A DNA stretch of 64,000 nucleotides, from the NCBI GenBank assembly GCA_963698405.1, contig CAVOQT010000009.1:11185-75184 (forward strand), written 5' to 3'. The notes under the pieces were generated by a model. That model saw only the letters and a program-made list of their open reading frames with translations, was not told the DNA's origin and searched no databases. The translations under genes were made by a program, and so were the position numbers. The stretch's first letter is position 1, and every line of letters begins with the position of its first letter. Below are positions 1 to 64,000 of this stretch, piece by piece. This DNA is from an uncultured Gammaproteobacteria bacterium. Lineage in GTDB: Bacteria; Pseudomonadota; Gammaproteobacteria; Steroidobacterales; GCA-2729495.

Positions 1-1
1 C

Positions 2-898
2 GAGCTGCTGAACATGACCGGCAGCGTCAAGGACCGTATGGCGCTCTACATCCTGCGCCGCGCGATCGAACGCGGCGAACTGCAGGACGGTGCGGTAATC
101 GCCGAGGCCACCAGCGGCAACACCGGCATTTCATTTTCCGCCATCGGTCGGGCGCTCGGTCACCGGGTGCGCATCTACATGCCGGACTGGATGAGCTACG
201 AGCGTGTACAGCTCATGCATAACCTGGGCGCTGAAGTGGTGCCGGTATCCAAGGCACAGGGTGGATTCATCGGCGCCGTGAAGATGACACAGGAATACGC
301 TGCCGAACACGCCAACACCTTTCTGCCGCGGCAGTTCGATAATCCGGACAACGTGGAAGCACACGAAGTGATGACCGGCCCGGAAATCGAGGCACAACTG
401 CAGCAGTTTGGCGTCGCGGCCGATGCCTTTGTGGCCGGTGTCGGCACCGGCGGCACGGTGATGGGCGTGGGACGGCACCTGCGCAAGAGTGGCCGAAAGG
501 TGCGCATCCACCCGCTGGAGCCGGCCAACTCACCAACCATGAGCACCGGCAAGAAGGTCGGCTCACATCGCATTCAGGGCATCAGCGACGAGTTCATCCC
601 GTCCATCGTCAAGCTCGATGAACTCGACAGCGTGGTCGATGTCTGGGACGGCGATGCCATCCTGATGGCACAGTCGCTGGCACACCGGCTCGGCCTTGGC
701 CTCGGTATCTCATCGGGCGCCAACATCATCGGCGCGATGAAACTGGTGGAGGAACTGGGACCCGACGCGGTGGTCGTCACCGTACTGTGTGACTGCAACA
801 AGAAATACCTGTCTACGGCGCTCGCCAATGTCGAGCCGCCGCAGGAAGGCTACATCACGCCACAGGTACGCTTGCAGTCCTTTGCCAGCGTACGCTGA
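2..898 (+). CDS. cysteine synthase family PLP enzyme (CysK/CysM-like), 5'-truncated by window edge
   Basis: Frame is open from nt 2 ([12 protein letters not shown]...). It has the SVKDR PLP-lysine motif and a GNTGIS loop typical of fold-type II PLP cysteine synthases. Stop at 896-898. Confidence 0.8.
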
Positions 899-904
899 GC
901 ATCG

Positions 905-1276
905 TCAACCGGCGGTCGTCACGTCCTCATAGACTTCATGCGAGTGGGCCGGCAACAGGTGCGGAAACAACTGCACACTGCGGGCCTTGGAAGCGCCGCG
1001 TGAAAACGCGATCCGGTCTGCAACGCTATCCCACTTTTCGACGATGACGAACTGCACGCCCTGCGGGCCATCCTCATGATGAGGATGCGCGGCCAGTTCC
1101 GCTGCCGGCGTCACGCGTCGGACTTCAGCCTCTACCGTACCCGGCCGGGCGCGATACACGTTGCGACCATGGAAACCCTTGGCCTCACGCATCAGGGGTT
1201 CGAGATCCTGATAGAACCGGGATACCTCGAGTTCATGGCCGGGCTTGACCAGCAGCGTAGCGATATAGGTCACCAT
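905..1276 (-). CDS. small ABM (antibiotic biosynthesis monooxygenase-like) domain protein
   Basis: The internal ATG at 1276 gives MVTYIATLLVKPGHELEVSRFYQDL...VIVEKWDSVADRIAF, an ABM-like pattern. The upstream part of listed ORF 905..1441 looks non-coding. Confidence 0.55.
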   Translation of the reverse strand: MVTYIATLLVKPGHELEVSRFYQDLEPLMREAKGFHGRNVYRARPGTVEAEVRRVTPAAELAAHPHHEDGPQGVQFVIVEKWDSVADRIAFSRGASKARSVQLFPHLLPAHSHEVYEDVTTAG

Positions 1277-1352
1277 CTCAATTCTTCTCCGACTGGGAGC
1301 ACCTTGCGGCGCAATGTTTTTATGGACAGAAAGTAGAATCCTGTCTGCAACC

Positions 1353-1751
1353 ATGCAAAATTGCAACCTGCCAACCAGGCCAACAACCATTGGAGCAACG
1401 CCATTGCGCGACAAACTGCTGCTACTCAAACCCGGCTTCATGGACCAGGATCAGGGCCCCTGCTACTGCCCGGCGTGCGCCACACTCGAAGGTCTGCTCG
1501 GTTTCTATCCACAACTGCGTGATGCACTGGATATCCAGTATCTGGATTTCCCGCGCCCGCGCGCCACGGTCATTGCCGAAATCGGCGCGGAAAATCAGGG
1601 ACTACCCGCACTGGTGCTGTATGCGCCGACACCTGCCGATGCACTGCACGGCCTGGATGTCAGGGAATGGAATGGGCGACGCTTTCTGAAAAACGCGGCT
1701 GATATCGGCCGCTACCTGGCAAGAACGCAGGGCATCGGCGAACCGCATTAG
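1353..1751 (+). CDS. DUF3088-like protein
   Basis: LLLLKPGFMDQDQGPCYCPACATLEGLLGFYPQLRDALDIQYLDFPRPR resembles the DUF3088 family pattern. Start placed at the ATG at 1353. Confidence 0.5.
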   Translation: MQNCNLPTRPTTIGATPLRDKLLLLKPGFMDQDQGPCYCPACATLEGLLGFYPQLRDALDIQYLDFPRPRATVIAEIGAENQGLPALVLYAPTPADALHGLDVREWNGRRFLKNAADIGRYLARTQGIGEPH

Positions 1752-1761
1752 AAACATCCCC

Positions 1762-1820
1762 GTAGGAGCGGCTTCAGCCGCGATTCTTTATATGGAAATC
1801 GCGGCTGAAGCCGCTCCTAC
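1762..1820. repeat. inverted pair of REP-like units (BIME-like), probable bidirectional terminator between convergent genes
   Basis: gtaggagcggcttcagccgcgatt (1762-1785) and its exact reverse complement aatcgcggctgaagccgctcctac (1797-1820) are separated by 11 nt. Each arm also holds an internal palindrome, gcggct-tc-agccgc. Confidence 0.65.
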
Positions 1821-1829
1821 AAGAGGTAT

Positions 1830-2720
1830 TTAGTCGCTGAAGCGCTGCGTGATGTCGGCGTAGGCATCGATGCGCCGGTCGCGCAGAAACGGCCAGCCGA
1901 TGCGGAAGGCTTCGATCTCATCCAGATCGAGTTTCAGTTCGACGATGGCTTCGGCATCAACCGGACCGCGCGCCAGAATGCGGCCATCCGGCGCTACGGC
2001 AAAACTCTGCCCCCAGAACTCGATACCACCGTCACCCGTCGGGTCCGGCTCGAAGCCGGTACGATTGATGGCCAGCACGAAGCAGCCGTTGGCAATCGCG
2101 TGCGCCCGCTGCGCGGTTTCCCAGGCGGCATGCTGACGTTCACCGACCCGGGCTTTTTCCTCGGGATGCCAGCCGATGGCAGTCGGATAGATCAGAACCT
2201 CGGCGCCTTTCAGTGCAGTGAGTCGCGCCGCCTCCGGATACCACTGGTCCCAGCAGATCAACACGCCGAGCTTCGCAGCACCGGTGGCAAATGCCTGAAA
2301 ACCGAGATCACCGGGCGTGAAATAGTATTTTTCGTAGTAACGCGGATCGTCTGGAATATGCATCTTGCGGTACTTGCCCGCATAGCCATTGCGCCCGTCG
2401 AGTACAGCCGCCGTATTGTGATACAGCCCCGCCGCACGCCGTTCGAACAGGCTGACGACGATTGACGCATCAAACTCGGCAGCCAGCGCCGCAAAGGCCT
2501 GCGTCGCTGGTCCCGGTACGGATTCAGCCAGTGCAAAGTGTGCGCTGTCCTCACTCTGACAAAAGTAGCGGCCAAGAAACAGTTCCGGCAGGCAAATCAG
2601 CTTTGCCCCGTTCTTTGCCGCCTGGCGCGTCATCTCCAGCGCTCGTGCGAGGTTGAGCTGCGGTTCCACCGCACAACGCATCTGGATCAGTGCCGCCGGA
2701 AGCTGTCGCTGTCCGCCCAT
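1830..2720 (-). CDS. aguB: N-carbamoylputrescine amidase (carbon-nitrogen hydrolase family)
   Basis: 296 aa with nitrilase-superfamily layout (ICLPELF..., LICWDQWYPE with catalytic Cys context). It starts 2 nt after the speA stop, in the same operon as agmatine-pathway genes. Confidence 0.8.
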   Translation of the reverse strand: MGGQRQLPAALIQMRCAVEPQLNLARALEMTRQAAKNGAKLICLPELFLGRYFCQSEDSAHFALAESVPGPATQAFAALAAEFDASIVVSLFERRAAGLYHNTAAVLDGRNGYAGKYRKMHIPDDPRYYEKYYFTPGDLGFQAFATGAAKLGVLICWDQWYPEAARLTALKGAEVLIYPTAIGWHPEEKARVGERQHAAWETAQRAHAIANGCFVLAINRTGFEPDPTGDGGIEFWGQSFAVAPDGRILARGPVDAEAIVELKLDLDEIEAFRIGWPFLRDRRIDAYADITQRFSD

Positions 2721-2722
2721 CG

Positions 2723-4735
2723 CTACACCCGTTCCCGGCTTGCCGGCGGTGCGCCGTTGCGGGCATCACAGTAGGTGGTGCTGTTGAAGCAGGCCACATA
2801 CTGCGCAAGGATATCCATGCCCATGCTCGGGCGGACCTGCCCTGCATCGATCTTGCGCTTGACGATATCGCTCATGCGCCGACTGAGATCATTCGGAAAA
2901 TACTGCACCTGGGCCAGCATCTCATGCACAGTCGCACCGGGAATCACCCGCTCGATCCAGAAATTGTCGGGCTCTTCGGCATCGGCATAGACATGCACTT
3001 CAGGCACGCGGCCGAACAGGTTGTGCGTATCGCCCATGATGTCCTGATAGGCCCCCATCAGGAAAAAACCCAGATAGTAGGGCTGACCGTCTTCCAGCGA
3101 ATGCACGGGCAGGAAGCTCTTGTCGTCCAGCGCTGAAATGTAATGACTGACCTTGCCATCTGAATCACAGGTCAGATCGACCAGTACCGCACGACGCTCC
3201 GGCTTCTCGTCCAGGCGGTCGATCGGAATGATCGGAAATGACTGGTCGATGGCCCAGTGATCGAGGATCGACTGGAACACCGAGAAATCGCAGAGATAGC
3301 GGTCAGTCAGCTTCTCCTCCAGGTCGAGCACCTCGGCCGGTGTCGGATCGATTTCAGCAGGACGCAGGCGCGCCAGCAGCTCCCGGGCGATCGACCAGTA
3401 CAGTTCTTCGACCACCGCCAGTTGATCCAGCCCGAGGTAGCCCAGACTGAACAGCGTACTGGCCTCGATCCGGACTTCTTCGATATCGTGACATGCCTCG
3501 ATCAGTTCCTCAGGCTCACGGTCCGGATTTCGCACATTGTCGAGGATCTTCTTCAGTGACTCGATCGCAGCATGCGGCTCGGCAGGCAACTCACGCTGCG
3601 CTGTACCGTTGCGGCGATGCCCTTCCAGCACCGGCACCAGCAATACGGAGTGATGCGCAGTGATCGCACGACCACTTTCGGAGACGATGATCGGCGTGGG
3701 CACTTCCTGTGCGTCGCACACTTCCTTGATCGCAAATACCACCGCGTTTGCGTACTCCTGCAGTCCGTAGTTCACGCCGGCTTCGCCGCGCGCGTGACCG
3801 GCACCGTAGCTCACGCCGAGACCACCACCGATATCGATGTATTTGATGCCGATACCCTGCTTGATCAGCGAGGCATAGATCTGCGTGATCTCCTTGAGCG
3901 CACGCTTGAGCACCTGGATGTCGATGATCTGGCTACCGATATGAAAATGCAGCAAGGCCAGCGCTTCAGGCTTGCCGCGCCGTTCGATCTCGGCAACCAG
4001 CCGCACCAGCTCTGGCACCGACAGGCCAAATTTTGAACGCGCACCACCTGACTCCGACCAGCGCCCTGAGCCACGAGTGGCAAGGCGCACCCGCACACCA
4101 AGCCTGGGCGTCAGCCCATGGGCATCAGCGACTTCAAGCAGCGCCTCGAATTCCGAGTATTTCTCCATGACCGGAATGACGTTGAGACCGAGCCGCTGCG
4201 CCGACAGGATCAGCGACAGCATGGTCCGGTCCTTGACGCCATTGCAGACCAGCAGCATGCCCTCCTCAGTCAGGTGCGGCAGACAGGCGATCAGCTCACC
4301 CTTGGAACCGCACTCGAGACCCATGCCGTACTTGCGACCGGCGTCGAGCACTTCTTCGACCACCTCGTGCAGCTGGTTGACCTTGATCGGATAAACGCCG
4401 TTGTAGCGGTTACCGTAGTTCGCTTCCTCGATGGCTGCCGCGAAGGCCTCGTTGAGCATGCGCACCCGCGCCTGCAGCACGTCCTGAAAGCGAACCAGCA
4501 CCGGGGAACCGACCGCACGTCGCTCGAGTTCCTCGATCAGACGCACGAAATCGATGGACAGGCGCTCGTCGCCAAACGGCCAAACCGATGCATGACCGTG
4601 CTCATTGATCGTAAAGAAGGAATCGCCCCAGGACTCCACGCGATACAGTTCGGCAGACGCTTCGGGCGTCCAGCCAGCCTGCTCGCCGACGGGGGATGCA
4701 GCACTATCGACCACTTCAGTTGCCACTCCGGTCAT
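2723..4735 (-). CDS. speA: biosynthetic arginine decarboxylase
   Basis: Start MTGVATEVV...WTPEASAELYRVESWGDSFFTINEHGH is the typical SpeA N-terminus, and YPIKVNQ is the PLP-lysine motif. The ATG at 4735 overlaps the stop of the upstream gene (ATGA). The listed ORF extends to 5023 but that extension looks non-coding. Confidence 0.9.
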   Translation of the reverse strand: MTGVATEVVDSAASPVGEQAGWTPEASAELYRVESWGDSFFTINEHGHASVWPFGDERLSIDFVRLIEELERRAVGSPVLVRFQDVLQARVRMLNEAFAAAIEEANYGNRYNGVYPIKVNQLHEVVEEVLDAGRKYGMGLECGSKGELIACLPHLTEEGMLLVCNGVKDRTMLSLILSAQRLGLNVIPVMEKYSEFEALLEVADAHGLTPRLGVRVRLATRGSGRWSESGGARSKFGLSVPELVRLVAEIERRGKPEALALLHFHIGSQIIDIQVLKRALKEITQIYASLIKQGIGIKYIDIGGGLGVSYGAGHARGEAGVNYGLQEYANAVVFAIKEVCDAQEVPTPIIVSESGRAITAHHSVLLVPVLEGHRRNGTAQRELPAEPHAAIESLKKILDNVRNPDREPEELIEACHDIEEVRIEASTLFSLGYLGLDQLAVVEELYWSIARELLARLRPAEIDPTPAEVLDLEEKLTDRYLCDFSVFQSILDHWAIDQSFPIIPIDRLDEKPERRAVLVDLTCDSDGKVSHYISALDDKSFLPVHSLEDGQPYYLGFFLMGAYQDIMGDTHNLFGRVPEVHVYADAEEPDNFWIERVIPGATVHEMLAQVQYFPNDLSRRMSDIVKRKIDAGQVRPSMGMDILAQYVACFNSTTYCDARNGAPPASRERV

Positions 4736-5703
4736 TCGCCCAGCACACAGGCAAATATCAATGGGGCGACGATGGTCGCGTCGGACTCGATGATGAACTT
4801 CGGGGTATCGGCAGACAGTTTGCCCCAGGTGATCTTTTCGTTCGGCACCGCACCGGAGTACGAGCCATAGCTCGTTGTGGAATCGCTGATCTGGCAGAAG
4901 TATCCCCAGCGCGGAATATCGCGGATCTGCAGGTCCTGCTCGATCATCGGCACCACGCAGATCGGGAAATCGCCGGCGATACCGCCGCCGATCTGGAAAA
5001 AACCGATGGAATGCTGGTAGCACTCCGACTGATACCAGCGCGCCAGTTCGATCATGTACTCGATGCCGGTACGCACCGTATGCACATTCTTTATGTCACC
5101 GGTGATCACATGCGAACTGTAGATATTGCCGAGTGTCGAATCTTCCCAGCCCGGCACGAAGATCGGCAGGTTCTTTTCGCAGGCCGCCAGCAGCCAGCTG
5201 TCTTTCGGGTCGATCTGGTAATACTGCTTCAGCACGCCCGAGCGCAGGATGCGATAGAAAAATTCGTGCGGAAAATAGCGCTCGCCACTGCGGTCAGCAC
5301 GGGTCCATTCATCGAGCACCGCGTGCTCGATCCGCCGGATCGCCTCCTCCTCGGGAATGCAGGTATCCGTCACCCGGTTCAGATGACGGGCCAGCAGGGC
5401 CTCTTCATCTGCAGCCGTCAGGTGCCGGTACTGCGGAATACGCACATAGTGATCGTGCGCGACCAGGTTGAAGACGTCTTCCTCAAGATTGGCACCCGTA
5501 CAGCAGATCGCATGGACCTTGCCACGCCGGATCATCTCGGCCAGCGACAGCCCGAGCTCACCGGTACTCATGGCACCAGCCAGCGTCATGAACATCAGAC
5601 CGCCAGCGTCCAGATGCCGACCATAGGCGTCCGCAGCGTCGATCAGCGCCGCGCTGTTGAAGTGCCGGAAATGATGATGAACAAACCTGCTGATTTCAGC
5701 CAT
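4732..5703 (-). CDS. deoxyhypusine synthase-like protein (possible homospermidine synthase-type polyamine enzyme)
   Basis: MAEISRFVHHHFRHFNSAALIDAADAYGRHL...AICCTGANLEEDVFNL matches the DHS family pattern. It is translationally coupled to speA. ATG at 5703 preferred over the TTG at 5712. Confidence 0.75.
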   Translation of the reverse strand: MAEISRFVHHHFRHFNSAALIDAADAYGRHLDAGGLMFMTLAGAMSTGELGLSLAEMIRRGKVHAICCTGANLEEDVFNLVAHDHYVRIPQYRHLTAADEEALLARHLNRVTDTCIPEEEAIRRIEHAVLDEWTRADRSGERYFPHEFFYRILRSGVLKQYYQIDPKDSWLLAACEKNLPIFVPGWEDSTLGNIYSSHVITGDIKNVHTVRTGIEYMIELARWYQSECYQHSIGFFQIGGGIAGDFPICVVPMIEQDLQIRDIPRWGYFCQISDSTTSYGSYSGAVPNEKITWGKLSADTPKFIIESDATIVAPLIFACVLGE

Positions 5704-5850
5704 TGGTACCAACCATTGAGTGGGAACGTAACAGCCCCGGGAGTCCCGGCTGTGCGGAGGGCGAAAGAATAAGGTTTAGGGGCGCGGGGAACAACCGTAA
5801 ATTTGCACCGGTGGGCAATGGCGCAAGGCCAGGCCGCCTGCGGGCCGGCA

Positions 5851-6912
5851 TCACTCCGGCGCGACAGGCACCTGCTGGGTCAGGCAGTGGAAGGTGCCGA
5901 GACCCACCACCACCTCGCGGCAGTCGAGGCTGACTATCCGCCGGCCGGGGAAGCAGCGGGCGAGAATCGCGGCGGCCTCCTCGTCAGCGGGGCAGTTGAA
6001 GGTCGGCAACAGGACCACCCGGTTGCCGACATAGAAATTGGCGTAGCTGGCGGGCAGGCGCTCAGTGCCGCGCCAGACAGGCGCCGGCATGGGCAACTCG
6101 ACGACGCGCAGCGGCCGACCATCGAGCAGACAAACCGCTGCCAGGCGCTCACGGTTTTCCTGCAGAGCGACGTAGTTCGGGTCAGCCGGATCCTGCTCCA
6201 TGACAGTCACTACCTGATCCTCGGCGACGAAACGCGTCAGGTCATCGATATGACCGTCAGTGTCGTCGCCTACGATCCCGTCGCCAAGCCAGATCACCTG
6301 GGTGACGCCAAATTGCGCCTTCAGCTGCGCTTCGATGGCGGCCTTGTCAAGCGTCGGATTACGGTTCTCATTGAGCAGGCACTGCTCCGTCGTAAGCAGG
6401 GCACCCGCACCGTTTACATCGATCGAGCCCCCCTCGAGCACCATCGGCAGGTGTCGCACGGGGATACCGAGCACGCCAGCCATATGCTGTGGAATCGCAT
6501 TATCCAGATCGTATGGCGGGTACTTGCCACCCCAGGCGTTGTATTCGAAATCCAGCGCCAGCAGCCGATCTCCGTGCGGCGCGCGGCGCGTCACGAAAAT
6601 GGCACCGTGGTCCCTGCACCAGGCGTCGTTGGTGGGAAACTGGTGAATGGTCACACGCTCCGGCGGCACCCGCCCCGCCAGCAGCTTTTGCACGTGATAG
6701 CCATGCGCTGCATCACGGACATTGATGCGTACCGGTTCGCTGAATGCCAGGGCACCGACCGCCTCGGCCATGGTGCGCTCTACACCCGGCAAGTGGCCCG
6801 GCCAGGTCGCAGTGTTATGTGGCCAGGAAATCCATGTCGCCTGATGCTGCGACCACTCGGCCGGCATACGGTATGCACCGCCATCAGGTGCGCCCTGCAA
6901 TTTCCCTTCCAT
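5851..6912 (-). CDS. aguA: agmatine deiminase
   Basis: YRMPAEWSQHQATWISWPH... and the C-terminal GTFHCLTQQVP (catalytic Cys) are typical of agmatine deiminase/porphyromonas-type PAD. The ATG at 6912 has an AGGAAG SD 7 nt upstream. Confidence 0.85.
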   Translation of the reverse strand: MEGKLQGAPDGGAYRMPAEWSQHQATWISWPHNTATWPGHLPGVERTMAEAVGALAFSEPVRINVRDAAHGYHVQKLLAGRVPPERVTIHQFPTNDAWCRDHGAIFVTRRAPHGDRLLALDFEYNAWGGKYPPYDLDNAIPQHMAGVLGIPVRHLPMVLEGGSIDVNGAGALLTTEQCLLNENRNPTLDKAAIEAQLKAQFGVTQVIWLGDGIVGDDTDGHIDDLTRFVAEDQVVTVMEQDPADPNYVALQENRERLAAVCLLDGRPLRVVELPMPAPVWRGTERLPASYANFYVGNRVVLLPTFNCPADEEAAAILARCFPGRRIVSLDCREVVVGLGTFHCLTQQVPVAPE

Positions 6913-6944
6913 GGAGCCGCTTCCTGCCCGGCAGATACCGCAAC

Positions 6945-7388
6945 TCAAGTGGTACGGATAGACAGCACCGGACAGGCGGCATGGCGCAACACCGCTTCGG
7001 TGGTGCTACCCAGAAGCAGATGCTTCAAACCGCTGTACCCATGCGTAGTCATGACCACCATGCTGGCCTTGTGCGCCCCCGCATAGCTGACGATTTCATC
7101 CGACGGGCGGCCCACCAGCACCGCACCTTTGGCAGTCAGGCCCAGCGCAGCAATACTGTCGCGGACAAAGGCATCAAGGCGGATACGGGCGGAAGTCGTC
7201 AGTTCCTCGATGGACGGGATGGGTACCGGCCCCATATCCAGCGTGGCATAAATCTGCGGCTCCTCCACTACATAGATGCAGTGCACTTCGGCTTTCAGCT
7301 GCTCAGCCATCTGCTGGACCCAGCTGACAGCCGACTTCGACCGCGGCGAGAAGTCTGTCGGGAAGACAATGATGTTTTTTCCGGCCAT
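6945..7388 (-). CDS. universal stress protein (UspA family)
   Basis: 147 aa: MAGKNIIVFPTDFSPRSKSAV...MTTHGYSGLKHLLLGSTTEAVLRHAACPVLSIR, with the canonical Usp ATP-binding G-2x-G-9x-G(S/T) region. Confidence 0.85.
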   Translation of the reverse strand: MAGKNIIVFPTDFSPRSKSAVSWVQQMAEQLKAEVHCIYVVEEPQIYATLDMGPVPIPSIEELTTSARIRLDAFVRDSIAALGLTAKGAVLVGRPSDEIVSYAGAHKASMVVMTTHGYSGLKHLLLGSTTEAVLRHAACPVLSIRTT

Positions 7389-7480
7389 GAAGCGAATCTC
7401 CCTGCATGCTGGGTTGAAGAACCCTGCTCAGCTCTTATTTAGCAGCATCTGCCATGCAAGGGAATACGTACAAACGAATA

Positions 7481-7513
7481 GCTGCGCCCGGACACTGAAT
7501 GCCCGGGCGCAGC
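7481..7513 (-). terminator. hairpin downstream of the PXPV/His-rich gene
   Basis: gctgcgcccgg-N11-ccgggcgcagc perfect 11-bp stem, 15 nt after the stop at 7529. On the minus strand it is followed by tattcgttt. Confidence 0.45.
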
Positions 7514-7528
7514 GCAAGCTGGCAATCT

Positions 7529-7858
7529 TCAGTCGTCACCGTGCCTGCGGTCGTGCCGTCCACCATCCCGCCGGTCGTAGTCACCATCATGCCGACCCTT
7601 ATGATGACGGTAGTGATGACGATGGTGATGACGGTGGTGGCGCCCGCCCGCCCGGTAGGGCTGACCATATGCGGGCGGCGGGGCGTAACTGTAAACCGGA
7701 GCCGGATACCAGGCCACCGGCGCCGGGCGAATATAGCCACCACCCCAAATGACATCCACGCCGAGCCGGACCTGCGGTTCAGAGTGCCCGGCCTGGGCGA
7801 CGGAAACGCAGGCCAGACCGGGCAGAAGGGCGGCCAGAAACAGACTTTTGCGCAACAT
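7529..7858 (-). CDS. small secreted PXPV-repeat / histidine-arginine-rich protein
   Basis: Clear Sec signal MLRKSLFLAALLPGLACVSVAQA|G. Then PAPV..PAPV..APPPAY repeats and the tail GRHHRHHHRHHYRHHKGRHDGDYDRRDGGRHDRRHGDD. GC3-rich codons and a GAGG upstream of the ATG. Confidence 0.6.
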   Translation of the reverse strand: MLRKSLFLAALLPGLACVSVAQAGHSEPQVRLGVDVIWGGGYIRPAPVAWYPAPVYSYAPPPAYGQPYRAGGRHHRHHHRHHYRHHKGRHDGDYDRRDGGRHDRRHGDD

Positions 7859-8032
7859 GAGAACTGACCTCGGTGCTGATGAATTGATGACAGGCTCAGG
7901 GTATGCAGACGGCCTGAATCAGAACTGAATCGATATCGAAGCCGCCATCCTGAGCAGCACCGCACAGCATCGAAATTCCGCAACGCGCAAACTGCCGAAA
8001 ATCCGTTCTGTGTCTGTCAAAGGGCAGCCTTG

Positions 8033-8878
8033 ATGACCACCAATACCGAGCTGTTCCGCTTCCTGCAGAAGCTGGTCAACGACATGTACGAGGACCTGGA
8101 GCTGCCCGGATTTCCGGACGTGGTGGTCCGTCTGCACCGAACCCTCGCCGATGAAAACAGCAGTGCACGCGATATCGTTCGCCTGGTGAGTTCTGATGCG
8201 GCGCTGAGCGCCAGACTGCTGCACCTGGCCAACTCGGTCGCCTTCAATCCCGGCAACCGCGCTGTCAGTGACCTCAAGACTGCCGTCACGCTGCTTGGTT
8301 TCAGCCTGGTACGCGGTACCGCTACATCATTTGCCATGCGCCAGATCGGGCAGCAGCCGTGGCTGCTGCCACTTAAACCGCATCTGACCCGTATCTGGCA
8401 GGACAGCACCGGTGTCGCTGCGATCTGCTACATCGGGGCACGACATATAGATGGCATGCGCCCTGATGAAGCGCTCGCTGCCGGACTCTTTCACCAGCTC
8501 GGCACCCTGTATGTACTGACACGCGCGCATCGCGAGGGCATCGCCATTGGCAACACCAGCGAATGGACCGAGACGATCGCCGGCTGGACACCGACCATCG
8601 CCCGGGCAATCCTGGAAAACTGGCGTGTGCCCGAACATTTAACCGATGCGGTAGAGCATCAGGATGCGCTCAGCCGGGAAGATCCCGGTGAACTGTCGCT
8701 GCTGGCCCGCCTGCTGGCTGCCGCGAAACTCCATCAGCAGCTGCAGAACCCGCAAGCTGACCACGCCAGCGCACAGGCGATCCTCACCGATGTGAAGTTC
8801 GGCACGCTGTCCTTTCTGGAAATGATGCAGTCGACCCGCGATGAGGTCGAAGCAGTGCGGCGCGTAATTGGCCAGTAA
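8033..8878 (+). CDS. HDOD domain protein (stand-alone)
   Basis: LPGFPDVVVRLHRTLADENSSARDIVRLVSSDAALSARLLHLANSVAFN...GLFHQLGTLYVL is an HDOD signature. 281 aa with no other recognisable domain. Confidence 0.8.
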   Translation: MTTNTELFRFLQKLVNDMYEDLELPGFPDVVVRLHRTLADENSSARDIVRLVSSDAALSARLLHLANSVAFNPGNRAVSDLKTAVTLLGFSLVRGTATSFAMRQIGQQPWLLPLKPHLTRIWQDSTGVAAICYIGARHIDGMRPDEALAAGLFHQLGTLYVLTRAHREGIAIGNTSEWTETIAGWTPTIARAILENWRVPEHLTDAVEHQDALSREDPGELSLLARLLAAAKLHQQLQNPQADHASAQAILTDVKFGTLSFLEMMQSTRDEVEAVRRVIGQ

Positions 8879-9331
8879 TCAGTAGGAAGCGAGCGGCTCG
8901 CGGGACAGGCGCGTGCGTTGTGTCGCTGCACCACCATCCCTGCCGTAGAGATCCATGCCGGGCTGACCGCCACGCAGTATATTCAGCGCACCTTCGATCC
9001 GCCGGCGCTGCCCGCGAATCATCAGGCCATTGGCTTCATTCTGCTGACGGCATTCAGTCGCCAGCTCACGCAACTGTTCAAGAGCGGCTGCCACACCAGC
9101 CGAGCGTATATCCGGATTTTCCTGCAGCAGTGTCTGACGCTGCTGCCCGAGAACCGCAGCACGCGCAACCGCTTCCGCCTTGGCATTACTGACAGCCAGC
9201 AGGATACTGGCGTCACGCTCAAGCAGTGCGGCACTTTCGCGACCGAGGGTATCCAGTACGCTGCGGACAGCGGCCACTTCCCTGGCCACAATTTCGTGCA
9301 GACGGACAAGCAGGGAGGTCTGGTCGAGCAT
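8879..9331 (-). CDS. flgN: flagellar export chaperone FlgN
   Basis: 150 aa helical protein directly downstream of flgM (5-nt gap). FlgN-like LLERDASILLAVSNAKAEAV...ECRQQNEANGLMI. Confidence 0.8.
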   Translation of the reverse strand: MLDQTSLLVRLHEIVAREVAAVRSVLDTLGRESAALLERDASILLAVSNAKAEAVARAAVLGQQRQTLLQENPDIRSAGVAAALEQLRELATECRQQNEANGLMIRGQRRRIEGALNILRGGQPGMDLYGRDGGAATQRTRLSREPLASY

Positions 9332-9336
9332 GGTAT

Positions 9337-9645
9337 TCAGCCCAGCTCGCGTTCAAAACGCAGCAGACGGTCGGCGATACGGTTGGCATCCACCTTGTAG
9401 GCACCCGCCTCTACGCGCTGGCGGACAGCTTCCACCCGGGCACGGTCGACGTCCGGAATACTGCCGAGCCGCGACTCGATCTGCTTGAGGCTGGTTGCCG
9501 TGGAAGTCAGCCGTACGGCGTCATCACCGGAGGCCGGCTCAGAGCTGCGGCTCTGCCGGGCCTGTTCGCCCCGTTCGATGGTCCGCAAGCGGGTCGACGT
9601 TATGTCTACTCCGCTTCGGCCGTAACCGTTGATCTTGTCCGCCAT
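9337..9645 (-). CDS. flgM: anti-sigma-28 factor FlgM
   Basis: MADKINGYG...VRLTSTATSLKQIESRLGSIPDVDRARVEAVRQRVEAGAYKVDANRIADRLLRFE is the canonical FlgM C-terminus. AGGAGA SD 7 nt before the ATG at 9645. Confidence 0.85.
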   Translation of the reverse strand: MADKINGYGRSGVDITSTRLRTIERGEQARQSRSSEPASGDDAVRLTSTATSLKQIESRLGSIPDVDRARVEAVRQRVEAGAYKVDANRIADRLLRFERELG

Positions 9646-9681
9646 CCGCAATTCTCCTGAGCGAAATCAGCCCTGCAGCCC

Positions 9682-9709
9682 TTATCGGCACAGCTGCCGT
9701 AAAACTTTA
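9682..9709 (-). promoter_or_regulatory. sigma-28 (FliA) promoter for flgMN
   Basis: Minus strand reads TAAAGTTT-N12-GCCGATAA, against the enterobacterial consensus TAAAGTTT-N11-GCCGATAA. It lies between the flgA stop and the flgM start. Confidence 0.65.
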
Positions 9710-9727
9710 GGGCTGCGCATACATCTA

Positions 9728-10471
9728 TTAACGCAACACGACCTCAACCGTCCGCTCGGACCGGACGACCGCCTGTACGGTCTTCCCGGACGAGCCATTC
9801 CGGACCTCGATCAACTGCCCAAGCGCCCCGTCGGATTTGGCCACTCCGGCAATACGGACCGCAAAACCGCTGGACAGTGCCTCGATCATTACCTGCTGGC
9901 CGCGCCGTACTATAAGTGGTGCATCGAGCAACCCCGCACTGACCGGCGCACCCGCTTCCAGGGGCCGGCGCAGCCGTTGTCCAATCACTTCTGCCGGATC
10001 AGCAACCGTTCCATAACCGGAGACACCAGGGCCAAGCTTCGCCAAGCGAACGTCAGCCGGCGCCAATATCGTGTCACGCGTCAAGGTCCTGGCGGCAACC
10101 ACCACCGGTCTGGTCACTGCAATCTGTACCGGCAGATACAGGCGCCAGGGCTGATTGCCACTGCAGCTCACTTCAACAGTCAGGCGACCGGCAAGTCGCG
10201 TGGCGGCAGGCAGCACCGCATTCAACGGTTCCGTACAACGCGGCAACTGCAGGCGAGAATCAGGCGAATCAGCCACTACTTCAACGGGTCCAGCCGTGCC
10301 AGCGGCGGCGCGGCGCACCGCTTCAGCCGCCGCTTCACGGATCTCGGCATGTGCCTGCCAGAGGCCGGTTTCCGGATCGGCATGCAGTGACAGCGACAAC
10401 ATCAGCGCCAGCATGCAAAGCAGGCCACGGCAGCTGAAAGACACAGACGGGTTGGTGCGTGAACAGATCAT
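9728..10471 (-). CDS. flgA: flagellar P-ring assembly chaperone FlgA
   Basis: N-terminal signal (LLCMLALMLSLSLHA), a SAF-like C-terminal domain (...GQQVMIEALSSGFAVRIAGVAKSDGALGQLIEVRN...), and a position divergent from flgB. Confidence 0.85.
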   Translation of the reverse strand: MICSRTNPSVSFSCRGLLCMLALMLSLSLHADPETGLWQAHAEIREAAAEAVRRAAAGTAGPVEVVADSPDSRLQLPRCTEPLNAVLPAATRLAGRLTVEVSCSGNQPWRLYLPVQIAVTRPVVVAARTLTRDTILAPADVRLAKLGPGVSGYGTVADPAEVIGQRLRRPLEAGAPVSAGLLDAPLIVRRGQQVMIEALSSGFAVRIAGVAKSDGALGQLIEVRNGSSGKTVQAVVRSERTVEVVLR

Positions 10472-10610
10472 GGCCTGTGTTTTGCAAGAAGCGTGCCGCC
10501 CGGCTCACATATACATCAGCCAAGCGCGACGGCAACAGTTTGCCGCTGATCCGGCTAGCGCTTGCCACAAGGCTGTGTCACGTCTCTCCTGCCGGACTCC
10601 CTGCCAATGC

Positions 10611-10625
10611 TGGCACGTCGCTTGC
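10611..10625 (+). promoter_or_regulatory. sigma-54 promoter of flgB operon
   Basis: TGGCACgtcgcTTGCA, with GG (10612-13) to GC (10624-25) at the canonical 12-nt register, 35 nt upstream of the flgB ATG. Confidence 0.75.
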
Positions 10626-10659
10626 ATAGACCTTTGCAACTGACAGCGGGGAGAACCGC

Positions 10660-11064
10660 ATGGCTCTGAATATGTACACAAACCTCGACGTGCACGCCAA
10701 GGCGCTAAACGTCAGCAACCAGCGCCTGGAAGTGCTTGCCGACAATGTGGCGAATGCCGATACGCCAGGCTACAAGGCACGCGATATCGACTTTCGCTCT
10801 GCGATGCAGAGCGCCGGCAATGGTGGCGACCTCGGCCTCAGCACTACCACCAGCGGACATGTGCAGCTGCATGGCGCTGGCGGTCCAAACACCGCGACAC
10901 CGATGTACCGGGTACCTGACCAACCCTCGCTCGATGGCAACACCGTGGATTCCCAGCGGGAAAACGCCGCCATTGCCGAGACCTCGGTGCGCTACCAGGC
11001 GAGTCTCACCTTCCTGTCGGCGCAGATCCGCGGCCTGCGCGACGCCATCACCGGAGGACGCTGA
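10660..11064 (+). CDS. flgB: flagellar proximal rod protein FlgB
   Basis: 134 aa with the rod-family signature LADNVANADTPGYKARD. Confidence 0.9.
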   Translation: MALNMYTNLDVHAKALNVSNQRLEVLADNVANADTPGYKARDIDFRSAMQSAGNGGDLGLSTTTSGHVQLHGAGGPNTATPMYRVPDQPSLDGNTVDSQRENAAIAETSVRYQASLTFLSAQIRGLRDAITGGR

Positions 11065-11066
11065 TC

Positions 11067-11486
11067 ATGGGTATGTTCCGAATCTTTGATATTTCCGGCT
11101 CGGCAATGAGCGCCCAGTCCGTACGCCTGAATACCACTGCCAGCAATCTGGCGAACGCCAACACGGTGGCCAGTTCGCCAGATGCAGCCTACCGCTCACG
11201 CCAGCCGGTATTCCAGACAGTCATGAACAACAGCGCTGGCGCCAGCACACCCGAAAGTGCCGGCGTGCGCGTGGCCGGCGTCGTCGAAACCAGTGCAGAG
11301 CCGAGCAAACTTCATGACCCTGGCAATCCGATGGCCGACAAGGATGGCTACATCTATATGTCGAACGTCAATCCGGTCGATGAGCTCGTCAACATGATTT
11401 CTGCCTCGCGCTCCTACCAGAGCAACGTCGAGGTGCTGAACACATCGAAGGAACTGCTGATGCGCACCCTGAGCATCGGCCAGTAA
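11067..11486 (+). CDS. flgC: flagellar proximal rod protein FlgC
   Basis: 139 aa: SAMSAQSVRLNTTASNLANANT... and C-terminal SRSYQSNVEVLNTSKELLMRTLSIGQ. Confidence 0.9.
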   Translation: MGMFRIFDISGSAMSAQSVRLNTTASNLANANTVASSPDAAYRSRQPVFQTVMNNSAGASTPESAGVRVAGVVETSAEPSKLHDPGNPMADKDGYIYMSNVNPVDELVNMISASRSYQSNVEVLNTSKELLMRTLSIGQ

Positions 11487-11520
11487 GCATGTCATTCATC
11501 ATTAAAGGAGCAAACGGACA

Positions 11521-12195
11521 ATGACCGGAATCAGCGGCACAAACTCCGTACTGGCCAGCCTGCAAACATCGCCGACCACGACACGGAAGGATTCCAAGAG
11601 TCTTGGCCAGGAGGATTTTCTGGCCCTGATGATCACGCAGCTGCAGAGCCAGGATCCGCTGAAGCCCATGGAGAACGGCGAATTCATTGGCCAGATGGCA
11701 CAGTTCAGCACCGTCACGGGCATCGCCGAGATGACCGAGTCGGTCAGCAGCCTGACCGAGGCCTACAACTCCGGTCAGGCCCTGCAGGCCGCCTCGATGG
11801 TCGGCCGCACGATCCTTACCGAAGACAACTCAGCCTTGCTGGCGCCCGGCAAACCGCTGACCGGTGCCGTCGAACTGCCCTATGCAACAACGGCCGCAAA
11901 GGTCCGCATCTACAGTGACTCGGGTCAGCTCGTACGCGAACTGCCGCTCGGCGCGCAGGATGCCGGACTCAGCAACTTCAGCTGGGACGGCGCACTGGCC
12001 AACGGCCAGACCGCACCGGCCGGCCGCTACTCCATGAGTGCCGCCATAGAAAACCGCGACGAGAGTACAGCACTGGCTACCTATGTAGCTTCAAAGGTTT
12101 CGAGCGTAACGCTGTCCGGCAATGGCAGCGGCACACAACTGCGCACCGATACCGGTGCAAGCGTCGGCCTGACGCAAATCAAGGCCGTGATGTAG
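11521..12195 (+). CDS. flgD: flagellar hook cap/scaffold FlgD
   Basis: 224 aa with the FlgD N-motif LGQEDFLALMITQLQSQDPLKPM. Confidence 0.9.
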   Translation: MTGISGTNSVLASLQTSPTTTRKDSKSLGQEDFLALMITQLQSQDPLKPMENGEFIGQMAQFSTVTGIAEMTESVSSLTEAYNSGQALQAASMVGRTILTEDNSALLAPGKPLTGAVELPYATTAAKVRIYSDSGQLVRELPLGAQDAGLSNFSWDGALANGQTAPAGRYSMSAAIENRDESTALATYVASKVSSVTLSGNGSGTQLRTDTGASVGLTQIKAVM

Positions 12196-12245
12196 GGGCG
12201 ATTCCCGCCCGTATCCACACCAGATATTCTGAACGGAGATAGAAC

Positions 12246-13445
12246 ATGTCATTCCAGGTAGCACTCAGCGGTCTCAATGCAGCGTCCACCGATCTGCAGA
12301 TCACGTCGAACAACATCGCCAACGCCAACACCAACGGCTTCAAGACCTCGCGCGGCGAATTCGCCGACGTGTACTCCGGCGATGCGGTCGGCATCGGCAA
12401 CGGTGTGCGTCTGAGCGATGTCCGGCAGGAGTTCACCCAGGGCAACGTCGAGATCACCTCGCGTCAGCTTGATCTGGCCATCAGCGGCAACGGCTTCTTC
12501 ATCACCAATGACAACGGCAGTCTGTTGTATTCACGGGTTGGTGCTTTCGGCCTCGACGCCACCGGTATCGTGCAGAACTCCGAGGGCGAACGCTTGCAGG
12601 TCTATCCGCCGGTCGAGGGTACGGCCGGCTTCAACACCGGCGCGCTGTCCGATCTGCAGATCACTACGGACACATCACCGCCGGTAGCCAGCACACAGGT
12701 CGACATGAGCATCAACCTGCCGGCCAATGCCACCGTTCCGGCCGTCACGCCATTCGACCCGAACGACCCGCTGTCATACAACCACAGCACCTCGACGATC
12801 CTGTTCGACTCACTCGGCGTTTCACATACGGCCAGCTATTTCTTCTCCAAGACCGCTCCCGGCTGGAGCGTCAACATGACCTTTGACGGTACAGCAGTGG
12901 GTGCCGCGCAGCCGTTCACCTTCGACTCGACTGGTGCAATCGCAACTCCGGTGGGCGGCAACATCGCCTTCCCGGCTGCAACACCGACCAATGGTGCGGA
13001 TCCGTTGACCGTCGGCCTGGCCCTCGGCAACACCACACAGTATGGCGCTGACTTCACCGTCAACAGCCTGAACCCGGATGGCCAGGCAGCCGGCCGATTG
13101 AGGGGCATCGAAGTCAGTCAGACTGGCGTGGTCTTCGCGCGCTTCTCCAATGGCGTGTCTGCGGCACTTGGCAAGGTCGCGCTGGCGAACTTCTCCAACC
13201 CTGAAGGCCTGCAGAAGATCAGTGACACCTCATTTCAGGAAACCTTCGCCTCCGGTGTGGCACAGCGTGGCGAGGCCACCGAGTCGAACTTCGGACTGCT
13301 GCAGTCCGGTGCACTGGAAGCCTCGAACGTTGACCTTACCGAACAGCTGGTCCGGCTGATTACCGCACAGCGGCTGTTCCAGGCCAACGCACAGGTGATC
13401 TCCACCGAAGATTCGGTGACACAGACCATCATCAACATCCGTTAA
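12246..13445 (+). CDS. flgE: flagellar hook protein FlgE
   Basis: 399 aa: MSFQVALSGLNAASTDLQITSNNIANANTNGFK and C-terminal LITAQRLFQANAQVISTEDSVTQTIINIR. Confidence 0.9.
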   Translation: MSFQVALSGLNAASTDLQITSNNIANANTNGFKTSRGEFADVYSGDAVGIGNGVRLSDVRQEFTQGNVEITSRQLDLAISGNGFFITNDNGSLLYSRVGAFGLDATGIVQNSEGERLQVYPPVEGTAGFNTGALSDLQITTDTSPPVASTQVDMSINLPANATVPAVTPFDPNDPLSYNHSTSTILFDSLGVSHTASYFFSKTAPGWSVNMTFDGTAVGAAQPFTFDSTGAIATPVGGNIAFPAATPTNGADPLTVGLALGNTTQYGADFTVNSLNPDGQAAGRLRGIEVSQTGVVFARFSNGVSAALGKVALANFSNPEGLQKISDTSFQETFASGVAQRGEATESNFGLLQSGALEASNVDLTEQLVRLITAQRLFQANAQVISTEDSVTQTIINIR

Positions 13446-13456
13446 GCAGATAGCTC

Positions 13457-14200
13457 ATGGATAGAATGATTTATGTGGCGATGTCGGCGGCCCGTGAAGC
13501 ACAGCGGGCCCAGACCGTCACCAGCCACAACATCGCGAACATCTCGACGAACGGGTTTCGCGCCATACACAGCGCCCTGGACAGCGCACCGATCCCCGGC
13601 CAGGGACTGCCCTCGCGCGTAAACACCGTGACGATGCCGGAAGTCTGGAGCGCAACCCAGGGCGCAAGTCTCGCCACGGGTCGCGATCTCGACGTGGCGA
13701 TTCAGGGTGAGGGCTGGCTGACCGTACAGGGACCGGACGGGCAAGAAGCCTACACACGCGCCGGCAATCTGCGCATCAATCCGAACGGACTGCTGGAAAA
13801 CGCCAACGGCCGGCTGGTGCTCGGCAACGGCGGTCCGATCAGCCTGCCGCCGTTCGAGCAGATCTTTCTCGGCGACGACGGACAGATCTCGATCATTCCG
13901 CAGGGCCAGACCGCTGAGTCACTGGCACAGGTGGACCGGCTCCGGCTGGTCAATCCACCTGCCGAATCCCTGGTACGCAGCGGCGATGCAATGTTCAGAC
14001 TGCGCGACGGCAGCCGGGCAACTACTGACTCGACCGTACGCATCGCCAGCGGCCAACTCGAACAGAGCAACGTGAATCCGGCCGGGGCACTTGCCGACAT
14101 GATCGAGATGTCACGACATTACGAGATGACGATTCGCGCGATGAACACCGCCGAAGAAACCGATAGCGCAAGCACGCGGCTGATCCGGCTGAACGGCTAG
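13457..14200 (+). CDS. flgF: flagellar rod protein FlgF
   Basis: 247 aa: MDRMIYVAMSAAREAQRAQTVTSHNIANISTNGFRA. Confidence 0.9.
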   Translation: MDRMIYVAMSAAREAQRAQTVTSHNIANISTNGFRAIHSALDSAPIPGQGLPSRVNTVTMPEVWSATQGASLATGRDLDVAIQGEGWLTVQGPDGQEAYTRAGNLRINPNGLLENANGRLVLGNGGPISLPPFEQIFLGDDGQISIIPQGQTAESLAQVDRLRLVNPPAESLVRSGDAMFRLRDGSRATTDSTVRIASGQLEQSNVNPAGALADMIEMSRHYEMTIRAMNTAEETDSASTRLIRLNG

Positions 14201-14231
14201 CAATATTCTGTAGTTTTTTGGAGTAGCTGAT

Positions 14232-15014
14232 ATGGAATCACTTTGGGTTGCCAAGACCGGACTGGATGCGCAGCAGACGCGCATGACGGTGGTCTCCAAC
14301 AATCTGGCCAACGTGAACACGAATGGCTTCAAACGCGGCCGGGCGGTATTCGAGGATCTGCTCTACCAGAATATTTCCCAGGTCGGCGGCGCCACTTCGC
14401 AGAACACCGAAAGCCCGACCGGACTCAGTCTCGGCACCGGCGTCCGCGTGGTCGCGACGGAAAAGAATTTTTCCCAGGGCTCGGCCCTGACCACCGGCAA
14501 CACGCTCGATGTGATGATCCAGGGTCGCGGCTTTCTGCAGGTACTGCAGCCTGATGGCAGCCTGGGCTACACACGCGACGGATCATTCAAGGTCGACTCC
14601 GATGGCCGACTGGTAACCGCCAGCGGTTACGAAATCCAGCCGTCGATCACCATCCCCAGCGATGCGCAGGCACTAACGATCGGACTGGATGGCGTCGTGC
14701 AGGCGATGCTGCCAGGGCAGACCCAGCCGACCAGCCTCGGCACCCTGCAGCTTGCCGATTTCATCAATGCACCGGGCCTGCAGGCCAAGGGTCAGAACCT
14801 GTACCTCGAAACAGCAGCCAGCGGCTCACCGCAGGTCTCGGACCCCGGTCAGCAAGGTGTCGGCACGCTCATACAAGGCTCACTGGAAACCTCGAACGTA
14901 AACGTAGTTGAGGAACTGGTGAGCATGATCGAAACACAGCGCGCCTATGAGATGAACTCCAAGGCCGTCTCGACCAGCGACCAGATGCTTCAGTACCTGA
15001 ACAACAACCTGTAA
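14232..15014 (+). CDS. flgG: flagellar distal rod protein FlgG
   Basis: 260 aa: [32 protein letters not shown] and [29 protein letters not shown]. Confidence 0.92.
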
Positions 15015-15031
15015 CCCGACAAGGCCGCATC

Positions 15032-15715
15032 ATGAATATCTGTCGATCGATCATCACTGCAGGCATGGCCATGGTGCTGACAGGCCTCGCTGCCTGCGCC
15101 GGCATCAGCGGCCCGCCACATGCAGATTACCGGCCGACAATGCCACCACAGCCGGTACTGCCACCGGCAACCAGCGGCGCCATCTATCAGCCTGCACGCG
15201 GGCTGTCGCTGTTCGAAGACGTAAAGGCACGCCGCGTTGGCGACACAGTGACTATCCGCCTGGCAGAAAAAACACAGGCATCCAAGAGCGCCAGCTCTGA
15301 TGCCAGCAAGGAAAGCTCTGTAGACACCGGAATACCGGTGATCGGTGGCACCACGATCACCCGCAACGGCAAGGAATTGCTGAACAGCGAGTGGGAAACT
15401 GAACAGGACTTCTCCGGCAAGGGCAGCAGCAGCCAGAGCAACAGCCTGAGCGGCAACATCACGGTAACCGTCGCCGAGGTCTATCCGAACGGCAACCTTT
15501 TTGTACGTGGCGAGAAGTGGCTGACCCTCAATCAGGGCGAGGAATTCGTGCAGATCAGCGGCATCGTGCGCCCGGTCGACATCGGCTCTGACAACTCGGT
15601 GGACTCCTACAAGGTTGCCGATGCGCGCATCACTTACAGCGGCCAGGGCACCCTCGCCGATGCCAACCGTCCGGGTCTGCTGACCCGCTTCTTCCTCAAA
15701 CTGTGGCCGCTCTGA
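15032..15715 (+). CDS. flgH: flagellar L-ring lipoprotein FlgH
   Basis: 227 aa with lipobox LTGLAAC and [41 protein letters not shown]. Confidence 0.9.
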
Positions 15716-15738
15716 GCGACCGCCAGGTATTGCACCTC

Positions 15739-16879
15739 ATGGACAAGCAACGCGAACAGATTCGCCGGCACACGCTCTTCCTGCTGCTCGGGGCGGTACT
15801 CATGCTCATCCTGCAGACCGGTCCCGCACATGCGGAGCGGATCAAGGATCTCGCCACAGTTGGCGGCGTGCGCGACAACCAGTTGGTGGGCTACGGACTG
15901 GTGGTCGGCCTGGATGGCACCGGCGACCAGACCACGCAGGCGCCTTTCACCACGCAGAGTCTTATCAGCATGTTGGAGCGACTGGGTGTGACGATTCCGG
16001 CCGGCACCAATCTGCAGCTGAAAAATATCGCTGCGGTGGTCGTACACGCCAGTTTGCCGCCGTTCTGCCAAGACGGGCCAGACGGTTGACGTCACTGCCT
16101 CATCCATTGCCAATGCCAAGAGCCTGCGTGGCGGCACCCTGCTCATCACGCCGCTCAAGGGTCTGGATGGACAGGTCTACGCCATCGCCCAGGGCAATCT
16201 CGCGGTTGGCGGACTCGGTGTGTCCGGCGAAGACGGTTCCAAGGTCTCGATCAACGTACCGAGCGTTGGCCGCATCCCGAATGGGGCTACCGTGGAACGT
16301 GAAGTCCCCACGATCCTCGGCGACACCGAAATGCTCACGCTGAATCTGCGCCAGCCGGATTTCACCACCTCGATCCGGCTTGCCGACAGCATCAATGCAC
16401 TGCTCGGCGCCGGCGTCGCGATTGCACACGATCCGATGTCCGTTCGCGTCCGGGCGCCGGAAACCCAGGCCGCGCGCATCGGCCTGATCTCGACCATCGA
16501 AAACCTTGAAGTCACGCCAGCCGATGCTGCAGCCCGCGTGATCGTCAACTCACGCACCGGCACCGTGGTCATCAACGCCAGCGTCAGGGTATCGCCTGCT
16601 GCCGTCTCGCATGGCTCGCTGATGGTATCGATCACCGAAGACTTCGATGTCAGTCAGCCACAACCCTTTGCGGAAAACGGCGAAACTGTGGTCACGCCGA
16701 GCTCGAACATCAACGTGAGCCAGGGCGAGAACCGCATGTTCGTGTTCAAGCCCGGCGTCGAGCTCAACGATATCGTCCAGGCCGTCAACCAGGTGGGTGC
16801 TGCACCCGGCGATCTGGTGGCAATTCTCGAAGCACTGCGCTCAGCTGGCGCACTGCATGCCGAACTGATCGTGATCTGA
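15739..16879 (+). pseudogene. flgI: flagellar P-ring protein FlgI, interrupted by an apparent 1-nt insertion near 16066
   Basis: Frame 1 reads signal peptide...[31 protein letters not shown]...[14 protein letters not shown], with the stop at 16087-89. Frame 2 from 16067 reads [49 protein letters not shown]... through to 16879, which is the canonical FlgI continuation. Local context is ccg ttc T gcc aag. This could be an assembly error. Confidence 0.85.
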
Positions 16880-16880
16880 C

Positions 16881-17886
16881 ATGACGGCCAACATCAGCAG
16901 CATCAACGACTTTCAGGGGCTGGCGCAACTGCGTCACGATGCCTCTGCACGCTCACCGGAAGCAGCGCGCGAAGCGGCCCGGCAGTTTGAAGCACTGTTC
17001 GTGCAGATGATGTTGAAGAGCATGCGTGACGCCAACGCCGTGCTTGGCGAGTCGGGCACAGATACGACCTATCAGGAAATGTTCGACCAGCAGATCTCCA
17101 TGGAGATGACCCGCGGCAGAGGCCTCGGCATCGCTGACATGATGGCCCGCCAGCTCGGCATCACACCGCAGCAGCCGGCCACAACTGCGGCCTCTTCCCT
17201 CGAAACCTCCATTCCGGCACTGCTGAGCCGTATTCCGGCCCTGCGCAGCGGCGCTGCTCCGACATTTGGCGAACTCCAGACACCGGGCTTCAGCGAATTG
17301 CCGGCACCTGACGCTCTGGCACCCGAGCTGTCTGCGACTCAGCGCGGTCAGCAGCGGTCCTCGCGCTGATTTCCGCCCTGCCGATCGCGAGGAGTTCGTA
17401 CGTGAAATATGGCCGCTGGCCGTCGCTGCCGGCCGCCAACTCGGCGTGGAACCACGCGCCATTGTCGCGCAAGCGGCGCTGGAAACCGGCTGGGGTAGCC
17501 GCCTGATCCGTGACGATGCCGGCATCAGCGGCAACAACCTGTTCGGCATCAAGGCCGATGCACGCTGGAACGGCGAGCGCGTGAGCGTAGCTACCCTTGA
17601 GTACGAAGGCGGTTTACCAAAACCCCAGCGGGCAAGTTTTCGTGCCTATCCGGATCTCGCCGCGGGCTTTGAGGATTATGTCCGCTTCCTGCGCGACAAC
17701 CCGCGTTACAGCGAAGCCCTGCGCAGCGGCGCAGATGCTGGAGCTTATGCCGACCAGCTGCAGAATTCCGGCTATGCCACCGACCCACGTTATGCAGAAA
17801 AGATCCGCAGCATCATCGCCAGCCCGATCCTCGGTTCGGTCGGCGACAACCTAAAGCCCGGCAATGAACTGCCGAACTATCTATGA
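16881..17886 (+). pseudogene. flgJ: FlgJ (rod-binding domain + glucosaminidase), interrupted by an apparent 1-nt insertion about 17340-17366
   Basis: The N-domain (ARQFEALFVQMMLKSMRDAN...) is in frame 0 and stops at 17367-69. The muramidase domain (ADFRPADREEFVREIWP...AQAALETGWG...NNLFGIK...YATDPRYAEKI) is in frame 1 and has no plausible start codon of its own. Confidence 0.8.
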
Positions 17887-17927
17887 AGCCGCCGTGCAAA
17901 TACACGGTCGCGACCAGGTGATATGAG

Positions 17928-19827
17928 ATGAGTGGAACAATCAGCAATGGACTCTCGGCACTGCTTGCAGCCCAGCGCGCATTGCAGACGACGAGCAACA
18001 ATATCGCCAATGCGAACACCGAGGGCTTCGTTCGCCAGCGCATCGATTTCATCGAGAACCCTGGCGTACCTCTCGGCCGTTATACGGTAGGTGCCGGCGT
18101 TTCAGTCTCGAGCATCTCGAGGGTCTACGACCAGTTCCTGACCGACAACCTGCGCACGGCCAGTTCGCTCGAACAGCGCGCTACTGCCTTCAGCGACTTC
18201 GCCACGCGCATGAACACCATCCTTGGCAACCCCGATACGGGCGTCAATACAGCGGTGCAGCGTTTCTTCAATCAGGTCGAGGCGGTAGGCCGCGACCCGA
18301 CATCTGCCGCCCAGCGCAGCCAGTTGCTGCTGGAAGGCGAGAATCTTGCCGAACGGATGCAACAGATCGACAGCCAGCTGGGCAGCATGAACCGTGAAAT
18401 CAACAGCCGCCTCGGGCAGGCCGTCGGCACCATCAATTCGCTGGCCGGACAGGTTGCCGATCTGAACGGACAGATCATGGCCGCTGGCAGCACAGCCGCG
18501 GCTGACCTGCTCGACCGCCGCGATGTCGTGCTGAAGCAACTCGGCGCCCAGATCAACATCACTGCCACTCGCCAGAATGACGGCAGCGTAAACGTGCTGG
18601 TCGGCAGCGGCCAGTCGCTGGTTCTCGGTGTCGGTGCATCGACCTTGCACACTGTGCCGGACCAGTACGACAGCTCGAAGTTGCAACTGGCGATCAGCAA
18701 TGGCGGCCCGTTGCAGAACATCTCCGGCATGGTCAGCGGCGGTACGGTCGGCGGACTGCTCTCATTCCGCACTGATGTGCTCGAAAGCACGCGCCGCGAT
18801 CTCAACCTGCTGGCTGTCGGCCTGGGTGATGCCTTCAATACCCAGCATCGTCAGGGTGTGGATCTGGCCGGCAACCTGGGTGGGGATTTCTTCTCGATCG
18901 GCACGCCGGTGGTTTCCGGCTCCACCAACAATACGGGAACCGCTACCGGTAGCGCGACAATCACCGATGTCAGCGCACTTGTCGGGCACGATTACGAGTT
19001 GCGTTTCAACGGTTCCACGTGGTCGGCGCTGGATCGCACCACCCAGACTGCTGTTGCAACTACGGGCACGGGCAGCGGGGTCGATCCGCTGCTTTTCGGC
19101 GGGCTTTCCTTCAGCATCAGCGGCAGTGCCGCAGCAGGCGACCGGTTTCTGGTACGTCCACTCGGCCAATGCCGCCGATGACTTCCGTGTCGTATTGACG
19201 GAGCCAGCGAAGATCGCTGCTGCCGCACCGATCACGACACTCAACAACACCGCCAATACCTCTCTGGCAACGGTTTCATCGCCGGTGGTCAGCGACATCA
19301 ACGACCCGAAGCTCAGAACCACTGCAACCATCCGCTTTACTTCGCCAACCACCTATGTGGTTTTCACCGGCGGTGGCGCGGATCAGGTTGGCCCGCTCGC
19401 CTATACCAGCGGCGCCGACATCAGTTTTGCCGGCTGGACCACCCAGGTGCATGGCACGCCAGCGACCGGTGACGAGTTTTTCGTACAGGCTACCGGTGGT
19501 GGCAGCGGCGACAACAGCAATGCGCTGGCACTGGCCGGCGTGTCTCAGCGTGGCTTCTTCGCCAACGGCACCCAGTCCGTCATCGACCTCGGCGCCGATA
19601 TCGTCGCCACAGTCGGCTCGACGGCCAACCGGGCCAGCAACGATGCGCGAATCCAGCAATCACTGCGCGAGCAGAGCGAGGTCGATCTGGAGAACGTGTC
19701 TGGCGTCAACCTCGATGAAGAAGCCGCCAACATGCTGCGCTACCAGGATGCCTATCTGGCTGCCAGCAAGGTGGTCAGCATCGCTGACGGCCTGTTCCAG
19801 AACCTGTTGCAGATCGTCGGTCGCTGA
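17928..19827 (+). pseudogene. flgK: hook-filament junction protein FlgK, interrupted by an apparent 1-nt insertion near 19161
   Basis: Frame 0 runs MSGTISNGLSALLAAQRALQTTSNNIANANTEGF...AAAGDRFLVRP and then LGQCRR*. Frame 1 continues SANAADDFRVVLTEPAKIAAAAP...VNLDEEAANMLRYQDAYLAASKVVSIADGLFQNLLQIVGR, the conserved FlgK C-terminus. Confidence 0.85.
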
Positions 19828-19841
19828 GTGAGGCAGTAGTC

Positions 19842-21033
19842 ATGCGTATCGCTTCAAATGTCTATCAGATGCAGTGGCTGTCCTCGATCCAGCGCAAGCA
19901 GACCGAACTTGCAGCCATCCAGCAGCAGACCAGCACCGGCAAACGCGTCAACACAGCTGCCGACGATCCGGCCGGTGCCGCGCAGGCGCTGCTGCTGCAG
20001 CAGGGACTCGACCGCCTGGGCAACTTCAAGAGCAATGCCGAGACCGCCAGCCGGCGCCTGAGCCTCGAGGAAGTGGCGCTGTCACAGGGCAGCGATGCGC
20101 TGAACCGCGTACGCGAACTCGCCATTCAGGCCGCCAATGCCACGCAGACCCGCGAGAGCCGCTCGGCGATGGTCGCCGAGGTCAGCGAGCTGCTGACCGG
20201 TCTGTTCGATACTGCCAACAGCCAGGACGGCCAGGGCAGCTATCTGTTCGCCGGCAACCAGGTTCAGTCACGGCCCTTCGTGCCCGGCACAACCGTGCAG
20301 TACAACGGCGACAGCGGTGCGCGCTCGCAGCGCATCGGCGACACCCGCACCGTGCAGGAAGGCGATTCCGGCTCTGCGGTATTCATGCAGATTCCGGCCG
20401 GCAACGGCACCTATACGGTGACCGGCAACGTCAGCAATCAGGGCTCGACCTACTGGACATCGGCAACAGTCAGCAACGCTTCTGCCTGGGTTGCAGACAC
20501 CTACGCGATCAACTTCACGGCAGCGGACAGCTGGGAAGCACGCGACAGCGGGGGCAGCCTCGTCGCCTCCGGAACCTATGCCGCCGGACAGAGCATCAGT
20601 TTTGCAGGCGTAAGCGTCGGCTTCGAGGGGACGCCGGTGACAGGCGACCAGTTCAGCATTGCACCCAGCGGTTTCCAGAGCGTATTCAAGACCGTACAGG
20701 ACTTCCTCACCACGCTAGACGTCGACACCGGCACGCCGGAAGGGCGCGCCTGGTTCCAGAACCAGCTCAACAACAGCCTGCAGAATCTCGATCAGGGACT
20801 GCAGCATCTGGGCAACATCCGCAGCCAGGTCGGTGCGCGGCTGGCGACCATCGACCGGCAGCTCAGCAGCAATGAGGACATCGACCTGGACCTCGACCCA
20901 GTCGATCTCGGTGATCCGCGATCTGGACTATGCCAGCGCGATTTCACGGCTTGAGCAGCAGCTCAACAGCCTTGAAGCGGCCCAGAAGGCCTTTACGCGT
21001 ACACGATCACTGTCGCTGTTCGACGTTCTCTAG
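19842..21033 (+). pseudogene. flgL: hook-filament junction protein FlgL, interrupted by an apparent 1-nt insertion at 20895-20899
   Basis: Frame 0 is flagellin-like: MRIASNVYQ...AADDPAGAAQ...RSQVGARLATIDRQLSSNEDIDLDL. The conserved C-terminus QSISVIRDLDYASAISRLEQQLNSLEAAQKAFTRTRSLSLFDVL is in frame 1. Context is gac ctc gac cca g. Confidence 0.85.
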
Positions 21034-21034
21034 C

Positions 21035-21098
21035 GCAGGAGCGCTCGGCGCTTCGGCGATCCGCTGAAGGTCCCGCCGCTCCTGCGAGGCGCTCCTGC
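21035..21098. repeat. degenerate REP-like palindromic cluster / terminator after flgL
   Basis: gcaggagcgctcggcgcttcggcgat ... ccgctgaaggtcccgccgctcctgc ... gcgctcctgc. These are related to the gtaggagcggcttcagccgcgat unit at 1762-1820 and form nested inverted repeats. Confidence 0.5.
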
Positions 21099-21131
21099 AC
21101 AAAACTGCGACTTCCGTCACACGGTCGCCAT

Positions 21132-21158
21132 TCAAGTCTCCTCCCGCCGCGCCGATAA
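21132..21158 (+). promoter_or_regulatory. sigma-28 (FliA) promoter of fliC
   Basis: TCAAGTCT-N11-GCCGATAA at the same 19-nt register as the TAAAGTTT-N11-GCCGATAA consensus, 88 nt upstream of the fliC ATG. Confidence 0.7.
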
Positions 21159-21245
21159 CTCAGCTGCACAGCTTCACAGGTGCACCGGAAATGCACCGGT
21201 GTCCGGGAAAGCGGCGAAATTCAGGTAACCACTCAGGAGACGAAA

Positions 21246-22690
21246 ATGCCCAGTGTAGTAAATACCAATGTGTTGTCGCTGAATGCCCAGCGCAACCTGA
21301 CCCGCTCCCAGGACACCCTGGCGACCGCCCTGCAGCGCCTGTCTTCCGGTCTGCGCATCAACAGCGCAAAGGATGACGCTGCCGGTCTCGCCATCGCTGA
21401 CCGGTTCACCACCCAGATCCGTGGTCTGAACCAGGCCGCCCGTAACGCCAACGACGGTATCTCCCTGGCGCAGACGGCCGAGTCCGCCCTGGACGAGCTG
21501 ACCAACAACTTGCAGCGTATCCGCGAGCTGGCAGTGCAGGCCGCCAACGCGACCAACTCCGCCTCGGACCGCGCCGCACTCGACCAGGAAGTGCAGCAGC
21601 GTATCGCTGAAATCAACCGTATCTCCTCGCAGACCTCGTTCAACGGCCAGAAGGTTCTTGACGGCAGCTTCGGCACCGCCGCCTTCCAGGTCGGCGCGAA
21701 CGTCGGCGAGACGATTACGGTGAACCTGACCACGGGTGTGCGCGCTGACCAGATCGGCCAGATCGCCACGTCCACTGGTACGGCAGTGACCTCCAGCGCA
21801 CTGATAGACGGCGGCCTGACCATCGCTGTCGGCCAGGGTGCGGCAGTCAGCATCGGTGCCAGTGCAGCCGGTACTGCCACCACCCAGACCTCTGACAGCG
21901 CCTGGGCCAAGGTCAATGCGATCAATGCAGCCGGCGTTTCCGGCCTGACGGCCACCGCCACCAACGCGACCTCGGGCACTTTCTCGACGGTGTCGACAGC
22001 GCAGCGGCTACCTCCACCTACAACCTGACCATCAACAGCGTAGCGATCTACTCCGGTGCCGACAATCTCGCCGACGGTGCCTCGCTGACGGGTGCCGACG
22101 TCGTCGCACAGATCAACCTGTTCTCGAGCCAGACCGGTGTTTCCGCCTCCATCTCGGGTACCACGCTGACCCTGACGGCGGCTGACGGTCGCAACGTGGT
22201 GCTCGCCGAGACCCTCACCGCCGGCACAGGTGCCACGCTGACCGGTACCGGTATCGCTGCCGCCCAGACGGGCACTCTGCGCGGCACGATCGAACTGTCC
22301 GCTGCGCAGAACATCACCCTTGGTGGTGCCAATGCTGACATCGGCTTTTCCGGCACTTCGATCGCGGTCGACAGCACCACACTGGCGACGGTCAGCGTCA
22401 CCTCGGTGGCCAATGCCAACACGGCGATCCAGCGGGCTGACGCTTCACTGACGGCGGTGTCTTCACTCCGCAGCCAGCTCGGCGCCATCCAGAACCGTTT
22501 CGAATCGACGATCTCCGGCCTGACGGCGGTCTCCGAGAACCTCACAGCTTCTCGCAGTCGTATTCAGGACGCTGACTTCGCCGCCGAAACGGCAGCTCTG
22601 ACCAAGGCGCAGATTCTGCAGCAGGCAGGTGTCGCGGTGCTGGCCCAGGCCAACGCCGTGCCGCAGACCGTGCTGAGTCTGTTCCGGTAA
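21246..22690 (+). pseudogene. fliC: flagellin FliC, interrupted by an apparent 1-nt deletion about 21975-22001
   Basis: AGGAGA SD, then [54 protein letters not shown]... in frame 0, with a stop at 22026-28. From about 22001, frame 2 reads [23 protein letters not shown]...RADASLTAVSSLRSQLGAIQNRFESTISGL...LQQAGVAVLAQANAVPQTVLSLFR, the flagellin C-terminus. Confidence 0.85.
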
Positions 22691-22707
22691 CAGCAAGGCA
22701 TACGGAC

Positions 22708-22737
22708 GGGTGGCCGGTTCAGCTGAACCGGCCACCC
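22708..22737 (+). terminator. rho-independent terminator after fliC
   Basis: gggtggccggttc-agct-gaaccggccaccc perfect 13-bp stem, followed by atctgcttt, 18 nt after the fliC stop. Confidence 0.65.
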
Positions 22738-22819
22738 ATCTGCTTTGGTGATGCCAAACGTGGCTTATGTTGAAGAGATGACTTCCCGCTAGCTCAGTTG
22801 CCTCCAGGAGAGGTAAACC

Positions 22820-23170
22820 ATGGACAGTGTGATGATTCGTAATGCCGCCAGCGCCACGGGAACCAGCCCGTCGCGAGCGGACCAGGGTGGCAGGGTTTTG
22901 CCGGCACTCGGCAAAGGCTTGCCTGATACAGCGAAGGCTGAGGCCGCTCCCGAACGCATGGAGGAAGCCCTCAGTCGCATCCAGAGTTATCTGAGTGCCT
23001 CCAATCGCGAACTGCAGATCAGCATGGATAAGGGCAGCGGACGCACCGTAGTCCGCGTGGTTAACCCGGATACGCAGGAAGTGATCCGGCAGATCCCCAA
23101 TGAAGAAGTGCTCAAACTTGCCGCTTCGCTCAGAGCCGCGGGAGGCGGAATCTTCAGCGACCTGGCGTGA
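22820..23170 (+). CDS. flaG: FlaG family flagellar protein
   Basis: 116 aa: LSASNRELQISMDKGSGRTVVRVVNPDTQEVIRQIPNEEVLKLA is the FlaG signature. It sits between fliC and fliD. Confidence 0.85.
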   Translation: MDSVMIRNAASATGTSPSRADQGGRVLPALGKGLPDTAKAEAAPERMEEALSRIQSYLSASNRELQISMDKGSGRTVVRVVNPDTQEVIRQIPNEEVLKLAASLRAAGGGIFSDLA

Positions 23171-23185
23171 TGGCACATAACTTGC
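23171..23185 (+). promoter_or_regulatory. sigma-54 promoter of fliD operon
   Basis: TGGCACataacTTGCT starts on the nucleotide after the flaG stop. The predicted TSS is about 23197, which argues for the fliD ATG at 23240 over the GTG at 23189. Confidence 0.75.
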
Positions 23186-23239
23186 TCTGTGACAGACAGG
23201 TATCCATCACCAGAACCTGATCCGGGACCGTATGTACGC

Positions 23240-24596
23240 ATGGCAACACTGACCACATCAGGACTTGGCTCCGGCCTCGACATTGCCGGCATCGTCGACA
23301 AGCTCGTCGCTGCAGAACGCGCCCCTATTGCCAATCGCCTCACTGCCAAAGAGTCGAAAGCCAATGAACTGCTTTCGGCTCTGGGCCAGTTCAAGAGCTC
23401 GCTGTCTACCTTCAAGGATTCACTGACGCCTCTGAAGGAACTCAGCACCTTCCAGGGCCGCAAGATCACCGTCGGTGACAACGAGGTATTTACTGCAACC
23501 GCCAGCGAGACCTCGCGCCCGGGAAGTTACTCGGTCGAAGTCACTGCACTGGCCGCAGCCCACAGGATCAGTTCGGCTGCCCAGCCGGATGCCACCACAG
23601 CAGTTGGCACCGGCATCATCAGCATCACCGTCAATGGCACAACTGCACAAATCGCCATCGGCACCGGTGCCAGCTCACTGAATGATATCCGCGATGCGAT
23701 CAACGCAGCACCAGACAATCCTGGCGTCCGCGCCACGATCGTCACCGGCACCGGCGGTGCACACCTGGTCGTGAGCGCCACGAAGACCGGCACCGAGAAT
23801 GCCATCACCATGGCAATAAGTGGCGGCGATGGCGGGCTCGCCCCTTTCGTCTACGCCGCCGGCGGACCATCAAACACCATGACGCAGCTCGATGCAGCGG
23901 CAGATGCCAGCGTCACCATCGACGGCATAACGGTCAGCAGCGCGACCAATACGATTACCAGCGCCATCGAAGGCGTCACGCTGAACCTGGTCAAGACAGA
24001 CGCGGGCACAAAGCTCGACGCTGAATATCGAATTTGACACCGACGGCACGAAACGCTCGGTGGGAAACTTCGTCAACAGCTACAACAAGCTGATAGACAC
24101 GATCACCCAGCTGACCAAGTACAACAAAGACACCGGCGACGCGGGACCATTACTCGGCGACTCCACTGTACGCGGAATCCGCGACCAGTTGCGCCGTGAG
24201 CTCAGCAGCGTGCTCGGCAATACGGACACGGCATCGCTGGCCAGCATCGGCGTGACTACCCAGATCGATGGCAAGCTGGCCATCGATGCCACCAAACTCG
24301 ATGCGGCAATTGCTGACGATTTTGACTCCATCAGCGGGCTATTCACCGGCACCACCGGACTGGCTACCCGCCTGGACACGATTACCAGCGCAACGCTCTC
24401 CAGTGCCAGCGCGATAGCCACCCGTGAAGGCAACCTGAAGACCACGCTCAAGAGCATCACCACCCAGCGTGCATCGCTGGATAGCCGCCTTGAACAGGTC
24501 CGCGCGCGCCTCAGCAAGCAGTTCAACGCCATGGACAGCCTGCTGGCGCAACTCAAAACCACCAGCAGCTTCCTGTCAGCGCAACTACCCAGCTAG
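23240..24596 (+). pseudogene. fliD: filament cap FliD, interrupted by an apparent 1-nt insertion about 24017-24020
   Basis: Frame 2 reads MATLTTSGLGSGLDIAGIVDKLVAAERAPI...LNLVKTDAGTKL then DAEYRI*, with the stop at 24035-37. Frame 0 continues (T)LNIEFDTDGTKRSVGNFVNSYNKLIDTITQL...LSKQFNAMDSLLAQLKTTSSFLSAQL, the FliD C-terminus. Confidence 0.85.
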
Positions 24597-24607
24597 GACA
24601 ACATCCC

Positions 24608-25054
24608 ATGACTTACCCATCACCCAATAACCCGCTACACCAGTACCGCGCAGTAGACGCCTATGGCGCAGCAGCCTCTTCTGACCGGATGCAGCTGGTT
24701 CTCCGTCTGCTGCAGGGTGCGCTGGACCGCATCAGCAGCGCACGCGGCCACATGCAGCGCCGTGAAATCGGACTCAAAGGCGAAGCACTCGGTCGCGCAG
24801 TGCGCATGATCGATGGCTTGCGCGCTTGCCTTGATCACAAGAACGGTGGTGATATTGCGACCAATCTCGCCGCCCTCTATGAATACATGACGCGCAGGCT
24901 GACCGAGGGCAACCTGCGCAATGATCCGCGCGCACTCGATGAAGTCGCCGACCTGCTGGAGGAGATTCGCTCCGGCTGGGAGCAGGTCTCGTCATCGCCT
25001 GCATTGCGCGTCGTGGCACCGGTCAATACAGGAGCCAGCCGGAGCATCTCATGA
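24608..25054 (+). CDS. fliS: flagellin chaperone FliS
   Basis: 148 aa: QYRAVDAYGAAASSDRMQLVLRLLQGALDRI...NLAALYEYMTRRL, typical of FliS. Confidence 0.88.
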   Translation: MTYPSPNNPLHQYRAVDAYGAAASSDRMQLVLRLLQGALDRISSARGHMQRREIGLKGEALGRAVRMIDGLRACLDHKNGGDIATNLAALYEYMTRRLTEGNLRNDPRALDEVADLLEEIRSGWEQVSSSPALRVVAPVNTGASRSIS

Positions 25055-25386
25055 ACTGTCTGGACCGGATCATGGAGCTGACCGACGACATCGAGGAGCG
25101 CGTACTGGCCGCTGACTGGGCCGGCGCAACGGGTCTCGATATCGAGCGTCGGCAGCTGCTGGGTGAATTGTTCGCCCGTCATCCGGATGCGGCACACGAC
25201 AGCGAAAACAGGGCCATTCTCGAACAACTCAAGGCACGCAACGCAGCGACCATGGCGGCAGTAGGCAGCGCCCGGCAGGTACTGACGATTGCCGCCCGAC
25301 AACTGGATGCGGCACCCGCCGTGGTACGCGCCTATGAACGCAATGCCCTGAGCACCAGAGTCAGCACAGCGACGGCAGGAGGCTGA
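25051..25386 (+). CDS. fliT: probable FliT-like flagellar chaperone
   Basis: 111 aa helical protein overlapping the fliS stop by 4 nt, at the position of fliT in Pseudomonas-type clusters. The assignment rests on position and size, not on a motif. Confidence 0.5.
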   Translation: MNCLDRIMELTDDIEERVLAADWAGATGLDIERRQLLGELFARHPDAAHDSENRAILEQLKARNAATMAAVGSARQVLTIAARQLDAAPAVVRAYERNALSTRVSTATAGG

Positions 25387-25393
25387 GGCAGCG

Positions 25394-25999
25394 ATGAACC
25401 AGGCACAACACGAACCCGAGTTTGACGGACTGGCACTGCATGATTATCTGCCGCTGGCATGGGAACCGTCTGAACTGATCAACCCGGCCGACCTCGAGCA
25501 CTACAACCAGGAAACGGCGCGTGCCCTGCAGGCCATAGCGCTATTCGAAGAAGCGCCGAAGGAAATTTCCACGGATGCACAGCACCAGGATCAGGAACTG
25601 CTGCACCTCGAGGTCAAGGTCGACGTACTGCTGTCACTGGTGTCACGTCTGGTGAATCAGCAGCATGGCCTGCCCAAATCACACAACACGGTACTGCGTG
25701 CCGATACACTGGAGTGGACCGGCCCGGCTGTCGACCAGGCGCGGACCGGCGACACCGGCGTCATCGTGCTGTATCCCAATCCGCTGTTGCCGCTGCCTTT
25801 CCGGTTGGCCGGACGGATTGCCGGATCGGTCGAGCGCGGTGGTACGCGCTGGCGCCTGACGCGTTTCGAACACATGTCACCAGCAGTGCAGATCGGGATC
25901 GAGAAGCTGGTATTTCGCCGTCATCGGCGTCAGGTGGCCATCGCACGCGGCACCGACGTGTTCAGCAAGACGGGCATTCACCGCGCGCCAAAATTCTGA
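25394..25999 (+). CDS. atypical PilZ-like domain protein (flagellar-operon associated)
   Basis: 201 aa. An N-terminal helix (ELLHLEVKVDVLLSLVSRLVNQQ) is followed by a beta-rich region (VLRADTLEWTG...GVIVLYPNPLLPLPFRLAGRI...RWRLTRFEHMS). I could not find canonical RxxxR...DxSxxG motifs in the usual order. Confidence 0.45.
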   Translation: MNQAQHEPEFDGLALHDYLPLAWEPSELINPADLEHYNQETARALQAIALFEEAPKEISTDAQHQDQELLHLEVKVDVLLSLVSRLVNQQHGLPKSHNTVLRADTLEWTGPAVDQARTGDTGVIVLYPNPLLPLPFRLAGRIAGSVERGGTRWRLTRFEHMSPAVQIGIEKLVFRRHRRQVAIARGTDVFSKTGIHRAPKF

Positions 26000-26098
26000 C
26001 CGCAGCCCCGATATAGCCCGCCAATTCCCCGGCACCAGCGGTATAGCGGAACCCCGGAAACCTCTTAATAGATTGTTTTTACTGAATATATAAGCCCC

Positions 26099-26112
26099 GG
26101 CACGCTTCTTGC
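26099..26112 (+). promoter_or_regulatory. sigma-54 promoter of fleSR-fliE... operon
   Basis: cGGCACgcttcTTGCT with 12-nt GG-to-GC spacing, 40 nt upstream of the fleS ATG. An AT-rich tract just upstream (cttaatagattgtttttactgaatatataa) could be an IHF-type bend site. Confidence 0.7.
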
Positions 26113-26151
26113 TCATGGTTTCTACGTGACCATTGGCAGAGAAGTGTGCAT

Positions 26152-27105
26152 ATGACCGACCCCAGCCAGAATGCCCAGCACAGGGACCAGCTCAAGGATG
26201 CCCTGCAGAGCTTCAGCAGCGCATCAGAGCGGCTCGAGACTGCCTATGCGCGCCTCGAAGCCGAAGTCGGCTCGCTCAAGACGGCACTCGCCACCACCAC
26301 CGACGAACGCGATACAGCCCTGGCGCGCAGCGCCGAGGCAACGACACAACAGCGCAAGGTCGATGCGGCCCTGTCCCGTCATCAGCGCCTGGCGGCACTC
26401 GGCGAGATGGCCGCAACTCTCGCGCACCAGATTCGCACCCCCCTGTCAGCTGCCCTGCTCTACACCTCGAATGCCGCCAACCCGGCGATTCCACCACCGC
26501 GACGCGACGAGCTGCTCTATCGTGCGATCGACTGCCTGAACAATCTCGAACATCTGGTCGGTGACATGCTCGGCTTTGCGCGTGGCGCCGTCGCAAGCAA
26601 CACACCGGTAGAACTCAAGGATATCGCCGCAGCGACGGAAAACGCAGCCGCCGCACTGCTGCGTCCCGGCCAGCAACTGACCATATCGCCAGCACCCGGG
26701 CAGGCCATCGTGTGCGCCAACCGCGAAGCACTGGTCGGCTCACTGCTGAACCTGATCACCAATGGCCTGCAGGCTTCCGGACCATCTGCAGAGGTAACCG
26801 TCAGCTTCAGCGTTACCGGCAGCCATGCAGAACTGCGCGTCAGCGACAACGGGCCGGGCGTACCGCCGGGTCTGCGCAACCGGATCTTCGACCCGTTTTT
26901 CACCTCCCGCAGCGACGGCAATGGCCTGGGACTGGCAGTCGTGCAATCAGTGGCACGCGTACATGGCGGCGACGTCCACGTCGAGAACAACCCGTCACAC
27001 GGCGCAAGCTTCGTGCTGCGACTGCCACTGGCAACCACACCCAGCCAACTGCCGGTACGCGATACGCATGACAGGACTGCATCGGCGGAGCATCAGGCAG
27101 CATGA
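26152..27105 (+). CDS. fleS: flagellar two-component histidine kinase FleS/FlrB-like (cytoplasmic)
   Basis: HisKA H-box LGEMAATLAHQIRTPL, N box LLNLITNGLQA, G boxes DNGPGV and GNGLGLAV. No TM segment. Only a roughly 80-aa coiled-coil-like N-terminus. Confidence 0.85.
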   Translation: MTDPSQNAQHRDQLKDALQSFSSASERLETAYARLEAEVGSLKTALATTTDERDTALARSAEATTQQRKVDAALSRHQRLAALGEMAATLAHQIRTPLSAALLYTSNAANPAIPPPRRDELLYRAIDCLNNLEHLVGDMLGFARGAVASNTPVELKDIAAATENAAAALLRPGQQLTISPAPGQAIVCANREALVGSLLNLITNGLQASGPSAEVTVSFSVTGSHAELRVSDNGPGVPPGLRNRIFDPFFTSRSDGNGLGLAVVQSVARVHGGDVHVENNPSHGASFVLRLPLATTPSQLPVRDTHDRTASAEHQAA

Positions 27106-28472
27106 GCAAAAGACACCCCATCCTTCTGGTGGAGGACGACACCACACTGCGCGAAGCGCTGGCCGAGACCCTGCGCCTCGCCGACTATGAAGTCGTCACT
27201 GCAGCCGATGGCGAAACCGCACTGGTCGCCCTCACTGCTGATGTCTTTGAGGCCGTAGTCACCGATTACCAGATGAAGCCCATGGACGGCTTCGCACTGC
27301 TGTCGGCGATCCGCGAACTGCGCCCGTCGCTGCCGGTTCTGATGATCACTGCACATGGCAGCATCGAACACGCCGTGCGCTGCATGCTCGAAGGCGCCAC
27401 CGACTATCTCGTGAAACCCTTTGCCGCCCCGGTACTCATCGAGCGACTGAAGCGTCTGCGCCCGCTGATGACACACTCTGCACACGATCTGGTGGTTGCC
27501 GACCCGCTGAGCGTGGAACTGGTCGGCCTGGCCGAACGGGTCGCCGCATCCGATGCCACGGTTTTGATCAGCGGCGAAAGCGGTACCGGCAAGGAAGTAC
27601 TGGCCCGCCTGCTGCACCAGCTGGCACCGCGCGCCGACCGCCCGTTTGTCGCGATCAACTGTGCAGCCATCCCGGAGAACATGCTGGAAGCGCTGCTGTT
27701 CGGACATGAGAAAGGCGCCTTCACCGGCGCGCACGAGGCGCGACCCGGCAAGTTTGAACAGGCTCAGGGCGGCACACTGCTGCTGGATGAAATCAGCGAG
27801 ATGGACATCGGCCTGCAAGCGAAGCTGCTACGGGTACTCCAGGAACGTGAGGTCGAGCGCATCGGTGGCCGCACGACCATCCCGCTCGATGTACGCATCA
27901 TCGCCACAACCAACCGTGATCTGCGCCAGCACGTTGCAGACGGCAAGTTCCGCGAAGATCTCTATTACCGGCTGAGCGTTTTCCCGCTCACTGCCCCGGC
28001 ACTGCGCGAGCGACCCGGCGACATCATCCCGCTGGCCCAGCACTTTCTGCAGAAGCTCACCGGCGATGAGCGTCTGACACCGATGCTTGCCGAAGATGCC
28101 ATCGCTGCCCTGAACAGCCACACGTGGCCGGGCAACGTCCGGGAATTGCAGAACCTGTTGCAGAGGGCGGTAATCCTCAGCAGCGGCAAGCTCATCCACG
28201 CACGCGACCTGCGTTTCGAGGCACCGGTCAGCAAAACCGCACCGCTTGCGATCGCCCCGGCGGGACAGGAAACCATACTGCAGGAGAACATGGCATCGGT
28301 CGAAGGTCAGTTGATCGTCGATGCACTGACCCGCGCTGGCACCCGGCAGAAGGCCGCAGCCAGCCTGGGCATCAGTCCACGCACACTGCGCTACAAGATT
28401 GCCCGCCTGCGCAGCATCGGCTTCTCGATCCCGCGCTGTCGCGAAACCCTGCACAACAGCCAGACCGCCTGA
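27102..28472 (+). CDS. fleR: sigma-54-dependent response regulator FleR/FlrC
   Basis: REC domain (ILLVEDD...DYQMKPMDG), AAA+ module ([27 protein letters not shown]) and a C-terminal HTH. ATGA overlap with fleS. Confidence 0.9.
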   Translation: MSKRHPILLVEDDTTLREALAETLRLADYEVVTAADGETALVALTADVFEAVVTDYQMKPMDGFALLSAIRELRPSLPVLMITAHGSIEHAVRCMLEGATDYLVKPFAAPVLIERLKRLRPLMTHSAHDLVVADPLSVELVGLAERVAASDATVLISGESGTGKEVLARLLHQLAPRADRPFVAINCAAIPENMLEALLFGHEKGAFTGAHEARPGKFEQAQGGTLLLDEISEMDIGLQAKLLRVLQEREVERIGGRTTIPLDVRIIATTNRDLRQHVADGKFREDLYYRLSVFPLTAPALRERPGDIIPLAQHFLQKLTGDERLTPMLAEDAIAALNSHTWPGNVRELQNLLQRAVILSSGKLIHARDLRFEAPVSKTAPLAIAPAGQETILQENMASVEGQLIVDALTRAGTRQKAAASLGISPRTLRYKIARLRSIGFSIPRCRETLHNSQTA

Positions 28473-28506
28473 ACACAGCAAGCACCGGAGCACTACCGTG
28501 AGCCAG

Positions 28507-28815
28507 ATGGAAATCAACAATGTCTTGAGTCAGATGCGGACCCTCGCCGCATCCATGGACCTGCCAACTGCCACACCCAAGGTGGCCGACAGCAACAGTT
28601 TCGGTCAGGTGCTGCAGCAGTCGATCGACAAGGTCAACGAACAGCAGTCGGTAGCCACCAGCATGATGACCGATTTCCAGAATGGCACTACAGATACCAG
28701 TGTCGCGGAGGTGATGGTAAGCATGCAGAAAGCCAGCCTGTCATTTACGGCCATGACGCAGGTACGCAACAAGCTGATCGAGTCTTATCAGGAAATCATG
28801 AACATGCCGATCTGA
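28507..28815 (+). CDS. fliE: flagellar hook-basal body protein FliE
   Basis: MEINNVLSQMRTLA...FGQVLQQSIDKVNEQQ...VMVSMQKASLSFTAMTQVRNKLIESYQEIMNMPI, the canonical FliE. A GTG at 28498 is an alternative start. Confidence 0.88.
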   Translation: MEINNVLSQMRTLAASMDLPTATPKVADSNSFGQVLQQSIDKVNEQQSVATSMMTDFQNGTTDTSVAEVMVSMQKASLSFTAMTQVRNKLIESYQEIMNMPI

Positions 28816-28845
28816 TCGGGCATGTGGAATTCTCGGGAGTAATTC

Positions 28846-30477
28846 ATGGCTAATGCAGACAACCAGTTCGTCAACCCCTTCGCTCAGCTGACGCGCATGC
28901 CAGGCATGCGGCAGCTGCTGATCCTGATCGGCCTCGCGGCAAGCATCTCCATCGGGGTGACCGCAGCGTTCTGGATGAGCACTCCGGGCTATACCGTTCT
29001 GTTCAGCAACGTCTCCGACAAGGAGGCCAGCGAAATCGTCAACGCACTCACCAGCGCCGGCATTCCCTATCAGCTGGACAACAATACCGGTGCCGTCACC
29101 GTACCGGGCGAGAAGGTACATGCCGCACGACTCAAGCTCGCCGAACAGGGCTTGCCGAAGAGCTCCGGCTTTGGCCTGGAGATCATGGAAGGCGGCAGCA
29201 GTTTCTCGACCAGCCAGTTCATGGAAAACGCGCGTTACCAGCATGCCCTGGAAACCGAGCTGGCCCGCACGATCAGTAGCCTGCAGCCTGTTCAGTCAGC
29301 ACGCGTGCATCTTGCGGTACCCAAGTCGACGGTATTTCTCGGCAAGAAACAGGCACCCGGCGCTTCCGTCCTGCTGCAACTCTATGGCGGCCGCAGCGTG
29401 ACCGATGCACAGGTTTCCGCCATCGTGCACCTGGTCGCATCGAGCATCCCGGAACTCGAGGCCAGCAAGGTCACGATCGTCGACCAGTCGGGCCGGCTGC
29501 TGAATTCCCCGGAAGACTCCTCCGAACTCGGCCTGAGTACGCGGCAACTCGACTACGTACACCGGATCGAGGACAGCTACGTCAAGCGCGTCGAGAACCT
29601 GCTGATTCCGATGCTCGGTGCCGGGCGCGTCCACACCACGGTAACCGCCGATGTGGACTTCACCCAGCGTGAAGAGACCCAGGAACTCTACGACCCCGAG
29701 ACAGTGGTGCGCAGCGAACAGGTTGCGGAAGAACGTGCGCGCGGCACCGGCCTGCTGGGCGGTATTCCCGGCGCGCTCAGCAACCAGCCCCCACCGCCGG
29801 TACAACCTGCCGTGGCAACTGCAAACCCGGCGATTCCGGCTGATGCAGCCAATGCACAGGTCGCTGCAAACGCGCCTGCCGGACCGGACAATGAATCCAT
29901 CCGGCGTACACGAAACTTTGAAATGGACCGGACACTCAGCCATACGAAGCAACCATTTGGCGGCATACAGCGTTTGTCGGTCGCCGTACTGCTTGCCGAA
30001 AAGACCACCACCGATGATGAAGGCAATGTCAGTTCGGAAAAACTGAGTGAGCCAGAACTCGCAGCCATGACCAAACTGGTACGCGATGCGGTCGGCTATG
30101 ACGAAAAACGCGGCGATACCGTGAGCGTGAGCAGCATGGCTTTCCATCAGGCAACCGATGAAGCGGAAGAAGCTGAAGAGCCCGGATTCCTGCAGAACCC
30201 TGCAGTGCAGTCCTGGGGCAAGCAGGGTCTCGCAGCAGCACTGGTGCTCATCGTCGTGCTGGTACTCGTCAAGCCGCTGCTGCGGGCACTGGCCGGCAGC
30301 ACACCGGGTGTCGCTGGCGGTCAGGCAGCCCTCGCCGGTCCTGGCGGCAGTTTTTCTTCCGGCGCCCGTACGCCCTTGAGCTACGACGACAAGGTCAGCG
30401 TTGCGCGGCAGCTGGCCGACAAGAATCCCGAACGTGTAGCGCAGATCGTCAGAGCGTGGGTACAGTCAGATGGCTGA
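28846..30477 (+). CDS. fliF: flagellar MS-ring protein FliF
   Basis: 543 aa with an N-terminal TM (LLILIGLAASISIGV), YscJ/FliF domain (LFSNVSDKEASEIVNALTSAGIPYQL) and a C-terminal TM plus FliG-binding tail. Confidence 0.92.
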   Translation: MANADNQFVNPFAQLTRMPGMRQLLILIGLAASISIGVTAAFWMSTPGYTVLFSNVSDKEASEIVNALTSAGIPYQLDNNTGAVTVPGEKVHAARLKLAEQGLPKSSGFGLEIMEGGSSFSTSQFMENARYQHALETELARTISSLQPVQSARVHLAVPKSTVFLGKKQAPGASVLLQLYGGRSVTDAQVSAIVHLVASSIPELEASKVTIVDQSGRLLNSPEDSSELGLSTRQLDYVHRIEDSYVKRVENLLIPMLGAGRVHTTVTADVDFTQREETQELYDPETVVRSEQVAEERARGTGLLGGIPGALSNQPPPPVQPAVATANPAIPADAANAQVAANAPAGPDNESIRRTRNFEMDRTLSHTKQPFGGIQRLSVAVLLAEKTTTDDEGNVSSEKLSEPELAAMTKLVRDAVGYDEKRGDTVSVSSMAFHQATDEAEEAEEPGFLQNPAVQSWGKQGLAAALVLIVVLVLVKPLLRALAGSTPGVAGGQAALAGPGGSFSSGARTPLSYDDKVSVARQLADKNPERVAQIVRAWVQSDG

Positions 30478-31474
30478 CAAGCAACAAGACCTTTCCGGCA
30501 GCGAGCGCGCTGCAATCTTCCTGATGTCGCTCAACGAGAAGGAAGCGGCTGAAATCATGCGCCACATGCCGGTGGGTGAAGTCCAGCGGCTGGGCAAGGC
30601 CATGGCCTCACTGCGCAAGGTGAGCCGGGACCAGGCAGACCATGTGCTCACACACTTCACCGACAATGTCGAAGGTGACGGACAGTTTTCGGCACGCTCG
30701 ACCGCCTCCATCAAACGCCTGCTGACCAGCTCCCTCGGAGAGGAGAAGGCCAGCAAGGTCATCGATCGCATCGTCGAAGAAACACCCAAAGGTCTGGATT
30801 CCCTGCAGTTGCTTGAGGCGAAGGAAATCGCCGAATTCATCAGCCGGGAACACCCGCAGGTAATCGCCGTAGTGCTGGCCGGCATGGATGCAAAGAAATC
30901 CGCAGAGGTCCTCAATCTGCTGCCGGTGCGGTTATCCACCGACATCGTGGCCCGCATCGCACGCATGGCCGAGATTCCCCAGGACACGATCGAGGAACTC
31001 GATGAAATCATGCAGCAGAAATTCTCCCATACGCCGGTCTCCAAGCTGATGCCGATCGGCGGTGTGCGCAGCGCCGCCGGCATACTCAACGGCGTCGGCA
31101 AGGAGGTCGAGAAGCAGATCATCGATGCCATGAACACGGACAATGCGGCGCTCTGCCAGGAAATCCAGGACAACATGTTCGTGTTCGACAACCTGCTCAC
31201 GGTCGATGATCGCGGCATTCAGGCCCTGGTACGGGAAATCACCTCCGATATCCTGGTTATCGCCCTGAAGGGCGCAGACCAGGCACTGCAGGACAAGATC
31301 TTCAACAACATGTCGAAGCGGGCTGGCGAAATGCTCAAGTCTGATCTTGAGGCCAAGGGTCCGGTGCGACTGGCTGAAGTCGAGGCGGCACAGAAGGAGA
31401 TCGTCATGGTTGCCAGACGTCTGGCTGACGATGGCACGATCTCGCTGGGCACCGGCGGTGACGACTTTGTCTAG
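30470..31474 (+). CDS. fliG: flagellar motor switch protein FliG
   Basis: 334 aa: LSGSERAAIFLMSLNEKEAAEIMRHM...MFVFDNL...EVEAAQKEIVMVARRLADDG. Confidence 0.92.
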   Translation: MADKQQDLSGSERAAIFLMSLNEKEAAEIMRHMPVGEVQRLGKAMASLRKVSRDQADHVLTHFTDNVEGDGQFSARSTASIKRLLTSSLGEEKASKVIDRIVEETPKGLDSLQLLEAKEIAEFISREHPQVIAVVLAGMDAKKSAEVLNLLPVRLSTDIVARIARMAEIPQDTIEELDEIMQQKFSHTPVSKLMPIGGVRSAAGILNGVGKEVEKQIIDAMNTDNAALCQEIQDNMFVFDNLLTVDDRGIQALVREITSDILVIALKGADQALQDKIFNNMSKRAGEMLKSDLEAKGPVRLAEVEAAQKEIVMVARRLADDGTISLGTGGDDFV

Positions 31475-32090
31475 ACTGATTCGCAGCACGTCAGCCACAC
31501 AGCAGTGTGTCGCCTGGCAGGCGCCGGAGGTGTCAGCCACAGGCGGCAATGCCAGCCTGCGGCGCAACAATGATGGCGACCTGAATGCGCTTCAGCAGCG
31601 CGCCTGGCAACAGGGTCTTGAAGAAGGCCGCGCTGCCGGCATCGAAGCGGGGAACCGCGAACTCGCCACGCGCATCACCGCTGTCGAACGCATTCTGGAT
31701 ACGCTCGCCCGTCCGCTCGAAGATCTGGATCATCGCGTCGAGGACGAACTGCTGGCACTGGTGCAGGCCATCGTGCGGCAACTGATCCGGCGCGAAGTAC
31801 ATCTTGATTCCGGACACATCATCGGTGTGATCCGCGAAGGACTGGCCGCACTGCCACTGGCAGCCGGTGATATCACCGTGCGCTTGCATCCGGATGATGC
31901 TGATGTGGTGCGCAGCTGTCTGACGGAAAACGCCACCGACCGCGCCTGGCGCCTTGAAGCTGATCCGCTGCTGGAACGTGGCGGCTGCCTGATTACCTCG
32001 GCGCGCTCGACCATCGACGCCCGACTTGAAACCCGCCTGGCGCGCGTCATCGCCGGCCTGTTGGAGGACGAACGTGCCAATGCTGGCTAA
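31467..32090 (+). CDS. fliH: flagellar export ATPase regulator FliH
   Basis: There is no ATG after the fliG stop. An in-frame TTG at 31467 overlaps the fliG end. FliH-like [21 protein letters not shown]...[20 protein letters not shown]. Confidence 0.8.
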
Positions 32091-33477
32091 TCACCCGGCG
32101 GTACGCCTCGCCGCTGAGCGCAGCGACCGTTGGTCGCGCAGACTGGCATGGCAGCGCAGCTGTGCACACGAACCCCGCGTGATCGTTGAGGGCAAGCTTG
32201 CCCGGGTCGCCGGCCTGACACTTGAAGCGGTAGGCTGCGAGGCCGCACTGGGTGCCCGCTGCCAGATCGAGGGCAACGGCGGCAATTCGGTTGAAGCAGA
32301 AGTGGTCGGCTTTTCCGGTGATCGCCTGTTCCTGATGCCGACCACCACGATGGCCGGAATCATGCCGAACGCCAGGGTGATTCCGCGTCATACGGTCGCA
32401 CAGGTCGGCGTGGGCGATGCCCTGCTCGGCCGCGTCATCGATGGTGCCGGCAATCCGCTCGACGGGCGCGGCCCGCTGCAGTACACAGGACACACCCGGC
32501 TCGAAGCCGACCCGGTCAATCCGCTGGCACGGCAACCCATTCATCAGCCGCTGGACGTCGGTGTACGCTCCATCAACGCCCTGTTCAGCGTCGGCCGCGG
32601 CCAGCGACTCGGCCTGTTTGCCGGCAGCGGTGTGGGCAAGAGCACTTTGCTCGGCATGATGACGCGCTTCACGCGTGCCGATGTGATCGTCGTCGGGCTG
32701 ATCGGCGAACGCGGTCGTGAGGTCAAGGAATTCGTCGAAGACAATCTCGGCGCAGCGGGTTTGGCCCGTTCGGTGGTCGTTGCAACGCCGGCTGACTGCT
32801 CGCCGCTGCTCCGCCTGCACGGCGCGTGGCGGGCAACTGCCATTGCTGAACACTTTCGCGCGCGTGGCTTGCATGTACTGCTGCTGATGGACTCGCTGAC
32901 CCGCTTTGCCCAGGCCCAGCGCGAGATCGGACTCGCCATCGGTGAGCCACCCGCCACCAAGGGCTATCCGCCCTCGGTCTTCGGTCGCCTGCCACAACTG
33001 GTGGAACGGGCCGGAACCGGCGCCGAAGGCAGCGGTTCAATCACCGCCTTCTACACCGTACTCGCCGAAGGCGATGACGAGAACGATCCGATCGTGGATG
33101 CATCACGCGCGATTCTCGACGGACATATCATGCTGTCGCGGGACATGGCCGAAAGCGGCATCTACCCGCCGATCAACATCGAGTCATCGATCAGCCGCTC
33201 GATGACCCGCATCACCTCGCCACAACATCTCGGTGCTGCGCAGAAATTTCGCGAAATCGTTGCCTGCTATATGCGTAACCGGGATCTGATTACCGTCGGC
33301 GCCTATCGTGCCGGTGCAGACCCGCAACTCGACCGTGCCGTCAGGCTGTGGCCACGCATCGAGGCCTTTCTGCGCCAGTCCACCCAGGCCTCAGTCAGCT
33401 TCGAGGAAAGCATCGCGCAGCTGGAAACGCTGCTGCACAGTGATCCCACTGACGCAGCCAGTCGTGTACACGGCTGA
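32080..33477 (+). CDS. fliI: flagellum-specific ATPase FliI
   Basis: Walker A GSGVGKST, Walker [12 protein letters not shown], and [18 protein letters not shown] before the ATG at 32080. Confidence 0.93.
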
Positions 33478-33499
33478 AATATCCTGAGGGTCCACCCGG

Positions 33500-33928
33500 A
33501 TGGCCAGACGCAACCGCATGCAGGTGCTGCAAAAACTCGCTGAGCACACCGAGGCGGAGGCCTCACGGCGTCTCGCCGAACGACTCAAGCTGCTCAATGC
33601 CGAGGAGCGCCGTCTGGAACAGATCCGGAACTATCTGGCCGACTACTCAGGCAATAGCCAGCCCAATCCGCCCGCCATGACGATCAGCGCATTGCGCAGC
33701 AATCGTGGTTTCATGGAACGACTGCGTAATGCAGCAGATGAGCAGCGCGGCAATGTCGAGACACAGCGACATCAGGCCGAACAACATGCAGCCCAATGGC
33801 GCGCTGCACGGGCCCGCAGTCTGGCGCTCGAACGTCTGGGCGACCGGATTGAACAACGCGAACAGCAACGGCAGGACCGCCTCGAACAACTACGGCTCGA
33901 TGAGATCGCCAATCAGGGCAAAACGTGA
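33500..33928 (+). CDS. fliJ: flagellar export protein FliJ
   Basis: 142 aa coiled-coil protein (LQKLAEHTEAEASRRLAERLKLLNAEERRLEQIRNY) directly after fliI. Confidence 0.8.
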   Translation: MARRNRMQVLQKLAEHTEAEASRRLAERLKLLNAEERRLEQIRNYLADYSGNSQPNPPAMTISALRSNRGFMERLRNAADEQRGNVETQRHQAEQHAAQWRAARARSLALERLGDRIEQREQQRQDRLEQLRLDEIANQGKT

Positions 33929-33998
33929 ACCCGCTTCGATCGAGCTGGCACGGAGATTGCTTTAATCACTCAGACAACATGAAAAACACATATCAGCA

Positions 33999-35327
33999 GT
34001 GAGTGACCTGAGTCTCATTACGGCTCCTCCGGCAGACGCGCAGGCGTTCGCGGCAAGTGCGCTGCGTCCACTGCCTGCGGCGCACGGAACGAGCTCAATT
34101 GCCCCGGCCCGGCCCGGCAACCCGGCAGCACCTGATACAGCTGGCGACAGCAGTGCAGAGCCTTTTGCCGCATTAATGATGGGGTTTCTGCAGAGCGCGC
34201 AGCCCGCCACAACGATAGAATCAGCCTTCGCTGCAACAGCCGACACAGCCGCTGGCGAAGAACTGTTCAGTCCAGATTCGGGCCCGGATGGCAGCGCAGT
34301 GCAAACGACAGCAGGACCTGGCCTACCGTCACCTGCAACAACGCATACCAGCTTCATCAGCGGCACGAGTCTGCCGACTGGCGGCAACAGTTTGCCGCCG
34401 GATATGCCGGAACTGTCTGCCGGCTCAACCGTTACTGCACACCCGGACGCCGAAGCTGGTGCGCGCGATACGCTGGCTGCCACCCGGATTTCACTGGCCG
34501 ATATCGAAAGCAGCCGTGAGCTGAACATGACGGCGATGCCACGCCCGGCACCGACGGATATAGAGAACTACACCAGGCGCTTTACAGTCGCCGCAGCTGC
34601 TCCAGGCTTGTCAGTCACCAGTTCTGCAACTGACAGTACATCCGATCTGCTGCCCGGCGCCGAAGCCGGCGGCAGTCTGCTGCAACCGGCCGGGCTGACC
34701 GCCAGCGACCTGTCCCGCCTGGTGCAGAACCTGTCACAGGCCGGGGGCCGCGAGCCGTTTTCCGCCGCATTCAGCACTGAAGGCACAGGCATGAGTACCC
34801 TGTTCAGCGAAACCAGCCCGACCGCAGGCGGTGCGAAGAGTGCCGACAGCGGTCTCAGCAGTATGGTGCGCGGTGGACTGAGCGGGTTTCCGCCACTACA
34901 GCCGCTCGGCTCACCACAGGCATGGACCGCCGGGCTGGGCGACCGCTTGCTGACACTTGCAGGCCCGGGCACGCACTCGGCACGCCTGAGGCTGCATCCC
35001 GAGAGCCTCGGCACCCTGGACATCGAAATCAAGGTTGCCGATAACACCGCTCAGGTGTGGTTCGGCGCACAGCACAGCCAGACTCGCGAAGCCATCGAAG
35101 CCTCACTGCCACAATTACGCGAGATGTTTGCCGAACAGGGCATTCGACTGACGCAGGCCCAGGTGGATTCCGGTGCCGATCAACGTGCGCCCGATCAGCA
35201 GTCGGCATTCAACGAGCCGGACCATGACCGGAATGCATGGCGCAGACCATCCGTCAGCGCCAGCCTGTCTGATGCACTGGCACCCACCCGCCAAGCCACA
35301 CATCGCCTGCTCGACGCCTGGGCCTGA
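33999..35327 (+). CDS. fliK: hook-length control protein FliK
   Basis: GTG start. Ala/Pro/Ser/Thr-rich disordered N-part and the conserved C-domain ARLRLHPESLGTLDIEIKVADNTAQVWFGAQHSQTREAIEASLPQLREMFAEQGIRL. Confidence 0.85.
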   Translation: MSDLSLITAPPADAQAFAASALRPLPAAHGTSSIAPARPGNPAAPDTAGDSSAEPFAALMMGFLQSAQPATTIESAFAATADTAAGEELFSPDSGPDGSAVQTTAGPGLPSPATTHTSFISGTSLPTGGNSLPPDMPELSAGSTVTAHPDAEAGARDTLAATRISLADIESSRELNMTAMPRPAPTDIENYTRRFTVAAAAPGLSVTSSATDSTSDLLPGAEAGGSLLQPAGLTASDLSRLVQNLSQAGGREPFSAAFSTEGTGMSTLFSETSPTAGGAKSADSGLSSMVRGGLSGFPPLQPLGSPQAWTAGLGDRLLTLAGPGTHSARLRLHPESLGTLDIEIKVADNTAQVWFGAQHSQTREAIEASLPQLREMFAEQGIRLTQAQVDSGADQRAPDQQSAFNEPDHDRNAWRRPSVSASLSDALAPTRQATHRLLDAWA

Positions 35328-35450
35328 GCCCGGCAGTGCCAAACGCTTGACGAGCGCACAACGCTTCCGTCAAGACATTGACGCTCCAGACGGGCCACCG
35401 ACTTCAGCTAATACACTGTTTAATAAAGACTTATAACGAGCCTCTGCTGC

Positions 35451-35465
35451 TGGCACGGGTCTTGC
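35451..35465 (+). promoter_or_regulatory. sigma-54 promoter of fliL operon
   Basis: TGGCACgggtcTTGCT, 37 nt upstream of the fliL ATG. Confidence 0.75.
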
Positions 35466-35501
35466 TTTGAGGTATCCGGGACTTATTACGGAACCGCACT
35501 C

Positions 35502-36059
35502 ATGGCAACTGAAGAAACCCAGGCAGACCCTGCCGTCGAACCCATCGCACCCGCAAAGAGCAACAGCGGTCTGGTCAAGGCCATTGGCATCGGCGTTGGT
35601 CTGTTCCTGATGATGTTGATCACGCAGCTGGCCGCACCGATCCTCGGTTGCAAAATGCTGAACTCGATGACACCTAACTGCCCTGCTCCCGAGGTTGTCG
35701 TCGACAAAGAGGGCAAAGCCAAGGAAAAAATCAACAAAGCCCCACCGAAATATCTGGCCTTTGACCCACCGCTGGTTGCCAGTCTGGAGGACAAGGGTTC
35801 GATCCGTTTCCTGCAGGTCACCATAGAACTGATGGCCCGCGATGAAAAAATCATCACCAACATCGAAACCCATATGCCAGTGATCCGCAACAACCTGCTG
35901 ATGCTGCTCGGCGGTCAGACAGTCAGCTCACTTACCAATCGCGAGGAAAAGGAAAAGCTGCGCAAGCAGGCGCTGGCTGAAGTGCAGAAGATCATGAAGG
36001 CCAATACCGGAGAAACCGGTGTTGAGGATCTCTACTTCACGAGCTTTGTCGTTCAGTAA
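35502..36059 (+). CDS. fliL: flagellar basal body-associated protein FliL
   Basis: 185 aa with a single TM (GIGVGLFLMMLI) and FliL core YLAFDPPLVASLEDKGSIRFLQVTIELMARDE...LYFTSFVVQ. Confidence 0.88.
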   Translation: MATEETQADPAVEPIAPAKSNSGLVKAIGIGVGLFLMMLITQLAAPILGCKMLNSMTPNCPAPEVVVDKEGKAKEKINKAPPKYLAFDPPLVASLEDKGSIRFLQVTIELMARDEKIITNIETHMPVIRNNLLMLLGGQTVSSLTNREEKEKLRKQALAEVQKIMKANTGETGVEDLYFTSFVVQ

Positions 36060-36077
36060 CCGGTTCCCAGCTCGCAG

Positions 36078-37064
36078 ATGAACACCAAAGAAATCATTTC
36101 AGAAGACGAAGCCCAGGCCCTGCGCGAAGGTGCGGGCAACGTCGATCCGCAGGGGCCTGTGCCTGATGGCCATGTACTGGATCTGCATGCCGACCACTGG
36201 GAACGCATCGTTGCCGACCGTGCACCGGCACTCGATGCGATTTCCGAGCAACTGGGCGGCCTGCTGAAGATCACGGCACGCCGGTTCTTCCGCCGCCCCG
36301 TCGATATCACACCGCGCGGCTGGCGCGAAGAGCGCTGGGGCGCCTATGCCCGGCGGCTGCCAGTGCCTACCAGTCTCAACGTACTGGAAATACGCACGCA
36401 GAAACTCAAGGGCATGATCACGCTGGACGCTGACTTCGTCTTCACGCTGACCGATATCTTCTTCGGCGGCGATGGCAAGAGCACACGCGCCGACGGTACA
36501 CCGGACTTCACCCCGATGGAGATCCGCCTGGTACGCAAGTTTGTCACCGCCATCATCAAGGACATGCAAGCGGCCTGGAAGCCCTATCTTGCAGTGGATA
36601 TCCAGCTTGGCAATTCCGAGATCAGCCCGGTGTTTGCGGCAATCGCGCCGAACTCGGAATCGGTCTGCATTACCGGATTTGAACTCATGCTGGGCGGTCA
36701 GGAACTGAAGTTCGATCTCATTCTGCCGCAGGTCTTCATCGACCCCCTGCGCAAACTGCGCAACCCCGGGCAGCCAAATCAGGGCGAGGCAGACTCGCAA
36801 CGCTGGGAAGCCCGGCTCAAGACCGATGTACAGGATGCGGCGGTTTCGCTGCGCGCTGTGCTCAATGGAACCCAGGTGGTGCTGCGCGACATCAGTCAGG
36901 CGCAACCCGGCGACATCATCGCCATCGATGCGCCTACAACCGTAACGCTTTATGCCGGTGACAACGCACTGCTTGAAGGCACCCTGGGTGCCTGCCAGGG
37001 ACGCCATGCCGTGCGTATCACCAAGCCAGCCAATCGCATCGCAGTAGGAGAGAAATATGGATGA
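36078..37064 (+). CDS. fliM: flagellar motor switch protein FliM
   Basis: 328 aa with an N-terminal CheY-P binding-like segment (ISEDEAQALRE) and the FliM middle and SpoA-like domains. Confidence 0.9.
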   Translation: MNTKEIISEDEAQALREGAGNVDPQGPVPDGHVLDLHADHWERIVADRAPALDAISEQLGGLLKITARRFFRRPVDITPRGWREERWGAYARRLPVPTSLNVLEIRTQKLKGMITLDADFVFTLTDIFFGGDGKSTRADGTPDFTPMEIRLVRKFVTAIIKDMQAAWKPYLAVDIQLGNSEISPVFAAIAPNSESVCITGFELMLGGQELKFDLILPQVFIDPLRKLRNPGQPNQGEADSQRWEARLKTDVQDAAVSLRAVLNGTQVVLRDISQAQPGDIIAIDAPTTVTLYAGDNALLEGTLGACQGRHAVRITKPANRIAVGEKYG

Positions 37065-37434
37065 GGCGAAAACATCTGACAGCGCCGTTGCCGCACCGGC
37101 AACGCCACAGCCCTTTCAGGCCCCGGCACTGGACGGATCGGCGGCTGCCGCAACCGGAGCGGGCAATGATGTGCGCCCGAATATCGATGTGATTCTCGAT
37201 GTTCCGGTCACCCTGTCGCTGGAGGTCGGACGCGCGCAGATGAGCGTCGGCCGTCTGCTGCGGCTTTCACAGGGCTCGGTCGTCGAACTGGACCGCAGCG
37301 CTGGTGAACCACTTGACGTTCTGGTCAACGGCACCCTTGTGGCGCATGGCGAGATCGTGATCGTCAACGACAAATTCGGCATCCGTCTGACCGATGTGGT
37401 GCCACCCGGAAAACGGGTCGGAACATCCGGCTGA
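37057..37434 (+). CDS. fliN: flagellar motor switch protein FliN
   Basis: 125 aa with SpoA domain ILDVPVTLSLEVGRAQMSVGRLLRLSQGSVVELDRSAGEPLDVLVNGTLVAHGEIVIVNDKFGIRLTDV. Confidence 0.92.
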   Translation: MDEAKTSDSAVAAPATPQPFQAPALDGSAAAATGAGNDVRPNIDVILDVPVTLSLEVGRAQMSVGRLLRLSQGSVVELDRSAGEPLDVLVNGTLVAHGEIVIVNDKFGIRLTDVVPPGKRVGTSG

Positions 37435-37443
37435 GCATCACCA

Positions 37444-37869
37444 ATGCAGACCCTGAACAAATCTCGCCAGACGATCAGCACACTGTTGTGCCTCATCGCC
37501 TGCAGTTGCCTGTCGGCAATGCCGGCCCTGGCCGACACGCCGGCCACCGGCGTGGCTACCGGTGGCCTCGCCGCAGGCGATATCGCCTCTGCAACGCTGC
37601 GCATGGTGGCCGGACTGGCGATAGTCCTCGCCCTGCTCGGCGCAACTGCCTGGGTATCGCGTCGCTTTCGCACCGGCAGCGGTGCGCGCAGCGGCCTCAT
37701 CGAAATCATCACCGGTCTGTCGCTTGGCAACCGTGAGCGCGTGGTACTGCTGAAGGTTGGCGGTGATCAGGTGCTGATTGGCATCAGTCCCTCCGGCTTG
37801 CGCACGCTGCATGTCATCGGCCAGGCACCAAACGAACAATTCTCCAACTTCATGGAAAACAAGTCATGA
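37444..37869 (+). CDS. fliO: flagellar biosynthesis protein FliO
   Basis: 141 aa with a single TM ([18 protein letters not shown]) and [22 protein letters not shown]. 4-nt overlap with fliP. Confidence 0.82.
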
Positions 37870-38633
37870 GCCCCGCCACGCCGGTCACCGCACAGCGTGC
37901 GGTATTGCTCGCCGCACTGCTGCTGGTTCCTGTGCTCGCCATCTCGGCGCCAGTGATTCCGGCACTCTCGCTGATCGACAGCAGCGATGGTGGCAAGACC
38001 TGGTCGGTCAGCATCCAGATCCTGATGATGATGACAGCGCTGACGCTGCTGCCTTCCCTGCTGCTCGCCGCCACATCATTCACCCGCATCGTGATCGTGC
38101 TGGCCATCCTGCGCCAGGCACTCGGCATGCCGCAGACGCCGCCCAACCAGATTCTGGTCGGACTGGCGCTGTTCCTGACCTATTTCGTGATGGCTCCGGT
38201 CATCGACCGCATCAACGAAGACGCACTGCAGCCCTACATGGCCGGCACGCTGGAAATGAGTGCAGCGGCCGACAAGGCCCAGGCACCGCTGCGCGAATTC
38301 ATGCTCAGTCAGACCCGTGAACCGGACCTGCAGCTGTTTGCCGGACTGTCCGGGCGCGAAGGCTTTGCGAGTCCGGCCGAGGTCCCGCTGTCGGTACTGC
38401 TGCCGAGCTTCATGACCAGCGAACTCAAGACCGCATTCCAGATCGGCTTTCTGACCTTCATTCCGTTTCTGATCATCGATCTGGTCGTATCGAGCGTGCT
38501 GATGTCGATGGGCATGATGATGCTCTCACCGATGCTCATCTCGCTGCCTTTCAAAATCATGCTGTTCGTCCTGGTGGACGGCTGGGCGCTCATCATCGGC
38601 ACCCTCGCCAGCAGCTTTGCACCACACGTTTGA
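37866..38633 (+). CDS. fliP: flagellar export gate protein FliP
   Basis: [41 protein letters not shown]...[12 protein letters not shown]. Confidence 0.93.
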
Positions 38634-38644
38634 GGTTTACCGGA

Positions 38645-38914
38645 ATGACGCCAGAAACCGTACTGACTATCGCCAGAGAGTCATTGACCGTGACCACCCT
38701 GCTGGCGGCACCGCTGCTGCTGGTGACGCTGGTCACCGGTGTGATGGTCGGCATCCTGCAGGCCGCCACACAGATCAATGAAATGACCCTGTCATTCATT
38801 CCGAAGCTGCTGGCATTGATGCTGACACTGCTGATCGTCGGTCCGTGGATGCTGCAGCTGATCACCAGCTACACGCGAACCCTGTTCACCAGCATCCCGT
38901 CCATGCTTGGCTGA
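38645..38914 (+). CDS. fliQ: flagellar export gate protein FliQ
   Basis: 89 aa: MTPETVLTIARESLTVTTLLAAPLLLVTLVTGVMVGILQAATQINEMTLSFIPKL. GAGG SD. Confidence 0.9.
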   Translation: MTPETVLTIARESLTVTTLLAAPLLLVTLVTGVMVGILQAATQINEMTLSFIPKLLALMLTLLIVGPWMLQLITSYTRTLFTSIPSMLG

Positions 38915-38925
38915 GATCGGCCAGC

Positions 38926-39693
38926 ATGTTCACCACCATACAAATTGCCGACACCCTGCTCGGTGTGCTGTGGACCGTCATGCGGGTCGGTGGCGTGGTG
39001 ATGCTCGCACCCCTGCTCGGCGCCATGTATGTACCGCGCCGTATCCGCCTGGCCATGGCGCTCGTACTGGCCATGACCATGCTGCCGATAGCCGGAGCCA
39101 TGCCGGCCATCCAGCCGCTGAGCCCGAACGGGATAATTGCAATCACCCAGGAACTGATCGTCGGTCTGGCAATCGGCTTCGTGCTGCGCCTGGCTACCGA
39201 GGCTGCACTGCTCGCCGGCCAGCTGATCTCCACCGGCATGGGGCTGTCCTTCGCCACGGTGGTCGACCCGCAGAACGGCGGCATGCCGCTGCTCGGTCGC
39301 TTCTACATCGTGGTGTCCTCGCTGGTACTGCTGGCGACCAATGCTCACCTCTCGCTGATCGCCCTGCTGGCGCAGAGTTTCCAGGTCGTGCCGATCGGCT
39401 CCGGCGGCCTGGGACCGACCGATGCGCGTCTGATCGTGGAATTCGCCGGCCTGATGTTTGCCGGTGCGATTCAGCTGGCCCTGCCGTCGGTAGTCGCCAT
39501 CCTGATGGTCAATGTGGCTTTCGGCGTGATCAGCCGTGCCGCTCCCACGCTCAACCTGTTTGCGGTGGGCTTCCCGATCACGATCCTGCTCGGCCTCGCC
39601 ATCCTGGTCATGTCACTGCAGACCCAGGGACCAGTCTGGCTGGAACACATGACTGAAGGCTTCACGCTGCTGACCGGCATGCTGGGGAGCTGA
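38926..39693 (+). CDS. fliR: flagellar export gate protein FliR
   Basis: 255 aa polytopic protein: MFTTIQIADTLLGVLWTVMRVGGVVMLAPLLG.... The listed ORF start at 38845 overlaps fliQ and looks non-coding. Confidence 0.88.
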   Translation: MFTTIQIADTLLGVLWTVMRVGGVVMLAPLLGAMYVPRRIRLAMALVLAMTMLPIAGAMPAIQPLSPNGIIAITQELIVGLAIGFVLRLATEAALLAGQLISTGMGLSFATVVDPQNGGMPLLGRFYIVVSSLVLLATNAHLSLIALLAQSFQVVPIGSGGLGPTDARLIVEFAGLMFAGAIQLALPSVVAILMVNVAFGVISRAAPTLNLFAVGFPITILLGLAILVMSLQTQGPVWLEHMTEGFTLLTGMLGS

Positions 39694-39698
39694 GCACT

Positions 39699-40862
39699 GT
39701 GGCCGACGATAACCAGACACCGCAGGAAGACCGCACCGAACAAGCCACATCGAAACGCCTGGACGATGCGCGGCGCAAGGGCCAGATCCCGCGCTCGCGC
39801 GAACTGAACATGGCGGTGGTGCTGGTTACCGCCTGCATAGCGCTCTACTCGGACCAGACCGGCATCGCCGCCAGCGCCCGTGAACTCATGACCAATGCGC
39901 TGCGCTTCGACCGCACGGCACTTGCCGATCCTGGCTACATGACTACCGCTCTGACTGATGCAGTATTCACCGCACTGCGCATGTGCTCACCATTGTTCGC
40001 TGCGCTGGCTGCCGCCGCAGTGCTCGGCGCGGTGGCCATCGGCGGCTTCGTATTCAGCACCGAGCCAGTTTCCTTCAAGCTTGAGCGCCTGAACCCGATC
40101 GCCGGAATCGGCCGGATGTTCAGCGCAAACAGCCTGGTGGAGGTGCTCAAGGCGCTGGCCAAGGCCGCAGTCATTATCGGTTTTATCGTCGCACTGCTGA
40201 TGAGCAGCACAGACTCTCTGCTGGGGCTTAGCGGCCGGCCGATCAATTCAGCGATGGCCGAAGCGACATGGTTATCACTGCTCGCACTCGCGGTATCCAG
40301 CGCCGCACTCCTGCTGATCGCTGCAGTCGATGCACCATGGCAACTGTGGAGCCATGCACAGCGGATGAAAATGACCCGCAAGGAGATCGAGGATGAAGCC
40401 AAGGAATCTGATGGCCGCCCTGAAGTTCGCAGCCGCATTCGCGCGCTGCAACAGGAAACGGCACGTCGGCGCATGCTGGCCGACGTCGCAAAGGCCGATG
40501 TGGTCATTACCAACCCGACCCACTTTGCCGTTGCCCTGCGCTATGACGACCAGCGCATGCGTGCCCCTGTCGTACTCGCCAAGGGAGCTGACCTGACCGC
40601 TGCACGAATCCGTGAGGTCGCAACCGGACACAAGGTGGCTCTGTTCGAGTCACCGCTGCTGGCGCGTGCCCTGTACTGGAGCACCGATATCGGCCAGGAA
40701 ATTCCGGCCCCGCTGTATCTCGCGGTGGCCCAGGTGTTGACCTATGTCTACCGCCTGCGCAACGCACACACGCTCGGCGGCGCCTGGCCGGAGAAGCCGG
40801 TGCTTGACGTCGATCCGCAACTGGCCAGCGGCCCACAGCAGCGACGACGCCGGCGTCGATAG
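39699..40862 (+). CDS. flhB: flagellar export switch protein FlhB
   Basis: GTG start. EDRTEQATSKRLDDARRKGQIPRSRELN and the autocleavage context ADVVITNPTHFAVAL. Confidence 0.92.
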   Translation: MADDNQTPQEDRTEQATSKRLDDARRKGQIPRSRELNMAVVLVTACIALYSDQTGIAASARELMTNALRFDRTALADPGYMTTALTDAVFTALRMCSPLFAALAAAAVLGAVAIGGFVFSTEPVSFKLERLNPIAGIGRMFSANSLVEVLKALAKAAVIIGFIVALLMSSTDSLLGLSGRPINSAMAEATWLSLLALAVSSAALLLIAAVDAPWQLWSHAQRMKMTRKEIEDEAKESDGRPEVRSRIRALQQETARRRMLADVAKADVVITNPTHFAVALRYDDQRMRAPVVLAKGADLTAARIREVATGHKVALFESPLLARALYWSTDIGQEIPAPLYLAVAQVLTYVYRLRNAHTLGGAWPEKPVLDVDPQLASGPQQRRRRRR

Positions 40863-40900
40863 ACGATAACTACTTAACACTTCCACAGCGGAATATTTAG

Positions 40901-42988
40901 ATGGCAGCACAAGGCGACAACTGGGTAGGCGCACTGCGCAACACGGCAATCATGAGCGCCGGGCTGCCGATGGTGGTACTGGCCATGCTGGCCATGATCG
41001 TCCTGCCGATGCCGCCGCTGGTACTTGATGCGCTGTTTACCTTCAACATCTGCATCTCGCTGGTCGTCATCCTGGCGGTCGTCTACGTCATGCGCCCGCT
41101 GGACCTGGCCGCATTTCCCACCGTTCTGCTGCTGGCCACCTTGTTGCGCCTGGCGCTGAACGTCGCCTCGACACGCGTGGTTCTGCTCAACGGCCATACC
41201 GGTGGCGATTCGGCCGGCAAGGTCATCGAGGCTTTCGGCGCCTTCGTCATCGGCGGCAATTACGCTGTGGGCATCGTGGTGTTCGCCATCCTGCTGATCA
41301 TCAACTTCATCGTGGTAACCAAGGGCGCCGGCCGCGTGGCAGAAGTCAGCGCACGGTTCACCCTCGATTCCATGCCGGGCAAACAGATGGCGATCGACGC
41401 CGACCTGAATGCCGGCATCATCACCCAGGCTGAAGCCGTGGCACGGCGCAGCGAAGTCCGCATGGAAGCAGACTTCTACGGCTCCATGGACGGTGCCAGC
41501 AAGTTTGTACGCGGCGATGCGATCGCCGGACTGCTGATCGTCTTCATCAACCTGATCGGCGGCATTCTGATCGGCGTGCTCCAGCACGACATGAGTTTTT
41601 CCCAGGCAGCATCGACCTACGCACTGCTGACCATCGGCGACGGACTGGTCGCACAGATTCCGTCACTGCTGCTTGCAATCTCGGTCGCCGTGATCGTCAC
41701 GCGCATGTCACGCTCCGAGGACATGGGCACGCAGCTGTTCCGGCAGCTGCTCGGCGACCGGCGCGTGCTGCGCGTGGTAGCTGTGCTGCTCGGGGTGCTC
41801 GGGTTGGTGCCCGGCATGCCGAACCTGGCCTTTCTGCTGATGGCTGCGGTATGTGCCGGCGGCGCCTGGCTGCTCGACCGGCGCGACAACCAGGCAGAAG
41901 AGGAAAGCGAGGCGCCGGTCATCCCGGACGTCGTCGACAACGAAGCCAGTCGCGAACTGTCCTGGCGCGATGTCGGCGAAGCCGATGCCATCGGCCTGGA
42001 TGTCGGTTACCGGCTGATTCCACTGGTGGATCGCCAACAGGATGGCGAACTGATGCGGCGGATCAAAGGCGTACGCAAGCGCCTTTCTGAAGAGCTGGGC
42101 TTCCTGATTGCACCGGTGCGGATCCGCGACGATCTGGATCTTCCGGCCAGCGGCTACCGGATCAGCGTGATGGGCTCGCCAATCGCCACCGGAGAGGTAC
42201 ATCTCGACCGCGAGCTGGCCATCAACCCCGGACACATTGAACAGCGCATCAACGGCATTGCCGGACAGGATCCGGCCTATGGCCTCGAAGCGGTATGGAT
42301 CGAACCCGTACAGCGTGAGGAAGCACAGTCGCGCGGTTATACCGTAGTGGATGTGCCGACGGTCATCGCCACGCACCTGAGCAAGGTGCTGCATGAAAAC
42401 GCCCACGAAATCTTCGGTCACCAGGAAGCACAGGAGCTGCTCGATCGGCTGGGCAAACAGGTTCCGAAGCTGATCGAGGAACTGGTGCCCAAAACCCTGT
42501 CGCTGTCGGTTGTCGTGCGCGTCCTGCAGGAGTTGCTGCGCGATCAGGTTCCCGTCTCCAACATGCGCACCATCTGCCAGGCGCTTGCCGAACATGGCCG
42601 CATCAGCCAGGACCCTGACACGCTGACCGGTGCCGTACGCGTGGCGCTGGGCCGGTCAATCGTGCAGCGGATCAGCAATGGCCATGAAGAACTGCCGGTC
42701 ATCACGCTGGACCCGCGGTTGGAACAGATCTTGCAAGAAGCACTCAAGGGAGGCGCAGACACGGCAGGAATAGAGCCGACATTGGCGGAAAAGCTGCAAT
42801 CCAGGCTATCGGATACCGCTCACCGCCAGGAAATTGTCGGCCAACCGGCTGTTCTGCTCGTATCACCGGCACTGCGCCCCTGGCTGTCGCGCTTCCTGCG
42901 GTTTGCAGTGCCTACGCTCAGGGTGCTGGCCTACAACGAGGTGCCTGACAGCAAGCGCGTGAAGTTGATTGCGGCAGTTGGAACCTGA
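40901..42988 (+). CDS. flhA: flagellar export gate protein FlhA
   Basis: 695 aa: FVIGGNYAVGIVVFAILLIINFIVVTKGAGRVAEVSARFTLDSMPGKQMAIDADL. Confidence 0.95.
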   Translation: MAAQGDNWVGALRNTAIMSAGLPMVVLAMLAMIVLPMPPLVLDALFTFNICISLVVILAVVYVMRPLDLAAFPTVLLLATLLRLALNVASTRVVLLNGHTGGDSAGKVIEAFGAFVIGGNYAVGIVVFAILLIINFIVVTKGAGRVAEVSARFTLDSMPGKQMAIDADLNAGIITQAEAVARRSEVRMEADFYGSMDGASKFVRGDAIAGLLIVFINLIGGILIGVLQHDMSFSQAASTYALLTIGDGLVAQIPSLLLAISVAVIVTRMSRSEDMGTQLFRQLLGDRRVLRVVAVLLGVLGLVPGMPNLAFLLMAAVCAGGAWLLDRRDNQAEEESEAPVIPDVVDNEASRELSWRDVGEADAIGLDVGYRLIPLVDRQQDGELMRRIKGVRKRLSEELGFLIAPVRIRDDLDLPASGYRISVMGSPIATGEVHLDRELAINPGHIEQRINGIAGQDPAYGLEAVWIEPVQREEAQSRGYTVVDVPTVIATHLSKVLHENAHEIFGHQEAQELLDRLGKQVPKLIEELVPKTLSLSVVVRVLQELLRDQVPVSNMRTICQALAEHGRISQDPDTLTGAVRVALGRSIVQRISNGHEELPVITLDPRLEQILQEALKGGADTAGIEPTLAEKLQSRLSDTAHRQEIVGQPAVLLVSPALRPWLSRFLRFAVPTLRVLAYNEVPDSKRVKLIAAVGT

Positions 42989-43007
42989 TTCACGGAGAGA
43001 TGTGGCC

Positions 43008-44216
43008 ATGAAGATCAGACGATTTACCGGCGTGGATATGCGGGATGCCTTGCGCCAGGTGCGCAACGCTCTCGGTGCGGAGGCGGTCATTCTGGAGACC
43101 ACGCACAACGCGACCGGGGTAGAGATTTCGGCGGCAGTCGATGCTGCCAGCGGTGCTGGCGAAGCAATGGCACTCAGCCACGAGTGGACTGCAGCCCGCA
43201 ACAGCCTGGGCAACAATGAGGATGGCCCCTGCGTGGCCATCAGTGGTGCCGCACGCAGCGGTGCGCTGGCCACCGTCAGTGAAATGGAACAGATGCGCGA
43301 AGAGATGCGCTCGATCCGCTCGCTGCTCGAAGCACAGCTCGGTCGCCTGATCTGGGACGATCAGTCACGACAGACACCTGAAGTCGCCGGCCTGCTGCGC
43401 AACTACACCCAGCTCGGATTCGACGCGGATATCGCGCGACAACTGGCAGAACGTTCTGCTGTCACGCATCCGGCTGGCGGCTGGACGGCAGTCCTGCGCA
43501 CACTGGTGGAAGAATTGCCGGTCGCTGACTGCGACCCGATCAGCGATGGCGGCAGCTACGCAATCATCGGCCCGACGGGTGTCGGCAAGACCACCACGAT
43601 TGCCAAGCTGGCAGCGCGGGCAGCGCTGCAGTACGGACCAGACAGTGTCGGCCTGGTAACCACGGATACCTTCCGCGTAGCCGCACGCGAACAACTGGAC
43701 ACCTACGGGCAGATCATCGGCATACCGGTCAGTCATGCCTGCGATACACAGGGTCTCAGCAAGGCGCTTGACGCACTGCAAAATCGGCGACTGATACTCA
43801 TCGATACAGCAGGACTCAGCCAGCGCGACCCACACCTGCCCGAGCATCTCGCCCGGCTGGGGACCGCTGATTCCGGCATAAGTACCCTCCTGGCGCTGCC
43901 AGCCAACGCCCACGCCGGCACGATGCAGGAAATTGTGGACGTGTTCCGGACTGTAAAACCTGTGGCATGCATCCTCACCAAGACGGATGAGGCGACATCG
44001 CTCGGGGCTGCGCTGTCGGTGCTGATTCGCAGTCAACTGGCCTTGGCCTACGTCGCCAATGGCCAGCGTGTTCCCGAAGACATTCACCTGATGCGTAACC
44101 GGCAATCGTGGCTGGCCAAGATGGCCGTAGAACTGATGCGCCGCGAGAACCGGGTGATCAATACCGATGAGATGGCAGGCAGATTTACGGAGGTCGCGAC
44201 CCATGCTTACGCCTGA
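43008..44216 (+). CDS. flhF: flagellar placement GTPase FlhF (SRP-type)
   Basis: MKIRRFTGVDMRDALRQVRNALG.., GTPase motifs GPTGVGKTTT, DTAG and TKTDE. GGAGAG SD. Confidence 0.9.
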   Translation: MKIRRFTGVDMRDALRQVRNALGAEAVILETTHNATGVEISAAVDAASGAGEAMALSHEWTAARNSLGNNEDGPCVAISGAARSGALATVSEMEQMREEMRSIRSLLEAQLGRLIWDDQSRQTPEVAGLLRNYTQLGFDADIARQLAERSAVTHPAGGWTAVLRTLVEELPVADCDPISDGGSYAIIGPTGVGKTTTIAKLAARAALQYGPDSVGLVTTDTFRVAAREQLDTYGQIIGIPVSHACDTQGLSKALDALQNRRLILIDTAGLSQRDPHLPEHLARLGTADSGISTLLALPANAHAGTMQEIVDVFRTVKPVACILTKTDEATSLGAALSVLIRSQLALAYVANGQRVPEDIHLMRNRQSWLAKMAVELMRRENRVINTDEMAGRFTEVATHAYA

Positions 44217-45096
44217 ACACCAGGACATCGCGGGTCAGGCCGCAGGTCTCCGCCGCATGCGCAATACGAAACCCGTCAAGGTGATCACCGTCACCGGCGG
44301 CAAGGGTGGCGTAGGCAAGACCAATATCTCGGCCAATCTGGCCGTCGCCATGTCGATGCTCGGTCGCCGGGTGATGCTGCTCGATGCAGATCTCGGTCTG
44401 GCCAACATCGATGTACTGCTTGGCCTGCAACCCAGCCACTCGCTGGCCGATGTGGTCAATGGCACACGGCGCCTCGAGGAAGTCATCGTGGTCGGACCAG
44501 CCGGAATCCGCGTGATCCCCGGTGCTTCCGGACTGTCAAACATGGCCAACCTGACACCAGCACAGCATGCCGGGATCGTGCATGCCTTCAGCGATCTGAC
44601 CGAAGATCTGGATGCACTGATCGTCGACACGGCCGCCGGTCTCTCCGAGAGTGTGCTGCGCTTCTGCGAAGCCGGCAACGAAGTACTGGTCGTGGTCTGT
44701 GACGAACCAACCTCGATTACCGATGCCTACGCACTGATCAAGGTACTGAGTACCGAGCGGGGCGTATCCCGCTTCCGCATCATCACCAACATGACGCACC
44801 AGGGCGGCGACGGACGTCACCTGTTCGAAAAGCTGCTGCGTGTCACAGAACGGTTCCTGCAAGTCACACTCGATCACGCCGGCAGCATTCCCTACGACGA
44901 CCGCGTATGGCGCGCCGTGCAATTGCAGACACCTTTTGTGACGTCGTTCCCCACCAGCCTGGCAGCGTCCGCACTCAAGAAACTCGCACTGCGTGCCGAT
45001 ACCTGGGAAGAGCCCCGTGCGGCACGCGGCAATATCGAGTTTTTCGTGGAGCGCTTGCTCGGGGCACAGGCCGGTCGGGAGAAGGCGCAAGCATGA
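44203..45096 (+). CDS. fleN: flagellar number regulator FleN/FlhG (MinD/ParA ATPase)
   Basis: Deviant Walker A GGKGGVGKT. LLDADLGLANIDVLLGL. GGAGG SD. Overlaps the flhF end. Confidence 0.9.
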   Translation: MLTPEHQDIAGQAAGLRRMRNTKPVKVITVTGGKGGVGKTNISANLAVAMSMLGRRVMLLDADLGLANIDVLLGLQPSHSLADVVNGTRRLEEVIVVGPAGIRVIPGASGLSNMANLTPAQHAGIVHAFSDLTEDLDALIVDTAAGLSESVLRFCEAGNEVLVVVCDEPTSITDAYALIKVLSTERGVSRFRIITNMTHQGGDGRHLFEKLLRVTERFLQVTLDHAGSIPYDDRVWRAVQLQTPFVTSFPTSLAASALKKLALRADTWEEPRAARGNIEFFVERLLGAQAGREKAQA

Positions 45097-45842
45097 TCCC
45101 CGCAAACCGCTATGCAACGGTCGCCGGGCACTCGCCCGATGCGCTCGTGCAGGAGCACGCCCCGCTGGTGAAGCGCATCGCGAATCACCTGCGTGGCCGC
45201 CTGCCGCATGGCACAGATCTGGATGATCTGATCCAGGTCGGGTTGATTGCGTTGCTCGATGCCGCGCGTCAGTACTCGCCGGCAAAGGGCGCGAGCTTCG
45301 AGACCTACGCGAGCATCCGGGTACGCGGCGCGATGCTCGATGAAGTCCGGAGTACGGACTGGACGCCACGCTCTGTTTATCGACGACAACGGGAACTGAC
45401 GGCAGCCATCCAGAAAGTGGAGAACAGGACAGGAAAACCGGCTGAGTCGCGCGAGATAGCCACCGAACTGGGCATCTCGCTGGACGAGTACTTCCAGATG
45501 GTCAGTGCAGCCACCACGCACCGGCTGTTCAGCCTCGACCAGGATGACGACGGCAGCGGCAACGATACATACCAGCAGCAGATTCCGGACCCGGATGCGG
45601 AACCGTGCTCTGAACTCGAATCGGATGAATTCCGGGCCGCCGTTGGCGAAGCCATTCGTTCGCTGCCGGAACGCGAGGCGCTCGTCATGTCACTGTACTA
45701 CGAGGAGGAACTGAACCTGAAGGAAATCGGCGAGGTACTCGGTGTTACCGAATCGCGAGTCTGCCAGATTCACGGCCAGGCCCTCAGCCGGGTGCGCTCA
45801 CGGGTGCATACGGCAATCAATGGCATGGCGGCTACACCCTGA
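45093..45842 (+). CDS. fliA: flagellar sigma factor FliA (sigma-28)
   Basis: ATGA overlap with fleN. Region 2 DLIQVGLIALLDAARQY, region 4 LNLKEIGEVLGVTESRVCQIHGQAL. Confidence 0.92.
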   Translation: MIPANRYATVAGHSPDALVQEHAPLVKRIANHLRGRLPHGTDLDDLIQVGLIALLDAARQYSPAKGASFETYASIRVRGAMLDEVRSTDWTPRSVYRRQRELTAAIQKVENRTGKPAESREIATELGISLDEYFQMVSAATTHRLFSLDQDDDGSGNDTYQQQIPDPDAEPCSELESDEFRAAVGEAIRSLPEREALVMSLYYEEELNLKEIGEVLGVTESRVCQIHGQALSRVRSRVHTAINGMAATP

Positions 45843-45896
45843 ACAGGTCATGGCAGAAATGACCCTCATACACAGCCCGGTACAGCGAGAGCGTGA

Positions 45897-46637
45897 ATGG
45901 ACGCATTGACCATCGCGGGCGTGGCGCTCGCCTTTATTTCCATCGTGATCGGCAGCATCCTCAAGGGTGCCGGCGTCGGCTCGCTGCTCAACTCGGCTGC
46001 ATTTGTCATCGTGGTCTGCGGCACCTTTGCCTCGATCCTGATCCAGACACCCAAGGCCACTTTCATGCGTGCCTGGAAAATCGTGCCATGGATCTTCAAA
46101 CCCCCTCTCGAGGACCACGAGCAGCTGATCGTGAAGATGGTCGAGTGGAGCGAAATCGCCCGCAAGCAGGGGCTGCTCGGACTGGAACCCGCCCTGGAGT
46201 CCGAAGCCGATCCCTTCGCACAGAAAGCCCTGCAGATGCTGGTCGACGGTACTGAACCGGCCAAGATCCGCGAAGCCCTGGAGATGGACATCGAGGTGAA
46301 GGCCAAAGCCAACACCGCAAGCGCAAAGGTCTTTGAGGGCATGGGCATCTATGCGCCAACACTCGGCATCATCGGCGCCGTGCTTGGTCTGATCGCCGTG
46401 ATGAAGAATCTCGCCGATCCGAGCAAGCTCGGCGGCGGTATCGCGGCAGCGTTTACCGCCACCATCTACGGCATTGGCCTCGCCAACCTGTTCTTTCTGC
46501 CGATCGCCAACAAACTCAAGGACGTGATCGCCAAGCAGACGCATACCAAGGAAATGATCATCGAAGGGATCATTGCCATCGCTGAAGGCGAGAACCCGCG
46601 CAACCTCGAAGCCAAGCTCAAGGGGTTTGCCGGCTGA
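45897..46637 (+). CDS. motC: flagellar stator protein, MotA/MotC (PomA-like) family
   Basis: 246 aa, 4 TM, with YAPTLGIIGAVLGLIAVM and AAFTATIYGIGLANLFFLPIANKL. Confidence 0.88.
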   Translation: MDALTIAGVALAFISIVIGSILKGAGVGSLLNSAAFVIVVCGTFASILIQTPKATFMRAWKIVPWIFKPPLEDHEQLIVKMVEWSEIARKQGLLGLEPALESEADPFAQKALQMLVDGTEPAKIREALEMDIEVKAKANTASAKVFEGMGIYAPTLGIIGAVLGLIAVMKNLADPSKLGGGIAAAFTATIYGIGLANLFFLPIANKLKDVIAKQTHTKEMIIEGIIAIAEGENPRNLEAKLKGFAG

Positions 46638-46655
46638 GGCCGGTGACACACCGTC

Positions 46656-47504
46656 ATGGCGAAGAAACACCAGCACGAAGACCACGTCAACCACGAGGCA
46701 TGGGCCATACCCTATGGCGATCTCGTGACCCTGCTGCTGGCGTTTTTTGTCGTCATGTACGCAACGTCGTCAATCAATGAAGGAAAATACAAGGTTCTCT
46801 CCGACTCGCTGAATGCAGCTTTCCGTGGCGCGCCGCGCACCATGGAACCTATCTCCATCGGGGACAAGCCAGCCAAGACCAAGGGTGACGACACGGTGGC
46901 CGGCATCAAGCCCGGTCAGGTCATCAAGCTTGAGTCCGAAGCAAGCACCAAAGAGCCGGAACCGGAAAACCAGGCCGAGAATTCAGCACTGCAGGGTCAC
47001 CTGCAAAAGATGAGTGAGGATCTCGAAACCGCGATGCAGGAACTCATCGACCAGGAAATGATCCGCATCAAACGGGCGCCATCCTGGGTCGAAGTTGAAA
47101 TCAAGGCCGATATTCTCTTTCCGAGCGGCAGTGCCGAGCTCGAGGCATCCGCAATGACGGTCATCGATCGCATAGCCACCATACTTGCCGTACGCCCATA
47201 CCCGATCCGCATCGAGGGGCATACCGACACACGACCGATCAAGACCAGTCAGTTCCCGTCGAACTGGGAACTGTCTGCAGCACGTGCCGCGCGCATCGTA
47301 CGGCTCTTCGAAGCGCACGGCATCGTCTCCAGCCGCATGGTCGTCGCCGGCCTGGGTGAGAACCGCCCCCTGTCAGACAATGCCACCGAAGAGGGGCGCA
47401 ATCGCAACCGCCGCGTCACCATCGTCATCCTCGGTAAACCGCCTGCTGCAGACGACCCGATGCCGGGTGGCATTGCCGAAGCGGCTCCGGAGGCTGCGCC
47501 ATGA
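46656..47504 (+). CDS. motD: flagellar stator protein, MotB/MotD family (OmpA-like C-domain)
   Basis: N-terminal plug/TM with the conserved Asp (PYGDLVTLLLAFFVVMY) and OmpA-like SNWELSAARAARIVRLF...NRNRRVTIVI. Confidence 0.88.
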   Translation: MAKKHQHEDHVNHEAWAIPYGDLVTLLLAFFVVMYATSSINEGKYKVLSDSLNAAFRGAPRTMEPISIGDKPAKTKGDDTVAGIKPGQVIKLESEASTKEPEPENQAENSALQGHLQKMSEDLETAMQELIDQEMIRIKRAPSWVEVEIKADILFPSGSAELEASAMTVIDRIATILAVRPYPIRIEGHTDTRPIKTSQFPSNWELSAARAARIVRLFEAHGIVSSRMVVAGLGENRPLSDNATEEGRNRNRRVTIVILGKPPAADDPMPGGIAEAAPEAAP

Positions 47505-47681
47505 GGCCCGTGGAACGCATAGGCCCTGGTATACCGCCCAGCCGCATCTCACCGATTGCCGACAGGCGTAGCAAGCCGAAACCAGACCAACGCCAGCAGC
47601 GCGAAAAAAACAGCTCACCGGAGAAAAGCTCCGATGGACGCGATCACATCATTGACGAACTTGCCTGAAGGAAATCACATC

Positions 47682-48173
47682 ATGGCCATTCTCGATACAC
47701 TGAATCTGAACAGTCTCAATCTGGGCAGCATCGATGTCAGTCAGCTGAACGAATTCCTTGCGGGCGATCTTGCGATCCATCCCGCTGCACTTCTTGCCGG
47801 CGGGCTGCTGGTACTCACCACGGTCTTTGCACTGGGGCTTTCGGTAATCCGGCTGAAACGCCAAGTGAAAGCCGTGGACGCGCGATGCGACGAGTCCCAG
47901 GATCGGCTGCAGACCATCGAACTCCTGCTGGCCAATACCACCAGCGAAGCGAGCCTGCTCCGGCAGCGCGTCGAACAACAGGTCGTACGTCAGGAAAACA
48001 CCCTGACCGGCAGCGCCAAGACCAGCCTGCGTCAGGCCATCGCCCTGTCGAAACATGGCGCGACGACCCGCCAGCTGATCGATACCTGCGAACTGAGTCA
48101 AGGCGAAGCACACCTGATCCAGACACTCTATGGCCAGCCGGCAGGTACTCCGGCAGCTGTAGAGCTGCACTGA
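47682..48173 (+). CDS. DUF2802-like flagellar-cluster protein
   Basis: One TM (LLAGGLLVLTTVFALGLSVI), a coiled coil, and a C-terminal HTH-like SLRQAIALSKHGATTRQLIDTCELSQGEAHLIQTLYG typical of DUF2802. AAGGA SD before the ATG at 47682. An upstream ATG at 47634 is possible. Confidence 0.55.
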   Translation: MAILDTLNLNSLNLGSIDVSQLNEFLAGDLAIHPAALLAGGLLVLTTVFALGLSVIRLKRQVKAVDARCDESQDRLQTIELLLANTTSEASLLRQRVEQQVVRQENTLTGSAKTSLRQAIALSKHGATTRQLIDTCELSQGEAHLIQTLYGQPAGTPAAVELH

Positions 48174-48249
48174 CGAAATAGCGCCCGATTGATACGGCAC
48201 ACAACCATTTGAAACAGCAGACAAGAATACATACGTGGGAGTTACGACG

Positions 48250-49770
48250 ATGAGCCAGGTTCCTGATCACATACTGCAGAGGCTGCGCACCTGCACCAGT
48301 TTCCCGACACCGCCCGCAGTAGCAATGCAGGTCCTGCAACTGGCCCAGGACCCGGACATAGGGCTTGGCAAGGTAGCCGATACCGTCAGCGCAGACCCGG
48401 CCATCGCGGCCAAGGTGATGCGCATCGCCAATTCAGCCATGTATTCACGCCGTCGGCAGAGTACCAACCTGCGCCAGGCACTGATCGTGCTCGGACTCAA
48501 TGCAACGCTGACACTGGCACTGAGCTTTACGCTCGTCGCGACCCTCAAAAGAAACACCACGCAGGGGTTTGACTTCAACTCCTACTGGCGTCGCACCATT
48601 CTGGCCTCGGCATGGGGCAAATTACTGGCCAGCGAGACCGGCCGCCGGGATGCCGAAGAAATATTCCTGGCCGCACTGCTCCAGGATCTGGGCATGCTGG
48701 TGATCGACAAGATCTGGCCGGAAGTCTATGAAGGTATCGCACCGTTCAAGATCGAACACAGCCGCATCTGCCAGCACGAACAGAATTGCATCGGCACGGA
48801 CCATCGTTCGATCGGCGCGGCACTGCTACGCATCTGGAACATGCCGGAAAGCCTGGTACGTGCCATCCAGCACAGCCACGACCCGAGTGCTGCTGGTGTA
48901 GATGGTGAAGAGAAAGCCTTTGTGCGTGCAGTCGCCATGTCGGGTGAACTCAGCGATGTCTGGCTGAGCTCGCACAATGAGGTCGCACTGCGGCGCGTTG
49001 CCCAGCAGGCCCACCGCTATCTCGGCATCCAGCCCAACCGTCTGGGCGAGATGTTTGATTTAGTCCGCGAACAGCTGCCGGTAGCCGAGGAACTGTTCCA
49101 GATGGAACTGTTCGACAGCGCACAACTGCAGGACATCACGGACGCAGCACAGGAAATCCTGATCGTCCGGAATCTCCACCAGATCCATGTCAATGAAAAA
49201 TCCCAGGAGGAAAAGAGCGCGCTGGAGAAGGAACACACCAAGCTCAAGACCGAAACGACCCGTGACGTCCTCACGAGCGCCTATAACCGGCGATTCTTCG
49301 AGACCCGGCTTGATCAGGAATTTGAAACGGCCAGGAAGCACAACTGGCCACTGTCCCTGATATTCATCGACCTGGACCGGTTCAAGGACGTCAATGACGG
49401 CCATGGCCATCAGGCCGGTGATGCCATCCTGAAAGCGGTTGCCGACATGCTCGCTGAAACCCTGCGTGATTCGGATACCGTATCCCGCTATGGTGGCGAT
49501 GAGTTTGTGCTGCTGCTGCCAGGCGTGGATACCGAGCAGGCCAACCGTGTCGGTACCCGCATCTGCGAAGCAGCGAGAACCCGCAAGGCCCTGATTGCCG
49601 ATGACAAGCAGGTAAGCATTACCCTGTCGCTAGGTATCGCAACCTGCGATGCACAGCATGCCTTTGACAGTGCGCAGGCCCTGCTGGCGGCAGCCGACTC
49701 GGCGCTATACCACTCCAAGCGCAGCGGGCGGGACCAGTACACCTGCTACGACAAGATCGAGGCCGCCTGA
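48250..49770 (+). CDS. HDOD-GGDEF diguanylate cyclase
   Basis: N-terminal HDOD (FPTPPAVAMQVLQLAQDPDIGLGKVADTVSADPAIAAKVMRIANSAMY), a coiled-coil linker, and a GGDEF domain with an intact active site (SRYGGDEFVLLLPG). I did not see an RxxD I-site immediately upstream. Confidence 0.85.
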   Translation: MSQVPDHILQRLRTCTSFPTPPAVAMQVLQLAQDPDIGLGKVADTVSADPAIAAKVMRIANSAMYSRRRQSTNLRQALIVLGLNATLTLALSFTLVATLKRNTTQGFDFNSYWRRTILASAWGKLLASETGRRDAEEIFLAALLQDLGMLVIDKIWPEVYEGIAPFKIEHSRICQHEQNCIGTDHRSIGAALLRIWNMPESLVRAIQHSHDPSAAGVDGEEKAFVRAVAMSGELSDVWLSSHNEVALRRVAQQAHRYLGIQPNRLGEMFDLVREQLPVAEELFQMELFDSAQLQDITDAAQEILIVRNLHQIHVNEKSQEEKSALEKEHTKLKTETTRDVLTSAYNRRFFETRLDQEFETARKHNWPLSLIFIDLDRFKDVNDGHGHQAGDAILKAVADMLAETLRDSDTVSRYGGDEFVLLLPGVDTEQANRVGTRICEAARTRKALIADDKQVSITLSLGIATCDAQHAFDSAQALLAAADSALYHSKRSGRDQYTCYDKIEAA

Positions 49771-49796
49771 CCGCTGATGCCGAAAGACTGCAGCGA

Positions 49797-50855
49797 TCAA
49801 AGTCCGTAGCGCTTCATCTTTTCGGCCAGCGTCGTGCGCCGGACCTGGAGTTTCTGGGCAGCGTGCGCAATGACGCCATTGGCCTCATGCAGTGCCCGGC
49901 GTATCAGCGAAACCTCGATCTGTTCGAGATATTCCTTGAGCGGCAGCCCCGCATCGGGCAACTCGATGTCCTGCGGCCGTGGTCCAGCCGCCCGTGCAGC
50001 CGCGACCTCCTGGCGATCTGATTCACGCAGCGGTGCTGCTGCCGTATAGCGCGTGGGCAGCTGCGGGATATCCACCGCCGTACCCGGATGCAGCACGCAC
50101 AAGCGCTCAAGCAGATTGGATAACTCGCGGATATTTCCCGGCCACGAGTAATGCTTGAGGATGCGTATGGCGCCAGGCGTGACCTGTACCGGCGAGAGTC
50201 CGACACTCCGGCAGCGCTCGATGATGTTGGCGATCAGGTCCGGCAGATCTTCCAGCCGCTCACGCAGCGGCGGCAGCTCGATCGGAAATACGTTGAGCCG
50301 GTAGTAGAGATCTTCGCGAAAGCTGTCGCTCTTGATTGCCGCTTCCAGATTGCGGTGCGTGGCCGCAATGATGCGCACATCGCACTCCCGCGGACGGTTG
50401 TTGCCAACCCGCTCATAGATCCGTTCCTGCAGCACGCGCAGCAGCTTGACCTGCATCGGCAGGCTCATGTCGCCGATCTCGTCCAGAAACAGGGTGCCGC
50501 CCTCGGCTGCCTCGAAACGCCCGACGCGGGCGGAAATGGCGCCGGTAAACGCCCCCTTTTCATGACCAAACAGCTCGCTCTCGAGCAGCTCGGCCGGAAT
50601 CGCCCCGCAGTTGACCGGCACAAAGGGCTTGTCGGCGCGCGGTGACAGCAGGTGGACGTAACGGGCGACCCACTCCTTGCCGGTACCGGACTCGCCGGTG
50701 ACCAGTACACTGGTATTGAACGGGGCCACCTGCTCGATGAGCCGGCGCACATTGACCATGCGAGCGCTGTGACCGGTCGGAAAGTAGACCGGAGCTGTCG
50801 CCGGGGCTATGCCCTCTGCGCCCGCCTTGTCGGCGGCCTTCGTGATGTCATTCAT
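49797..50855 (-). CDS. fleQ: FleQ/FlrA-like sigma-54 enhancer-binding protein lacking the N-terminal REC-like domain
   Basis: AAA+ core: [82 protein letters not shown]-terminal [17 protein letters not shown]. Only about 25-45 aa precede the AAA+ core. A TTG at 50906 is an alternative start. Confidence 0.75.
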
Positions 50856-50993
50856 TTTGGATGGGATAAAGGCCCGATGCCGCGCCGAAGTGGCCGGTAT
50901 GATCAAGTCTGCCCCGGTTCAAGTCAAACAAAACGCCAATTTCCCGTCGCGCTGGTGGAGCCCCTGGAAGGGATCGGTTAGAGTTTCCAGCCA

Positions 50994-52175
50994 ATGACCC
51001 CGCGCCATTCGAGCACCAGCCCGCCACCCCCTGCGGTACGCAGCAAATTGCCAGACGTGGGCACCACGATCTTCACCGTGATGTCGCAGCTGGCCGCCGA
51101 ATGCGAAGCGCTCAACCTGACGCAGGGTTCACCTGATTTTCCGCCACCTGTGGGGCTGCTGGACCGCGTCGCCCACCACCTGTACGCCAGCAACAACCAG
51201 TACGCACCGATGAGCGGACTGCCCGCACTGCGTGAACAGATCGCGATCAAGACGCTCAGCCTGTATGGCAGGCAGATTGACCCGGACAGTGAAGTTACCG
51301 TTACCTCGGGGGCAACCGAGGCACTGTTCAGTGCCATCGAAGCCTGCGTACATCCGGGCGACGAAGTGCTGTGTTTCGATCCAGCCTATGACAGCTACGA
51401 TCCTGCCGTCCGCCTGGCCGGCGGAACAGCGGTACACCTGCCGCTGGTGCCGCCACACTTCGGCATTAATTGGGATCAGCTACGTGCGGCGATCACCCCG
51501 CGCACGCGACTGATCATCCTCAACTCACCGCATAACCCCACCGGCGCAGTGCTTGCGGCTGCCGATATGGCCAGTCTTGAGGCCATCGTGCGTGGTACGA
51601 ACATCGTGCTGCTCGGTGATGAGGTCTACGAACACATGGTGTTTGATGGCCAGCGGCACGAAAGCCTGCTGCGCTACCCCGCACTGGCCGAACGCAGCCT
51701 GGTGATTTCATCGTTCGGCAAGACCTATCACGCCACCGGCTGGAAAATCGGCTACTGCATTGCGCCGCCAGCTCTGATGAGCGAGTTCCGGCGCATACAT
51801 CAGTTCGTGCAGTTCTGTGTCGTTACACCGATGCAGCGGGCACTGGCCGACTTCATGGTCAGCGACAAGGAACATTATCTCGGACTGCCGGATTTCTATC
51901 AGAAGAAGCGTGACTACTTCTGTACGCTGCTCAAGCCGTCGCGTCTGCGCTGCACGCCATCGGCCGGCACCTACTTCCAGCTTGCCGATTACAGCGCGAT
52001 CAGCGACGAACCGGATGTGAGCTACGCACAACGCCTGACCCGCGAGGTCGGCGTGGCCTGCATTCCGGTCTCGGTCTTTTACGCCGTACCAGGGGATGCG
52101 CGACTGCTGCGCTTCTGTTTTGCCAAGGATTCATCCACGCTCGAACGTGCCGCAGAGATTCTCTGCCGGCTCTGA
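50994..52175 (+). CDS. PLP-dependent aminotransferase (class I/II, YbdL/methionine aminotransferase-like)
   Basis: SKLPDVGTTIFTVMSQLA...NLTQGSPDFPPP...NSPHNPTG...SSFGKTYHATGWKIGY (PLP lysine). Confidence 0.8.
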   Translation: MTPRHSSTSPPPPAVRSKLPDVGTTIFTVMSQLAAECEALNLTQGSPDFPPPVGLLDRVAHHLYASNNQYAPMSGLPALREQIAIKTLSLYGRQIDPDSEVTVTSGATEALFSAIEACVHPGDEVLCFDPAYDSYDPAVRLAGGTAVHLPLVPPHFGINWDQLRAAITPRTRLIILNSPHNPTGAVLAAADMASLEAIVRGTNIVLLGDEVYEHMVFDGQRHESLLRYPALAERSLVISSFGKTYHATGWKIGYCIAPPALMSEFRRIHQFVQFCVVTPMQRALADFMVSDKEHYLGLPDFYQKKRDYFCTLLKPSRLRCTPSAGTYFQLADYSAISDEPDVSYAQRLTREVGVACIPVSVFYAVPGDARLLRFCFAKDSSTLERAAEILCRL

Positions 52176-52203
52176 GTTACACCTCTCACCAACCTGAGCA
52201 CCT

Positions 52204-52950
52204 ATGCATCGTCTGCTTGTTTTCCAGCACGTCCCGCACGAAATACTCGGCACACTCGATCCATTGCTGAGGGATGCCGGTTTTCGCATCCGCTACCAGA
52301 ATTTCGGACGGCAACCCGATGCAGTGCCGGATCTCGATCGCTATCACGGCCTGATCGTGCTCGGCGGTCCGATGAACTGCGATCAGATACACCACTATCC
52401 ACATCTGGCTACGGAAATAGCAGCAATTCGCGAAGCGATCGCCGCACGCAAGCCGGTACTCGGCATCTGTCTTGGCGCACAGCTGCTGGCCTGCGCACTC
52501 GGTGCACGGGTTAGCGCCAATCCGGTCAAGGAGATCGGCTGGTACGATGTCGAACCCACTGCAGAAGGCCGGCGCGACCCGCTGTTTCGTCATTTCTCCG
52601 CCAGCGAGAAGATCTTCCAGTGGCATGGCGACACCTTTGCAATTCCTGACGGCGCGGTGCATCTGGCCTCCTCGCCGGACTGCCGGAACCAGGCCTTCCG
52701 CTATGGCGACAACGTCTATGGTCTGCAGTTTCACCTGGAAGTCGACGAGCCGATGATCCATCGCTGGCTGCATGCGCCGGTAAACGTGCGCGAACTGGAA
52801 GGACTGCGCGGCAGGATCGACCCGCAACAGATCGCCACCGACACACCACTGCATGTTGCACAGTCACAGCCCCTCGGCACGCAGTTGTTTGGCGAGTTCC
52901 TGCGCCTGTTTCATCGTCGACATCGGCGCGTGACGCTGCCCTCCCGCTAA
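52204..52950 (+). CDS. class I glutamine amidotransferase-like protein
   Basis: MHRLLVFQHVPHE...GLIVLGGPM...VLGICLGAQLLA (nucleophile Cys elbow)...LQFHLEV. Confidence 0.8.
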   Translation: MHRLLVFQHVPHEILGTLDPLLRDAGFRIRYQNFGRQPDAVPDLDRYHGLIVLGGPMNCDQIHHYPHLATEIAAIREAIAARKPVLGICLGAQLLACALGARVSANPVKEIGWYDVEPTAEGRRDPLFRHFSASEKIFQWHGDTFAIPDGAVHLASSPDCRNQAFRYGDNVYGLQFHLEVDEPMIHRWLHAPVNVRELEGLRGRIDPQQIATDTPLHVAQSQPLGTQLFGEFLRLFHRRHRRVTLPSR

Positions 52951-52984
52951 AGTAGCTGACGTCCACTGCAACGCAGCCAGGAAC

Positions 52985-53015
52985 TTGACTCTCCCATCAT
53001 GGGAGGGTTTAGCAT
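52985..53015 (+). promoter_or_regulatory. MerR-type (CueR) promoter/operator with 19-bp spacer
   Basis: TTGACT (52985-90), then the 19-nt spacer ctcccatcatgggagggtt containing the perfect dyad CTCCCAT-c-ATGGGAG, then TAGCAT (53010-15). The layout matches E. coli PcopA (TTGACCTTCC...GGAAGGTTTAACCT). Confidence 0.75.
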
Positions 53016-53022
53016 GGCGGAC

Positions 53023-53439
53023 ATGAATATCAGCCGCGCTGCACAGCTCTCCGGGGTCTCCGCAAAAATGATCCGGCACTACGAAAGTACCGGACTGATC
53101 CCGGCGGTCACCCGTAGCGACTCGGGCTATCGCTGCTATACGCCGGAGGATGTGCATCGCCTGGCCTTTATCCACCGTGCACGGGCAGTAGGCTTCGGCA
53201 CGCCGGAAATCCGGCAATTGCTGTCACTCTGGCAAAACCGGCAGCGGCCAGCACGCGACGTCAAACGGCTGGCAGTAGAACATCTGCAGCAACTACAGGA
53301 ACGGATTGCAGATCTTGAGGCCATCGCCGATACGCTGTCGCACCTGATCAGTCACTGTCGGGGTGACGACCGCCCGGACTGCCCGATACTCGACTCACTT
53401 GCCGACAACACACCCACATCATGCAAGCAGGCATCCTGA
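53023..53439 (+). CDS. cueR: Cu(I)-responsive MerR-family regulator CueR
   Basis: MNISRAAQLSGVSAKMIRHYESTGLIP... parallels E. coli CueR ([25 protein letters not shown]). Metal loop CRGDDRPDCP. Start chosen downstream of the predicted TSS. The listed ORF begins at 52999. Confidence 0.85.
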   Translation: MNISRAAQLSGVSAKMIRHYESTGLIPAVTRSDSGYRCYTPEDVHRLAFIHRARAVGFGTPEIRQLLSLWQNRQRPARDVKRLAVEHLQQLQERIADLEAIADTLSHLISHCRGDDRPDCPILDSLADNTPTSCKQAS

Positions 53440-55712
53440 TGAGCAGCACTGATACAGCCATACAACCGGTCGAGCGAATCAGCCTGCCAGTACGCGGCAT
53501 GACCTGTACTGCCTGCTCCACCCGGCTGGAGAAAGCACTCGGACGGGTGCCTGGCGTGAGCACGGCAAGCGTCAACTTCGCGATCGAAGAGGCCACGGTA
53601 ACTTTCGATCCGCAACAGCTCGATGCTGCAGGAATTGCCAGCGCCATCGGCAAGGCTGGCTTCGAGGTGCCTGCCAGGCCATCCAGCACCCTCAGTGAGG
53701 ATGACCAGCGGGCCCAGGAGCAGTCACAGCTGCGTCGGGAATTTCTCCTGCTGATGGTTTCAGCTGCATTTGCAGCACCGCTGCTGTGGCAGATGGCGGG
53801 CATGAGCATCGGCCAGCACTGGCATCTGCCCGCCTGGCTGGAACTGTTGCTGGCAACGCCGGTGCAGTTCGTGATCGGCGCACGTTTCTACCGTTCGGCC
53901 TGGCAAGCTATCCGGGCCAAGGCCGGCAACATGGATGTGCTCGTCGCCCTCGGCACCAGCGCTGCCTATGGCTACAGCCTCTACCTGCTGGCCACGCTTG
54001 GCTTCGACGCAGCGACCGGCAAACTGTATTTCGAGGCATCGGTGATCATCATCACCCTGGTTCTGCTGGGCAAGTTTCTGGAAACCCGGGCCAAACGCGG
54101 CACCACCGCCGCCATCCGGCAGCTCATGGAATTGCGTCCACAGGCCGCGCGCGTGCGACAGGCCGACGGCACGGAACGCGAAATGCCCATCAATGAGGTA
54201 CGGAACGGTGACCTGATCATCGTCCGGCCCGGCGAGCGGATTCCGGCAGATGGCGTAGTCGTCACAGGGCGCAGCGAACTCGACGAATCTCTGATCACCG
54301 GCGAGAGCCTGCCCGTCGACAAGGAGCCGGGCAGCCGGGTGACCGGTGGAGCAATCAATGGCACCGGCCTGCTGGAGGTACGGACTACGGCTGTCGGTGC
54401 AGATTCGACACTGGCCAAGATCATCCGCCTGGTCGAGAACGCACAGAGTGGCAAAGCGCCTGTGCAGCGCCTGGTCGATCAGATCAGCGCGATCTTTGTT
54501 CCAGTAGTCGTTCTCCTGGCAGTAATCACCTTCGTCACCTGGCTGCTGATCACCGGTGATTTCGAGCACTCGCTGGTCTCGGCGGTTGCTGTGCTGGTCA
54601 TCGCCTGTCCGTGTGCGCTGGGCCTCGCGACTCCAACTGCAATCATGACCGGTACAGGTGCAGCAGCCCGCGCCGGCATCCTGATCAAGGATGTCGAAGC
54701 GCTCGAGCACGCCCATCGTCTGGATACCATCGTCTTCGACAAGACCGGCACACTGACAGTCGGGCAACCGGTACTGGTTGCCATCCATATGGTTCGCGGC
54801 GGCGAAGACGAACTGCTGCAACTGGCGGCCTCGGTACAACAGGGCAGTGAGCATCCCCTCGCCCGCGCGATCATCGAGCATGCTGACTCACGCGGACTGG
54901 TCAGCAGCAAGGTTACGGATTTCCGCAGCCATACCGGCCGTGGTGTGACCGGTACCGTCGCCGGACACGAGATCATGCTCGGCAACCAGCGACTGCTGGC
55001 CGAACAGCAAATCGATGCAGGTACGGCCATCGAAGCAGCCGAGCGCATGGAAAAGCAGGCTCAAACCGCTGTATTTGTGGCTGATCGCAACGGCGTGCTT
55101 GGCGTACTGGCCATTGCCGACCAGTTGCGACCGGAAGCCATCGCGGCTGTCGCCACGCTGCGCGAGATGGGTATACGCACACTGATGCTTTCAGGCGATG
55201 CTGAACTTGTTGCTGCGGAGATCGGCCGTCAGGCTGGCGTGGATGAAGCGCGTGGAGCGGTACAACCCGAGGGCAAAGCGCAGGCTATCAGGCAATTGCA
55301 CGATGCCGGTCGTATCGTTGGCATGATCGGCGACGGTATCAACGATGCGCCGGCACTGGCCGCTGCCGACGTCGGCATTGCGATGGGAACCGGTACTGAT
55401 ATCGCGATGGAAACGGCAGGAGTGACATTGATGCGCGCCGACCCCCGACTGGTAGCCGGGGCAATCGCTGTCAGCCGTGCCACATTCCGGAAAATACGCC
55501 AGAACCTGTTCTGGGCATTCATCTACAACCTGATCGGCATCCCGGCTGCAGCGCTCGGCTATCTGAGCCCGGCTCTGGCCGGCGCCGCCATGGCGATGAG
55601 CAGCGTCAGCGTGGTCAGCAATTCACTGCTGCTGCGCCGCTGGCGTCCCAGGCTGCGGGATGTGAACAGGCCATCAGCTGATCACTCAGGCGATTACCGA
55701 AGCCGGCTTTGA
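53439..55712 (+). CDS. copA: copper-translocating P1B-type ATPase CopA
   Basis: HMA domain GMTCTACSTRLEK, then TGES, CPC (VIACPCALGLATP), DKTGTLT and GDGINDAP. The ATG at 53439 shares one nt with the cueR TGA. An ATG at 53421 is an alternative. Confidence 0.92.
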   Translation: MSSTDTAIQPVERISLPVRGMTCTACSTRLEKALGRVPGVSTASVNFAIEEATVTFDPQQLDAAGIASAIGKAGFEVPARPSSTLSEDDQRAQEQSQLRREFLLLMVSAAFAAPLLWQMAGMSIGQHWHLPAWLELLLATPVQFVIGARFYRSAWQAIRAKAGNMDVLVALGTSAAYGYSLYLLATLGFDAATGKLYFEASVIIITLVLLGKFLETRAKRGTTAAIRQLMELRPQAARVRQADGTEREMPINEVRNGDLIIVRPGERIPADGVVVTGRSELDESLITGESLPVDKEPGSRVTGGAINGTGLLEVRTTAVGADSTLAKIIRLVENAQSGKAPVQRLVDQISAIFVPVVVLLAVITFVTWLLITGDFEHSLVSAVAVLVIACPCALGLATPTAIMTGTGAAARAGILIKDVEALEHAHRLDTIVFDKTGTLTVGQPVLVAIHMVRGGEDELLQLAASVQQGSEHPLARAIIEHADSRGLVSSKVTDFRSHTGRGVTGTVAGHEIMLGNQRLLAEQQIDAGTAIEAAERMEKQAQTAVFVADRNGVLGVLAIADQLRPEAIAAVATLREMGIRTLMLSGDAELVAAEIGRQAGVDEARGAVQPEGKAQAIRQLHDAGRIVGMIGDGINDAPALAAADVGIAMGTGTDIAMETAGVTLMRADPRLVAGAIAVSRATFRKIRQNLFWAFIYNLIGIPAAALGYLSPALAGAAMAMSSVSVVSNSLLLRRWRPRLRDVNRPSADHSGDYRSRL

Positions 55713-55766
55713 CGTTGTCAGCTGAGCAACCGGTATTTCATTTTCTCCTGCGGCAAGTATCATAAG

Positions 55767-55784
55767 AAGCATTCAATATGAATG
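55767..55784 (+). promoter_or_regulatory. possible NsrR-type operator upstream of the DUF2249 gene
   Basis: AAGCAT-tcaat-ATGAAT is an imperfect inverted repeat resembling the gammaproteobacterial NsrR dyad (ATGCAT-N5-ATGCAT type), with one mismatch per half, about 35 nt before the ATG at 55812. Confidence 0.3.
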
Positions 55785-55811
55785 TTATAGAGGCCCTATC
55801 AGGAGACACCG

Positions 55812-56063
55812 ATGAACCACCAGCACCTGTCAGAAGACATGATTTACCCCTTCGATGCGCGCGGCGTCGCCAAGCGCTTTCGCCACGCTGCGATATTTGG
55901 CGCGCTTGATGCCCTGATGCCCGGCGAGACGATGCGTTTCTGCAACGACCACGACCCGCTGCCATTGCTGGCCCAGGCCCAGAACCGCTATGGCGATGCG
56001 CTCAGAATCGAGTACATGCAGCGCGAACCCGGCGCCATCGTCATCGACTTCACCCGTCAGTAA
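55812..56063 (+). CDS. DUF2249 domain protein (NO-stress associated family)
   Basis: 83 aa: FDARGVAKRFRHAAIFGALDALMPGETMRFCNDHDPLPLL matches the DUF2249 pattern. Convergent with norB. Confidence 0.65.
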   Translation: MNHQHLSEDMIYPFDARGVAKRFRHAAIFGALDALMPGETMRFCNDHDPLPLLAQAQNRYGDALRIEYMQREPGAIVIDFTRQ

Positions 56064-56269
56064 AGTACAGCGACCGGACGCCGGTGCAATGCCGGCGCCC
56101 GGTCCTGCAGCCACCTTCCTGCCGGCAGCATGCAACTCGCGCACTGACCAGCCCGCAGCACATTCTGAATATCCCGATTCATCGTATCTGATACCGGCAG
56201 CCTGCCGGCTGTAGAGGCGCCAACGTGTGTGCCCGGACCTGGCAGCATTGCGCCCGCATTCCGTAAACC

Positions 56270-56330
56270 AAAAAAGACCGGGCCCCGGTCAGCCAGCCAA
56301 CTCTTCGTTGGCTGACCGACCGGGGCCCGG
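56270..56330 (-). terminator. rho-independent terminator of norB
   Basis: Minus strand reads ccgggccccggtcggtcagccaac-gaagag-ttggctggctgaccggggcccgg, followed by TCTTTTTTGG, about 28 nt after the norB stop. Confidence 0.65.
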
Positions 56331-56357
56331 CCGGGTATTGGCTTTTAGACTTTAGCC

Positions 56358-58772
56358 TTAGCCGCGGATCTTCGGCTCCAGTTCGGTAGACCACTCTCTA
56401 CCGAGCTCATCGCCGTACTCCGCCTGATAGGCCTTCCACTCTTCGGTCGTGGTATCCGTCTCTGCATTCATGCGGGAACCCCGTGAGAGCACGAAGTACA
56501 TCAGGGGCAGCAAGCCACCGAACACGAACACTGCACCACCGATCGAACGGAGGTAGGTCAGGGTAGCGAACACCGGACCATGGATCACCTCAGTGGTACG
56601 GGCCGCCCAGTATCCCTCGGTGAGCACGATCCAGATCTGATACAGACCGACCGGGAACATGTCGAGGAACATCATCAGGGCGGTGCCGATGTTCAGGGAC
56701 CAGAAGGCCGTACGTACCAGCTTTTCATTCCAGGAAGATTTCTGGAACAGGTGCTGGCAGCAGAACAGCATACCGGCAAGAGCAACGTTGCCCTTCACAC
56801 CGAACATTGCAGCATGAGCATGGTTAAGCGTCATGTAGGTCGCATGCTCGTAGTAGTTGACGATCGGCAGCGTGATCAGCGAACCGAATACGCCGGCGCC
56901 GAAGATATTCCAGAAGTTGACGCCCAGGATGAACAGCCAGACAGCTTCCATCACGTGCATCTGCTTGCCCTGGACGCGAAGTTCCATGGCACGACCGCTC
57001 TCCTGACGCATCTGCCAGGCGTCCAGCGTGAGCAGCAGCAGTGGCAACACCTGGAGGGTGGAGAACACGCTGCCGACCGCGATGATGCCTGTCGGCTTGG
57101 CGATCCAGTAGAAGTTATGCGAGATGCCGTTGATCGCCGTGACGAAGAAGAGCATGACGGCCAGGAAGATGACCCGCTCTGCCATCAGACGCGTGACCAG
57201 ACCCATCTGCACCAGCAGGTAGGCGACGATCACGGTGGTGAACACCTCGAAGGTAACCTCTACCCACATGTGTACCGTCATCCAGCGCCAGTAGTCGGAG
57301 ATGGCGAAGTTGGAGTTCGGTGTCATCAGCACGCTGAAGAACAGGAACAGCACCATCACGCCACTGCCCCAGAGCAGCCAGGCAGGAACGGACCAGATAT
57401 TCTTCTTGGTGATCCAGGGCTGCACACCGCGATAGATGATGTAGATCCACAGCACGAAGGAGGCGAGCAGGAGCAACTGGAAGAAGCGTCCCAGTTCGAT
57501 GAACTCCCAGCCCTGGCTGCCGAACCAGTAAGACATGGTGTCGTTCATGTAGCCGCGCTGGCCGGTATAGATACCGAATACAGCACCGAGGGCTACGACC
57601 ACCGACATCGCGAACAGCAGGTTGATCAGGAACAACTGACCCTTCTGTACCTTGGCAAGGCGGGGCAGGAAGAAGATCGTGTAACCGACCCATGCCATGA
57701 AGAACCAGAAGATCTGCAGCAGCGTGTGGTAGCTGCGTGCAACGGTGAACGGCATCAGTTCATTGAGGTTCATGCCGAACGGACGAACGAAGTCCAGGGC
57801 GCCAACGATACCCATCAGTACCTGGATACCAAAACAGAGGATAGCCAGCGCAAAGAACTTGTAGGTGGCCTTCTGCGTGGGACGGACGTAGCCGTTCTCG
57901 AGATCAGCCGTGGTCAGCGAGTGGCCACCGGGGGCCTCTGAGGAATCGAATACGTCGACTTCCTGCATCTTCATCTGACCGTAGACGTACAGCACGACGC
58001 TGATGCCTATCCACAGGAAGAAGATCGATACCATGCTCCAGATGAAGGTGGCGGTCGTGGCGACGTTGCCTACATCCGGGTCATACGGCCAGTTGTGCGT
58101 ATAGCTGTAGGTCTCGCCAGGACGATTCGCTGCAGCAACCCAGCCACCCCAGAAGAAGAAGCCGGTGAGTGCACGCAGGTTCTCGACGCCGTTGACCTGG
58201 TTGATCGGCTCCATGCGATCCTTGTACGTCGGATCGGTGAACATCCGGGTGTAGTGGACATTCAACTCCTCAAACGCATGAATCTGCGCAGCAGTGAGGG
58301 TGATGGTCCCGGCGGTTTCATCATAGGTGTTGTTGCGCGCTTCGCGCAGAACACGCTGGTTGATCGCATCCCGCTCGTACTCCGTCAGAGTTTCGACGCC
58401 AGTGCGTGCGATCATGTCTTTGGTGTAGAACTCGCGCATCGACATGACAGTGCGATGCAATGCTTCGGCACTGAAGTCAGGACCACGGTCACCACCGTCG
58501 CCCCAGAAAGAGCCGTAACCCATCAGACCCCTGAGGTGGAAGACTTCCTTGCCACGCTCGATCTGTTGCTGGGAAATAACGACCTCGCCAGTCTCGGCGG
58601 AGACATAGTCAACCAGCGGCGGTGCGCCGCTATAGGTCTGCTGGCCCAGATATACCAGACCAGACACGCTGATCACTGCGACGATCAGGAAGTGGGTGGT
58701 CCAGGTTTTCTTGTTCAGGAGCCATTGCGCCAGATTATGGCCACCTGAACTCTCGACGGACTTCGTGCTCAT
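56358..58772 (-). CDS. norB: quinol-dependent nitric oxide reductase (qNOR, NorB/NorZ; heme-copper oxidase superfamily)
   Basis: About 804 aa. An N-terminal TM plus a periplasmic extension is fused to a 12-TM NorB core (HNFYWIAKP, His ligands ...MTLNHAHAAMFGV...). AGGAG SD 8 nt before the ATG at 58772. Confidence 0.88.
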   Translation of the reverse strand: MSTKSVESSGGHNLAQWLLNKKTWTTHFLIVAVISVSGLVYLGQQTYSGAPPLVDYVSAETGEVVISQQQIERGKEVFHLRGLMGYGSFWGDGGDRGPDFSAEALHRTVMSMREFYTKDMIARTGVETLTEYERDAINQRVLREARNNTYDETAGTITLTAAQIHAFEELNVHYTRMFTDPTYKDRMEPINQVNGVENLRALTGFFFWGGWVAAANRPGETYSYTHNWPYDPDVGNVATTATFIWSMVSIFFLWIGISVVLYVYGQMKMQEVDVFDSSEAPGGHSLTTADLENGYVRPTQKATYKFFALAILCFGIQVLMGIVGALDFVRPFGMNLNELMPFTVARSYHTLLQIFWFFMAWVGYTIFFLPRLAKVQKGQLFLINLLFAMSVVVALGAVFGIYTGQRGYMNDTMSYWFGSQGWEFIELGRFFQLLLLASFVLWIYIIYRGVQPWITKKNIWSVPAWLLWGSGVMVLFLFFSVLMTPNSNFAISDYWRWMTVHMWVEVTFEVFTTVIVAYLLVQMGLVTRLMAERVIFLAVMLFFVTAINGISHNFYWIAKPTGIIAVGSVFSTLQVLPLLLLTLDAWQMRQESGRAMELRVQGKQMHVMEAVWLFILGVNFWNIFGAGVFGSLITLPIVNYYEHATYMTLNHAHAAMFGVKGNVALAGMLFCCQHLFQKSSWNEKLVRTAFWSLNIGTALMMFLDMFPVGLYQIWIVLTEGYWAARTTEVIHGPVFATLTYLRSIGGAVFVFGGLLPLMYFVLSRGSRMNAETDTTTEEWKAYQAEYGDELGREWSTELEPKIRG

Positions 58773-58849
58773 TTGCTTAGGCTCCTTTAACGGTGGCCGG
58801 AATACCAACTAGGTAGAGATAGCTTGCTGAATAATCAACGTGGCGGTAA

Positions 58850-58863
58850 ATGACCCAGATCAA
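58850..58863 (-). promoter_or_regulatory. possible FNR/DNR-family box upstream of norB
   Basis: Minus strand reads TTGAT-ctgg-GTCAT against the consensus TTGAT-N4-ATCAA, centred about 84 nt upstream of the norB ATG. Confidence 0.4.
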
Positions 58864-59085
58864 TCACCACTAGGTAATTACACCTATGATCGGCGTACCG
58901 ATCAGGATTTCTAATGAAGTTGCTTGACCAGAGACAGCCCCCGGGCTTTTCTCCGGCGCACAGGATACATGAGCTGCGCAGATATTTCCTTGTCAACGGA
59001 ATCCGTGCGCAGTAATTTGCCAAGGGTTTATTGCCCTCCGGAAGCGCCGGCGGGATTTTGCTGAACAGCAGGGCCATTCAACGCA

Positions 59086-59781
59086 ATGAAGACCAGCATT
59101 CTTTCGTGGCTAAAAACACCTTCTGGTGAGGTAGCCGCCGACCTCTCTGATGAACCGCAGCGCGACGGAAGCACTGATATGCAGGAGAGCGAACAGCTCG
59201 ATGGCTGGCAGGAATGGCTGCACAAGAATGGCCAGCTGCGCGAACGGCAAGCCTATAAAAACGGCGTAAAGGACGGTCCGTGGGAAATGTTTCACGAGAA
59301 CAGCCAACTACGCTCCAAGGGCTGCTATCAGGACGGTCTGCGCAATGGGCCGTTTGAGGTTTACTACAGCAACGGTCAGCTGCGCTCCCGAGGCACGCAC
59401 AGTCAGGACAAGCGCCACGGGCCCTATGTTTCACACTACGAAAACGGCCAGCCGGATGCACGGGGAAGCTTTGCAGACGGCAACAAGACAGGTATCTGGG
59501 AGTGGTTTTACGCCAGCGGCCAGCTCAAACAAAGAGGCGCCTACACAGACGATCTCCTCGATGGCCCGCTGGAATCCTTTTATGAAAGCGGCCAGCTGAA
59601 AGCCACCGAGCACTACTCGGGAGGCCAGCAGGATGGCCCCTATGTGTCGTATCACGAGAACGGGCAGCTGCACGGGCGCGGACAATTCAGCGACGGACTG
59701 CCCGACGGGGCCTATGAGCTGTTTCACAAAGACGGCACTCTTCGGGAGTCCGGTAATCACAAGAAAGGCGTACGCAAGTAA
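59086..59781 (+). CDS. MORN-repeat-variant (YwqK-like) protein 1
   Basis: 231 aa with about 7 tandem repeats of roughly 23 aa, of the form G(Q/T)L...G.Y..G...GP.E.(F/Y)(H/Y).NGQL. No signal peptide. Confidence 0.7.
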   Translation: MKTSILSWLKTPSGEVAADLSDEPQRDGSTDMQESEQLDGWQEWLHKNGQLRERQAYKNGVKDGPWEMFHENSQLRSKGCYQDGLRNGPFEVYYSNGQLRSRGTHSQDKRHGPYVSHYENGQPDARGSFADGNKTGIWEWFYASGQLKQRGAYTDDLLDGPLESFYESGQLKATEHYSGGQQDGPYVSYHENGQLHGRGQFSDGLPDGAYELFHKDGTLRESGNHKKGVRK

Positions 59782-59792
59782 CGAACTGGAAC

Positions 59793-60353
59793 ATGGCAAG
59801 GCTGTTCTTTTACATCAAGCGGTTCTTCTCCCGCCTCAGGCGACCGGACGGTCTTACGGAGTGGTACTACCCGAATGGCCAACTGGAGCACAAGGGCAGC
59901 TACCGGGACGGCAAGGAAATCGGCTACTGGGAATACTTCCGTGAAGACGGAACGATGGAATTCCGCGGCAGCTACCGGAACGGCCTGCGAGACGGGAACT
60001 GGGAGCTGTTCCACCAGAACGGCCAGGTAATGGTCAGCGGGGCTTCAAAGGCCGGAAGGCCCGAAGGAACCTTTGAAAGATTTTCCGAGACCGGACACAT
60101 TGAGGAGCGGGCGATCTACAGCAACGGAGAGCAGCACGGACTCTGTGAGCGCTTTTATCCGGACGGCCAGCTGAGCGAAAAAGGCGAGTATGCGGGCGGC
60201 AAGCAGGATGGCTACTGGGAGTACTACCACCCGAACGGCCAGTTGAAAAAGCGGGGCCGCTTCATCAATCGTGACAGATTCGGCCCGTGGGACTTGTTCG
60301 ACGAGAACGGCCTGCTGCTGGAAAGCCGGAATTTCACGGAAGACGAGCGCTAG
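59793..60353 (+). CDS. MORN-repeat-variant (YwqK-like) protein 2
   Basis: 186 aa with the same repeat type (WYYPNGQLEHKGSYRDGKEIGYWEYFREDG...). It starts 12 nt after paralog 1. Confidence 0.7.
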   Translation: MARLFFYIKRFFSRLRRPDGLTEWYYPNGQLEHKGSYRDGKEIGYWEYFREDGTMEFRGSYRNGLRDGNWELFHQNGQVMVSGASKAGRPEGTFERFSETGHIEERAIYSNGEQHGLCERFYPDGQLSEKGEYAGGKQDGYWEYYHPNGQLKKRGRFINRDRFGPWDLFDENGLLLESRNFTEDER

Positions 60354-60382
60354 CCGCTTGCCGGATCTGGCCTGCTGCAGCG

Positions 60383-60706
60383 CTATTTTTCCAGCAGTTT
60401 CAGTTTACCCATGACCCCGTCCCATTCCTCGGCGTCCGGCGGCGGGTTCTTGCGGGCCTTGATTTTCGGCCAGACCTCCGCGAGCTTCGCATTCAGCTGG
60501 ATAAATGCCCGCTGACTCCTGGGAACCGCCCTTTCCTCCATGATTGCGCCCACCGGGCAGGCCGGCACGCAATAAATGCAGTCGATACAGGCATCCGGGT
60601 CGATCACCAGGAAGTTGGGACCTTCATGAAAGCAATCTGCCGGACAGACCGCGGCGCAACTCGTGTGCTTGCAGTTGATGCAATTCTCGGTAACAACAAA
60701 GGGCAC
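60383..60706 (-). CDS. fdxA: 7Fe ferredoxin (Azotobacter FdxA type)
   Basis: GTG start gives [55 protein letters not shown], the classic [3Fe-4S][4Fe-4S] Cys pattern. AGGGAGA SD. The listed ORF extends to 60808. Confidence 0.85.
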
Positions 60707-60840
60707 GTTCACATCTCCCTGTGAGCGGCAGGCGGTGGGGCGGGATTTCGGGCATTTTATACGCAGGCGACAGCCGTCCGCATACCCGGCGGCCGGAACG
60801 TGCAACAATTCTCCGCCAGACGAAAGGGACTGGACACCTG

Positions 60841-63800
60841 ATGATCACGACTGACGGCAATTCAGCCTGCGCGACGATTGCCCACAAGCTCAGCGAGGTG
60901 CTGGCCATCTACCCCATCACCCCGTCGTCGCCGATGGGCGACCTCGTGGATACCTGGTCCGGCAAGGCGCGACCCAACCTGTGGGGTGCAGTACCGCAAG
61001 TCATAGAGATGCAGAGCGAGGCCGGTGCGGCCGGCGCAGTGCACGGCGCCCTGCAACGCGGGGCGCTGGCTGCGACCTTCACCTCGTCGCAGGGCCTGCT
61101 GCTGATGATCCCCAACATGTACAAGATTGCCGGCGAGTTGCTGCCGACTGTCTTTCATGTTGCCGCTCGTACGGTCGCGACCCATGCCCTGTCGATCTTT
61201 GGCGACCACAGCGACGTGATGGCCTGTCGCAGCACCGGCTTTGCCATGCTGTGTGCCAACTCCGTCCAGGAGGTGCACGACTTCGCGCTGATCAGCCATG
61301 CCGCGGCACTGGAGTCACGGGTACCGGTACTGCACTTCTTCGACGGATTTCGTACCTCCCACGAATTGGCAAAAATCGAGCCGCTGGATGACGACTGCAT
61401 TAGAAAGCTGATCAGGGACGAGTGGCTGCAGGCACACCGCTATCGCAGCCTCTCGCCGGACAAGCCGGTCATGCGCGGCACCGCACAGAATCCCGACATC
61501 TATTTCCAGTCGCGTGAAGCGGTAAGTCCGTACTACGCGCGCTTCCCGCAGATCGTGCTGGACGCCATGGAGCGTCTGGCGCAGAGCACCGGGCGCCGCT
61601 ATCAGCTTTTCGATTATGTCGGCGCACCCGATGCAGAGCGGGTCATCGTGATGATGGGTTCGGGCGCTGAAACCGCCCACCAGACTGCAGAAGACCTGAA
61701 CGCAGCAGGTGAAAAAGTTGGCCTGCTCAAGGTGCGCCTGTTCCGGCCATTCTCTGCAGAACACCTGATTGCGGCGCTGCCAGCCACGGTTCGCCATATC
61801 GCCGTTCTCGACCGGACCAAGGAACCCGGCGCAGCCGGCGAACCCCTGTATCAGGACGTCATTACCGCTTTTGCAGAACATCTGTCGGCGGGCGGAGCGC
61901 GTTTCGCCGCCATGCCGCGCATCAGTGGCGGCCGTTATGGCCTGGCCTCCAAGGAATTTACACCGGGCATGGTCAAGGCGGCGTTCGACAATCTGCACGC
62001 AGACCGACCCAAAAATCACTTCACGGTGGGCATCCACGATGATGTGAGCCAGTCGAGTCTGGAGTGGGATGCGCATTTCGCAACCAGCGCCGACCGGAAT
62101 CTGCATGCGGCAGTGTTCTTTGGTCTCGGCAGCGATGGAACGGTCAGTGCAAACCAGAACACGATCAGCATCCTCGGCGAAGAAACCGATTACTACGCCC
62201 AGGGCCATTTCGTCTTCGACTCAAAGAAGTCAGGTGCAGTCACGGTCTCCCATCTGCGCTTTGGCGATAAGCCCATCCGCTCGACCTATGCCATCGGCGA
62301 CAATCAGGCGGAATTCATCGCCTGTCACCAGAGCACCTTCCTGGAAAACTACGACCTGCTGGACAAGGCCCGGCCCGGCGCAACCTTCCTGCTGAATGCC
62401 CCGTGGTCCATCGACAAGGTCTGGGACCGGCTGCCACGGCATATCCAGGCCTACATCATCAGCAAGCAGCTCAAGGTTTATGTCATCGATGCATACCGCG
62501 TTGCACGCGAGGCTGGGCTGGGTCCGCGCATCAACACCATCATGCAAACCTGCTACTTCGCCCTGTCGGGACTGTTGCCTGAAGCAGAGGCCATCCAGCA
62601 CATCAAGGCCATGGTGCAGCGTACCTACCAGTTCAAGGGCGGCACGATTCTGGAATCTAATGAGGCCGCCATAGACCGCGCACTGTCGCAACTGCATCAG
62701 CTTCCGGTGCCGGATCAGGTCACTGCAACCCACGACCGACGCAACCCGATTCCGGCCACCGCATCACCCTTCGTGCAGGAAGTCACCAGCAAGCTGATGG
62801 CCGGCCACGGCGACAGCCTGCCGGTCAGCCAGATGCCGATCGATGGCACCTGGCCACTGGGCACCGCAGCCTACGAGAAGCGACAACTGGCAACCGAGCT
62901 GCCGGTACTCGAGCCGGATCTCTGCATCCAGTGCGGCAAGTGCGCATTCGTCTGCCCACACAGCGCAATTCGCAGCAAGGTATTCGACCCGGCGTTGCTG
63001 AAAGACGCACCGGAGGATTTCCGGTCGGCCACGGTAGTGGGTACGGAGTTCAGCAAGGGCATGGCGATCACCTATCAAGTGGCCCCCGAAGACTGCACGA
63101 GCTGCACACTGTGCGTGGAAGTCTGCCCGGCATGGGACAAGACCAACCGCAGCCGCAAGGCACTGAACCTGCACCCCGTCGAACCGATCCGCGAGCGGGA
63201 AAAGGCCAAGTGGGACTTCTTCCTGTCGCTGCCCGAATACGACCGGCGCGAGATACCCTGGGACACCATCAAGGGTGCCGTCGTCGGACAACCCCTGTTC
63301 GAATTCTCCAGCGCCTGCGTCGGCTGTGGCGAGACGCCGTATATCCGCCTGGCAACACAGCTGTTCGGTGACCGGATGATCATCGCCAATGCCACCGGCT
63401 GCTCGTCGATCTACGGCGGCAATCTGCCTACAGCGCCCTACACCACCAATGCGGACGGCCGCGGGCCAGCCTGGTGCAATTCACTGTTTGAGGACAACGC
63501 CGAGTTCGGGCTGGGCATCCGCATCGGGCTCGACGAGCAGATCAATCATGCGCGGCAGCTGCTCACGGAATTGAGTGCGGAAGTCGGCACAGAGCTCGCG
63601 ACTGCCATCCTCGATGCCGACCAGCAGGACGATGCCGGCATACACGCGCAGCGCGAGCGGGTCGCAGAGCTGCAGCCGCTGCTGGAAAAGCTCAACTCAC
63701 CTGCGGCAAGGAACCTGCTCAGCATCGCCGATGCCCTGACCAGCAAGAGCGTATGGATCATCGGCGGTGATGGCTGGGCTTACGACATCGGCTTCTCGGG

Positions 63801-64000
63801 GCTGGACCACGTCATGGCCTCGGGACGCAACGTGAATATCCTGGTACTGGATACCGAGGTGTATTCGAATACCGGCGGTCAGATGTCCAAGGCCACACCA
63901 CGCGCTGCCGTGGCCAAGTTTGCTACCGGCGGCAAATCCGTACCGAAGAAAAACCTGGCCATGACAGCCATGGCCTATGAGAACGTATATGTCGCACAGG
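60841..64000 (+). CDS. nifJ: pyruvate:ferredoxin (flavodoxin) oxidoreductase, single-polypeptide NifJ/YdbK type, 3'-truncated by window edge
   Basis: Not in the ORF track because it has no stop in the window. My own translation from the ATG at 60841: [33 protein letters not shown]..., [15 protein letters not shown] (61321-), two 4Fe-4S motifs [12 protein letters not shown] and [12 protein letters not shown], the TPP region [16 protein letters not shown], and ...[13 protein letters not shown] at the edge. Confidence 0.9.

Follow-up and report, generated by a model that had tools for sequence, protein, structure and literature searches.

Frame Breaks in Six Neighbouring Flagellar Genes of a 64-kb Window Are Probably Local Consensus Errors

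Results

The window (the whole 64-kb stretch of DNA that was analysed) contains a run of flagellar genes from flgI to fliD, in which ORF listing and translation resolve each of flgI, flgJ, flgK, flgL, fliC and fliD into two + strand ORFs in different frames. The features of this stretch are given below, with the two bases that include the extra base set in brackets.

15739..16879, + strand, flgI (P-ring protein); ORFs 15703-16089 and 16220-16879; extra base at 16065/16066, CCG TT[C T] GCC
16881..17886, + strand, flgJ (rod-binding and glucosaminidase domains); ORFs 16881-17369 and 17266-17886; extra base at 17333-17336, TCT GC[G A] CTC
17928..19827, + strand, flgK (hook-filament junction protein 1); ORFs 17928-19181 and 18628-19827; extra base at 19163/19164, CCA CT[C G] GCC
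19842..21033, + strand, flgL (hook-filament junction protein 3); ORFs 19842-20954 and 20833-21033; extra base at 20894/20895, GAC CT[C G] ACC CAG
21132..21157, + strand, sigma-28 (FliA)-type promoter-like site upstream of fliC; TCAAG-N13-GCCGATA, intact; match to the consensus pattern only
21246..22690, + strand, fliC (flagellin); ORFs 21180-22028 and 22196-22690; frame change at 21990-22001, in the variable central domain
22820..23170, + strand, flaG; unbroken, the sole spared gene of the stretch and also the smallest (351 nt)
23171..23186, + strand, sigma-54-type promoter-like site in the flaG-fliD gap; TGGCAC-N5-TTGCT, intact; pattern match only
23240..24596, + strand, fliD (filament cap); ORFs 23189-24037 and 24060-24596; extra base at 24016/24017, AAG CT[C G] ACG CTG

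Further sigma-54-type promoter-like sites, likewise found by pattern match, lie at 10611 (upstream of flgB), 33946 and 35451.

A preliminary description of this DNA had reported six neighbouring flagellar genes as frame-broken, which the ORF listing and translation confirm, as does tblastn: the single unbroken ORFs of four relatives (L018, L003, L004 and L005) match two window frames for exactly these six genes, and one frame per gene for all other genes at 6.2-26.9 kb. The extra bases were positioned by DNA alignment with relatives, and the break coordinates given previously differ from these by no more than a few bases. Each of the five unambiguous events is a +1 insertion. At the fliC break the window has 23 nt and the relatives have 21 or 24, so that this event may be read either as a net +2 at ~21990 or as a -1 at ~22001; the earlier count of five insertions and one deletion is therefore compatible with the data, with the five insertions clear and the deletion being one of two readings of fliC. 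None of the break sites lies in a homopolymer of more than 2 nt, as judged from the sequence contexts of all events, which extends the earlier remark that most breaks avoid obvious homopolymers. Only weak short repeats were detected by TRF, near the flgJ and flgL sites.

Conceptual repair requires the removal of one base per gene (for fliC, the removal of two or the addition of one) and yields stop-free FlgI, FlgJ, FlgK, FlgL, FliC and FliD of 379, 334, 632, 396, 481 and 452 aa, compared with 379, 333-338, 632, 396, 480-486 and 451-457 aa in the relatives. The repaired lengths equal those of the orthologues or lie at most 5 residues away, with no other lesion: FlgI has 379 aa in all relatives, FlgL is equal in length to its relatives, FlgK has 631-633 aa in its closest homologues, FliC has 480 aa in L082 and 486 aa in L018 and L003, and FliD has 451 aa in L082. 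This comparison of repaired proteins with orthologues, which the preliminary description had proposed, thus gives agreeing lengths, and the DNA alignments place the indels to a few bases (for fliC, to 21990-22001).

The repaired genes are as constrained as the unbroken genes next to them. At columns that are invariant among the relatives, the window has a residue of its own in 19/1285 cases for the broken genes and in 13/1297 for those unbroken genes; relaxed constraint, nonsense codons and larger deletions were not found in any of the six repaired genes, nor was a run of window-unique residues found in any gene compared, and compensated frameshifts or other hidden damage were rejected on the latter ground. 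These observations bear on the reading that the breaks are six independent, real +1 frameshifts in a very recently inactivated, non-flagellate organism that may have retained the MS-ring, C-ring and type III export gate. Had six or seven indels accumulated neutrally, substitutions in the tens and a handful of nonsense codons would be expected alongside them, but none is seen, and the promoter-like sites that precede fliC and fliD are undamaged. Moreover, indels that arise spontaneously in bacteria tend to be deletions and to fall in homopolymer runs, whereas here all five clear events are insertions outside runs and none is a deletion, a spectrum that is not the one expected of genuine pseudogenes.

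The rest of the window is unbroken. About 57 other genes, with ~53 kb of coding sequence, are whole, and the earlier statement that the window contains no further broken gene holds according to both profile scans and the list of gaps relative to L082. In NCBIfam and Pfam scans of ~55 other products, no second fragment of any family was found, and nearly all of the products with a family match span the full profile; relative to L082, no other gap of a length not divisible by three was found in any verified gene at 5.7-26.8 kb. The short fliQ is present as a whole 94-aa ORF, and the unbroken non-flagellar genes include those for polyamine synthesis, norB, copA and PFOR. Two apparent exceptions were dismissed: a putative seventh break at ORF 7435-7983 (- strand) concerns a wrong ORF, the real gene at 7529-7858 (- strand) being whole, and two adjacent MORN-repeat ORFs do not form one split gene, as the second possesses a separate start and N-terminus. 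No Rfam family was found in the window at threshold.

Under a uniform rate over the coding sequence, all six events would fall within the stretch with p ~6.5e-6. The earlier argument that such clustering is not to be expected of uniform random error is thus correct, and the cause of the breaks is likely local rather than uniform. With so many intact genes and this clustering against it, generic assembly noise, spread uniformly over a low-quality contig, is very unlikely, even if one relative described below (L009) demonstrates that ~0.6 frameshifts per kb are possible in MAGs of this clade. The events are confined to 8.3 kb, and the other ~55 kb of the window are clean; within the stretch, each large gene carries exactly one event (p ~0.01 under random placement there). 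Genuine inactivation draws support from the tight clustering, from this single hit per large gene, from the absence of assembly noise elsewhere in the window, and from the plain presence of the frameshifts in the deposited sequence. However, the first break would have left all ~45 flagellar genes equally neutral, yet ~35 kb of them are untouched, and the broken set is positional, not functional: the broken genes form a contiguous block, in which flgI and flgJ are included, while flgB-H (flgH, flgD and flgE among them), fliK, motA/B, fliA, flgM/N and flaG/fliS/fliT are whole. Recombination or a foreign origin of the stretch was also rejected, since the relatives rank similarly by per-gene identity within the stretch and beyond it, and the GC content is flat (~0.61 throughout the window).

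The sequence at the breaks has a common signature. In all five clear events the extra base stands at a codon boundary, with no residue gained or lost, and may be read as one of a pair of different synonymous third-position bases: TT[C T] in flgI, GC[G A] in flgJ and CT[C G] in flgK, flgL and fliD. In four of the five (flgI, flgK, flgL and fliD), both bases of the doublet occur among relatives as alternative synonymous alleles. The flgI codon is TTC in L082 and TTT in L018, L003, L004 and L005; the flgK codon is CTG in L082 and CTC in L003; the flgL site reads GAC CTG ACC CAG in L082, with otherwise identical surroundings, and has CTC in L018 and L005; and the fliD codon is CTG in L082 and CTC in L018. 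The extra base in flgJ falls within the variable inter-domain linker. A random insertion would imitate a synonymous doublet with p = 0.48, which gives p = 0.025 for five out of five in the window.

The same signature was found in L009 (CAWBMW010000026.1, MFD00709.bin.2.155, contig_86348), a MAG of a sister lineage whose bin name fits the Nanopore-only Microflora Danica series. This assembly has at least seven coding frameshifts, in flgD (two), flgF, flgG, flgJ, flgL and fliD, all of them +1 third-position doublets, with C followed by G in 6/7; the positions differ from those in the window, as do some of the genes (flgD, flgF, flgG). When the window and L009 are pooled, all 12 events are third-position synonymous doublets (p = 1.4e-4), and 10 of them are C/G pairs, as against an expected fraction of 0.105 for random insertions (p ~1e-8) and a C/G share of only 22% among synonymous third-position differences. 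One further doublet, CA[T C], occurs in flgB of L015. That the window shares its signature with an assembly bearing a Nanopore-only-series name speaks against genuine inactivation; to our knowledge, no mutational process inserts third-position pairs of synonymous alleles.

The breaks of the window are absent from ten close relatives (L018, L003, L004, L005, L001, L002, L081, L082, L083 and L084) for the gene parts covered, and the comparison with sister genomes that had been suggested earlier thus finds the six loci unbroken in these assemblies. By their record titles, the relatives are MAGs of uncultured environmental organisms; most of the ten have short-read-style contig names, the platforms being judged from record and contig names. 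The closest, L082, has 89% DNA identity to the window. The contigs of eight of them (L001, L002, L003, L004, L005, L081, L083 and L084) end in or at the edge of the stretch, which fits heterogeneity of this locus in natural populations.

The comparison with relatives also bears on programmed recoding, in which a +1 ribosomal frameshift or another bypass in each gene would regulate the late flagellar genes. Such a mechanism would accommodate one event per gene, the retention of all junction residues and the normal constraint on both halves, and prfB-type programmed +1 frameshifting resembles the window in that one extra nucleotide parts two conserved ORF halves. However, unlike those of the prfB type, the window sites are not conserved in orthologues and have neither an in-frame stop or rare codon nor a stimulatory motif. 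The shift sites are lacking in all close relatives, including L082, and only L009 has such breaks among them, at other positions and partly in other genes; no slippery or hungry-codon motif is common to the sites (the next zero-frame codons are GGC, GAC, GAC, ACT and TGC), and no homopolymer would permit transcriptional slippage. Hence, we consider programmed recoding exceedingly unlikely.

Three further candidates were rejected. Phase variation by slipped-strand mispairing does not apply, as no homopolymer or short tandem repeat tract occurs at the indels beyond the weak TRF repeats. A Racon-type window-boundary artefact is not supported by the spacings of the events (1271, 1828, 1730, 1096 and 2027 nt), which have no common period. 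As for miscalls at methylation motifs, TCGA is present at three sites, but in flgL and fliD the motif arises only through the inserted base, and errors of this kind would be genome-wide.

Discussion

From the deposited sequence, we infer that the six breaks are very probably consensus errors of a MAG assembly that is probably of the long-read Nanopore type. The preliminary description had offered local poor assembly or polishing as one of two readings, and this one is supported by the doublet signature, its recurrence in L009 and the absence of the breaks from ten relatives. In the mechanism proposed as most likely, two strains with synonymous SNPs between them across flgI-fliD were co-assembled, and at some SNP sites the consensus wrote both alleles side by side rather than one; each such site would then have gained one base, by which the frame would be broken. 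A likelihood-based consensus might prefer "both bases, with one deleted in each read" to an infrequent transversion miscall, a preference that would explain both the dominance of C/G pairs and the occurrence of insertions only. Given that the remaining ~55 kb are clean, a local cause (strain heterogeneity or low coverage) must be assumed, and we would further infer that the source assembly was long-read and that the population was locally mixed and hypervariable in this stretch. The organism itself probably has an ordinary, complete flagellar regulon and a normal flagellum. Two observations sit less easily with this artefact: it leaves the pattern of one event per large gene unexplained, and transition doublets (C/T and G/A), which account for two of the five in the window, match the step in which transversions are costly less well.

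Errors of this general kind are familiar from Nanopore MAGs, in which single-base frame errors truncate conserved proteins, as measured by IDEEL truncated-protein tests (PMC12313526, PMC9262707, PMC13087279). The Microflora Danica long-read MAGs are Nanopore-only assemblies made with Flye --meta and one round of Medaka polishing (PMC12313526), and frameshift errors persist more in ONT than in HiFi soil assemblies (PMC13087279). The classic Nanopore error is the deletion in a long homopolymer, spread genome-wide, whereas the events described here are third-position insertions outside homopolymers, mostly C/G pairs, within 8.3 kb, a pattern indicative of a mixed population with polymorphic sites rather than of raw signal error. 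A limited full-text search and term look-ups did not find a description of this exact doublet signature.

The other reading that had been put forward, recent inactivation with a retained export machine, is not supported, as constraint is kept, the promoter-like sites are intact and the broken block is positional; we regard six independent inactivating frameshifts as unlikely. Flagellar remnants are known from host-restricted bacteria, such as the Buchnera basal bodies without filament and the flagellar pseudogenes of Shigella and Yersinia pestis, where genes are deleted or carry many lesions, loss proceeds by functional module and the genome decays in general. The window resembles these in that, as written, its genes for filament, cap and junction could not function, whereas those of the export gate and C-ring are whole. 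Unlike in such remnants, each broken gene carries a single clean insertion, the rest of the 64 kb is free of decay, and the P-ring and rod-cap genes are broken while those for the L-ring, rod, hook, stator, sigma-28 and regulators are whole; neither the module-wise loss seen in Buchnera nor a host-restricted, decaying context is found in the window. A real, localised burst of +1 insertions in one ~8-kb tract of an environmental gammaproteobacterium, with very recent loss of the P-ring, rod-cap, junction, filament and cap proteins, is also quite unlikely. If it did occur, error-prone repair or a recombination event might be its cause, and the window would capture both motility loss and a clustered-mutation process in bacteria unusually soon after the event, with the regulon, including the export gate, otherwise whole.

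If the breaks are consensus errors, they are, as biology, most likely without significance, but they matter as a caution: MAGs in public databases, perhaps species representatives among them, can contain groups of false pseudogenes in the loci that vary most in nature, such as those for flagellin and other surface structures, and a naive reading of such groups would be motility loss or immune evasion. The doublet signature (a +1 insertion of different synonymous third-position bases, mostly C then G) may provide a cheap, reference-free flag for such artefacts, which could serve both to distinguish them from true frameshifts and to repair them.

Protein searches yielded several minor observations. 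The six 84-aa junction-spanning peptides, used as a chimeric query for conspecific proteins, gave no match above 96% over a whole segment, and the repaired full-length FlgK had a best match of 91%. Among unbroken homologues, the best identities were 96.6% for FlgI, 93.9% for FlgL and 91% for FlgK, and a comparison of the members of ten 90% clusters likewise gave a best value of 96.6%, for FlgI. Look-ups for an independent assembly did not find the exact products of FlgH, FlgG, FlaG, FlgC, FliN or the truncated FlgI, FlgJ and FlgK. The source contig (88,627 bp) is listed under NCBI and ENA with no names for its proteins, as are proteins from the MFD contig of L010, and the exact FliS/FliT and FliJ/FliK products are present in short Logan contigs of run ERR12037370, a run with a very large file; both are circumstantial hints of a long-read source. 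A paper search for this run gave no matches. Entry P0062 of the protein collection corresponds to the 417-aa FlgK fragment of the window itself.

Six flagellar genes with frame breaks

On the plus strand, flgI, flgJ, flgK, flgL, fliC and fliD each consist of two ORFs in different frames. Single unbroken ORFs of four related metagenome genomes (L018, L003, L004 and L005; 81-83% DNA identity) match two window frames for exactly these six genes, and one frame only for all the remaining genes from 6.2 to 26.9 kb. DNA alignment with the relatives located the lesions as follows.

Frame breaks by window position (plus strand), with the junction context and the base pair in question bracketed
flgI, 16065/66 (+), extra base, CCG TT[C T] GCC
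flgJ, 17333-36 (+), extra base, TCT GC[G A] CTC
flgK, 19163/64 (+), extra base, CCA CT[C G] GCC
flgL, 20894/95 (+), extra base, GAC CT[C G] ACC
fliC, between 21990 and 22001 (+), net +2 or -1
fliD, 24016/17 (+), extra base, AAG CT[C G] ACG

Repair of the six genes by removal of the extra bases yields stop-free FlgI, FlgJ, FlgK, FlgL, FliC and FliD of 379, 334, 632, 396, 481 and 452 aa, whose lengths equal those of the orthologues or lie within five residues of them; identity to the nearest unbroken homologue is 96.6% for FlgI, 93.9% for FlgL and 91% for FlgK. The preliminary description had reported one single-nucleotide frameshift in each of these genes and had proposed aligning the repaired proteins with orthologues; the breaks are confirmed, the alignments place the extra bases within a few bases of where it had put them, and the orthologue comparison pins the five insertions and matches the lengths.

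The breaks are confined to 15.7-24.6 kb, where six of the seven genes are affected and only the small flaG is spared, as against none of about 57 other genes in the window. NCBIfam and Pfam scans of about 55 further products found no family divided between two ORFs, nearly all products with a family match span the full profile, and fliQ is whole. Against the closest relative, L082 (89% DNA identity, window 5741-26842), every gap in a verified gene is a multiple of three in length, apart from the six events. Both lines of evidence uphold the earlier observation that no other gene in the window is broken, and since such clustering has p about 6.5e-6 under a uniform rate, the earlier argument against uniform random error is sound.

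Signature of the lesions

Each of the five unambiguous events is a +1 insertion, and none lies in a homopolymer longer than 2 nt; the preliminary description had said of most that they are not in obvious homopolymers. The extra base always lies at a codon boundary, the last residue of the upstream frame and the first of the downstream frame being neighbours in the orthologue alignment. Each event can be read as two different bases written in one third-codon position, either of which encodes the same amino acid (hereafter a doublet). In flgI, flgK, flgL and fliD, the bases of the pair correspond to the alternative alleles of the nearest relatives; in flgL, for example, L082 reads GAC CTG ACC CAG and L018 has CTC at that codon. 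In simulations on the repaired genes, a random insertion resembled a synonymous third-position doublet with probability 0.48, so that five of five gives p = 0.025. Weak short tandem repeats adjoin two insertion sites (GACCTN x3.7 at 20876-20898 in flgL, and a unit of about 10 nt x2.2 at 17339-17359 beside the flgJ site); their periods are incompatible with +1 slippage. Programmed recoding was also considered and can in practice be dismissed, since the sites lack both conservation and a shift motif.

Among 81 related loci that were scanned for split flagellar genes, L009 (CAWBMW010000026.1, MFD00709.bin.2.155, contig_86348) stood out. By its name, this genome belongs to the Microflora Danica long-read catalogue, which according to PMC12313526 is Nanopore-only, with Flye --meta as the assembler and a single round of Medaka polishing. 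It carries at least seven frameshifts (two in flgD, and one each in flgF, flgG, flgJ, flgL and fliD) within L009:5300-18100, with none of this kind in the flanks of 5.3 kb (upstream) and 2.6 kb (downstream). Each of the seven resolvable ones is a +1 insertion at the third position of a codon, mostly C then G (AC[C G], GG[C G], CC[C G], AC[C G], GT[C G], GC[G C] and GC[C G]), and the flgG site reads ACC or ACG in relatives; an eighth frameshift is likely in the signal-peptide region of flgH. When the window and L009 are pooled, 12 of 12 events show the doublet pattern (p = 1.4e-4) and C/G pairs account for 10 of the 12, where random insertions would give an expected fraction of 0.105 (p about 1e-8); among the synonymous third-position differences of these genes, the share of C/G is only 22%. 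L015 (JAWKZI010000005.1) is a third genome with the signature: at 4640-4665 one extra base splits flgB and turns a His codon into the doublet CA[T C].

None of the window's breaks occurs in ten other relatives (L001-L005, L018, L081-L084), in the gene parts that these assemblies cover; most of the ten have short-read-style contig names, and L001 has one apparent split, in flgC. The comparison with sister genomes that had been suggested thus yields ten relatives free of the window's breaks and one, L009, that carries the signature partly in other genes. Since a frameshift mutation has no cause to follow codon position and a strain-polymorphic site does follow it, we ascribe the signature to assembly rather than to the organism itself.

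Artefact or inactivation

Our results, which are indirect evidence, indicate that the six breaks are probably a local consensus artefact of a long-read metagenome-assembled genome. Of the two readings offered in the preliminary description, local poor assembly or polishing is the one favoured by the third-position doublets, the same signature in L009 and the absence of the window's breaks from the ten close relatives. The other, a genuine and very recent inactivation of the six genes with loss of flagellin exposure and retention of the export machine, finds no support and is unlikely. Given bacterial mutation spectra, six or seven neutral indels should come together with some stop codons and with substitutions numbering several tens. 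At columns invariant in all relatives, however, repaired FlgI, FlgJ, FlgK, FlgL and FliC differ at 19/1285, close to the 13/1297 of unbroken neighbours, and the six repaired genes contain no nonsense codons. Promoter-like sites are also in place, of sigma-28 type before fliC and of sigma-54 type before fliD.

Promoter-like sites by window position
21132, sigma-28 type, upstream of fliC
10611, sigma-54 type (TGGCAC-N5-TTGC[AT], as for the next three), upstream of flgB
23171, sigma-54 type, upstream of fliD
33946, sigma-54 type, upstream of fliK
35451, sigma-54 type, upstream of fliL

Moreover, a first inactivating hit would leave all of the roughly 45 flagellar genes equally open to decay, yet about 35 kb of them are undamaged. 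The broken genes adjoin one another in a single block that does not correspond to a functional module: it takes in the P-ring and rod-cap genes, and those for the L-ring, rod, hook, hook-cap, ruler, stator and sigma-28 are whole. Everything other than artefact or inactivation shares a very slight remaining chance.

A consensus artefact could arise if two strains, near-identical in the flanks and differing across flgI-fliD, were merged into one contig. Where a SNP divides the reads evenly, a consensus based on likelihood may favour writing both bases, as this would need one deletion per read, a cheap Nanopore error, and choosing a single base would need a rare C/G miscall in half of the reads. 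A consensus that keeps both alleles would account for the errors always being insertions, for the two bases being different, for their place at third positions and for the dominance of C/G pairs. The flgI-fliD locus includes fast-evolving surface-exposed proteins, and the contigs of eight close relatives (L001-L005, L081, L083, L084) stop inside or at the edge of the stretch, at equivalents of 16.9-22.9 kb, several within fliC, most reaching 8-10 kb upstream. These contig ends suggest that flgI-fliC is hard to assemble owing to strain heterogeneity or multiple flagellin alleles. The mechanism gives no account of there being exactly one event per large gene (p about 0.01), which we treat as chance. 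A useful by-product is a recognisable error signature.

Run ERR12037370 is probably the source sample or one with the same strain. The exact FliJ product lies on a 2.1-kb Logan contig of this run (window 33500-35327) and the exact FliS product on one of 1.2 kb (window 24608-25386), adjoined in matching positions by FliK- and FliT-family genes, respectively. The start of the FliS contig, about 50 nt before fliS, coincides with the border of the error-bearing stretch. The large size of the run would fit deep long-read sequencing, which is circumstantial evidence.

Gene content of the window

The window is a gammaproteobacterial segment (GC 0.61) with a complete flagellar regulon (flgNMA, flgB-L, fliC, flaG, fliD, fliS, fliT, fliE-R, flhBAFG, fliA, motAB), which also holds genes for a PilZ-domain protein, a histidine kinase and a sigma-54-dependent response regulator, and is flanked by polyamine genes, copA, norB and PFOR. 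The sigma-54-type site before flgB is also kept in four related loci (L009, L010, L008, L006).

Further features by window position
1830-6948 (-), compact polyamine cluster: N-carbamoylputrescine amidase-like, speA (arginine decarboxylase), deoxyhypusine/homospermidine-synthase-like and agmatine deiminase genes
7529-7858 (-), small whole gene, secreted-looking product of 109 aa
59086-60353 (+), two neighbouring MORN-repeat proteins, 231 and 186 aa

In the polyamine cluster, speA alone reaches its NCBIfam equivalog cut-off, the other members scoring below. The 109-aa product, which has no Pfam or NCBIfam match, combines a conserved N-terminal half with a His/Arg-rich, low-complexity tail, and its gene is kept at the same position in L082, L084, L018, L004 and L003. 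The MORN-repeat pair, which appears to be two separate genes rather than the halves of one, sits between norB and PFOR in the lowest-GC part of the window (0.56-0.58).
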